A stretch of DNA of 49,500 nucleotides, filler included, from Bipalium vagum (lineage: Eukaryota), in NCBI GenBank assembly GCA_037834085.1. It is 3 parts of 3 records of this genome, joined end to end, with 100 filler letters (N's around TTAATTAATTAA, not from the genome) between each part and the next. Parts side by side here need not be neighbours in the genome. Positions count along the whole stretch, not along the records: positions 1 to 17,432 come from JBBMKC010065653.1; 2 more parts are not named here. One strand, given 5' to 3'. Under the pieces are notes generated by a model, which saw only the letters and a list, made by a program, of their open reading frames with translations, was not told the origin of the DNA and ran no database searches. Each line of letters starts with the position of its first letter. Positions within the stretch are counted from its first letter, which is position 1. The position numbers were made by a program, and so were the translations under genes. Of this stretch, positions 1 through 49,500 are shown one piece after another.

Positions 1-528
1 AAGGACACTTTATAAAAATTTAAAAATTCAAAAATATGTTTAAATACTCATAATGTATATGATTTCTTGATATTATGTATAATTTTTTTTTCAAGACCAG
101 AAAGAAACTATAAATATTTGCAACATGATATAAGGAATTTCTTTTTAAAATTATATTTACTCAATTAAATTTTTTGTTAATCGATGACTAGTTATTTAGT
201 ACCCAAAGAACTTGTGGACATATTGTGATATTTCGAATTCAGCTACTGGTAGTAGAAAGGATGGAAATAAAGAGATTTTTTGTTTTATGTTTGTTTTGAA
301 GAAATATGAAATTGTTGAAAATTACTGTTGTATTGTTATGGACTAAATAAAGGTTTTAGACTTACACGTCTGATTTCCAGTTGTAACACCTAAATCTGCT
401 ACAAGTTCTCAAATTGCTGCATGAGGATTAAACTAGATGTAAGCTTTGATGAATTTACGGCGAATTTAATGAATGAACAAATAAGCACGTAGTGAACATG
501 CAACGTTGGTAAAAATATTTTCGCAGCG

Positions 529-609
529 GAGGTACTATTTTACTTTAACAACCCTGTTTTATAAGCAGACCAATCATAACACACAGTTGTTAAAGTAAAA
601 TAGTACCTC
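529..609. repeat. Perfect 24-bp inverted repeat with 33-nt spacer (hairpin)
   Basis: GAGGTACTATTTTACTTTAACAAC (529-552) is the exact reverse complement of 586-609. Confidence 0.9.
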
Positions 610-2106
610 ATTAATATATTGATATCTGAAATTTCCCATAATCTTCACTGACTACCAGCTTTCTCATCATTATTAAGTTTTCAATGATCACGCTATATTT
701 GGCATAATTAACATTTCTTTATAACGCCATTCATAAAAAGATTTAAGATTTGCCAAGTTTCCAGGCCATTTCAACTTTATTCAAACATCAGAAACATGTA
801 GTATGATTCACATTGATCTTTATCCATGGAGTAGCTTTGGTATTTTTTTCAATTCAACATTTAGTTGTGATGGATATCTATGATCTATGATATCTATTAT
901 CTCTAAATCAGGTATGACAACAGAAAATTGTTCAAACAATCTGCGCTTGGTTTGTGTATGAGAGCGCAAACCCTGATTTAATTTCTGTGAATTTTCTATT
1001 ATTTAGATCAACGATTTGACTTTTAAAGGAATTTTTCAAGTTGTTAACCAATTAAAAAAATTATTACATTTAAACAAGTTTATAATCCTCGAATATATAT
1101 TATACAGACATTATTTTTATATTTTAATGAAGAAATTTTGAAGTTTTATAATTTTAATTTAATTCGAGTTTATAACTAATTCACATTTTTATTTTCTAAT
1201 CATTTTGCTCATATTTTATTTAATTTCTATCTTGGTTCTTCGATCTCTTAGTCATATATAACTATATTTTTGTTATTGGAACCAATTTGCTTATTTGGCC
1301 TATCATTATTGTTGGCCATTTTAAAATTGTTTTCATTCCATATTTCTATTGATATGGTTTTCTACTTTTCGTAGGATGCACAATCAAAACTGAAATGTCA
1401 GAGTTTTTCTTGGAATCAAAATTGAAAATACAATAGGTCATATGTCAGGGTAAGCCAAGAGTGGTAAACTGTCCGTTTCAGGTGAGACTGCAGTTTATGA
1501 ATACCTTAAATATTTTCAAGCATGATTGAAAATATTTTTTTGATTGGCACCTGTGCTATGATATCTTATATTTTCAAACGTTGGTTTTCTTTTAAGAAAA
1601 AATGCCAACATTCACTTAAAAATATTTAACATTTGCAAAAGTAAAATGTGTCTTGGTGTGTTTATATTATATTCATTCTACCTAATCATGTCTCAAACTC
1701 ATAAAAAATTTTAAAAGTCGAATAAAATCTGTCATTGGTTTAAAATATAGGTTTTAAATAATTTTTTGTTCATAAATTTCTAAAAACATTCTCAAAAATC
1801 GAGAGTGAACTCTGGTATATTGACAATAAGTAAAATATTATAAAAGTGAAATTTAGTTTTTAATTTCATTACATTTTATCTTTGAATGTTTATAAGCTTC
1901 ATCGTCGATTGTTAGGTCTATACAAAATACACTTATTATTAGACAATTGATCAATACATTTAGAACTAGGACAGCCAAGTACATTCTTTCGCACTTTTCG
2001 CATTATTTTGAAATATTTATTCATTAATTATTAATTTATTTATTTATTATAATTAATTATTAAGTAATTTAAAAATATTTTTTGATATATTTTAATTAAT
2101 GTTATT

Positions 2107-2700
2107 ATGGAAAGTAAATTTAAATACAATTTTGCTCAAAAGTATTTAGTCACATATAAGAGTGAATTTTACCTTAGCAAATGATAGAAATCTCTTTTGC
2201 AATTTGTGCATGGTCAAAGTAAATCCAGAGCGAAAATCCATTGTTGAGAGTCACCGAAATAATAAAGAAGCATTTCTAAAGGATTAAAGGTTTAATTATA
2301 AACAAACCTAAACATGATTTTGTTCATTTACTAACAAACGTCTTTGTTTCTGGGGATATTTATCTGCATAAACTCCAAAATAAGGAAGCAATTGACTTAT
2401 TCGATTTTATGAATTTATGTGCTTCTAAGAGTTCCTGTTGTCTAATATCACTTAAAGCTGAATGATGAATACATATTAAAAACCTTTTATATAAGAGTTT
2501 GGTGCTTTCTTGTTCATTTACAAGGAATTCTCTGAGAATCAGAAAGTATTATTAAGAAGATCAATAGGATATTTGAATAAAAGAAAGAGCAAAAATTCCG
2601 GTATTTCAAAAAGTCATATTATAGACGAGATAGCGATATGAATCTTAAATAATTCGATCATGAGTTGAAGAAATTTTAAAAACAGTTCAAAATTGTATGA
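2107..2700 (+). mobile_element. Degenerate hAT-like transposase 5' fragment (CGGBP1-like zinc finger)
   Basis: Frameshifted translation LFCNLCMVKVNPERKSIVESHRNNKE followed by HDFVHLLTNVFVSGDIYLHKLQN resembles the CGGBP1/hAT N-terminal region; stops present. Confidence 0.5.
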
Positions 2701-3696
2701 AAACAAGATACAGTTTTTCTAAGAAAATACAATTAATAAAAGAATTCATTGAAGAATTATAGAAACAAAAATGAAACAAAAATTTCTTAATTGGAAACAA
2801 GGAGAGACTTTATATAAGACAGAGAAACCTGTAAAATCCAGAAACTGTGAAAGACATTGAACTCAATGATCTTAACATACCTATTTTCTAGTTTTCAACC
2901 AGTGATGATACCATCTCTTGCTTTTAGACACGAAAAGTTCTTGACACACATTACCCACCTCATCCAAATCATTATTGATACACCCTTTGAGAAAATGTGC
3001 CATTGGCCGAAAAGATAATAATCCTACGGAGCAAGGTGAGGAATAGATACTCGTTGTGATAAAAACTGAACATATTTCAATTATTTGATTTTTTCAAGTA
3101 TCTTTTAATAAGGTTTAAATACATTTTTACATTTCTGATAAATAATTTTTTTCATTAAATTTTGTTTATTTAAATTAATTTTAATGAAAAACACAAATAT
3201 TATTTAATTTACTTTAATATTAGGCTACACTCAATAAATTTTATTTCATAAAAATGAGGAACATTTTAAATCATATATTACATAAATATAATCTGAAAAC
3301 TAATTATTTTTAAAATGAATATTTTCAATGAAATTATTAAAATAAAAATTTAATCAATTTTTAAATTTATCAGGTTAAATTTAGGTAAAGTTGGATAATT
3401 AATAAAACTTTTTACAAAAGAAAATTATAAAAAATACAAAATTGTAAATTTTATAAATAGATAAGTACTTCTTCTTTGACTTCCATCCTATTTAAAACAA
3501 TTTTCTCTATTATTTTATCATACGAAAACATTTGTACATTTTATTAACACTTTTTGCTTTATATTCCATAAGTCAAAGTTATTTTTAATAATTTATTTCT
3601 GACATCACACATTTGAATTTTCACACAAATGTAGTCAAACCATGGGAAGTCTAGCTTTTTTAAATTTTAATAATACATACTTTTTATACATTTATA

Positions 3697-3812
3697 TTTA
3701 AATTATTGAATCAAAATTTTTAAATTATCAAATTCAATTATTTAAATGATTAATATCGATTATTTAAATTATTAAATTCGATTATTTAAGTTATTAAAAT
3801 AGATTATTTTAA
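3697..3812. repeat. ~22-bp AT-rich minisatellite, ~5 degenerate copies
   Basis: Recurrent ATTATTTAAATTATTAAATTCG-like units. Confidence 0.65.
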
Positions 3813-4396
3813 AAATATACTTTGGATTAAATTTTAATAATAATTATTGTTTTAATTATGAAATTAAAAAAATTAACATCTTTATACATCTTTATAAATA
3901 TCATTTGAAAATAAAAATCCATTTTCTGCTTAACATTCAAATAATCATAACTCATACTATTTTTGAATTTTATTAATTTTAAATTGTCATTTAATCATGA
4001 AAAAGATTAACCAGCAAAATTATTTGGATTTTAATGCAGGAACCAGTTTTTTTAGAAAACTTTATTAAGATGATCATTATAAGTTAAACTATGTAATATA
4101 ATTATAACTAAATATTCCCTATTTTATAACATCCTTTATTTATCTTTCTAATTATAAATGGATTAGAGAAAACATTTTTAATCCTCCACTAAAGACCAGA
4201 AATATTATTGTCAAACCTTTATAATTTTTTCTATTCTTAATGGTATAATTAAATAATAACAAAATTATTTCAAAAATTATTTTGCTATACATAAAAGAAA
4301 ATAATAGTATAAAAAATGAATTTTATTAAAATGAAATGTAGATTACATAACTCAGTAAATATGGCAAATGTTGATTAATAAAACAAAACGTGGAAA

Positions 4397-4491
4397 ATTC
4401 AAAATATGTCATCAATCATGATAAAACAGGTGGTGTACTTAAAAGAATTTGAAGAGGCTTCACTAAAGTACTGCACATTTTTGTATATATA
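4397..4491 (+). promoter_or_regulatory. Proximal promoter of paralog A (TATA box 4484-4491 plus motifs shared with paralog B)
   Basis: TTCAAA.TATGTCAT, AACAGGT.G, TTGAAGAGG..TCAC and TTTT.GTATATATA occur in the same order upstream of both paralogs. Confidence 0.65.
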
Positions 4492-4519
4492 CCACCTATG
4501 ATCGAAACCAAGACATAAA

Positions 4520-6536
4520 ATGTTTTATAAAATGCTTAATTACCATTTGAAAGTATTCTTTCTCTTCCTGCTCACGTTTATGGTGATTGAAAGTCTAACG
4601 CACGACCACAAATTACATCACTCCATTACAAAATGTGACAGAGATTGGGCCAGGGCTGACCTAAAATGTGACAAGAAAAGATTCACTCTACAAAAGCAAT
4701 GTAAAAGCGAAAGAAAAGAAGCTCATGAGAAATACGAAAGACGTATGCGAGCAAAGTGTGGTACTGATACCGTTGAACAATGTATCAAAATCGAAGATGA
4801 AATTCATGACGATTTGTCCAAAGATCTGGCATCCATCAGAGAACGTTGTTTCTGGAAATTGGAAAACATTGAAAAAAAGTGCAACAAGTTATTTGAAAGC
4901 ATTGAGCACAGGTGCAACGCTTTGTATGAAAGGTACGGAAAATGTGATCGAATCCGGACTCATAAAATCTTCAAGCATCGAAATCACAAACAGGACAACC
5001 ATAGCCATGAGGCTGATGGCAACAAGTATGATCATTTAAATAATAATATTAATAATTATCATAATCATGATCATTTAAGTAACTTATATATTGATAAAAA
5101 TGAAAAATATAAAGAAAAATTTCCGAATTACAATTTTGATAAATACAAAATAAATTTTACAAATGGCGATTTTTGGAAATATTTCGATAAAGACGGAAAA
5201 TTTAAATTTGNNNNNNNNNNNNNNNNNNNNNNNNNNNNNNNNNNNNNNNNNNNNNNNNNNNNNNNNNNNNNNNNNNNNNNNNNNNNNNNNNNNNNNNNNN
5301 NNNNNNNNNNATTTTGATAAATACAAAATAAATTTTACAAATGGCGATTTTTGGAAATTTTTCGATAAAGATGGAAAATTTAAATTTAATAAATATGACC
5401 TCTCCGATTTTTGGAAATTTGTCGACAAAAATGGAAAATTTAAATATGATAAATACCACTTCCCCGATTTCGGTTTTGATAAATACAAAATAAATTTTAC
5501 AAATGGCGATTTTTGGAAATATTTCGATAAAGACGGAAAATTTAAATTTGGTAAATACGACCTCTCCGATTTTTGGAAATTTTTCGATAAAAATGGAAAT
5601 TTTAAATTCAATAAATTCGATTTTCCCAATTTCGATTTTGATAAATACAAAATAAATTTTACAAATGGCGATTTTTGGAAATTTTTCGATAAAGATGGAA
5701 AATTTAAATTTGGTAAATACGACCTCTCCGATTTTTGGAAATTTTTCGATAAAGATGGAAAGTTTGAATATAATAAATTCGATTTTCCCAATTTCGATTT
5801 TGATAAATACAAAATAAATTTTACAAATGGCGATTTTTGGAAATATTTCGATAAAGATGAAAAATTTAAATATAATAAATACGACCTCTCCGATTTTTGG
5901 AAATTTTTCGATAAAGATGGAAAGTTTAAATATGATAAATACCACCTCCCTGATTTCGATTTCGATAAATATAAAGTAAATTTTACAAACAATTGGTTAA
6001 ATAATTTTGATGTTGAGAAATTTGGAAATTATAATTTTAATAAATATAAATTCCCAAAATTTGATTTTAATAAATATAAATTCCCAAAATTTGATTTTAA
6101 TAAATATAAATTCCCAAAATTTGATTTTAATAAATATAAATTCCCAAAATTTGATTTTAATAATTATAAATTCCCAAAATTTAATTTTAATAAATATAAA
6201 TTCCCAAAATTTAATTTTGATAAATATAAATTCCCAATTTTTAATTTTGATAAATATAAATTTCCAAAATATAATTTTAATAAATATAAATTCCCAAATT
6301 TTAATTTTAATAAAGTTAAAGTGGATAAAAATGAAAAGTTTCATCATGGTTATGATAATAAATTTGATTATATTAATAATGATTACTTAAATGGTCACAA
6401 TAACAATTTTGGCAAGTTTAATAACTTCGAAAAGAACAGTGATTTCCAGTTTAGCAAAGTCAAGGATTCGTTCACATTCAATAACGATAATGATCTATTT
6501 TCTGATAATGATTTCAAAAGGGAAAAACGTTCCTGA
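4520..6536 (+). CDS. Secreted Cys-rich / aromatic-Lys-Asp tandem-repeat protein, paralog A (intronless, spans N gap)
   Basis: ORFs 4520-5317 and 5163-6536 join across a 100-N gap inside a 162-bp repeat array. Hydrophobic signal peptide, 9 Cys, His-rich linker, 54-aa and 10-aa repeats; collinear with paralog B; AATAAA at 6564-6569. Second ATG (4532) aligns with the start of paralog B. Confidence 0.88.
5138..5990 (+). repeat. 162-bp (54-aa) coding tandem repeat, at least 5 units
   Basis: GATAAATA(C/T)AAA unit starts at 5138, 5316, 5478, 5640, 5802, 5964 (162-bp period after the gap). Confidence 0.92.
5211..5310. other. Assembly gap within the repeat array
   Basis: 100 N; repeat phase implies a true size of 84+162k bp. 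Confidence 0.95.
6030..6314 (+). repeat. 30-bp (10-aa FNKYKFPKFD) coding tandem repeat, ~9 units
   Basis: TTTAATAAATATAAATTCCCAAAATTTGAT repeated. Confidence 0.92.
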
Positions 6537-7958
6537 ACATTGTACATTATACTTGTCATGACGAATAAAAATTATATGTGATTGTTTGTATTTTTTAATA
6601 GTTTTGGTGATTAAAGTATTCAACTTGAAAAAAGATTATAGAACAATAGTTCAATTTTTATTAATTTAATGGAACTATTTCTATGAGTCAATTATTTAAA
6701 ATCCTTCTTTTTATAATTTTATCATCAAAATTATATTTAGTATTTCGTTTCAATTTGTTAAGTTTGTCTTTATTTTCATAATAATTGTTAAAATGACCAA
6801 CATATGTACTTAATTTTTAATTTCGAAATTTTTCAAGTTTTCCTATTTCTTAATTTTTAAATTTTTTTTCTTTTTCCCGAATGTTTCAATGTGTGTGATT
6901 TATAATTTTTTCATGAAAATTTCAAGATTTTAAATTTTACTTGGTCTTTTAACACTAATTTTAAAATTTTTATTAAAAAAAATTTTAAATCTTTTAATCA
7001 ATATAATGTATCAAAAAGTATTCATCAATATAATACAACACTTGATTTCAATTAACACTAAATTTTGATTCAATTTCGTGTCATGTATAATATAATTTTA
7101 GATCTTAAAAACGTACAAATAAAATAATCAAATAAATACAAACTTTTATAGTGAGATGGATAAAAAATAATTTCAATAGAAACTTGCATTAATAAACCAT
7201 TGATAATCTCAAAATCAATATTAAATATTAAATAATCGAAATAAAATAGTGATAAACTTTAATTGTGAATCTGTGGTACAGCAATCAGAACTTTAAAAGA
7301 TTTATTGCCTAATATATGTTGTAAAAATATGAAAAGGATATGGCATATTATTTTAATGATTAACAAATTATTCTGCCAATATATTTTGATATTTTTTGAA
7401 ATAAAATAATTTTAATGATCCAAAAATCCTTTTAAAATAATTAATAGTCAGAAAAATAGTTTAAAATTTAATGATGAAATTTAAAACACTAAAATATCGA
7501 TTATTACATTTAAGATCTAAAAATCATAATATAAATTTAACGCAGGCTTATTAATAATTTTCAACATAATTCTGCAATATATTTTAACTCATAAAAAAAT
7601 AACTTCAATTTTTGTAAAAATAATTATAAAATAAAATCCATTTTTAAAATCTTAAATTGAATCAGTTAAATTTTAAAAGAAAAAAGTTTTTTACAAATTA
7701 TCTAGATGAAATTAAAAAAATAACAATTCATTATTTTAAAATAAATAAGATATTTAAAATTGAAATAATATTAACTTCTAGATATGAAAGAAATTATGTA
7801 TATTGTCATTTTACATTTTATTCAAAACCAATTATAATAATAAATGAAAAAGCACAATGTAACTTTAATAATTTTAAAGTTAAATAGATATTTTGGAAGA
7901 AAAAATTTTCAGGATGTGGATGGAATTTTAAATATTAAATACAATTCAAATAGATTTA

Positions 7959-8184
7959 TTGGGTTGTTCGGAAAGTTACTTCGCTTCTTTATACCTATCT
8001 TTAAATCTTAATGTAAAGTAGTTGAGTCATTTTAAAGGTTGGGATAATCAAATTGCCTGGTAGTTCGCAGATAGTCTCGGACCAAAAGGGACAATACATC
8101 ATTGATTAAAATATTTATTATTAAAAAAAACTTTTGGTCTTACTTTTTACTAGAAAATGCGAAGTGACTTTCCGAAAAATCGAA
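7959..8184. mobile_element. Internally deleted mariner / MITE
   Basis: TA-flanked TIRs TTGGGTTGTTCGGAAAGTTACTTCGC ... GCGAAGTGACTTTCCGAAAAATCGAA (4 mismatches); internal remnant DQKGQYIID* typical of a mariner C-terminus. Confidence 0.75.
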
Positions 8185-9572
8185 TAAACTCATACAAACT
8201 TTTAGTGAGATCATAATATATATAATCACCATGTAAATAAACTTATATGCAAATACTTAAAATAACATTGGATAAATTTAATTATTTATTATTATAGAAT
8301 ATGCAAAATCAATAATGTATAAATTTATTTATCATGATTAAGTTCTGATTGTAAATTAAATAAAAATCATTATATAAGTTATAAAACTCATTTACAAATA
8401 GTATTTTTAAAAAAATTATATTAAATAACTTTTGAAAATTTAAAATTTATGTAAAAATAAATAATACAAAAACTTATTAAACGATTCTGATGTCTTTAAA
8501 TTTAAAGACAAAAGAGGTAATGATACATTACAATTAAATTTTAAAAAATCAAAAATATTTTTTTAGAAAAAACAGAAGAAATTAAAATAAAAAAATAGAA
8601 TTAAAGGTATAAATAAAAATATAAAAATTTGAATTGAAGAATATGATAAAGTTTAGGATTAAAATGAAATAATTAAAATAGAAAATAGATGTATAAAATC
8701 GGCTAAACATAATAGTTATCTATATTAACAAGAAAAATTTCATTAACCTCTTTTGATGATATCAGACTAATAAATAATAATGAAATAAATAATTTTTCTG
8801 GTGGATATAAAACAAAGTGTATTAACTTCAATAATTGAGCTTATAAATTGAAACTTAAATGTGGTACAATTTATATATTATATTATAATGCTAAATTAAC
8901 ATTTCATTTGTATTATTAAATTTCTAAAAAAACATAATTTTGTTGGGATCTAAAGAAAGAGATGTCTCAGCACCCGCTGTACCCTTAAAAAATTCAAAAA
9001 CAGAGATCACAAAGGAGTCAGAACCACAACAACCAACCAAGAGCTGATGGACAGTGATCCCCCACATCTCATTATTGACATGTAACAATTTATTAATTTT
9101 AGTGAATGTGCATGAAAAAGCCTTATTAGGCTTATTTTCATTTTTTATGGACTCCATATGTAATTTTATGTGTCACTTTATATTTTATCAAAAATAATAA
9201 TATTTAAATTATACATTTGTTTTTAATTAAAATAAATAAATATAAGAATAAAATAAATTGTGGGTTGAAGTTAATTAAAACTTAACCCATAAAATGAATT
9301 AAAAATATTTAAAATGAGTGATAATGGTTCAAAAAATGAAACTTACTATAAATACATTAATATGAGTGAATATTAATATGCAGGTGAATATATTTCGTAA
9401 GTTCTATAATATAAGAACTTTCCTAAAATATCAAAAACCGACATATTACTCTATTAATGGAAAGTTTTATTTTAAACCAATCAAGAGATCAGGAATGTGA
9501 AAATCAGGAGTATATAAACTCTTGGTTTTCGCATTCAATAGACACTCTAACTTCACATCGACAAGTTAGCGC

Positions 9573-9783
9573 TACTAGTAAAAGATAATATTAAATATGC
9601 TTCGGGTATTTAAAAAACATATCGATCTCTTTTGAGCAAAATTTAAATAATTAAATAGTAATCTACAATTCAGAGCAATACTCTACAATGTAGATTGCTA
9701 TTTAATTATTTAAATTTTGCTCAAAAGAGATCGATATGTTTTTTAAATACCCGAAGCATATTTAATATTATCTTTTACTAGTA
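9573..9783. repeat. 211-bp near-perfect palindrome (95-bp arms, 1 mismatch, 21-nt loop)
   Basis: 9573-9667 is the reverse complement of 9689-9783 except T9659/G9697. Confidence 0.95.
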
Positions 9784-10694
9784 ATATTAAAAAATACTCT
9801 GCAAATACTCTGCAATAAATTCTTTTTATTATATTTCTTTGTTTCCATTTTTGTTTTCTTCACATTTTTCCTATATAGAAATAAAATCAATACTTATTAG
9901 TTTCTAAAATAAATAAATCCAAAATTAGATAATAATTAGAAACTGATAAATGCGACCACTACCTAACCTCACATTGAAAATTTAAAATTTCAGTAAGGCA
10001 TGGTTGTATTTAAAATTTTTAGTTACTTTAAAAAGTCATTTAAAAGAATTTTTAATTAACATTTAAATTTGATTTTCATCTCATTAAACAAAACAGAATG
10101 GAATTAAACCTTTTAACCATAAGAAATCAGTAATAAAATAGATATTAATGTTTTTAATGAACTACCTGGAAATGATATAATATATAGAAAACAATAAAGC
10201 ATAAACAGTTTTATTAATATAAAAATTGAAAAATCAATTATTAAGTATTTAATCAAAAAAATATTCAATATCTTTTATTATAACAACTAAAAAAGTCATA
10301 TTATTTTTAAATTAAAAATTCTATTAATATTAGATCTAGATTTTAATTATGAATTAGTTTTAATATATTAACTTTAAATATCTTCTGAAGTTTGGTTAAT
10401 GTTTCATAATATCCCATTATTTAAAATATGAAATCACGTGGGATACTTATTTTTCTTCAGACTACTCGTGCCAAGAAATTAAGAGTAATATTATAAGTAA
10501 ACATGTTCCATCTTATGAAGGAATCTTAAATTATAAATAGGCACACTATCATTACTTAAATTTTTCGAATTATCAAAACACTTAAGCTGTCTTTGATTAT
10601 TCAGTAGTACGAATTTTAAAAAATAACATTTTTAAAACAACACAACAATTCATTAATACTTTTTATTCGTTATAACAAGTATAATGTACAATGT

Positions 10695-11843
10695 TCAGGA
10701 ATGCTTTCCCCTTTTGAAATCATTATCAGCAAATATATCATTATTGTCATTGAATGTGAACGAATCCTTGACTTTGTTAAACTGGAAATCATTGTTCTTT
10801 TCGAAGTTATTAAACTTGTCAAAATTGTTATTCTGACCATTTAAGTAATCATTATTAATATAATCAAATTTATTATCATAACCATGATCAAATTTTTCAT
10901 ATTTATCAACATTACCATTATCAAAGTCTGAATTTTTATCAAAATTAAAATTGCCCGTAAAATCGCCATTTGTAAAATTTACTTTATATTTATCGAAATC
11001 AAAATCGGGGAAATCGTATTTAGTATATTTAAATTTTCCATCTTTATCAAAATATTTCCAAAAATCGCCGTTTGTGAAATTTATTTTATATTTATCGTAA
11101 TCGAAATCGGGGAGGTCGTATTCATTATATTTAAATTTTCCATCTTTATCGAAATATTTCCAAAAATCGCCATTTGTGAAATTTATTTTATATTTATCAA
11201 AATCGATATCGGGGAGGTCGTATTTATTATATTTAAATTTTCCATCTTTATCGAAATAAGAAACACTTAAGGGATCATGATCATGATAATTAATATGATT
11301 TAAATGATCTTCTGAAGCATAATCAACATTACTGTGATAATCGTCATAATCAGTATAATCAATCTTATTACGGTATTTCTCACGTATCTCACTTTGGTGC
11401 TTGAATATTTTATGAGTACGGATTCGATCACATTTTCCATATTTTTCGTATTGAGCTTCACACCTCTCATCAAGACTTTTAAACAGCCAGTCACATTTGT
11501 TATCAATGTTTTCAAATTTCGAGAAGCAATGCTTTCGGATGGATTCCAGATCCTTGAGCAAATCGCCATATATTTCATCTTCGATTTTTATGCATTGTTC
11601 GACAGTTTTAGTACCACATTCCACATTCATACGTCTTTCATATCTTTCATGGGCTTCTTCTCTGTCACCTTGGCACTTCTTGTGTAAAGTAAATCTTTTC
11701 TTGTCACACTTTATGTCAGCTCTTGCCCAGTCCCTGTCGCACTTTGTAAGAGAATGGTATAATTTGTGGTTATGCTTCTGACTTTCAATGGCCACAACTA
11801 TGAACAGAAATAGGGAGAATATTTTCAAATGAAAACTAAACAT
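10695..11843 (-). CDS. Secreted Cys-rich / aromatic-Lys-Asp tandem-repeat protein, paralog B (382 aa, intronless)
   Basis: Complete ORF; signal peptide; same 9-Cys spacing as paralog A; ~3 copies of a 34-aa (102-bp) repeat; conserved tail and 3'UTR with AATAAA (10662-10667 on - strand). Confidence 0.92.
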   Translation of the reverse strand: MFSFHLKIFSLFLFIVVAIESQKHNHKLYHSLTKCDRDWARADIKCDKKRFTLHKKCQGDREEAHERYERRMNVECGTKTVEQCIKIEDEIYGDLLKDLESIRKHCFSKFENIDNKCDWLFKSLDERCEAQYEKYGKCDRIRTHKIFKHQSEIREKYRNKIDYTDYDDYHSNVDYASEDHLNHINYHDHDPLSVSYFDKDGKFKYNKYDLPDIDFDKYKINFTNGDFWKYFDKDGKFKYNEYDLPDFDYDKYKINFTNGDFWKYFDKDGKFKYTKYDFPDFDFDKYKVNFTNGDFTGNFNFDKNSDFDNGNVDKYEKFDHGYDNKFDYINNDYLNGQNNNFDKFNNFEKNNDFQFNKVKDSFTFNDNNDIFADNDFKRGKHS

Positions 11844-11882
11844 CGTTAAAAATTATTTATTTCTTGTTAGTACCACTGCACT

Positions 11883-11990
11883 TATATATACCAAAAAGTA
11901 GTGGATTTTGTGAGACCTCTTCAATTCTTCTTATATGTAAGTAGGCGACCTGTTGCTCGTTGATTTTGAAGTTATGACATACTTTGAATA
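11883..11990 (-). promoter_or_regulatory. Proximal promoter of paralog B (TATA 11883-11890)
   Basis: Same ordered motif set as upstream of paralog A; TATA ~40 nt from the ATG. Confidence 0.65.
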
Positions 11991-12199
11991 TTTTCTAAAT
12001 TCTTAAGTGTGAGTTGAATGGTTACCATTCAGCAAATATGATTGCAATTATTTAATATTTATTTCACATTAAATTTCTTTTTATTTCTTTTATTTTTATG
12101 ATTAATTATGATTAATAAAATTTTTTGTTCTTAAATAAATTAAAATTTTAATTAATAATTTCTAATTTTAATTTTAAATACTTTTGTAATTTAATAATA

Positions 12200-12282
12200 A
12201 TAATGAACAATTAATAATTAATAATAAATAATAATAATAAACAATAATAAATAATAATAATAAATAATAATAAACTAATAAC
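12200..12282. repeat. Imperfect (AAT)n microsatellite
   Basis: Direct reading; similar tracts at ~32778-32810 and ~39103-39133. Confidence 0.7.
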
Positions 12283-12749
12283 ATTAACCTTTAATATACA
12301 TATCTCAAAAAATTGCTTATCACTATACATTTTGAAGCTGAATTTACTTTCTAAAGTGATTCCGGCAGTGATCAGATTAATTTCACTTAAGTCGAAAAAT
12401 TTATATATAATAGATTAGAGATTCTTTCAAAATAACGGGAATGAATCAATTGAACAAAATGAAAATATTTAACCAGTGTTCAGTTTATCTCTTCAAATTA
12501 AATTCATCATGTATGGATGGACTAAAGCCTAAAATTTTCTCATTCGTCAAATATTGACTTAAATTCTTTATAGCAAAATTGCTTTTGAATTTTCTTTAAG
12601 GGTATCAGTAGACGTAAATCAAGGAAATATTAAAAGCAAATCAAAGATTGATTTATTGATATAATTTAGTTTTTTTAAAAATTTGATGTTTAATCTTTTC
12701 AAATTAACAACAAACATAAATTATTAAACTGGCAATTTCATATTTTTAG

Positions 12750-13345
12750 CAATCGACATGGCAGCATATGAGCTATCAAAAGAAATTTTGAAGTATTCCA
12801 TGCCTTAATTATTCAATTTGAAGAAAACTGCAGGTGAAAGACAACTGCTCTTACTTCTTGTCAAGACACCTTTAAATGATGGTTTGACCGATTTAGAAAA
12901 GATGATCGTAACTTTAGAAAAGTAACGCTGAAATCAACAGAAATAAATTTATAGCTCGAAATTGGAAGCCATCTTAGAAGAGGATAATATCCAAACATAG
13001 AAACAGCTAGTTAAGCGGTTGAATAATTCTCAACAAGTCATTTGCGACCATCTATATGTAAAATGGGAAAGTTTTAAGTTGAAGGAAAATGATTTTCACA
13101 TAGATTGAATGAGAAAATGGAGAAACCAAAAATAATTTGCGAAATCTGATTAAGAAAGTAATGTTTACATCGCGTAATAAAAGACGAAAAAATAATGGAT
13201 TTACTTTGATAATTGTAAACGCAAAAGATCGTGGGTTTATCCGGAACAAATAACCACTTCCATTGCAAAGTGCAATATTCATGAACAGAAAGCTTTATTA
13301 TACATCTGGTGGGACCAGAGAAGGGTAGTCTTCTGTGAGATAGTA
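12750..13345 (+). mobile_element. Decayed mariner transposase
   Basis: Fragments WFDRFRKDD and NIHEQKALLYIWWDQRRVVFCE (mariner LCVWWD motif); many stops and frameshifts. Confidence 0.7.
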
Positions 13346-14759
13346 ATCATTATTAGTAGATGGTAATCAATATGCATTAAAATTACTGAAAATGAAGAAA
13401 CTGAAGAATCTTTAATAGAACTTATAAATAATGGGTCAATGCTTATACAAATGGAGATTGCTCCGGTTTTTATAGTGATATGGCTTCATACATTCCAAAA
13501 GGTATGAGCAAGGAACTTATTAATGAATAAATGTATTTCTGTTTAAATTTTTTTAACGTTACGAACATATACCTGTTGTAATTAACATGTTTTCTAAATA
13601 GATTTTTACGGTGTCAAAATAGAATTTTACAATGTCAAAAAAACTTAACCTTGACAAAATCGAGGTGGAAATGGTGTAATAACATTTGAATATTTTTAAA
13701 AAGTTTTTCAATTAAAAAAGAACATAAAAAAAGAAAGATAATTCACAAAATCTCATCTGTAACTTTTACTTAGTCCATACTTGTTTCCCACTAGACTCAA
13801 ATCTTCTTTGGGATCTATACGTGATTCTTGGTGCAACTGATAATAAAATCGATAAAAAATAATTTATAACCACTCGCAAGAAATAGTAGTCAATTTCACT
13901 TCTTTAATGGTTTCACAACTAAACAAATCTTTTGCTATTAGGGTCTTATCTTCTAATTGATTTTTTAGTAGTCCGACCAATCAGATCGCGTACTCATCAA
14001 ATTAAGAAAAATTATTTCTTTTTAGAGAAACTATAAAATTATCAGAATGAGTAATTATCGACTCTAGGATTAGTCTAATTTTAGAACTATTCGGGGCATT
14101 AATTCTATTGATAAATATTGCCACAAGATATTATTCTCTTCTCAATTTTTTGTTGATTATTAGGTATTATGATCTTGGAAACCGGATAATACTATTAATT
14201 CTGATTGATATCAAAAACAAACAATTGAGCTGAACTAATGTTTGATTACCAAAGTTCCAAAATGGGCCAAGAAGCATAGTAAAATCATTTCCTATTGTCG
14301 TAATCTGACTGAGGAAATCATCTCCTTTTTATAGTAAATTCAATAACCTGCCGGTCATTCCAGTTGTTGGTGGTTAAAAATTAGGTTTTGAAAGACCTGT
14401 TTTATTTTTAAGGAGAATTTTAGGTTATTTCAAGGTACTTCAGGTAATTTAATTTCATGAAAAAATGATTTATTCCCTTAAATATATCGGAGAACAATTA
14501 CTTGGGAGAACAATTATCCGTTGATTCTCATAAAATAAATTGTACCTAATTAATTTATTATTATTATTAGTTAATTCTCGTTGTTATTATTATTGGTTTA
14601 TTATTTAATAAATTATTATTATTTTTTTTATTATTATTAGTAGTAATCAGAAAAAACAATTTATTCAAAATTCACCATAAGAATGTCAATAATTTCATAT
14701 TTAATCATAAATCAAGATGAAACAACTGACCCACATATGAAAACATGGTCAAACATTTT

Positions 14760-15080
14760 TAGTTTGGCATATAAAAATTATGTTTAAGACCAAGAAATAC
14801 CGTTTCTTATCACTCATTTTGTAAGCAACGCCAATGATATTTGTTACAGAGTACTTGAACTCCTGATTATAAAACCACATATATCTCTTACAGAATTTGA
14901 AAAGTGATTGATCAAGAGACCAGATTTGAAGTGAGAGAAAGCTTTTCATGGTACACAAAGCTTGTCATGTTTAAAGCGGTTAAATCGGTGATAACTCTGA
15001 AAGACATATGCCAGACAAATGAAATATGGAAGGTAGTAAGGAGCACACGAATTCTATTGTATTTCTAAACATCCTGGTGT
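14760..15080 (-). mobile_element. Possible decayed mariner fragment
   Basis: Weak WVP.EL-like and SDKKR.F (TGDEKW-like) remnants. Confidence 0.35.
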
Positions 15081-16419
15081 CTCTAAGGAAACAGTTTTTA
15101 TTAAACTTTCCAGAAATAAATGAAAAATTTAGCAAATGAAGAGAAACAATTTGTGACAGTCATGGTTCCATCGATAAAAGATGTGGAAAACATAATTAAC
15201 TGAACATTCAGAAGCTGTATAAGATTATTCACAAAATTATAATCATTTTCTTCATAATAATATTAATAATAATTAATAATATTATTATTAATATTAATAA
15301 CAGTAATGACAATAATAAAATATTCTTTTCTATGTTAACTAAACTATTTATTTGCACAGATCTTCAAGTTTAATCTGACATTTCACAGAAATTACATTTC
15401 CTTAATAATTCCATAGTCTCAATAATTAGCCTGCTTCAATATTAATGAATTCTGCGTTCCAATTTCATCGGCATTTCGGTGATGATTGATCATTAGAAAT
15501 ACCTATTGCCACAAAGTCACATTCTCCCGAAGGACAAGCCATTTCTTTAAAATATCATTTCTGATTACTTCAAGAGTATATCTTATTGAGGTAAGAAGTC
15601 CAAAGTTTCCCCGACTTGACATACGACACTTCTATGGACGTTTAATGCTTTTTTCTTTTATTGGGTTTTTAATTCATTTGGAATGGCTTCGTATATTATT
15701 TTTCTAAACGTTCTTAATTATCCTCTTATTCGCTCTGTCCTTCAAAAAAATGTCGTTTTTTCCTTTTCAAAAAGATTTACAAATGACAAAGAAAAAAGAT
15801 TTCGAAATTTTCTTTTGAAAATATTTTCTGCATTAAACTTTGATCAGTTCAATGAAGTCTAATGTCAAAGGTTCGTTGCACATCACCTCTTTGAGAATAT
15901 TAGAGGTAGAGTGATCACTTTCTGATATTTTTACCGAACTAGGTGACTTAGATGAACTAGTTGACCAATTTTCGAATGACGGATTTGGTTTTATTTTTAA
16001 ACTAGGTCAACTATGTCATAATTATTTATCATTACAGTAATATTACAGTAATTACTCAACATGTTTCATTTGTAAATTAAAATGTTTTTATTTCTCTTCT
16101 TCTTCGAATCATTACCTGTCACCAAAGGTTCTGATTTAATTTTCTAACAATGATATATTAGATGAAATTTGGACCACAAAGTAACATTTGGTGTTATTTC
16201 TCTCAGTTTTACATAAACGGAATTGAATGCTTCACTTGTAAAAAAAAATAAAAGGTATCTAGGCCATCAAAAAGAAGAATATCAAGAATTTATAAAAGAT
16301 GACCAAGTTGGTATGAAGTAGTTGGTTGTTTTGTCAATAGCCAGTTAGCTCAATGTACTTTGAGAGAAAAACCTTTGTCTTTATAATAAAATTTTTTTGA
16401 AAAATTTTAACTATTCCTA

Positions 16420-16850
16420 GTTGACAGAGTCACTGACCCAGTTTAGTTTTACATCTGATTTGACCTGGTTTAATTTTTAAAATGAGCCAAATCTTAGATC
16501 TCAATTTGTCAGAAAGCATTTGAATCAACTGAAGGATACGTTTCCATTGCCATTAAATCACAATTGAGAATATTAGGTACGGAGCATAAGACCATACCAA
16601 AACTTTCAAATATATTATTTATCGAAGTTCTTCCGTATCCATCTTACAGTCCCGATGCCGCACCATCTGACTATGAACTTTTTCACTCAATACAAGGGGA
16701 GCTGTCACATTGTCCTTAGATCTCTGAAACCCAGTCTAAACGGGAAAAGTTCAACTCTGTACAGGAATATGAAAAATACATCGTTCAATTTTCTACAGAA
16801 TAAATCAAAAAATTTCTCAGTCATGGAACAATGACTCAAGTGAAAAATAG
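16420..16850 (+). mobile_element. Decayed mariner transposase 3' fragment
   Basis: IEVLPYPSYSPDAAPSDYELFHSIQGEL matches the HPPYSPDLAPSDY motif. Confidence 0.75.
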
Positions 16851-17432
16851 AAAAAAATTACTTTTGCAAAAAGTGTTTTTGTTGTTTCTTCTACTTTTCC
16901 ATTTGACGTTTTACTGTTTGTATAAGATACGAAGAGGTTTTAAAAACATTGTTTTAAATTTACAAAGGAAAATGCCAATGAAGACGTAATGTAAGAGAAG
17001 AGAAGGAATGCATAAAAACACCTCAACTACTAAAACCTTTATTTTGAAAATTTACAATTCTTCTGGAGTACCTCATTGGCAATTTTCTTAAATGCTCTTC
17101 GTTTTAAATCTTTGTTTACAAGAAATAGTTCTCAGTTTCAAAGAACTGAAAAGCAAAAATAGATCTTTCTTTTTCAATCTTATTTATATTTTGATTTACC
17201 TACTGATCCTTATGGTACCCTCTGGTACATCTATTAAGGTGAGTAAATATTATAAAAAATAAATAAAATAAAATAAAGAAATAAAATAAATAAATAAATA
17301 AATAAATAAATATTATAAGTAAATATTCGCTAATAAAATATTCTCACGGTCAGTGCTATAGCGCGTAAAGAAATGATAAGGTCAATCATATTTTTCAATT
17401 AATTTAATGAAGGCATGACTTTAAATCAAAGT

Positions 17433-17532
17433 NNNNNNNNNNNNNNNNNNNNNNNNNNNNNNNNNNNNNNNNNNNNTTAATTAATTAANNNNNNNNNNNN
17501 NNNNNNNNNNNNNNNNNNNNNNNNNNNNNNNN
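17433..17532. other. Scaffolding gap with TTAATTAATTAA spacer
   Basis: N44-TTAATTAATTAA-N44; all-frame stop linker of artificial origin. Confidence 0.9.
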
Positions 17533-17622
17533 TTCATTTAATAAATTTCGTTGTTTAAAATATTCTTTTCAATTAAAATTAGTATTTTTTATAGGGGGTG
17601 AACAGACCTTTTACGCGCACTG
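17533..17622. mobile_element. Tc1-like element end abutting the gap
   Basis: Ends ...GAACAGACCTTTTACGCGCACTG|TA (CAGTG terminus plus TA). Confidence 0.5.
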
Positions 17623-19539
17623 TAATATAGTGAATTTTATATCAGCCAAAATAATGGCATTATGTGTATTTACTTCACCAGAAAAGTTAAAATAACTCTT
17701 GTCTGATAACAGAATTTCCCTGATTCATAATAAAATTGGATAATTTGAATTTTTGTTTGAGAATCCATAGTAACTATACGATAAAAATATTAAAATAAAA
17801 CCCCAATTCTTATATTATAACCTTTTAATAATATGATCGATTAGATTTATTTAGTACATGAATAATTCAATTTAAAATTTGTTGATAATTTCCTGACATG
17901 CCGAATTACTTTCAAATTTATTTTAAAAATATTTATATATTATTTTTTATTATTTAAAAAATATTAAAATTTAATCCTTACAAATATATTATAAATATTT
18001 GTTCATTAAATAGCTTTATAAGTAATTAAAGTTAAAAAATGTTATTGACCTGACATATATACTTCATTGAGTATAAATCAAATCTAAATTTATTATAGGT
18101 AAACTATTTTTACAAAATAGTAAAAATAAAAATAAATATTAATAAATAAATATTAAAAAATTAATTTTATTTTTATGCAAAAAACAGAGCATAAGGGAAG
18201 ATCGCAATTTTGCAAAAATCGACATTCATCAACAGAATTTAAAAATGTTGTCCAGAGAAATTAGTTTCATAAAATCTCATTAAGATGAATTTAAATAATA
18301 TAATCAATATTTTAGTCAATTTTTGAAATATTATATTTTTAATTACAATTTTTAATTAAAAATTAATGGAAAACCAAAATCAAGAATCCATCAAAGTTAG
18401 TTATGAAAGGTTTATGCTATAAAACATTATCACAGTCCATTTGCAAGGATAAATGATTTGGAGTAAATCGGTATACTCGATGGAGTTTGATACAAAACTC
18501 GTTTTTGTCTTAAAAACGAAGAATATCACTCATTCAAGATATTATGGACAAAGAAATCATTAAAAAATATGAAAAAACATTTCTCCAAGATGCTTTATAC
18601 CATAATTTAAATTTACCTACAAGAGAGTTGTAATTTTAATCAATTCTAATAATATAAATGATTTTATAATGTATTTATTATTCTTAATTTTTAATATATA
18701 ATTTATTTTATTAATTATTAATTAAATGTAATTTTAAAATTTATAATTGTATTATAATATTAATAAAAATAAATTTTTCTACCGATAACATTAGCGACTG
18801 AAATGTTTATTAAATCTTCTTAATTTGGTATAATTATTCGTTAAAAAATTTATAAAGATTTCAGTTTTTAATTCAATAGTTATTTTTATTAAAAATTTCG
18901 TGAATTTTAGTGTTTTGAAATTTAAATATTTTTGTTCATATGCGATTACATTCATGGGATATTTGAATAATAATTTTATATTAATTTTATATTTACGATG
19001 TTGATTGATAGGTAAGCTACCTGACAACTAGTGTCATCACAAAATACGTCTTAATATTGAAATGTACAATCAACAAATTTAATAATATAAAATTCATTTA
19101 TATAAAAAATCTACATCAACAAGATTATCAAAGTTGGTAATAAAATTATTATTGTTAATAATTATTTGTTCAAATAATTAATTTTTTTAAAAAACATTAA
19201 AATTATTCAATATTGTTTCAATACAAATTTTATGGAGAAAAAATAATTTCAATTTATAGATTAATCTACTTTAATATTCAATTTAAAATCAGTGGGTTGT
19301 TTACATAATAATTGAAAAGGAAGTTTTTAATTTGAGAGGCTACCAAAATTTCCATTTATATATTTTAGCAGAAATAAATTGAATGTAAAATTTTTTTAAT
19401 AATTTTTAACTTATAAATATGATTTTATTTATCATGTCAAATAATTAAACATTTGCCAATAAATAAAAAATAAACAATTAATCAATTTTTAAGGAAATTA
19501 TCAGGTTTATGAAGTGCCATTTTAATTACTCCATACAAA

Positions 19540-19830
19540 CATTCTAATTTTTGTTTGGGCCAGATTAGATTCATTCAAAATATGGAATTTTGCAGTGTGG
19601 TCTGTTTTTTACTTCTCAAAGGATTTGGTAAGAAGAAAACCATTAATCAGCTTAAACAAGAATATGCTGAAGAAACTTAATATCAAGCAACCATTTATAG
19701 ATGGGTCCGAAAAGAGTGTTAAGTAAGAAAAACATTAGCATAAAGAGTAAGAAAAACCATTTGGTCTTTCTAGGTTAACTTCTTTTCATCACTTTCCATT
19801 TGAAATTTGTCCGTTTAAAATTTCAAACGG
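19540..19830 (-). mobile_element. Possible Tc3-like transposase remnant
   Basis: Degenerate SDEK..NLERPNGFSY resembles SDEKKFNLDGPDG. Confidence 0.35.
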
Positions 19831-20169
19831 TTTTATTTTTAATCCAATGCATATAAGTAATTATAATGTAAATATTGGTTGATCTAATTTAGAAACCTTA
19901 AAAGACATAAGCATTATTTTTAAAAAATCGGAAATTAATTGACAAACAATTATTCCAGTGCAAAATTAAAATTTTTAATTTTTAAATAATTGTTTGTAAG
20001 AGTGAAAATTGAAGATTTTGAATAAAAAAGATAAAATATGATCAACAGATAGAATTTTCCAAATAATAGATAATCATGGATGTTCAATTACCAGAGTGAG
20101 TCAAAAGTCTTATATTTTTATGAGAAAATTTTATTTACAAAACATTTATAACACAAATTATGTTATTAC

Positions 20170-20350
20170 TTGAAATACATATAATCTTTTTCGGTGACTT
20201 GAAGCCATTTTTCTGCCAATTGAAAAATTCGATGTCGATACCAGTCATGCGTCTTAGAGGCGAAATTTTCGGCATTCCATTTTTAACCTCATCCTTTAAA
20301 CTGAAACATCTTCCTTGTATAAAATGAGATAGAGACCAAAATAAATGACC
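20170..20350 (-). mobile_element. Mariner 3' remnant
   Basis: Degenerate HLFWSL.HFIQGRCF ... F.LAE.WLQV C-terminal pattern. Confidence 0.5.
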
Positions 20351-21369
20351 GGGCTTTAAGTGAAAATTTAACTATAAATAAATATATAAACAGAATTTGT
20401 TACAGAATAATTTAACAAATATCTATAAAATATTATAAGAAATTATTATTCAATAAGTAAAAGTTTAAAAAATCAAATTCCAAAATTTTCTCAATTTAAT
20501 AAATATAAAAAACTTGAAAATGTAGAACTACGGAAGTAGGACATAATGAAAAATGCCCTTAAACTATTAATAATTGATCATAATGTATAGTGGGAATTTC
20601 TTGCAACTGTTTTATTTGGCATTCATGAAATATGGTTTTCTCGACTTTCCACTTCTGAGCATCCCATGTTTAAGCTTATAAATTTCGTCTCCGGGATTTT
20701 TCCAAATTATTTTTTAAGAATAATTAGCTTTTCGCTCTATTCAAATTGAAATGAAAATTAAAAACATTCTTTATTAGGCAAAAAAGAGAAAAAATACAAA
20801 GAATTAAGAAATAAATAACCATGTCAAAAAGAAAAATAACCTAAATTCATATTAAATATTAAACCTTAAATTTTTTTATTAATATTTTTCTCAGTTGAAT
20901 TATTTTTGTAGGCTGACTAACAAAAATAATTTATTTTTAATGCTTACCTAATTTCATAAATCTCTAATTTATTATGATCATTTTACAACTCTCTAGTAAA
21001 TATAAAGTAAAATAAAATTGTTAATTTTCCGGAATTTTATTTATTTTTATTATAAATCCAAATTTTGAATACAGAAAGAAATTCCAAATATTAAGGTAAA
21101 TAATATTGATATAACTAGAACAAAGAGGTATAAAATATAAACTTTTTAATTTTATAAACTCAAATAATTTCTTCAAAATAGCAATACAAAATGTTTTGTA
21201 AGTGTAGGTCTTCCCCTTTCTCATATTGCTCCGACAAATACAGATTTGTATTAAACATTTCCTAAAATCATTTATTTCTTGTTTAACTTGTTAAAAATTG
21301 ATTCCGAAAATGAAATTATATCGATCATTTCTTGATGAGAAACATGTACATTTCATTTAAGATGAAATT

Positions 21370-21890
21370 AAAGATGAAATTATTATTGTTGTAGAGAACA
21401 AATCTTTTATCACTTGTTATGATACGATTTAAAATTAGATCCATCTATTGAGTAACAATAAATATTTTCAATTTTTAAATTGCTTATTTCTTTGTGATTG
21501 ATACGATAAACGCAGAATCCTTGACTGAATTTTTAAACCTTATCACAGGCTTCAAATGTCTTATAATTGCCTTTGGACAAAAAATTTATTATTTAGTAAA
21601 TTTAGTATCTAGATACTAAATTTACTTTACTAAAATACATAGTTCGGACAAAGGTTTTAGACGCAGTTACAGCAGAAAGGGGCCTAGTAGAAACGGAAGT
21701 AAATATATTTTTTGAATTTCAACTCGGTCAGTAAATCGGTATTTTCAATGACGTTTTATTTGAAGATCTTTCGTTACCTTCCTAAAATATCATCGCCTAA
21801 TGCTGAGTTCATTAGCTGCACCTTTTCCATATACCAAATTAATGGTTTCAGGGGATTCCGAGGATGTTTTTGTAATTTCAATCCAGATAA
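21370..21890 (-). mobile_element. Decayed mariner 5' fragment
   Basis: ETINLVYGKGAANELSIRR (HTH_48-like) and DKRFVLYNN (DEKWVLYNN-like). Confidence 0.5.
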
Positions 21891-21903
21891 GTAAATTGTG
21901 TGA

Positions 21904-21962
21904 ATTTCTTTATTTGTCAGTTTGATGTGCATTTCTTTATTTGTCAGTTTGATGTGCATTTC
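21904..21962. repeat. 27-bp perfect tandem duplication
   Basis: ATTTCTTTATTTGTCAGTTTGATGTGC x2. Confidence 0.85.
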
Positions 21963-22479
21963 TGATTTTTTTTCTAAGAATCTATTGGAATATTTAAACA
22001 AATTTGAAAATACCATATTTTAATGTGAGAATTACAAAATGCAATATAATCTATTTTATCCAGCTTTACTATAAAAAATTGTAAAAAAATTGCAAAAATT
22101 AAATATTGAAATCGGAAATTTTTTTTGACCAAACATAATATCAACATAATTGTCCATCTTAGAGTAATATCGTATCCATACAGCAAAAATATAAATATTA
22201 TATATTCAGAATTATTGCCCAGTTTGTTATTCAATTGTAACAGTTTTGAATCTCTATTAGCTGGATGAAAATATTAACAAATTTATAAGAGTTCTGTTTT
22301 TGACTAAGAAATTTTCAATATCCTAACTGTATGGAAAAAGAATTTGTCTTATGAATTTGAATGGCTTTCAAAGTTTTAATAGGGAAACTTCGAGATTTTC
22401 TCTTTTAGTCTTGAGAAATATAAAATATACCTCTGATGTTATTGTTTAACTTTGTTTTAAACTAATTTAGATTTAATTC

Positions 22480-22980
22480 TGCAACCAAAGTTTTGGCATG
22501 AAGCCATACTTTAGTATGTCTACATAGTTTTCTCCATTCACATTCTCATGAAAGAAAAAGAGACAATTTAAGGAGCTTCATCAGTGAAAATTCAGGTCAT
22601 GAAGAAAAGATGAATTTTTCATTATTTAGGTCTTTCACACATTGTAATTCTTTCAGCATAGTTTCGTCACATGAATTATTGATAATTTGAATCTTGAATA
22701 GATAAATTTGAAAATTTTTCGTACTTGATGATGTTAATTTTTAAAACAGTATCCAATTTTCGTAGTTGTAGTTCTTAGTAATGACTTCCAAAGATCACGA
22801 ACACTACCAGTCTCTTTAAATCTTGCAAATATCTTTTTCATTGTTCTTGCTGTCGGTATCTTTTTCCATTTCAAATGTTCTAAATGACATCTGAATAATG
22901 TGACTGATTCCGTCTTAGCTGTCAGTAAAACAATTAGCACTCTTTCTTTAATAAAGAACTTTATTTAAAAAAATGGAATT
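22480..22980 (-). mobile_element. Decayed Tc1/mariner (DUF4817-type HTH, rosa/DD41D-like) fragment
   Basis: IPTARTMKKIFARFKETGSVRD matches the N-terminal HTH of these transposases. Confidence 0.6.
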
Positions 22981-23999
22981 TACTGTAATTAAATTCGATA
23001 ACATCAACTAATTAAAACAGTTAAAGAGTTACATTAAATTTCTGAAATTCTATTTCTTAAAAAATGTAACTTGAATATATTTACTTATGATATTTATTGC
23101 TGAATTCCGAAATTGGATACTTACTTTATACAAATCCTGTTTTATAGTATAATTTGGTTTGGTAATTATTTATAGAAATGTGGAAAGAATTTCCTATGGA
23201 ATTCTTACCTAGATTTATACTGTGTATCTACAATACAGTTTAACAAGAAAAATTCTGTTTTATTTGGAAGAGAAAAATATAATATTTTTCCCTCCGCGTT
23301 GATAAGAAAATTTATTATGTTAAAAAAGAATAAAATATTATCATGCCAACATTAAAACCGCAGAAATTTAGCAAAATGATGATATGCCAAAAAGGGACTG
23401 AAAAGTTAATTTTACATAAAAATTGAGTTTATTTTAATATCATTTCCTTTATTAATTGAAAGAATAAAATATGATTTTTGACATTTTTAAGATTTATTTT
23501 TAAGTTAGTAAATTTTTTCTCCATTAATAATATTTCATAATAATAATATTGCTTTATTTTTCTTTCATTATGTTGATTCAAACAAATTATAACCAACTTA
23601 ACATTTCTTTTAATCTTTTTAATATTTTTTTTTATTTTAGTAATAATATATTTGATTTACATGTCAGATTTTTATCAGATTTCCATGAGATTCCATGTTT
23701 TCTCATGCGTGTAATAATCATAAGAAATTTTATATTCAGTTGAAAATTTTTTTGATAAAATGAAAGTAATGAAAGTTGAAAAAATTCTTGTTATCATTTT
23801 TCCACTCAAAAATATTACGAAAAGTATTATTAAAAAGGAGCATTTCATATAATTTTTAAACTTATTTAAATAATATTTTAAAATGTATATTATTACTAAA
23901 ACCACTACATATTTAAAACAATGGAAAGTTATAAAAGAATTGCGATGGTTGAGGAGCATTAAGGAGTGTGAGGCTATATAAATTAAGGGGAAAAGAAGT

Positions 24000-24710
24000 C
24001 TATCATCAAAAGATTAGATACGATGGAGGTCAAACTTTAATTTGGCAATAACTTTCGATAGTCGGCGCATCAATCTACATCGATAAACCCCAGACTGAAC
24101 ATAAAACGATCAACAATGATCAAGTGGGGGGCGCGTTAAGGAGAATGAGTAAGTTCTAAATAGTCAACAACGAAATTCGGGTTTTAAAACTTAATCTAAT
24201 CAGAAACTTTCATGCATAAACTTTATTTTTCAAAACGTTGGAGGATCAGACAACAGGAAAAGATAGACTTAGCCTAATAACTAAGGATGAAAGGAATCAA
24301 AATGAGGATACAAGTTGAAATTTGATGGAAATTTTTTGAGTACAAATAATAAGAGCACATGAGTCATATATTCATTCTCAAAATAACAGCGTCTGCATAG
24401 GCAAGCCTGGCCTTCATTAATAAATGGGCGATCACTGATTGCCAATGTGTTGGTTCTGGCTTTGTAAAAAAATTTGAAAAAGTATTATCGTTGTTATCTT
24501 GCATGTACCATTTGTAAATTGTGATATATATTTGCATTACTGATTGTTGCAAATTGTACCTCCTCATAGAATCGAAGTCAGTTTACATTTGAAATATTAG
24601 ATATTGGAACAGATATAATTTAAAAATATAAGTAATATATAATATAATATAATTTCGAACCTGTCATAATATCCAGATCTTGTGTGGGAAGTGTCTTTCC
24701 ATTAAAAAAA
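24000..24710 (-). mobile_element. Decayed non-LTR retrotransposon RT fragment
   Basis: RLAYADAVIL resembles the LAYADDIVL RT motif; GC higher than flanks; many stops. Confidence 0.4.
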
Positions 24711-26939
24711 GAGAAAAGTGAAATAAAACTCAGTTTGTATTATTTTATCTTGTTGATCAGGGCAGCTGATATTTTAACCTGATTTCCGAATAATAGGTTT
24801 ATGAAATCAAAAATTTAACTGTGTATTCTTGTATTGGGTCATTTAAGTAAATTATACTGTTTTTCCTTGTCGAATTATTATTTTGGTATACTTTTTAAGT
24901 TTCTCTATAAAAATACTAATTCATTTGACACATTTGAAATTCGTTATTCACTTAGAAACTGAGTCTCAAGACACTCCTGAGAATGGTGGTACTAAATTTA
25001 AAAGATTACAATACTTGATTAATAATTTATAAGCATATTTTAATATAATTCATAACTCTTATTAATATTAATTTTTATGGTTCCATGAGTATATTTTGTG
25101 ATAATATTTTACTGTAAGCATCCAGCTATCATTTGTCGTGATCTGAACAATTAAACGCCACAGTTGAAAAATAAAGTTTTTAAAGACTCATTAAATGTAA
25201 CAATGTTTCGTTTTTTTATTTTATAATTATATTTATGATTGGAAATTATCCTATTATAATTATAATTATCATTTTTCGTTGTATCACTAATGAGCTATGA
25301 ATGCGAATTAAATTTATATTAATTTATTTGATAATTTAATTAATTAACTAAACTTTTATTTTCAATAAAAATAATTGTTATTCTTTTCCTATGTAAAAAC
25401 TTTGAATAAATTTATGAATATATTATGAGATGTGTAATCATTTTTTACATTATTTAATTATTTAATGGCTTAAATATTAAAATTTTAATGAAAAATAATA
25501 AAAAAAGTTTAATATTTAATCGATTGTATTTTCACACACGCACTTACATACATATACATTGTAATGTATAATACATTAAATAACACAAACTAAATAAAAT
25601 ATCTTCAATCAAATCCCATATAAAAATATTAAGAAAATGTTTATCTTAATTCTTCATTTATTTCTTTTTCTATTTTAAAGGTATAATACATATAATGGAT
25701 ATATGATGTTTACAACTACTGGATATCCTGAATTATGATGTGCCAACATTTATGTACATACTCATATTCGAGAATACCAAGCTATGGAAAACGTTATTGA
25801 TAATTGTATAGATAATTGAAAGTGTTAGAGCTAAATATATCTCACTTTAGCAAATCTTAGAGCTTTTTGTGTTTTACAATATTATAAGAAATTATAATAA
25901 ATAAATTTCTACCGAAGTTCCACTTTGGTTACAATAAATACCATATAGATTATTATGAATATTTGTTTTTAATAATAAATGAAGAAGAGGCAAAATATTT
26001 TAAAACTGGGTTCATTAGAAGATATTTTGTTTGTCAAAAAATCCACATTATTTACCGGTACACCTACAATAAAAAAGTTAATTGTTGTTTTCGACTAGCG
26101 TGCTGTTGCTGGCCATTTCTTAAACCTTAAATATTATTTCATAAACAATGAAATATTTTCTTTATAAATTACAAATCATGCCTGTAATCATGTTGATTTC
26201 CATTCTTTGACTAATTAAGAAATTTATTACTATAATAATTAATTAGTACTAATTAATTTGAATAGACTCATATTAGTTCTGACTGCACAGTGTGGTGTTA
26301 CTTTATTATTATTATTAATTAATTTTTTTTTCATATTTTGCTCTCTTGTTGATAATTGTTATTGCTTTCATTATTTTTTATTAATATATTATTGTTAAAT
26401 AAGATAAAGATATACAATAACAGATTTCTAGGAAAATCTGTTATCTATTTAGCAATTAGTGTAATGAATAAAAAATAATATTTAATATATTATAATATAT
26501 TTCATGATTTACTAAATATTGTCGTGATTTTTAAGATATAATTATTTTTTATGGAGTAATTAAAATCATTTAATGTTTTTCTAAAAATATTTTAGTCTTT
26601 TAATTATTAATTTTGTCTGAACCCTGGTAATTCTTTTAAATTATAAGAATAGCTAAATTAATAAATACCAAAAATATTTGAAATATTATTTAGATATTCT
26701 AAATAAATGTGGAAATGAAACTTAAATTCAAATCAAATTTTCAAAATACCAAAAACCCTTAATGAGGTTAATGGTGACTATTTGGTGTTTATCTAACAGT
26801 TTAATTGATTTCAACTTCCTGATTCCTGGTGAAAAATTTGCCAGGTCTTAGAATAAATGAACGGGTTTTTTTGAAGCAATAATTCAGAAGAAAAAACTAA
26901 AGTTAAAAATATTTATTATAGGAATTAAACACATTTTTT

Positions 26940-28960
26940 GGTAGAAGTATTGATCATCAGTTGCCACTACTTGTTCCCATCCTTCAGGTAGGCTACAGAT
27001 TCCATTTGGAAAAATTTCCTGATTTTTTGAGGAGATTCAAAAATCGAGCCATTTTATGGTGTCATCATAAGAACGAAACTGCTGGTCACCGAGACCATGT
27101 GACATATCTGGGAATACGGCGGGCAAAGTAAGATTTCCCATCCTAAGGTTTCTATGTGTGTAGTAACTAGTTTATCTTTTATTGCTTGGCTTAAATGCAT
27201 CAATTGGAGTTGATAGCGATCTCCTTTGATTGTATCGTTCAGTTGCAATAACTCATAATATAGTTAACCTAACTGATCCCACCAAACGGATAGTATGACC
27301 TTTTGACCATGAATGTTTCGCTTGGCCGTCGATGTAGAAGTATGACCGGCCTCTCCCCATGATCTTTTTCGCTTAGGATTACTGTAGTACAGGGTAGTAA
27401 CTTAATGATTTTAAATAATAGTAAAAAGTAAATATTCCAGACAATTATTTATTTTGAATATTATGCATAAACAATAATTCACGGAGATGTTTTTAAACTA
27501 GAATTTGAAAATTATATCCTTCAAATGACCACCACTTTCTGCCTCACAAAATTTGGCTCTTTTTATAGAGTTTTCCATGACACCTGCTAAAACTTTCGGG
27601 TTTATTGCTTTAATATCGTCACGAATATTGTTCTTTATTTGTTGAATGAACTTTGGCTTATTGATATATACTTTATCCTTCAGATATCCCTAAAGAAAAT
27701 AATCTAGTGCTGATAAATCTGGTGAACGAGAAGGCCAGTTGAATATCGAATTTCTGGAAATTATCCGATTATAGAAAATCTCACGTAAGAGTGCTATAGT
27801 ACGTTTCGTGGTGTGTGTGGTGGCTCCATCTTGTTGAAACCACATCAGTTCATTGTCAGCAACCGCAGGAAGCAAATATGTTTTTATCATATCCCGATAT
27901 CGCTCAGCATTTATGGTTACAGCAACCCCATTAACATCCTCAAAGAAATATGGCCCTATGATCCTTTCATATGAAACACCTCACCAAACTGTGCATTTCA
28001 TGGAATTCATTTCTCTCTGGTGAACAGCCCTTGGATTTTCAGATCCCCATATTCTATAATTTTGCATGTTGACAAATCTATTCAGACTAAAGTGGATTCA
28101 TCACTCATTATCAAATTCTGCAGGAAGTTTTCATTTGCAAGTGCCATTTCTTGAAATTTCCGGACATAGGTTAATATTTGTTGTTGGTCTGCCTGCTTCA
28201 AACATTACACCTATTGAATTTTGTATGGAAACAATTTTAGTTCCCTTACCAGAATTTGTTATAAGGATTTTCGAGAAATGCCTAATTGCAAAGAACGTCT
28301 TCGATTTGATCTTTCTGAGTCCTCCGCAATACTTTCAATAATAATAACATCTTTATTTCTGGTTTGGCACGGTCTTCCCTATCTTTGCAAATCGTTTACC
28401 GAACCCTGGCCCCAGGAACGTTTAATTACTTGCATAATCATAAAGGCTGTTGGTGGCTTCTTAACATTGAAATGTTTGCAATATTTACGTTGAGTTCGGA
28501 TTATTGAATTATTGTTTTGAAAATAAAATTCCACGATTTTCGTTCGTTCAGATATTGTATATCTTTGTGACAGTAATTTCCTGGAATCCATTTTTATATC
28601 TACAATTATTTCAAAATAAATAAATATTGATTGTATTTTTTATGAAGTTTTAAATTTATTAATTAACTTTTGTACCACCCTGTATATCCATTTTTCATAC
28701 TCCGTAACAATCCGATGAAAGAAAGACGTTGAAGCAATTGTTCACAGATACACAAACGACGTTCCACGTCTCTCGGTCCTAATTCGTATAGCACCAATAT
28801 TTCTAGTTTCTGAATCATTAACATTGCTTGTAAACGTTTGGCCACGGTAGAACGATCGACTCTCAATGATATTGACATTCAATCTTGTGTTTGATATGAA
28901 TTTTAGCTCAGCAAAGTCTTCAATTCTTCATCACCAAACCTTTTTGGGTGCCGAAATCAG
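26940..28960 (-). mobile_element. Mos1-like mariner pseudogene interrupted by a nested element
   Basis: RSTVAKRLQAMLMIQK..YELGPRDVERRLCICEQLLQR, RIVTEYEKWIY|YSNPKRKRSWG..IHGQKVILSVWWDQ, WEILLCPPYSQ; reading continues seamlessly across the insertion at 27390-28682. Confidence 0.85.
27390..28682 (-). mobile_element. DD41D (rosa/Visitor-type) Tc1/mariner element, full length, non-functional
   Basis: TA|CAGGGTAGTA ... TACCACCCTG|TA ends; transposase from ATG 28591 with WFQQDGA-...-SPDLSALD (41 residues between D2 and D3); frameshifts and stops. Confidence 0.88.
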
Positions 28961-30384
28961 TTTTAATGTTGAAATCAATGAAACCTTTAAAAATATTGGG
29001 TTTTGACAAATCATATTTCCCATATTATTATACTATTATACGTTGATTCTTAGTAGCAGTCTTCTTGGAGCAGAAGTACCCTGTCAAAACTTCTCTCAAA
29101 TGTTTCTTTTTTCTCCTATTTTCAAAATTTTGCATCCTAAATTAACTAAAGAAGGATATTTAAACAAATCATTCTTACATTCTGTGAAAGTTTTTTTCGG
29201 ATTCAGGTTTCTTATTCACAAACCTAATATTTCAAAGTTAGTGTCAGAAGATCGATACAATTCACCATTACAATTTTTGATTAACAAGAAGAAATCTACT
29301 GTTTGTCACTCTCTGGTGTATTTTTTCCGATTAAAAAACCGCAATTCAAACAATAATATTAAAACAAATTATACATTTTAAAATAAATCTAAATAAAATT
29401 ATAAATAAGAGACTAGAAAATACTTTAATCCTTTTATTATTATTCCTATTATATTTCGAAACTCTTTATTCAGATAAAATAAAGTATAAATATTAGAAAA
29501 TTTTACTGTGAGATTGATTTTCCAAAGAGGGGAAAATATCATTAAATACTTTATAGAATGAATCAAATTTGAGTATTATCTGATCTTTCAGGATGAGAAC
29601 TGACCTCATATCAAAACTAATTGCAAATAATTATGTATAGAAATATTTGATATAGCTTTAGACATTTGACAGAAAGAAATAGACAAAGTAATGGAAATGT
29701 ACAGCTCTATCTTTCAAAAATTCCTAAGCTAATATCCGTTGACGGAAATTCCAGGTCCAAGCATCTTAAAAAATTAACTTTAGCGATGAAGTCAATCAAT
29801 TCTAATTATATGTGAATGATTTACATATTCTTGTGGTATTGGAAAAATAATAAAACAATATTTAATTATTTCTAAGAACGAATATTGTGAAATTTGATTT
29901 ATTGCAATTGAAAAATTCTAAAATGCATATTTTTTTTCTAATTAATTTTTTATATTATCTTTAAATTATTTTATTAAGGTTAAAATTATTTAATTAATGC
30001 TGCCAGTAATTTTTCTTCGAAAAATTATTTACATTATATTATCATTTTCACATTTAATTTGAAATCAGCATTTTCGTAGATATCATAAAAAATTTACGAA
30101 AGAAATTTAATCAGTATTTTCTGATGAACAGTTGTACTTTGGTTAATTTATTAATAATTAATTGGTTTAATTAATTTTCTATCTTAAAAATTATAAATGG
30201 AAATAGAAATACAATAAATTGATAGCAAGAAATTTTGGAAACTATCAAATTCCAAGATGATATGATCTCAATTAATTCAGTTTTTATTCGTTAGTTTATT
30301 TTTGCACTTTTGCGTGATGAATTATTATAATTAAAGTTCTTGAGAACTAAATTCATTAATTACTTATAGCTAAAAGACATGGTT

Positions 30385-30560
30385 TACTCTCGGAGGTGTA
30401 TGGTGGTGGAACATCATCTGAAGACCAAAATAATAATTTTTGACACGATGTAGGAATGAGATTTAGGATAAGAAAAATATTACAGTAATTGAAGATAATA
30501 AAAACAAAATTTGACCTGGTTTAAAATGGTACTATTTGCCAATGTTTTCATGGTATAGGA
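30385..30560 (+). mobile_element. Possible piggyBac C-terminal remnant
   Basis: Degenerate GG...DQ...RMRFR..KWY.PMFSW pattern. Confidence 0.3.
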
Positions 30561-31229
30561 AAGACAAAATATATAAGAAAAAAATGCTGTTAATTTAATG
30601 AAAAAGTATGAAAAGCAAAAAAACTAAATCTTAATTAGAAAAATAAAAAAATCCTGTTTTTCCACAGTTTTGTTCCTGAGACGTATAAGGTCGAATTATT
30701 ATTGTAAAGATTAAATTTTAATTAATGTTAAATTCATGAAAAATTTTAAATTAATATTAAAATTTAATCCTTAATGTAAAATAATTGTTTTAAACAATTT
30801 TTAATAATTAAAATAAATTTAAAGTTTGTTTTTAAAAAGTAAGTAATTAAACTTATCTTAATAAAAGTTTAAGATAATTAACGTATTTAAATAAATAACA
30901 AAAAGAAAAGACTTCAAAAATTCAATTATTTTCAAATAAATATTACACTCAATTTTAATCAGTGCTGACATATCGGTAAAAGTATAACGTTATAGGTTTT
31001 GTTAGTCAAAATTAAATTTCGTGACTCATATTGTTATTGGTACACATACATTTAAATAATTACGTTTTTCAGATATTGTGTTACGGTACAATATTTATAT
31101 ATATTTTAAGTTTTAAATAATCGAAATCACAAAAATAATTTAAAAAAAGGAAATATGAAACAAAAAATATAACAAAATTATATTACAGGACATCAGAAAT
31201 TTTTTTAATTACCATCTTAATTTGATTAA

Positions 31230-31560
31230 TGCTGCGCGATTAATAACAGAGAATCTTCAAGAATTTTATCATCCATTTTATTTCTTCTATCTGATAGGAT
31301 CCATTTCAAAATAGAGAATAATCTCTCAACAGAAACTTGTGTTCCTAGTTTGATAAGTAATAATTTCGCAATTTTAGGTGAAAAACATTCATCTCTAAAA
31401 TCATTAGGTGTTTGAGAAATTTGATTTTCTTTATAGAAGATATGTTTGTTTGAAGAAACTATGGATTTGTGTTTCTTTTTCCAAAAAATTCTTAATGAAT
31501 TCTGTTAACGCTGAAATCAAAGACAATTATGTAATCTTAAAAGCAGAATACCTTTGGTTA
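31230..31560 (-). mobile_element. hAT transposase C-terminal dimerisation-domain remnant
   Basis: KIAKLLLIKLGTQVSVERLFSILKWILSDRRNK. Confidence 0.75.
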
Positions 31561-31689
31561 AACGAGATATTAAAAGCTGTATATATACAAATAATAATTA
31601 ATGTAACTGAATTCGTCAATAAAACTAATTAATTTTGTGTTAAAATTCTATAAACTAAAAAAATATATTCATCATAACAAAGTAAAGCT

Positions 31690-32139
31690 TTGACCACTCC
31701 CCAAAAATTATTGGAGCTAGAATGAAATCTGTAACCATATCCAGCATATAGTTCGGACCTCGCATCATCCAGTTATTATTTTTCCTTCCTTGAGCAATAT
31801 TCTGAATGACAAAGAGTTCAAAGATGATTAAAATGTCAAATCATTCCTTATATAGTTCTTAAACGATAAAAATCAGAACTGTTATGATAAAGGCATTATG
31901 ATGCTTCCAGAAAGATGGCACAAATTGTAAATATTCTAAAATCTTGCTCATAAGCCAAACTAATGCATACGCCGCAACACGAATTTTTATAAAATTATTA
32001 AAATCAATGCACACCATTTTTAAGCAAAATTATTTGAATATTATTAAATTAATAAAATTTTCAAATTTCATACTTGACTGAATAAAATTTTTTTTATTTT
32101 AGTCAAAAAATGCGTAATTATTTATTTGCAAACCCAATA
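31690..32139 (+). mobile_element. Mariner 3' remnant with right TIR
   Basis: YPAYSSDLASS, YDKGIMMLPERW; TIR-like end GCGTAATTATTTATTTGCAAACCCAA|TA. Confidence 0.7.
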
Positions 32140-32777
32140 CATTACTCACAGTATAAATCTGATATACATTTAATTCCTGTTTACGTATTTGGATTAATTT
32201 TATTTAATTAAAAATTTAATCTTATTTTATTAAAAAATTTAGATAAAATACTTTTTCATAAAATATTTTACTATAACTTAAAATTTATAAAATTTCACAA
32301 GAATTTTAAAATTCTTAAAAAATTGATAAAAATATCGATATTGGGCTAATTAAGGGTAACTTAACGAAGTTAACTATTATCAGAAGGATTTATGAAGTTT
32401 AGGTTCTGAGCTACTTGTGAAAATATGGTTAAAATATATGTTTACACTAAGTAAAATTAAATTTTAAAAAAGTCTTTTGTTTTTTCTCGCGGAATTTATA
32501 GTTATTTTGCTGGGTTGAGATACGAAGCTATGAATTCTTGAAATACCTTAGATTGGTAACTTAGTCTGTTGATGTCTTATTGTTGTCTGATTGTTCGTTT
32601 TTCGTTTTAAAGTTCAGTAAATTTATATTAAAAAATGTAATGTAAATAATGTAACATTTTTCTAATAGTAATTTCTATTTTTAGAAATCTAAGGTTTCTA
32701 TTTTTAATAAATCTATATTAATTCTATATAAATTTATATATATTCGTATTTTCTGCCTTAATACTAATTATAATATC

Positions 32778-32811
<34 letters not shown>

Positions 32812-33600
32812 TAATTTTTTATAATGGTTAGGATATTATTGTTTTTAGATTTTTTTATTTAATATAAACTCAAAATTCATATAAGCTAACATCAAATTAA
32901 CACACGGAAATCAAAGTTAATCTAGTCAATCATTAAATCATGAAAATTATTATTTTTTCAGAAGTATCAACAGAATTGATAAATAATATCGATATGTAAT
33001 AATCAATATCCAAACTTTTAACAAAATCAATTTTGAATATTTAATCTAATATGAATCAGTAAATAAATAAAAATAGATAAAATTATAAATTTTCTTTTTT
33101 TATGAGTTAAAAAATTAATTGTGAGCACAAGCATCTAGACAATTTTTTATTAATTTTCTAATTACTTACTTTCTTTTTTATTAATACTTACACTCGTTAA
33201 TTTTAGCTAGACAAATTAAGTAATAAGTTGCTTATAAATAGATTTTGAATCAGTTGTAATAGTGAAATATAAAATTTTTTTTTCATTCAGAGTAATTGTT
33301 ATTGAAATATTAAATCTTTTGAAATTTTGATTAGCGATTATTAGAAAATTTAAAAGATGTTAAAATGTAATTATCACTCGCAAAATTTAATAATTAATTT
33401 CGATTTTGAAGATTTAATGATTAAAACAAAATCGAAATTGAAATATTCATATCTGAATTGATTTTAATTCGACATTTTTTAAAAATTAAATCCTTCTTTC
33501 AAGTTAGAGATTAAAAAATATAAATAATTATATTTATTTATCTTTCAACTATTCTTTCCAATATCCTATTTTATATTAGATTATTAGTACATATAATATA

Positions 33601-33700
33601 NNNNNNNNNNNNNNNNNNNNNNNNNNNNNNNNNNNNNNNNNNNNTTAATTAATTAANNNNNNNNNNNNNNNNNNNNNNNNNNNNNNNNNNNNNNNNNNNN
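33601..33700. other. Scaffolding gap with TTAATTAATTAA spacer
   Basis: N44-TTAATTAATTAA-N44. Confidence 0.9.
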
Positions 33701-33771
33701 ACGTCAATTTTTGTTTTTAACGCATATTTCTCGTTAAAAATCAAGTGTCCCAATACTTTTGCACGGTAGTG
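33701..33771. mobile_element. Tc1-like TIR abutting the gap
   Basis: ...TGTCCCAATACTTTTGCACGGTAGTG|TA, typical of Tc1 termini. Confidence 0.6.
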
Positions 33772-34391
33772 TATATTTATGGTGTTTTGGGAAATTTGTT
33801 TATAAATATTTTACTATATACTATAACAATATTAAATTTTATTATTAGTATTTATTATTATTATTAGACAATTGATTTAAAGTCTTAAACTTTGATCGCT
33901 TGTAGTCGTTTTCAAACATTATTTTATTCGATTGGTACAAAATACTGTCAAATGCAATTAACTTTTTAAGAAAAGTAAAAATTCAACATGAGAATTAAGA
34001 TAAAACAAGAGTTATTCTCGAATTTGAAATACTATTTTCTTCAGTTAAAATAAATATTATTCTTGGTAACTGCCACAGTAACTGTGTTGTTTGAATTCAT
34101 TAAGTCAAAATTGAACGAAAATATTAATTTTAAATAATTGAATAGTTGAAAAGTGTTTACCCTTTATATAATACTAGAATCAATTAATCATTTCTTTTAA
34201 TTACGAGATTAGATATTTATTTATTTTAAGAATTTATCTAACTTTTAATATACGATTGTGTTCAATTCAATTCTTTAAAATTTATAAATTTTAGTTTTAC
34301 CTTTAATTAAAATTTAATCTTTACTATTCTAATTTCTAAATATTTCCTATTCAACTCAAACATAAGTTAAATATATAATGCAAAAACTTAC

Positions 34392-37300
34392 CCCATAAAC
34401 AATATGCATCAAAGCAGAATTATGATTTGTCGTTCCATCACTGGAAATTGTATCAAGTTCGTCTAAAGGACAGGCTGCACAAACAACATTTCCATATTTC
34501 CAGTGCACTTCCCTTTCCAGTATTATAATGTGTTGATACATCTATCAATAAAAATAAACACGTCTAAAAAATAATAAACGTACTTCTTTTCTACCAAGTT
34601 TAGCAGCTAAAGTCAAAGGTGTTAGTTGAAGTTTATTTTTTATGTCTAAGCGCGAGTTTTTCTCAACTAACAAATCAAACATTCTCTTAGCTACCTATTT
34701 AAAATTCACCGCTTATTTCATTATTATTATCAAAAACCTCTATATCCATTTTATTTGAATGAATAACCAACATATGTAATGCAGTATTCCCATTATGGTC
34801 TTGTAATGAAATATCAGCACCTTTGGCAATAAGTAATCTTATGCATTCTTCTTGTCCACAACATGCGGCAAAACTTAGAGGGGTTTCACCCCAGTACACG
34901 TGTCCTTCATAATTAGTATTAGAGTTTAAATTTAATAGCTCCGAGTCCATTCTATATGTATAAATATGTTTTTGATCTTCTGGTAAAAAGAATTTTCCAA
35001 AACATCGTTGATTTACATTTGCATTATGATCCAATAAATATTTTACCAAGGTTGGTTCTTCATTTGATATAGCAATATGCAAAGGTGTTTCCCCTAATTC
35101 GTTTTTATAACTTAAATAGAATTATTATTTTACCGTAATATTCTTCAGATATGTAGTAGTCATTTACAAGTTTTGGGAATATTTTAATAATCCTTTTAGC
35201 TAAATCATAGTGGGTTGGAGTGGCACTGAGAAAACAAAAATGAAGAAGTGTTTCTCCTGCTGATCCCCTTTGTTCAATATCCCAGCAAACGTCCCGATAA
35301 GATGGTTCTGAAATGTGTAAAATTAAGAAAAACTTAAAAATGTCATATTTACTATTATTTAAATTATAATTGATCCAATAATTATTGATCCAATATAATT
35401 ATAATTATAAAGGATGAGTTTTTTGTAACTTTAAACACTAACAGTTCAGAAACATGAAATTGTTTAGTTTTGTTTAGCTGTACTCGTGTGAGTTTTGTGT
35501 ATTATTTCAAATTATTGCATAATTATTTTCGTTTTAGTGAATTTATTTTTTGTTAAGTTTGATAAGATTTCAGAGGTTGTTAAATTATTTATTATTTTAT
35601 TAAAACGTTTTATTCGATATTTTTCATTAATGAAATTTTCTTTTACTGGACTAACTTGTTAAAAATTATTTTGTTAATTAAATTAACTTCATTTTAAAAT
35701 TTTCACTTAAGATATTTAAATATCATAATTTCTTCAACATAATTATATAAAGATTTTTATGTTTTGCACAAATGCTATTAAGTTCTTACATGGTTTATAA
35801 CCTCATTTCAAATTTTTGTAAATAAATTTCGAAAATAAACAAATTTCAAAAAATAAAAATAAGAAAATGTATTACATATATTTATATATAAACATTTAAT
35901 TATCATAGATGGGCTCCTTATTATTAGGAATTTAAACATGTGTCTTTAATAAGAATTACAATCATCAGCGCCTATTAAATTTCCTACGTTGTCGATCAAT
36001 CCAAATAAATCTTTTTCTTTTTCAGGACGAGCTTGTCTGATGCTTTGTTTCCATTTTGAGAATAAGTTCTCAATAGGATATAGAAACGGAGAATAAGGAG
36101 TCAAAAACAATACCCTATGACCCCCTTCTTCTACCATTTCACGTATGACTGTCGATTTGTGGAATGGAACATTGTCCATTATGATTACCACAGATCCATG
36201 TTCTCGAATCTTTTGCTATTAATTCGGTTATAAACTCTTGAAATGTAATCGTGTTATATGCAGTCGTTTGTGCATGATAATGCACAATTCCATTTTTATT
36301 CATTGCGCAACAGACGGAGATGTTATGTGACCACAATCCACGTACAACATGAATTGCTCTCTTTCCACATAATGATCTTCCTTTTCTTGAACGCATGGAT
36401 ATATTGAAGCCTATCTCATCATCGAAGAACAATTTTGATTCATCATATTAATCTATTTAAAAAGCATTGTGCATATTTTGCTCTATCATCAAATGGTCTT
36501 TTATTATTTCTTCTTACCGGCATTAACGAAATATTCATAAATGTATAAGAAAATAATAATTATTACATTATTATTTAATTACATAAAAAAGGATAATTAT
36601 GCATAGTTTTCACGCATACTGAAATATTAAACTTTTCTCTTTATCTGGATCTTAATGCTTCAACAGTTATGCCAGCATCTTCGTCCATCCAAAACTTTAA
36701 TGCATTGACATGTTCCGTGTTTAATGATTTAATATTTTAACATACCTTTTAATTTATGCTCAATACGATTTTCATTTACATAAATTTTCAAAACGGAATA
36801 AATCGTTGATAAATTAACATTTAATATATTCGAAATTTCCTTTTTCGAATTTCCTTTATCATGGGCATCAATTATTCTTTGTTGTATGTCATTTGTAAGC
36901 ATGCTAAATAACAAATTACATGTAAAAGTATGTAAAATTAAAAATGTTATACAATGTATAAAATGTAAGCTTGCTTTTCAATTTTAATTATGTAAATTTT
37001 GAGATATGCAAATAATAAATTAGTCTAATTAGTGTAATTAAACAATGTAGCTGAGAAAATATGTATTTGAAATGAGATTACAAAAATTTGAAATGAGGTT
37101 ATAAACCCTGTAAAATACGAGGAAATTTTCAAGTACAACTCAGGGTTATGATGAGAACTGAACTTTTCAATCTTAGTAAACATTTTATAATCCAACACAT
37201 TTTTTAAAATTTTTCAAAATTAAATAAAATTTTTCAAAATTAAATAAAATTTTTTACAATTTCATGAGTAAATATGAATTTTTGGTAAGAAATTTTAGGA

Positions 37301-39098
37301 AAACATTTATTTTTGTATATAATAATTATTTTTTGTATAATAAATTAATTAGTTTTTACATATCAAATTACGATTAACTAAGATTTTTTGACAAAGTTTT
37401 CTGTTTTAAAGTAATCCTGTGAAAGAATTTTCTGCACCGAATGGTCAGGGGCAGCTAAATTCGCTTAACACCTTTTGTCTTTTACTTGTACAAGGTGGTC
37501 AAAAATTCCCTTTTCAATTTAAAAAGTTAATAACTTTTTTATTTGTTGATAAGCTTGTTTTAATTTATTAATTTTTAGACATCAGTTCTGGCAGATTTAA
37601 AATGAACTTTACAGGAGCTGAAAGATAAAATTCAACCAGAAATTGTTCATATTAAACTTTTCAAACTTCATAAAATACTGGAAAACACAATGAAGAAAGT
37701 CATTGAATATAGGACATGTAATGGTGGACGCTTAAACGATATAAATTTTTACACTTAAAGTAAAATAACGTCATTAATCAGACTTCAATTTATAATATAG
37801 CTTTCTAGATTTCATAGCTTTTATTAAAAGTTGATTTAGATATAAATAGGAAAGGGACTTTTCGACCACCATGTGTTAATAGATATAAAATTGTATAAAT
37901 TACCATGGTAAGTTTGGGTGAAATCAAAAATCTAATTAAAAATCATTTACCGAACTTTGCAGGAGTTTCTTTTCCAATCTCGTCTTCCTTTATAATTTGC
38001 AATTCAGGGTAAACACTGTTTTTCTTTATCACCTTTTTTGTTTTATTAAGGTCCTTTTCCATTATTTTACCGAATCTCTTATTAATTAGTTCATCGACAG
38101 TTATTGACTTTCCTAATTAAAAATAATTTTCATATTTTTATAACATAATCTAAATGATTCTAAACCTTCTCCTTCATTGTACAAGTATGGTAATAAACAA
38201 TCATAGATTTTTTTATCAATTTCTTCATAATTCTTTTTTTTATTGCAAATTTTCATTATTTCGAAAAACTCCCCTGAAAAAAAAATGCAACTAAGGTGAA
38301 ATTCTACTAAAAATAAAATATATTTAAAAAGAATTGTTGGGTTTTTCAGTAAAAAAATAATAAAAATTAACGATATTAATGATACAAAAAAAATTTAATA
38401 ATAATAATTATTAAGAACTGAAAGTTCAGTAATTAATTATTAAAGAGGACATGATTTCCTGGATTGTTGAAGAAGAAAATCAAAATACTGAAAATCAGTC
38501 AGTATCGGCCAATTGATGAAATTATTTATTATATTATAATAAAAGCTTAATCAGGATAACTGTGCCTAAAGAATTGATCGGATCTTTAGTGAGTTTGGCA
38601 TCTAAGATGTTCGCTACTCACGTAAGAGCTCAGGACTTCAAATGAAATCGATAAAAGTTTTTTTAATTTTAATTTTTTGTTAAGAAGCATTGAATGTTTA
38701 GTGTCATTTATTGTTAATATCATATGTATCTTAATTTGAGAGTATCAAACATAGAGTAGCATGATTCTATGCACCTATGTCCATAATTGACAATTATGAA
38801 AATTGTGTGATACTTGTATGAGGGGATAAATAAAAATACTTGGATGCACTTTGAGTAGTGGGATTTACAAACACAATCAAGTTAGCTAGGAAGTCAGATA
38901 TTTAATAAAAGGTTTTATTAATATAATTATTAACAGAATAATAAAGATAAGTAATTTTACATCAATTATTAACACATAATAAATACTTTTACAACTAATG
39001 AAAAGTTTGTAAAATAAGCAAAAGAATAATTAAAATTTTAAATATATGAAGTTCTTATCTCCTCACTATAAATCCAATTAGGATATTTATTATTATTC

Positions 39099-39135
<37 letters not shown>

Positions 39136-39359
39136 TCTATACAAATATTATATAGATTTATTAATAAAAATAAGTACAGAATTTTTAAAATAAAATATCA
39201 ATTAAAATTTAACTTTCGACACTAAAAATTAAAAACATCAATAACAATTTTCAAATTCTCACCTGATCCGGATACATCCAAATATTTATACCAACTGATT
39301 GCTTTATTATCAGCTTGAACTTTCACAACATTGTGAACATTGGTACTAACATTACCCAT
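34392..39359 (-). CDS. nan: TRPV cation channel, Nanchung-type (5' partial: N-terminus and ankyrin repeats)
   Basis: GT-AG exons in frame: 39359-39263, 38273-38166, 38112-37951, 35307-35134, 35093-34738, 34694-34584, 34541-34392. Translation [95 protein letters not shown] matches remembered Nanchung sequence. Ends at a GTAAGT donor. Confidence 0.9.
35789..37110 (-). mobile_element. IS630/Tc1-like DD34E element (1322 bp) in nan intron 3, disrupted ORF
   Basis: 33-bp TIRs with 1 mismatch (35789-35821 / 37078-37110), TA duplication; HTH ORF 36914-36729, [14 protein letters not shown]-...[10 protein letters not shown] (34 residues between D and E). Confidence 0.92.
37491..37873. mobile_element. 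MITE / internally deleted Tc1-mariner element
   Basis: TIRs CAAGGTGGTCAAAAATTCCCTTT ... AAAGGGACTTTTCGACCACCATG; internal NGGRLNDI remnant resembling a DD41D C-terminus. Confidence 0.65.
38440..38860 (+). mobile_element. Possible LINE remnant in nan intron 1
   Basis: KISQYRPI and KYLG-like motifs, highly decayed. Confidence 0.3.
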
Positions 39360-40646
39360 AATTAACAAAATAAACTTAGGGTTTTAATTGCAATTTTAGT
39401 TTCTGCAAATATGAGAACAGGTAGGCCTGAGTTTGTCACAGAAAATAAGAAAAAAACTCTTGATAATTCTCAGTGACACCAGTAATCGATACCTTATACT
39501 ACACACCAATAACAACTCAAGAGACATGGAGATAAATATTTACTTTTAGATGAAATAAGTCAACCAATTTCTCTTTCTTTTATTATAAATCTTTCCATTC
39601 ACTTACAGTTATAACTCCTCAGTTTCTTTGAGTTATAAAAAGGTTTTAATATTTCTTAAAACAAGTTATTGTACTTCTAAATGCTTAAGAGGTGAGTTGA
39701 AACGCAACTGTGATTTCAAAATATAACATTTCTATGATGTTGAAACATTATACAAATGGAATAGAATTTTCAGTTGTCCATTATTTTCTTTTAAAACGAT
39801 GATGTTCACATTTTTGGTTCATAGGTCAATTGTAGAAACTATTAAATCGTTGCCGACCAGTCGTGGATAAATATCATGTAGTTTATTTAGGAACAGTCAA
39901 ATTTACAAAAGTTAAATTATTTGTAAGAGTCATGACACAAACATATCACACAAAGCAATATCAGTAATGTATCAAAACAACCTTGGTGAAATAGTAATTA
40001 GATATTAGTGAGTAAGAATGTGAGACATGACACCAATTCATTTTAGTAATAGCGGTACTATAATCCGATGTATTTAAGAAGACAGTTGAAAAAATGAAAA
40101 TTAGTCCCAGGCTGATTTTTGGTCTCAGTGTCATACTTTAGACATCTTTACTTAAAAATAATATAATGATATTTCGATAAAATTTTCATATAATCAGTGA
40201 GAACGATAATTTTATTTAATGACAACATATAAATTCCAATATAAAACAAAGTAATTAATTCTTTAAAGGTCATTTTGATTAATTTAGAGAATGCTGAGTC
40301 AGTTTTGTAAAGCTTTTACCGGGTTGTATGGTACTGTAACCTTTGCATCTATCTCTGTAAGGTTATGATTTTAATATTATATGCGGCGCCAATGAAAATT
40401 TTGATAATGAAAGTGAGAAATTTTCTATCATCATTGATACTGTGTAGACATAAGTTATCAGATAATTTCATTGTGTTAATGCACGGTTTTAAAGGTTTAT
40501 TGTCTACATTAATCAGTATGATTAGTTTTCATAATAAATTATATAAATAGATATTTTTTATTTCGATATTAATTTATTCATGAGTACCGTCAAATATGAT
40601 GAAATATAAATTATTATTAATACTATTATATATACTTTGTGATATA

Positions 40647-41100
40647 TTAGGTGTAGGCATAAGTTCTTTTTTTTTTAAAAATTAAGTGTTATTAAAAAGG
40701 TAATATATTTATTTTTATACGACAGGAATTCAAAAAATCAGTCATCAACATAATATCCATTATTGGAAATCACTTTTTGCCATCTTTAGGTGATTGCCGA
40801 ATCCCGGAACGATAGAAAGATATTGGTTTTGACGCAAGATAACTCTTGACAAAATCCTGTATCTGGTTAAAATTTTTGAAACGACATCCGGTTAATTCAT
40901 GTTGCATTGAGCGAGACAAATGAAAATCTGTAGGAGCAAGGTCTGGAGAATAGACCGCACGAGGAAGAACTTCCCAGCCTAACTGTAAAATTTTTTCCTG
41001 AGTATGTTTCGCTACATGGGGTCTGACATTGTCATGTAGGAAGAAAATCTTACGCGGTCCTTGCCCGAAAAAAGGTATCATTGATCATTGATTTTCACTT
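40647..41100 (-). mobile_element. Mariner transposase 3' half with TIR
   Basis: [34 protein letters not shown] (DD34D); TA|TTAGGTGTAGGCATAAGTTC end. Confidence 0.85.
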
Positions 41101-41589
41101 GTCCACGTCAACTTGTAACGAAGTAATTTTTTTGTTAATGAATATATTTTTGAATTGAATCTTCATTTGTAGAATTGAGTAATATCTTTTAGAAAAAAGA
41201 AAAATGGAAAAAGAAAATACAATTCTATATTAATAACGTTTTATCAATAAAAATAAAAAATTACTGAATATTCAACCTGAGATATTATATTATATTTTTT
41301 TCTTCCGAAATTAAAGTTTTTTATATAATGCATTTTTGAAAGAAAAATTTTCAAAAAATTCTCGTACAAAGAAAGAAAACATAAATATGTCTGAGATTGT
41401 AAGAATTAATAATTTTAAGGCCTCTTTTCACTGGTTCACACATTTTATGGTGTTTCTGGAATTGGAAAAATCTGCAAGAAGCAGGTTTCTTCACAGTCAC
41501 ACAAAAAATCCTTATTTTCACAAATTCACTATATGTCCACTATACGGTATTAAATAAAGTGTTGCTCAGAGTTAGAAGAACAGGACCGA

Positions 41590-42750
41590 GAATTAATCCT
41601 GACAAATGTCATCCATTTCAGAAAAAAAATAAATTCCTGGGTCACATACTAAATGAATTCAGTACACAAGTCGATCCAGCGACGACAAAAGCAATAAGAT
41701 AAGCATGTGGAAATCTTAAGAGTTTTAGGTCTTTCCAGTACTGCTTTCTAGGACTGTTTGTGAGACATGCTCAAAATACTTGATGAAACATGAAAATGTG
41801 ATGAACATAAAAAATAGAAGGTTAAATGGATTACAAATAGATCCTTATAAACGACCCGAAAAAATAAAAAAGTTCAGGAAAGGACCAAAAAACAGAAGAA
41901 GAAATGAGAATGTATTTCTATACAACCGTTTGGTTCATGCAGGTGCAGAGAAGATATTCCATTACGTGAAGACATTAATCGATTTCAAGTGTTAAAAGAG
42001 ATCGTGAATGAAGTTGTCAGTTCCTGCGAACAATGTCAGAGACCCACGGTTTTAATCCAAGCAACAAAAGAAAAACGGTTAACCTTAATGTCTCAGAAAT
42101 GTTTGAGAAAATTTAGTTTTATGTAGCTCTTTAAGAGAGACCAGCGGGAGCAAGAAATATATCATGGCAATAATAGACCAATTTAGTAAATATGTTTTGC
42201 TTTCAGTAATATGACCTCAGGATGAGACAACGATAAGAAAGATTTTAGAAAAATGAATATTAAGGATTGGTGAACCGATTGAAATTCATGAGGATTATGG
42301 TAAAATCTTCAGAAAGATTGATGAATATATTATTCTTCCTGTACCACCGCAACACAAACGCCGGAATCGAAAGACAATTCAAGTCAAAAGGCAACGAACT
42401 AATTTTAAGAGATTTTGCAAGAAGTAAAATTTGCAATCAACGCCAAGGTTCAAAAATGTACGGCAGGAAAATTCTCAGAGAAAAATGGATACCATGGGCA
42501 GACAGTGGAAACAGAGCTTGGAGGATTGAAATGACACAAGATGCACCTCAAGTCAAAACGACAAAAGCGTTTTCTGGTGGGAGACGCATTAATAAAAGCA
42601 GAGCACAAGAACAAGGAACACAATATATATACTGAACCATATTAAGTCATTAAAAAGATTCTAGACAGAAAATATGAATTGGAAGATCATTCAGGTAAAC
42701 TAATCGAGAGAAACGTGAAGGAAGAAATTTCTCAAAAAGCGAGGGGGAAT
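41590..42750 (+). mobile_element. Ty3/Gypsy LTR retrotransposon pol remnant
   Basis: KFLGHIL..VDP (RT end), VHAGAEK..VVSSCEQCQ (integrase HHCC), IDQFSKY, NAGIERQF, followed by a purine tract AAAAAGCGAGGGGGAA; many disruptions. Confidence 0.8.
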
Positions 42751-43704
42751 TAATTATACATAATTAAATCTAATTAGCGGTCATTTTTTTAAAATTTTGT
42801 AAATAAATAGACTTTGTAAAATTGAAAATGTTACAATTTTGTGTTAATGATTGAAGACCTAGAAGTTGCAGCATCTAATAATGTCCAAGTAATAAAAGTT
42901 CCACCCGAGGACTCGATTTAGCTATATAGGGTTTTGAGATTTAACTCAAACATTAAAAAAATTATTTGAAAGATTTATTTAAACATATACATGTCATAAA
43001 AATAAAAATAAAAGCTCAAAATAAAAGTAATGGAAGGTCTAGCTGGGATGTCTAACTGAACTAGCTGGAGTATATAAGATATCTAAAAATTGTGTTTCAG
43101 CCAAAAAAAGTCAGATAAATTTATTAGCACTTTTGGTCTTGGCTCGAATTCTTTTTGGTTTTTCCATTTTTTTATTCTGTACAATTTTAACTCCAAAATT
43201 TTTAAAAATACTTTTTCTTTAATATTTGATAATTTTTCCAAAATCCATTTCCAGATTTCTTCATATTTTGACTTAGAAAGTTTTCAAATTAATTTTTATA
43301 AATATAAGCTCAAATTTTGTTAAAATGTATATTAAAAAAAACTAACAAATATTTTAAAAATGGTTTTCATTCCATCAGATATGTTATTAGAACTGAAAGA
43401 TTGTTTTTGATATGAGACTATTTGGTAAGAATTATATACTTGAGTCGTAATATTCACTCCTCGTTTTAGCTAACAGTCTTATTTTTCAGGTGTTTCCTAA
43501 ACAGGCAATTCCATAGCAACCATCAGTTATAAAGGGCAGCTGCACAATCCAGATCCCAGTAGCCAGCTTTGAATCATTGTTTCTACTGGCATTATTAATT
43601 GATGACTACATTTTCATTTCAATTCATCATGTTTATTTCAAAAAATTAGGATGACAATTATATGTGATGTACCAAGCCCTGCACTCTAAGTATCAGATTG
43701 ATCA

Positions 43705-44553
43705 TGTTACGATATTAACTCACTATGAACCCTGTCGTAACACTTAGCTCCCAAAGTTACTGACCCATTCACTTAGCCTATACGTGTACGCACATGAATG
43801 AATCAAACAATTATGAACAACACTTTATTGCTAAAATAACAATAAAAAACAATAACAAAATGTTTCAAATAATCAATAAAATGTCTGCAATCAATCACAC
43901 TGAAAATCAACATCAAGAATAATAATCAATTAAATTAAAATCAAATAATTAAATACCAATATCAATTAAATGTCAGTAAAGAATAACTTAAAAAGAAAAA
44001 AACAAAATCACGATACTCTCACCACTTGTGACGACAGGTCCAAAGGGTGGTTTGCTGAGCCCAATTCGGTCCGCTCAGAAACCCCCTAACAGCACAGGAC
44101 CCGTCGTGAGCTCCTGTCGTAGAGAGAGCATAAAGAATGGTTATTGTTAACGGCTCCAACGTCTCGTATCGTAGAGTTCAGCTTCTTCCGACCTCTCGTA
44201 GAATTTTGTGGCAATCCACTACGGATTCCAACTCCTTGTATATCATTCTGATCACACGACTAATCAGTCGTAGATCAGTTTGATTAATGTTGAATGTCGA
44301 TTCCCTTTTTAGATCAATAATTCTAAATCGGTCCCTCCTTGTGGACCCTGATCTAATCTTGGCAATTTAGGTTCACCATTGTCAATATTAGATCCCTTAA
44401 AAATTATAATTAATTACCCTTTTTGTTTTAATGTGCTTTTTAATTAATTAATTATCATTTTATTATTATTATTTTAATTCTAACTCTTTTGCGGTCTTAA
44501 TAATCAATTTATAATAATGATCACTAATCTAGACTCTTTTACGATCTCTAACA
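43705..44553 (-). mobile_element. Candidate solo LTR
   Basis: TGTTA...TAACA ends, GC-richer core, AATAAA on - strand near 43825; no clear target-site duplication. Confidence 0.35.
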
Positions 44554-45539
44554 TATGCTTTTACAAGGATTTACAGAGATGTGTCCTTGGCTAATCCAAC
44601 AATCATATTGATCCCTTAATCGATCCTAGAGCTACTGGATTACCAACACCAATTTTTGAACCACGAGTTTCGAGGTTGTGTCTTCATATATGCACACCAC
44701 TGCCAAAATACTTTTCAGCAAGTAAATTAATTTAATCAATGGATTAAAAATTCGTTCTTAAAATATTTCATAAGAAAATTTTAATCATTTTTATTTTTAT
44801 ATTTAAAGATTATTAAAACATGAGTTCTCAAGATATACAAATGACTAATCATTATTGATTTTTTTTTCATATCAGATAAATTACTAAGATTAGAAATTTT
44901 CTGAATGAATTTTAGATGGGATGGTCAAAAAATCTTCCCAAATCTCTTATTTCTGTATGAAAAGAATTTCTCTTTCTAAACTACAAGAAAAGATGATTTT
45001 TAATACAAAATTTTGAATTTATTCAACGAATATTTTTGAAAAACCCAAGTAGAAACATATAAGAGTCAATAATAACTGTCACCTTTTATTTAAAATGAAA
45101 GTTTTAAAATTATATTTACAAATAAATTTTAAAAATAAAATTAATTTTGTCAATTAAACCTACAGCATAATTTGATCTGATAATTGAAAAATATCCATTT
45201 AAGTAATAATTGTCTTTATTATTGGTTTAATAAGATCCATTTAATTTTTTGTTTACAACTAATTAATTAGTTTTTCTTACATATCAAAATTTTAATTTTA
45301 AAATTATCTAAAAGTAAAGAGCACTAATTAATTAATTGATTCTAAATAATTATTTAATAATGACTGGTTTAAAATAATATTTCTTTTAATACATCAAAAT
45401 TAAACACTAAACAAATTAAAATATTTAATTTTAAGGTTATAATAATTTTAGTGCTTGCCATATATATACAGTAATATTACGCATAAATTTAATCCATAAA
45501 ATTAATCCGTAACATTTCTTAGATAAATATATATTCAAA

Positions 45540-48500
45540 ATGCCATATATTTCAACACGTACTGTTCGTACTATTAAATATTCTGGCGGTGGAACTCCTG
45601 AAGTGACGTCAACTACCACAACTATAAACGATGGTAAAACCATAACAACTACTACAAATGTTAGTTTATTTAAAATATAATTAATTTAATTGACTTTATT
45701 TTTTATTTAGGATAGTAATTCAGTTAATTTACCTGTCGGAGGTGGTAAATTTCAAACGCCTCGATCTACAATTTATAAACCAATGATAAAGGGAGATACT
45801 CCAAATATCCCAAACTCTCCTCAGCCCTCAGGCACGCATGCTAAAGATCCCGTACCTGAAGGTAGAGGAGGAAAAGCTACATCTCAGGATTTTAATAATG
45901 TAAAAGCCAGTCTTGGTGGAAAACTATTCGAAGATCCAGAATTTCCTCCTGTTAATGAAAGCCTGTATTACAGTCGCGCACCACCACGAAAATTCGAATG
46001 GAAAAGACCACATGTAAAACATATTGAATTTTTAATTTAAATTTCTTGGTTAAACAATTCCAATTAAATAATTTATGTAGATTTGTTTTACCTCAATTTC
46101 AATTTTTATTTTATTCCATTTTAATCAGTTACCCTTTTTTGGTAAAACAGGTTGAAAATTTTAAATCTTTCAAAACCTAGATACTTATTTTTTAAAGCCA
46201 GAGTCCAATATAAAATTTAATTTTCTCTTAACTTTTCGAAAAAATATTTCCAATTAATTTAGTCAATTAATTTTAAATAATTTTATTTAATTTCTGCTCA
46301 AAACAAATTGAACACATCCATTAAGTATCAAATTCAAATCTAAACATCCAAAGACTCGACTTGCATAACTTACACGGTGATTCATCTAAATGTGTGTGTG
46401 TGTATATTAGAAATTTGTGTGTTTTTTAGAGATTTGTGTGTACTTTTCTGCGAGCACCGTGTGTTAATTATGACTGAATTACTTTACTTCAATCCATATC
46501 AAATAGCGTAGAAAAAGAAATCCTGTTCCCTAAATGATATTGATTTTGAATTTTCAGTTTATGACTTTTCAGCTGTAGGAAGGAAAACTAGGAAATCCAT
46601 ATTCTATAGACATATTTCTTTTGTTATCCCATTAGTCTGGATAGAGTTTGAGGAATTGATTATATTTGCTATTATTTACAGGGTATAATTTCCATGACAT
46701 ACGAATCATATAATCATTTTATTACCGGGAGCAAATAGTTATATTCATTTTTTCAATAATTAAAGTTGACTTTTACTGTTTATTAATTTTAATTGGAAAA
46801 GTATCAATATTATTTATTTCTGAAAATTTATTCATTTTAATTAGTATAATAATAATATTATTATAACTTAAAATTATTTTTTTAAATAGTAAAAAATGTA
46901 ATTATCTTTATTATTATTCTTGTAAGAACATAAAAGACAAATTTTCTTCATTGTAGAAACTCATAAAAAAGCACTTCAATTTTATTGAAAAATTGATTAT
47001 CATTAATTAGTAATTAATTATTTTTAAATTTAAAGAAATATTATATCAATGTAACACATGTTTTGTGTGACAGTGAAATATTAATTTTATTAGAAATTTT
47101 TATCATATTAATAATTTGAAGTTTTTGGTGTCTGGTTGAAAGGTTTGTATAATTCAGGTCTTGATACTCATGTGTCACCATTGAAAAAAAACATTTGGTT
47201 AAGTACATAACCTTAACATTGAGTTTTATCGATTTTGTATTACTTTTGAAAGGAATATTTTATTTCATAAAACAATTATTTTTATATTTTGTGTTTAATT
47301 TTTTGAGTACAAAAATTAAATTTATAAAAATAAACAATCAATGATTTTTAAAGTTTTATCTTACTAACAAATACATTTTTTAATTTAAATTAATTTGATT
47401 ACAGTTTTCCATTATTATTATTTTATTATTATTTATAGTTTTTATAATTTAAATATTTCAAATAAAATTTTTTATTATCGATCAAGGTAGAAGAGTAATT
47501 TTGATTTGATCAGCACGATATTATTTATTGTTTATGATTCTAAATGAACATCCTTTTGGAGTTTTATTACTATTTTATTTCATTTTGTTGGCAGTCAATT
47601 AAATAATTAATGAATGATTTTTTCTCATGCTTTAAAAAATATTAAATTAATTATTTAAAATTCTTGAAATTTTTTTCAAATGTATATGTTTTCTAAATAA
47701 TTATCTTTGATAAAATTCACAAAAAAATAAATACTAAACTACTATACATATATAGTGAATAATCATTACTAAATATAAACCATTAAAGTAATTTTAAAAA
47801 ATATTTTTAAAAATATTAAAAATATTAATCATGTGTTTCTTAAATAAAATCTCATTGAGAAAAATAAAATTATTAATTATACTGTATCAATTATTTTAAA
47901 AATTAATTATTAATTATTACTAAAAATAAAAATAATTTAATAATTAACATATTAAATGTTAAATAAACAGTTCTAAAGAAATTAAAACATCTTGTTGGTA
48001 ATATTATTATTGTGAAATAAATTGAAAATTAGTCGGGGAATGTAGCTCAGCGGTCAGAGCAGTTCATGTGGTCCCGGGTTCGAATCCCGGTATCTCCGAT
48101 TAATTTTCAACTGACAATTATTATATTGGAAAAAAGACTGTTAATAAAAAGATTATTAAGTGAGAAATCAATAATTAAGCTTTGATCCATTTCAGAAGGA
48201 TCTCTTAAAATATGAAAAAAATCGATTCGACAAAAATAATTTAATCATTTTATTGAGTGAATCGATTTTTGAAAACTAAAGTATAAGAAAAAGTATCAAG
48301 ATTTTTCAATCATGAAAAAGAATTCAAGGTGAGAAAATCTATCGGTTGAAATTATAAATATTAATATTATTTATGCCCTAAAGTAATACTTTTTACATTT
48401 TTTTATTCAACTCACAAGTCTTGATTTTATTCTCAGCAATTGATCGTTACATTATAATAAATGATCAAAGAATTATCATTGATAAATCTTATCCATATTT

Positions 48501-49148
48501 ATGTGTTACACAATAATTATATTATAATATTTCACTTATGTTTTAGTATATTTTAAGTTTTATGGAAACTTTATATTATTTCAGAAGTAATTAAATTTAT
48601 TTATATTAAATTATATAAATATTTGAATAATAATTTCAACAATTTTGGTGATAGTATTTTTCCTGAAGATCTTTTAATTAATTGTTTTGCTAAGAAAATA
48701 GACAAAATTATTAAAAAGATAACTATTAAATTCTTTTATGATTAAATTTACGTATCAATTTAATCCATATAGGAAATATGCCCCAATCCCGAATTTATTA
48801 CTGACGGTGTCAGTCGATTCGATGTGAGACAAGGAGAACTAGGTCTATTGTTTATTTTTCAACCTCTGTTGATTATTTTTGGTCAATTTTAGGCGACTGT
48901 TGGTTGCTGGCAGCTGTGGCTTGTCTCAGTTTACATTCGGAGATCTTTACACAGGTCGTTCCACAAGATCAGGCATTTTCAAAACCTGATTATTGTGGTA
49001 TGTTTAGATTTCGGTTTTGGAGGTTCGGAGCTTGGAAAGAGGTGTTGATCGATGACCGATTACCAACATATAAAAGCAATTTGGTATTTATGCATTCGAC
49101 TTCGAAAAGGGAGTTCTGGTCTGCTTTGTTGGAAAAAGCATATGCAAA
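45540..49148 (+). CDS. Calpain (CysPc cysteine protease), 5' partial; continues beyond window
   Basis: In-frame GT-AG exons 45540-45659, 45711-46013, 48773-48842, 48893-49148 give LFEDPEFPP..WKRPHEICPNPEFI..DVRQGELGDCWLLAAVA..IDDRLP..EFWSALLEKAYAK (catalytic Cys present). Confidence 0.95.
48035..48098 (+). pseudogene. tRNA-Ala-like element lacking the anticodon arm (in calpain intron 2)
   Basis: GGGGAATGTAGCTCAGCGGTCAGAGC (A box/D arm), CCGGGTTCGAATCCCGG (B box/T arm), G3.U70 pair, TTTT at 48104-48107; only ~13 nt between D and T arms. Confidence 0.75.
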
Positions 49149-49500
49149 GTAAGTACAAAGTATTTATTGATATAGCAAGATTTCTATTTTCCATTTATTT
49201 TAACAATACACATTGATCAAATTGCTTTTCTTTTGTCAACATTTTACAGAATAAAAAATTTTGATGATCTAATCCAAGATATGCACTGCCTACACTTAAT
49301 ATATTGATTATTTTATAATAGATAGTTGGAAATTATAAATTTTAAGTGTTTGAAGAATTACATTTCCACTTCCTCAGTTGTATTATCATAACAAATTTCA
49401 AATGCCATGCTTATAATCGAGAAATAAAAATAAAAGAGAAAAAATATAATCGAGAAAAAAATAGTAATAATAATAAAAAAAATTAAAATAAAATAAATAA

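What the first reader, a model, noticed from the sequence alone, without database searches (positions are those of the whole stretch)
4634..4980. Symmetric cysteine ladder with 11-residue periodicity: predicted disulfide-stapled helical hairpin with one spare Cys
Both paralogs have identical spacing C-x10-C-x10-C-x18-C-x7-C-x21-C-x10-C-x10-C-x9-C in a charged, Pro-free sequence. The mirror symmetry around the C-x7-C turn suggests an antiparallel hendecad coiled-coil with C1-C8, C2-C7, C3-C6 and C4-C5 bonds. That leaves one odd Cys for intermolecular A-A or A-B linking. The motif KCDR opens and closes the domain.
Basis: partly seen in the sequence, partly recalled or inferred. Interest (0 to 1): 0.7.

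Follow-up and report, generated by a model that had tools for sequence, protein, structure and literature searches.

The report
Cysteine-zipped hairpin of planarian PROG proteins
Two neighbouring flatworm genes encode likely secreted relatives of the planarian skin-precursor marker PROG-1 whose regularly spaced cysteines are predicted to zip two long helices into a rod, leaving one cysteine that would likely link molecules together; this gives a testable structure to a much-used marker family whose molecular job is unknown.

Summary
In detail: both paralogs have Cys spacing 10-10-18-7-21-10-10-9, rare by chance (3 of 200,000). They belong to a large planarian family: 48 complete ladders were found in this genome, and a Schmidtea protein shares the nine-cysteine layout. 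The same ladder is visible in the published PROG-1 alignment (read by eye). AlphaFold gives two long helices with the turn between C4 and C5; fold hits are antiparallel hairpins (37, 84); the core pattern is hendecad a/e/h (70). Arm length and rung losses change on both arms together, supporting C1-C8, C2-C7, C3-C6, C4-C5. C9 is spare because the family's first cysteine was lost (16 of 16). Corrections: symmetry is inexact (18 vs 21), KCDR is just the repeat start, and Pro-free is not family-wide. Disulfides, dimers and expression are untested. New here: the structural model for PROG proteins (not found in ten paper searches), the odd-cysteine subgroup, and a long Phe/Lys/Asp/Asn repeat tail found only in these two genes. 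The scan had not noted this before.

The parts
4484..4491 (+). TATA-like box of gene A
   Evidence: TATA core invariant in 5 of 5 paralog upstream regions aligned; function inferred
4520..6536 (+). Gene A, single reading frame on each side of an assembly gap; at least 637 aa
   Evidence: end matches the end of gene B; continuity across the gap is inferred
4520..4594 (+). Likely signal peptide of A (start may be the Met at 4532; cleavage after I-E-S)
   Evidence: hydrophobic N-terminus and the -3,-1 rule, judged by eye; no predictor available
4601..4759 (+). Predicted helix 1 (residues 28-80) carrying C1, C2, C3, C4
   Evidence: AlphaFold H2-54 of model mbf2b2f968ff1
4760..4771 (+). Predicted turn between C4 and C5
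4772..4936 (+). Predicted helix 2 (residues 85-139) carrying C5, C6, C7, C8
   Evidence: AlphaFold H59-113
4943..4945 (+). C9, the cysteine without an intrachain partner
   Evidence: invariant in 16 of 16 subgroup members; ancestral partner lost; lies past helix 2 in a block of pLDDT 60
4970..5104 (+). Asn/His-rich linker of A
   Evidence: 24% Asn, 18% His
5211..5310 (.). 100-N assembly gap inside the tandem repeat of A
5311..5989 (+). 54-aa Phe/Lys/Asp/Tyr/Trp repeat (162 bp, 4.2 copies after the gap)
6026..6314 (+). 10-aa repeat (30 bp, 9.6 copies), A only
10695..11843 (-). Gene B, 382 aa, convergent with A, 4.2 kb away
11430..11741 (-). Cys ladder of B (C35 to C138)
   Evidence: hairpin predicted from the single sequence, pLDDT 70-89
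10959..11258 (-). 34-aa aromatic repeat tail of B (102 bp, 2.9 copies)
   Evidence: pLDDT under 50
11882..11890 (-). TATA-like box of gene B

Best explanation
The region encodes the cysteine-ladder domain of two likely secreted planarian PROG-superfamily proteins, predicted to fold as one antiparallel two-helix rod that four disulfides would likely zip shut, with the ninth cysteine likely bonding to a second molecule. Each 11-residue repeat puts Cys at position a and hydrophobic residues at e and h (shown); in the hairpin the layers would be a-a' (disulfide), e-h' and h-e' (inferred). Bonds C1-C8, C2-C7, C3-C6, C4-C5 (inferred, about 0.8) give a stiff, highly charged rod about 8 nm long (54 residues x 1.5 A). 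C9 lost its ancestral partner but was kept, and sits on a flexible segment past helix 2, so it likely makes homo- or heterodimers or ties the rod to another secreted protein (about 0.5). The Phe/Tyr/Trp-Lys-Asp-Asn tail is likely unstructured and would make the dimers condense or stick. By analogy with PROG-2-5 the proteins are likely epidermal granule cargo released into the surface coat (about 0.65).
For: Fold: 12-sequence AlphaFold model, mean pLDDT 86.6, pTM 0.70, H2-54 and H59-113, five models 83.5-86.6; single-sequence model of B gives the same two helices and turn; top structural matches are antiparallel hairpins aligned symmetrically about model residue 58-59, e.g. 5izs 17-100 rmsd 1.6, Rad50 hook 7-109; C4+C5 centre on 58 and the other three pairs on 59.5. 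Paired change: of 52 complete domains, the rung next to the turn is present on both arms in 22, absent on both in 30, one-sided in 0; in the 36 domains outside the nine-Cys group both arms span equal rung numbers (4+4, 5+5, 6+6) and 33 of 36 have an even Cys count, against 14 of 16 odd inside it. Two S. mediterranea rows in Almazan Fig. S6C lose a further rung on both arms (spacing 21,21,10,21,21, by eye). Spare C9: the first repeat of all 16 subgroup members scores closer to the family's second repeat than to its first; C1-to-C9 span of L010 equals the second-to-last-Cys span of L028 (108 each); C9 invariant 16 of 16, including S. mediterranea X1.D.D8.3. Family link: a profile of the other 36 domains scores A 31.1 and B 37.0 bits; 0 of 300 Cys-fixed shuffles each reach that (max 20.4, 25.7); HHalign 96.9% to L028 and 98.4% to 19 other members; L028 matches row SMU15040084 and L032/L040 match GdPROG1-L3 by eye. 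PROG-2-5 is processed and found in epidermal granules (10.1101/179986).
Against: No model coordinates were visible, so S-S distances were not measured. The 18-residue gap puts C4 off the ladder face, so the end of helix 1 must fray. The paired rung loss may be a single event (one clade not rejected, p-AU 0.30), and the ORF filter required ladder-like spacing, which favours regular members. One-sided losses exist: P0003 lacks C7; 2 of 13 rows of Fig. S6C lack the second turn Cys. Six close relatives (L003, L004, L006, L007, L008, P0003) have a Cys 13-14 residues before C1 that I assigned to the signal peptide by eye; if it stays in the mature chain they are not odd, and L005 has a real tenth Cys. 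The hydrophobic register scan ties offsets 0 and +-11 (0.51, 0.51, 0.49) and shows nothing in PROG-1-type members. The link to named PROG genes is by eye, not computed. The nine-Cys group as one clade has support 68/78 only. Tissue and function rest on analogy; PROG knockdowns gave no phenotype (PMC5750089 section 3.3).
Confidence: 0.5

Rival explanations
1. Same hairpin and four disulfides, but C9 is a relic or is capped (cysteinylated, glutathionylated, metal-bound); the proteins act as monomeric rods.
For: Only positions a, e, h are hydrophobic, so there is no second packing face; PROG-2-5 ran near its monomer size on Westerns, reducing conditions not seen; L005 has an extra N-terminal Cys that could pair with C9.
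Against: C9 is invariant in 16 of 16 members down to 18% identity and follows an invariant Gly; in 5 members it is the second-last residue; free thiols are usually selected against in secreted proteins (general knowledge).
Confidence: 0.27
2. Register shifted by one repeat: C1-C9, C2-C8, C3-C7, C4-C5, with an 11-residue bulge in arm 2 and C6 spare.
For: HHalign to the 5+5 members places C1 on their first Cys, C9 on their last, and an 11-residue insertion after C5; hydrophobic layers tie at +11.
Against: Helix 2 is predicted continuous and equal in length to helix 1; C1 is homologous to the family's second Cys in 16 of 16; collinearity with 6+6 members needs no 11-residue indel.
Confidence: 0.08
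3. The hairpin is a disulfide-braced bioactive scaffold (deterrent, antimicrobial or signalling) like the helical-hairpin toxin B-IV of ribbon-worm mucus, and not a structural coat protein.
For: Large, diverse, secreted, taxon-restricted family with a fixed Cys frame; rhabdoids have been proposed to carry a noxious taste (10.1101/179986); B-IV is a four-disulfide helical hairpin (PMC6410017).
Against: Near-neutral net charge, no exposed hydrophobic patch pattern, strong purifying selection, long low-complexity tails in these and other members; a planarian mucus/toxin preprint gave no passage on such a family for the terms searched.
Confidence: 0.1
4. The helices open and pair between chains (domain-swapped antiparallel coiled coils), so the ladder itself cross-links filaments.
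For: An 11-residue ladder is self-complementary at +-11; members with a 10-residue turn spacing keep the phase straight through (five members with all spacings 10).
Against: In A and B the 7-residue, Gly/Thr/Asp turn breaks the phase and is predicted as a turn in all runs.
Confidence: 0.05

Closest known systems
Planarian PROG family (prog-1/NB.21.11e, prog-2/NB.32.1g, PROG-2-5; PMC4507787, PMC5750089, 10.1101/179986)
   Same: N-terminal signal-like segment, Lys-rich, conserved Cys and Asp, coiled-coil with internal repeats, many paralogs, opposing gene pairs; SmedPROG-1 ladder reads 10,10,21,7,21,10,9 with one extra off-ladder Cys (by eye), a spacing found in 12 domains of this genome.
   Different: One more rung on arm 2 and loss of the first Cys, leaving C9 spare; 18-residue gap; 382 and at least 637 aa against an average of 179 aa, owing to an aromatic repeat tail. 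No fold or disulfide model in the passages read.
S. mediterranea X1.D.D8.3 (AHD24757.1, P0006)
   Same: Nine Cys, 10,10,21,7,21,10,10,8; E 3.9e-08 against the subgroup profile.
   Different: 18% identity to A, exact 21/21 symmetry, no tail; no paper found under that name.
Neurotoxin B-IV of Cerebratulus lacteus (1VIB; PMC6410017)
   Same: Secreted helical hairpin cross-linked by four disulfides.
   Different: 55 residues, no 11-residue ladder (its Cys spacing is recalled, not checked), no sequence match; analogue only.
Twin CX9C / CHCH hairpins (recalled)
   Same: Helix-loop-helix with rungs of disulfides.
   Different: 9-residue spacing, two rungs, mitochondrial; no Pfam match.
Apolipoprotein 11/22-mer helices
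   Same: 11-residue period; weak matches to apoA-I (E 0.11) and apoA-IV (Z 8.8, rmsd 2.6, 110 aligned).
   Different: No broad lipid-binding face (3 of 11 positions hydrophobic), Cys ladder; scores at background.

Membership tests
Planarian PROG superfamily | Sequence similarity to PROG-1/PROG-2 homologs | tested here: met
   Indirect: computed link to L028 and other genome members; link of L028 and L032/L040 to rows of the published PROG-1 alignment is by eye. No named PROG sequence was returned by a tool.
Planarian PROG superfamily | Conserved Cys and Asp positions | tested here: met
   C13 D14 C24 D25 C35 C54 C62 C84 C106 C116 invariant in 16 of 16; spacing matches Fig. S6C.
Planarian PROG superfamily | Lys-rich (10-19%) | tested here: met
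   14.8% and 13.9% in the domains against 10.1-19.1%.
Planarian PROG superfamily | N-terminal signal peptide | tested here: inconclusive
   Hydrophobic N-terminus with a -3,-1 site by eye; no predictor on hand.
Planarian PROG superfamily | Coiled-coil and internal repeats | tested here: met
Planarian PROG superfamily | Restricted to planarians | tested here: inconclusive
   Of 8 hits in 1.84 billion proteins, 4 are clear relatives (1 named S. mediterranea, 3 unnamed), 1 is a tandem relative, 3 are repeat artefacts.
Planarian PROG superfamily | Expression in epidermal progenitors, storage in epidermal granules | not testable with these tools
   Needs in situ hybridisation or antibody.
Hendecad (11/3) coiled coil | a/(d)e/h core with period near 3.67 | tested here: met
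   e 84%, h 76% hydrophobic in 62 units; peaks 3.62-3.70 with Cys counted, low power at 3.5; without Cys arm 1 of A and B shows no clear peak.
Twin CX9C / CHCH | Two CX9C motifs, no ER signal | tested here: not met
   Spacing is CX10C with four rungs; no Pfam hit.
Nemertean B-toxins | Sequence or fold match to B-IV | tested here: inconclusive
   Not among 23 sequence rows at E up to 1 nor the listed fold rows; unlisted is not excluded.

The most novel reading that the evidence does not exclude
PROG proteins, the classic planarian epidermal-lineage markers, are a flatworm-specific modular material: disulfide-zipped hendecad rods whose length is tuned by adding or removing rungs on both arms at once (4+4, 5+5, 6+6), and the nine-cysteine subgroup uses its spare terminal cysteine to dimerise rods that display self-assembling aromatic/charged tails, building the covalently linked surface coat or glue released from epidermal granules.
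Probability: 0.25. Interest if true: 0.7.

Novelty: new variant of a known kind. Interest (0 to 1): 0.47.

Why it matters
prog-1 has been a standard lineage marker since 2008, yet the papers read call its molecular function unknown and note only a signal peptide, coiled-coil and some conserved Cys/Asp. A specific fold and bond map makes the family testable by ordinary biochemistry, explains the conserved residues, gives a rule (odd or even Cys) for which members could cross-link, and offers a natural example of a long coiled-coil hairpin stapled every 11 residues that could interest protein and biomaterial designers.

Tried and rejected
Pfam: nothing at curated cut-offs for 4 window proteins; Colipase-like/GDNF hits in 3 and 2 of 19 other members are Cys noise. 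Word-indexed protein searches: 0 of 25, 1 of 290, 0 of 110 candidates passed. ESM Atlas: no usable hit, and one unnamed cluster at 0.77. PDB sequences: 23 rows, none under E 0.1. Foldseek: none at E 0.001; VIA best Z 10.6 and 10.4, within background for helical bundles; no disulfide-laddered hairpin was listed, which excludes nothing. No RNA holder listed. The complex predictor was not available, so there is no verdict on dimers. Register scan uninformative modulo 11. P0007-P0009 rejected as repeat artefacts. CRASP rejected from its abstract (eight helices). Rows dropped before counting: 4 truncated ORFs (L054, L070, L077, L082) of 56; hits failing the spacing filter or split by stops (e.g. 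L013, L038, L068, L069, L080, L081, L088-L096); upstream and signal-peptide Cys and one tail Cys (L040) removed by hand. Insect silk or DNA-puff proteins were an early recalled guess, dropped once the Schmidtea hit appeared. Zhu 2015 supplements held names but no PROG sequences for the terms searched; its alignment figure and the bioRxiv supplements could not be seen and may already show the Cys pattern.

Full report
Observation. The window is a pack of three stretches; the finding lies in the first (1-17432, contig C65653). Gene A starts at 4520 (+) and gene B runs 11843-10695 (-). Both have nine mature Cys spaced 10,10,18,7,21,10,10,9, no Pro in the domain, KCDR at C1 and C9, and 77 of 108 identical residues. 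Random placement gave 5 or more ladder spacings in 3 of 200,000 trials. dN/dS is 0.083 with dS near saturation, and a TATA core is conserved upstream in 5 of 5 paralogs aligned, so these are likely real genes.

Family. Single-protein searches of the own genome gave 13, 9, 10, 32, 12 and 32 matches. After a spacing filter 52 distinct ORFs remained; with four outside proteins that made 56, and dropping four truncated ones left 52 complete domains, 48 from this genome. A profile search of 1.84 billion proteins gave 8 hits; one is named X1.D.D8.3 of Schmidtea mediterranea and has the same nine-Cys layout. The text of Fig. S6C of PMC5750089 shows, by eye, SmedPROG-1 with ladder 10,10,21,7,21,10,9 plus one extra Cys, a row closely matching L028 and one matching L032/L040. 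The window domains link to those genome members beyond Cys spacing: 31.1 and 37.0 bits against a profile of the 36 non-subgroup domains, with 0 of 300 Cys-fixed shuffles each reaching that, and HHalign probabilities 96.9% and 98.4%. The organism is therefore a planarian and the genes are PROG-superfamily members at domain level; the last link to named PROG genes was not computed.

Fold. AlphaFold with 12 sequences gives H2-54, a four-residue turn, H59-113, mean pLDDT 86.6; mature B alone gives the same hairpin with pLDDT 70-89 over residues 11-110 and a tail under 50. Structural matches are generic antiparallel hairpins, at background Z for helical bundles: they confirm the shape and name no relative. 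In 62 subgroup and 216 other 11-mers only a (Cys), e and h are core-like, a 4-3-4 pattern that is palindromic and so suits antiparallel pairing. Periodicity peaks at 3.62-3.70; without Cys, arm 1 of A and B has no clear peak.

Connectivity. No coordinates were visible, so pairing is inferred. The predicted turn centres on C4/C5, and the three outer pairs share one residue sum. Across 52 domains the rung beside the turn is on both arms in 22, on neither in 30, on one in 0, though that may be one event (p-AU 0.30). Arm spans are equal in all 36 non-subgroup domains and vary together (4+4, 5+5, 6+6); 33 of 36 are even. Two published rows lose a further rung on both arms; two others lose one turn Cys alone, and P0003 lacks C7. 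The filter favoured regular ladders and signal-peptide Cys were removed by hand.

The spare cysteine. In 16 of 16 subgroup members the first repeat resembles the family's second repeat, so the family's first Cys is gone and its partner, C9, is left over; C9 and a Gly before it are invariant. 14 of 16 are odd; L005 has a tenth Cys nine residues before C1 and P0003 lost C7. For six members oddness depends on a Cys at the likely -1 position of the signal peptide; A, B and the seven 21/21 members do not depend on that. A shifted register with C6 spare is suggested by one alignment but needs a bulge that the models do not show. Whether C9 forms an intermolecular bond is untested.

Tail. A carries at least 4.2 copies of a 54-aa unit and 9.6 of a 10-aa unit, B 2.9 copies of a 34-aa unit; 32% and 27% Phe+Tyr+Trp, no Cys. 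All 8 matches to the tail in the genome lie in these two genes (6 candidates scored).

Mechanism. Likely: secretion, oxidative zipping of a two-helix rod, covalent dimerisation through C9, and condensation or adhesion through the tail, as epidermal granule cargo. Shown: sequence pattern, family link, selection. Predicted: hairpin. Inferred: bond map, spare C9 use, tissue, tail role.

Literature seen. 10.1101/179986: passages and sections 10, 11, 19, no figures or supplements. PMC4507787: passages and supplement search rows. PMC5750089: passages, section 3.3, supplement list, Fig. S6 text. 10.1101/2025.01.09.632098 and PMC6410017: passages. PMC4596865: abstract. Ten searches listed no paper proposing a hairpin or disulfide model for PROG proteins; subscription papers and figures were not searched. 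CHCH features, B-IV spacing and the signal-peptide rule are recalled.

Verdict. Real feature, largely correct structural guess, known family. New variant of a known kind; interest 0.47, carried by the testable model for a long-used marker family.

Noticed in passing
P0010 (Logan, 378 aa): Four tandem eight-Cys ladder domains behind one signal peptide: a multi-hairpin form of the family.
   Followed up: no
L035:151-2025, L037:835-2016, L005:871-1953: Other ladder proteins carry different low-complexity tails (Thr/Lys mucin-like repeats; Asn/Asp/His), so tails are swapped freely onto the rod.
   Followed up: no
L033, L035, L037, L041, L051: Twelve-Cys members in which even the turn spacing is 10, so the 11-residue phase runs unbroken; hairpin versus extended helix is open.
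   Followed up: no
L019:629-1639: One rung Cys is displaced by six residues while the count stays at 12.
   Followed up: partly
G000 contigs C170116, C209886, C14569, C210695, C144174, C125132: Family members occur in local clusters of two or three, some in opposite orientation.
   Followed up: no
L071-L078, L077, L082, L083: PROG-1-type members whose frames lack a start codon or have an interrupted N-terminus, likely an intron; A and B look intronless.
   Followed up: no
window 45711-46040 and 48805-49152 (+): Calpain exons (Pfam Peptidase_C2), on another stretch of the pack.
   Followed up: partly
window 34699-35398 (-): Ankyrin-repeat exons that look like a TRPV channel (recalled, not tested).
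   Followed up: partly
window 27690-27980, 35946-36447, 40770-41084: Broken Tc1/mariner-like transposase fragments, judged by eye.
   Followed up: no
window 6519-6536 and 10695-10712: Both genes end in a basic motif (KREKRS, KRGKHS), a possible convertase site.
   Followed up: no

Follow-up and report, generated by a model that had tools for sequence, protein, structure and literature searches.

Convergent flatworm genes joining a conserved cysteine-rich hairpin domain, predicted to be secreted, to a repeat module private to the pair

The window analysed here is a single stretch of 49,500 nucleotides, filler included. It contains two convergent, intronless paralogs, gene A on the plus strand (4520-6536) and gene B on the minus strand (10695-11843), which confirms the tail-to-tail pair described in an earlier note on this DNA (Table 1). 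Both genes are intact, and they belong to a multigene family that is restricted to flatworms and encodes small secreted proteins. Gene B is a complete open reading frame of 382 aa. The gene A frame starts at 4520 and reaches an assembly gap, past which an open reading frame in another frame runs from 5313 to the TGA at 6534-6536. At the nominal 100 N, the flanks are one base out of frame (5313-4520 = 793), an offset that is uninformative because the gap length is merely estimated. The repeat peptide FDKYKINFTNGDFWK...FDKDGKFKF precedes the gap and the motif occurs again after it, and since both flanks encode an identical repeat peptide, the gap can be placed inside the tandem array. Continuity of the gene A frame is no more than plausible, and the protein has at least 230 + 407 aa. 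The N-terminal halves of A and B are 59% identical (E 7e-94), and their repeats and tails align at E 6e-51. The layout of each gene is also upheld, with a signal peptide, a nine-Cys domain, a linker, repeats and a tail; the signal peptide is called by inspection only, from a Lys-containing n-region, 12-14 hydrophobic residues and I-E-S at positions -3 to -1.

A putative core promoter precedes each gene, and the TATA box of gene A lies about 30 nt 5' of the ATG. Across the 440-Mb assembly, the element-plus-TATA pattern is present at only two places, 5' of A and 5' of B, with a chance expectation of 0.01 matches in the window. As far as sequence matches can tell, this promoter element is both private to and common to the two genes. 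The spacer between the 3' ends contains no open reading frame with a match to the family. It carries two high-copy dispersed repeats, at about 7900-8300 and 9100-9700, and a palindrome with 103-nt arms at 9573-9783. Elsewhere in the same assembly, COX1 has AAA at three conserved Asn sites, TGA as Trp and AGR as Ser, a mitochondrial code that points to a rhabditophoran flatworm.

Table 1. Features of the gene A and gene B locus, in window coordinates.
Feature	Position	Strand	Details or basis
Gene A core promoter (putative)	4449..4491	+	element TTGAAGAGGCTTCAC 4449-4463; TATA box GTATATATA 4483-4491
Gene A signal-peptide-like N-terminus, aa 1-25	4520..4594	+	translation; hydrophobic core aligned with all paralogs
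Gene A 9-Cys helical-hairpin domain, aa 26-150	4595..4969	+	alignment with B and paralogs
Gene A His/Asn/Asp/Lys-rich linker	4970..5134	+	composition
Gene A first repeat unit, cut by gap	5135..5210	+	translation, A/B alignment
Gene A assembly gap (N) within repeat array	5211..5310	.	flanks carry the same repeat, frames one base apart
Gene A 162-bp (54-aa) tandem repeats, x4.2 past gap	5311..5989	+	
Gene A 30-bp (10-aa, KFDFNKYKFP-type) tandem repeats, x9.6	6026..6314	+	net charge +18
Gene A C-terminal tail and TGA stop	6315..6536	+	A/B alignment
Spacer between 3' ends, 4.16 kb	6537..10694	.	
Gene A AATAAA polyadenylation signal	6564..6569	+	within 3'UTR stretch common to gene B
Gene B AATAAA polyadenylation signal	10662..10667	-	3'UTR alignment
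Gene B stop codon and C-terminal tail, aa 299-382	10695..10949	-	net acidic
Gene B 102-bp (34-aa) repeats, x2.9	10950..11258	-	tandem array 10959-11258
Gene B Asp/Tyr/His/Ser/Asn-rich linker, aa 147-195	11259..11405	-	composition
Gene B 9-Cys helical-hairpin domain, aa 22-146	11406..11780	-	alignment, structure prediction
Gene B signal-peptide-like N-terminus, aa 1-21	11781..11843	-	translation, paralog alignment
Gene B core promoter (putative)	11883..11924	-	element TTGAAGAGGTCTCAC 11924-11910; TATA box 11891-11883

The Cys domain has a family core of about 115 residues that is rich in Lys, Arg, Glu and Asp (K 14.7%) and basic (pI 8.5-9.0). AlphaFold2 predicts it to be one long antiparallel alpha-helical hairpin, with a pLDDT of 85.5 with an alignment and about 85 without. 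Each predicted helix is about 55 residues long, and Cys residues recur along it at 11-residue intervals (hendecad). The domain Cys of gene B (35, 46, 57, 76, 84, 106, 117, 128 and 138) fit, in the predicted model, a disulfide ladder of C35-C128, C46-C117 and C57-C106 with C76-C84 at the turn; C138 is a further conserved Cys, partnerless in the proposed ladder. Fuller paralogs have 12 Cys, sufficient for six rungs. Of the 12 Cys in this archetype, the nine-Cys members have jointly lost the fifth and the eighth, which supports the pairing. Omega between A and B is about 0.1 in this core, indicating strong purifying selection. Searches of the Cys domain against Pfam and PDB gave no relative, and structure searches with the hairpin gave no specific match (Foldseek E > 0.4; VIA-align Z <= 10.7, to generic helical hairpins).

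The earlier note regarded the two proteins as orphans without a family, and this view has to be abandoned for the Cys domain, whose relatives were recovered by profile. The family has at least 15 loci in the 440-Mb assembly, among them eight close paralogs together with L020, L021, L022, L030/L031, C241794 and C239459. Most members, including six of the close paralogs, are repeat-free proteins of 146-200 aa. The search for further paralogs and relatives suggested earlier was productive outside the genome as well: of 1.84 billion representatives, searched exhaustively with the profile, only four matched. Three of these are environmental sequences, the fourth is Schmidtea mediterranea X1.D.D8.3, and none is a parasitic-flatworm protein. 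The eight-paralog profile matched X1.D.D8.3 (P0002) at E 6.2e-7 against the 1.84 billion sequences, and the reverse search of this genome with P0002 recovered both A and B, at E 4e-5 to 7e-5. X1.D.D8.3 (AHD24757.1 / UniProt V9XQR7), P0001, P0003 and P0004 have a signal-peptide-like start, are 141-166 aa long, and share the nine Cys with A and B at a spacing of 11/11/22/8/22/11/11/9-10. X1.D.D8.3 is 21-27% identical to A and B and lacks the linker, the repeats and the tail; itself uncharacterised, it was not found by name in the literature searched. In an alignment of 14 sequences, eight of the nine Cys columns are invariant and the ninth is kept in 13, and one Asp and one Tyr are invariant. 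On the sequence evidence, the hairpin is that of a little-known flatworm-only family, and the repeat tail is private to the A/B pair.

The linkers differ in composition, with N 20, K 16, D 12, H 9 and Y 9% in gene A and D 18, Y 13, H 11, S 11 and N 9% in gene B. The repeats and tail are made of F (17-23%), K (16-21%), D (14-19%), N (13-16%), Y (8-9%) and G (4-6%), and the repeats are 31-38% aromatic. Every 54-aa unit of gene A contains one NFT sequon and two DFWK-FDKDGKF motifs. The net charge of the repeat/tail module is basic in gene A but acidic in gene B. It is found only at this locus and nowhere else in the genome. The module is predicted to be disordered (pLDDT 22-40), with weak beta-hairpin predictions at each YFDKDGKFKY motif. 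One independent contig (run X1) lacks exactly one gene B repeat unit (11123 to 11226). Among sequencing runs, the locus is present in a single DNA run and in no RNA run. Choline/cell-wall-binding repeats (Pfam CW_binding_1) were considered in view of the aromatic-x-FD-x-DG motif and rejected, as this profile gave no match at E up to 1.

Few lineage markers are used more widely in stem-cell research than the planarian PROG-type proteins, for which, to our knowledge, neither fold nor function is known. They are described as having a signal peptide, about 179 aa, 10-19% Lys, conserved Cys and Asp, a coiled coil and internal repeats by SMART, many divergent paralogs and tandem gene arrays, with homologs described neither from parasitic flatworms nor from beyond the phylum; they are granule cargo, PROG-1 and PROG-2 being early epidermal progeny markers, expressed in post-mitotic epidermal progenitors, and PROG-2-5 the cargo of 'Hyman vesicles' (PMC4507787, PMC5750089, bioRxiv 10.1101/179986). 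The Cys-hairpin family resembles PROG when it is compared by these descriptions rather than by alignment. It has a signal-peptide-like start, a high Lys content and invariant Cys and Asp, features similar in kind to those described for PROG. The PROG size is matched by the six close paralogs of 146-200 aa and not by A and B, which are two to more than four times as long because of the repeat module.

We give about an even chance to the reading that A and B are secreted Cys-ladder hairpin proteins, with a repeat module of their own, that are packed as granule cargo. Both proteins would enter the ER, where oxidation would turn the hairpin into a stiff rod of about 8 nm, and would then be loaded into regulated secretory granules, either in a gland cell or in a cell of the epidermal lineage, like PROG in 'Hyman vesicles'. 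The co-regulated, oppositely charged and aromatic-rich tails could help to condense the cargo, with each other or polyanionic mucus components as partners, and could form a gel or coat once released; the spare Cys might allow covalent dimers. The composition of the tails and their opposite charge are compatible with coacervation or cross-linking. A bolder proposal, which we consider improbable, would make the hendecad disulfide ladder, set on an alpha-hairpin of 55+55 residues, a new class of extracellular fold. This fold would define a superfamily of granule proteins specific to flatworms and possibly give the structural identity of PROG. The hairpin would then be a rigid, covalently dimerising head for two co-regulated tails, opposite in charge and highly aromatic, that coacervate into a secreted material (rhabdite/mucus matrix, adhesive or cocoon component). 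If PROG is identical with this family or a sister to it, its first structural hypothesis would be the Cys-ladder hairpin, in which four to six disulfides, 11 residues apart, join the helices.

The two parts of the proteins have different ages. Between A and B, dS is 0.14 in the repeat/tail module and 1.4-1.6 in the Cys domain, so the module is about ten times younger; judged from the Cys-domain value, the duplication itself is old. The homogenised stretch takes in 60 nt of 3'UTR, and the low dS of the module together with similarity that reaches into the 3'UTR indicates recent gene conversion between the genes. In the A/B pair, a conserved secreted module has acquired a private repeat tail of low complexity within an AT-rich genome, and conversion between the inverted copies keeps the two tails alike. 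The tail has an omega of 0.70, a weak constraint that is near neutral, and pN/pS between units is about 1.0 in the 10-aa repeats of gene A, values which suggest that the repeats may have little function. It is conceivable, but in our view unlikely, that the Cys hairpin alone is functional and that the tails are largely neutral AT-rich expansions. Replication slippage and unequal exchange would have produced them, their C-terminal position would allow them to be tolerated, and conversion would maintain their similarity. Such an origin agrees with the GC content of the repeats and tail (22-25%), which is near that of the spacer (20%) as opposed to the Cys domain (36-37%), with the prevalence of F, K, N, D and Y, which are encoded by codons made of A/T alone or rich in A/T, and with the unrelated N/D/H-rich tails of very different lengths in the other paralogs L003, L004 and L005. 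The repeats are likewise open in the other frames and on the opposite strand, so the length of the reading frame across them is not coding evidence. However, the 34- and 54-aa repeats have a pN/pS of 0.33-0.37 (0.37 in the 54-aa units), the NFT sequon and DKDGK turn are retained in every unit, and in both genes the frame is held through the unique tail to the stop, followed by a conserved AATAAA.

The earlier note saw in the pair a silk-like block architecture. A repetitive core between flanking termini is indeed present, but the tails are alike through recent homogenisation between copies and not through conservation by selection, and the argument is further weakened by a module that is locus-private, spacer-like in GC and predicted to be disordered. 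The N-terminal domain is not a dedicated assembly terminus, as it is common to many short repeat-free paralogs. A biomaterial role for A and B is speculative, and we doubt strongly that they are structural proteins of a sclerotised or cemented secretion (cocoon, eggshell, adhesive or silk-like fibre) with cation-pi or beta assembly and His/Tyr cross-links. The aromatic and Lys content, the weak beta-hairpin predictions, the His-rich linker, a repeat number that may vary and the moderate constraint on the 34- and 54-aa units would suit such a role, but the core is not long, with some 100 aa of repeats in gene B, the module is confined to one locus, disordered by prediction and weakly constrained in its tail, and the dominance of Phe over Tyr makes the capacity for DOPA-type cross-linking modest. 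Lys-rich repetitive secreted proteins also occur in flatworm adhesives, where the temporary-adhesion proteins Mlig/Mile/Tmed ap1-ap3 combine Lys-rich low-complexity regions with Cys-rich modules, as A and B do, but are 1,700-14,800 aa long, have EGF, vWD and TSP domains and Gly/Arg/Lys repeats, and are poorly conserved between flatworm taxa (PMC9229212). They have neither the helical Cys ladder nor Phe/Asp-rich repeats. Sandcastle-worm cement and mussel foot proteins include oppositely charged cement or coacervate protein pairs, and the basic A and acidic B, with aromatic and Lys-rich repeats, may be likened to them, although Phe is dominant in A and B and DOPA or phosphoserine chemistry is not evident. 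As a lead and not a discovery, the A/B tails may reasonably be put forward as a candidate two-component coacervate of natural origin. Flatworm eggshell precursors (Schistosoma p14/p48, Fasciola vpB) are dominated by Gly and Tyr (DOPA) and expressed in vitellocytes, and their composition is not that of the repeats, in which Phe, Lys, Asp and Asn prevail.

Plant alpha-hairpinins and scorpion CS-alpha/alpha toxins are about 30-40 residues long, with two disulfides in CxxxC motifs. Like the proteins described here, they are secreted and join two antiparallel helices by inter-helix disulfides, but the hairpin here has helices of about 55 residues and four to six rungs at 11-residue spacing, and the searches run gave no sequence or specific structural match. 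That the stapled cationic hairpin is a defence molecule, an antimicrobial or predator-deterrent toxin from epidermal granules by analogy with such peptides, is highly improbable: the hairpin is basic and secreted, its multigene family is fast-diversifying between paralogs, and a repellent role has been proposed for epidermal rhabdoid granules (bioRxiv 10.1101/179986), but the domain is 3-4 times the length of known helical-hairpin toxins, matches no specific structure, and has an omega of 0.1, unlike an arms-race gene.

Genes A and B lie on contig C65653 (GC about 17-37%) of a 440-Mb assembly of 272,664 contigs. They are convergent, with 4.16 kb between their 3' ends, and both can be read without invoking any intron. 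Gene B is a single unbroken open reading frame of 382 aa. The earlier note described two paralogs that share a signal-peptide-like start, a Cys domain, a linker, repeats and a tail, and this architecture was borne out. Over their N-terminal halves, A and B have 59% identity (E 7e-94), and the repeats and tails are alignable. Tandem Repeats Finder detects 162-bp (4.2 copies) and 30-bp (9.6 copies) arrays in A and a 102-bp array (2.9 copies) in B. The amino-acid compositions were also reproduced, and the nine Cys are invariant.

Coordinates of features on contig C65653
Feature	Position	Strand	Detail
Gene A	4520-6536	+	start 4520; ORF after the gap from 5313; TGA 6534-6536
N gap in gene A	5211-5310		nominal 100 N
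Dibasic site, gene A	6519-6524		DFKREKRS
Cover by run X1 contigs	5901-11900		zero differences to the assembly
Second dispersed repeat in the spacer	7900-8300		summed depth about 4,000; free of ORFs that match the family
High-copy region	about 9100-9700		summed contig depth 1e4-5e4 vs about 25 single-copy
Palindrome	9573-9783		103-nt arms, 96% complementary; 5-nt loop
Gene B	10695-11843	-	
Dibasic site, gene B	10710-10715		DFKRGKHS
Missing gene B unit	11123 joined to 11226		in one run X1 contig
Mariner-type transposase relic	13196-13363	+	Pfam Transposase_1, E 4.7e-10
Mariner-type relic	16600-16716	+	YSPD..PSDY.LF motif; no significant Pfam match

The assembly gap falls inside the gene A tandem array, since the same repeat peptide is encoded on either side of it. 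Tandem arrays are typical sites of assembly breaks. The two flanks are off by one base in frame at the nominal gap length, but this length is an estimate and the offset is therefore uninformative. Continuity of gene A across the gap is plausible. Among public sequencing runs, one DNA run (run X1) and no RNA run contains the locus. The contigs of X1 give a single-copy depth of about 20-30 over A and B. One of them has lost exactly one 102-bp (34-aa) unit of gene B in frame, which reflects either allelic length variation or short-read repeat collapse.

The proteins had been regarded as orphans of no recognizable family. This view fails, because the same genome holds six further complete Cys-domain paralogs and homologs exist outside it. 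The six were found on other contigs by a six-frame genome search with gene B. Three (146-161 aa) consist of a signal peptide and the domain alone. Another two, of about 200 aa, end in short N/D/H-rich tails, and the tail of the sixth (360 aa) is long, N/D/H/K-rich and unrelated. Profile and reciprocal searches added distant members (loci L020, L021, L022 and L030/L031, and contigs C241794 and C239459), and the family totals at least 15 loci in the assembly. L030 (G000:C192216) and L031 (G000:C220796) contain nearly identical open frames of 148 codons, which give about 144 aa when read from the first Met and have about 55% identity (by eye) to the Logan-derived environmental relative P0003. The two are haplotypes left uncollapsed or else the product of a very recent duplication.

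An exhaustive HMM search with an eight-member profile against 1.84 billion representative proteins returned only four matches: an environmental sequence of 152 aa (E 1.5e-41), the Schmidtea mediterranea protein X1.D.D8.3 (E 6e-7) and two more unnamed sequences. The members of a 14-sequence alignment have nine Cys columns, an Asp and a Tyr in common; one of the Cys columns is filled in 13 of the 14 sequences and the other eight in all. Genes A and B are 21-27% identical to X1.D.D8.3. Pfam gave nothing above cut-off on all three A/B protein pieces, and a protein homology search with full-length gene B gave no match. The 14-sequence alignment recovered an environmental relative (P0001) and the Schmidtea protein (P0002) again and nothing further. 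The ESM Atlas returned no usable match to the Cys domain, Rfam none on the window, and a literature search on the name X1.D.D8.3 found no paper. The annotated proteomes of parasitic flatworms are included in UniRef, and their failure to match suggests that the family may be one of free-living flatworms.

For the Cys domain of gene B, AlphaFold2 predicts a long helix over residues 2-76, signal peptide included, then a short turn and a second long helix over residues 81-135. The hairpin has a pLDDT of 85.5 with the family alignment and about 85 from the single sequence. The Cys are spaced by 11, 11, 19, 8, 22, 11, 11 and 10 residues. In an antiparallel hairpin, residue i faces residue j where i + j is constant. 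The pairs 35+128, 46+117 and 57+106 each sum to 163, and 76+84 flank the turn. This arithmetic, together with the predicted fold, fits four inter-helix disulfides, with the invariant C138 to spare. In L020 and L022, 12 Cys recur every 11 residues with almost no deviation and would suffice for six rungs. Precisely the fifth and eighth Cys of this set are missing from the 9-Cys members, a coordinated loss that the ladder pairing predicts. The domain is basic (pI 8.5-9.0; Lys 14.7%). Foldseek against the PDB, a wide VIA-align search and a PDB sequence profile retrieved generic long helical hairpins and coiled coils only, with a best Z of 10.7 and a best sequence E of 0.06, and no relative emerged. 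A predicted homodimer of the domain scored 0.14, below the mark, which counts neither for nor against dimerisation. A separate 243-bp contig (L023, G000:C130301:1-243, minus strand) consists wholly of a 33-bp tandem repeat. Its 11-residue unit is EEIGNxCNRIQ-like with one Cys, so that Cys recur at the hendecad period seen in the ladder domain. The contig has a weak match to the family profile (E 0.002) and may represent an expanded ladder or a proto-repeat.

The two halves of the genes have different histories. At the DNA level, A and B are 73% identical in the 5' module, which starts 11 nt before the ATG and runs to the end of the Cys domain, 86-93% in the repeats, and 89% over the tail with the adjoining 60 nt of 3'UTR. 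The Cys domain has a dS of 1.4-1.6, a dN of 0.15 and an omega of about 0.1, whereas the 79-codon tail has a dS of 0.14, a dN of 0.098 and an omega of 0.70. These values indicate an old duplication, a strongly constrained Cys domain and a recent homogenisation of the 3' half. Constraint in this half is only moderate to weak, with a pN/pS of 0.33-0.37 in the 54-aa and 34-aa repeat units and about 1.0 in the 10-aa units. Gene conversion between the inverted copies is the simplest source of the homogenisation. As a result, the likeness of the tails, described as conserved in the earlier note, is no evidence of a functional terminal domain.

The repeat module is private to the A/B locus, with no other copy in the assembly. 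Its GC content is 22-25%, compared with 36-37% in the Cys domain and 20% in the spacer. In gene B, residues 136-382 have an AlphaFold2 pLDDT of 22-40, and the sole hints of structure are faint beta-hairpins at the individual YFDKDGKFKY motifs. Further reading frames of the arrays, and their opposite strand, are open too, so the length of the open frame over them is no evidence of coding. The module looks like low-complexity sequence. Several features nevertheless argue against pure noise. The NFT sequon and the DKDGK turn are kept in every unit, pN/pS is about 0.35 in the 34-aa and 54-aa units, and the frame runs on through the unique tail to a stop with a conserved poly(A) signal behind it. 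The two C-terminal halves differ in net charge: that of A is basic (+24 across two arrays; pI 8.9 in the 54-aa and 9.9 in the 10-aa units) and that of B acidic (pI 4.6-4.9). In both proteins a dibasic site is retained six residues before the C-terminus and may be a convertase site. PROG-2-5, of the planarian PROG-1/PROG-2 epidermal progeny marker family, is reported to occur as precursor and mature forms (bioRxiv 10.1101/179986).

In both genes a TATA box precedes the ATG by about 30-50 nt, and the stop is followed after about 28 nt by AATAAA. The TATA box lies at an equal distance from the ATG in all eight close paralogs. About 20 nt upstream of this box, A and B share TTGAAGAGGYYTCAC. The composite of this element and the TATA box occurs at two sites only in the 440-Mb assembly, A and B, and further shared blocks extend to about -190. 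Persistence of these blocks despite saturated synonymous sites points to co-regulation of A and B.

Taken together, A and B are members of a flatworm-specific Cys-ladder hairpin family, with predicted secretion and disulfides, that carry a private, recently homogenised and oppositely charged aromatic/Lys/Asp tail. Thus the observation in the earlier note was real and well described, and its interpretation as an orphan biomaterial family needs correction. The most likely role of the proteins would be in a regulated secretion of epidermis or gland, as its cargo or matrix. PROG-1/2 proteins have a signal peptide as the sole recognised motif, a mean length of 179 aa, 10-19% Lys, a handful of conserved Cys and Asp, and a SMART coiled coil with internal repeats. 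They comprise at least 24 divergent paralogs in tandem arrays, are without homologs in Schistosoma, Echinococcus and Macrostomum, and include PROG-2-5, located in epidermal 'Hyman vesicles' (PMC4507787; PMC5750089; bioRxiv 10.1101/179986). Compared through published descriptions alone, the two families are alike in kind, and the chances that the Cys-ladder family belongs to PROG-1/2 appear roughly balanced. A biomaterial role is possible but rather improbable, and unsupported. Silk- or cement-type architecture was rejected on the C-terminal domain and an eggshell precursor on composition, and choline-binding-type repeats were not detected.

The A/B spacer contains two high-copy dispersed repeats. 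The palindrome overlaps the high-copy region and looks like a very high-copy MITE-like element. The mariner sequences, 3.2 kb apart, probably represent either two relics or a single element that was disrupted. Elsewhere in the assembly, COX1 on contig C253947 reads TGA as Trp and AGR as Ser and carries AAA at three positions where Asn is universally conserved, the pattern of the echinoderm/flatworm mitochondrial code. This code and the Schmidtea homolog together assign the A/B contig to a rhabditophoran flatworm, and the 21-27% identity to the Schmidtea protein suggests that the two worms are not closely related. The best matches to a COX1 piece were unnamed sequences of at most 79% identity. 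At least three distinct intact-looking COX1 types are present (L024, L025, L026, L027 and others), along with many degenerate copies with TAA/TAG stops, and L026 is clearly unlike the flatworm-code L024. This diversity suggests that mitochondrial DNA has inserted into the nuclear genome and, possibly, that more than one organism contributed DNA.
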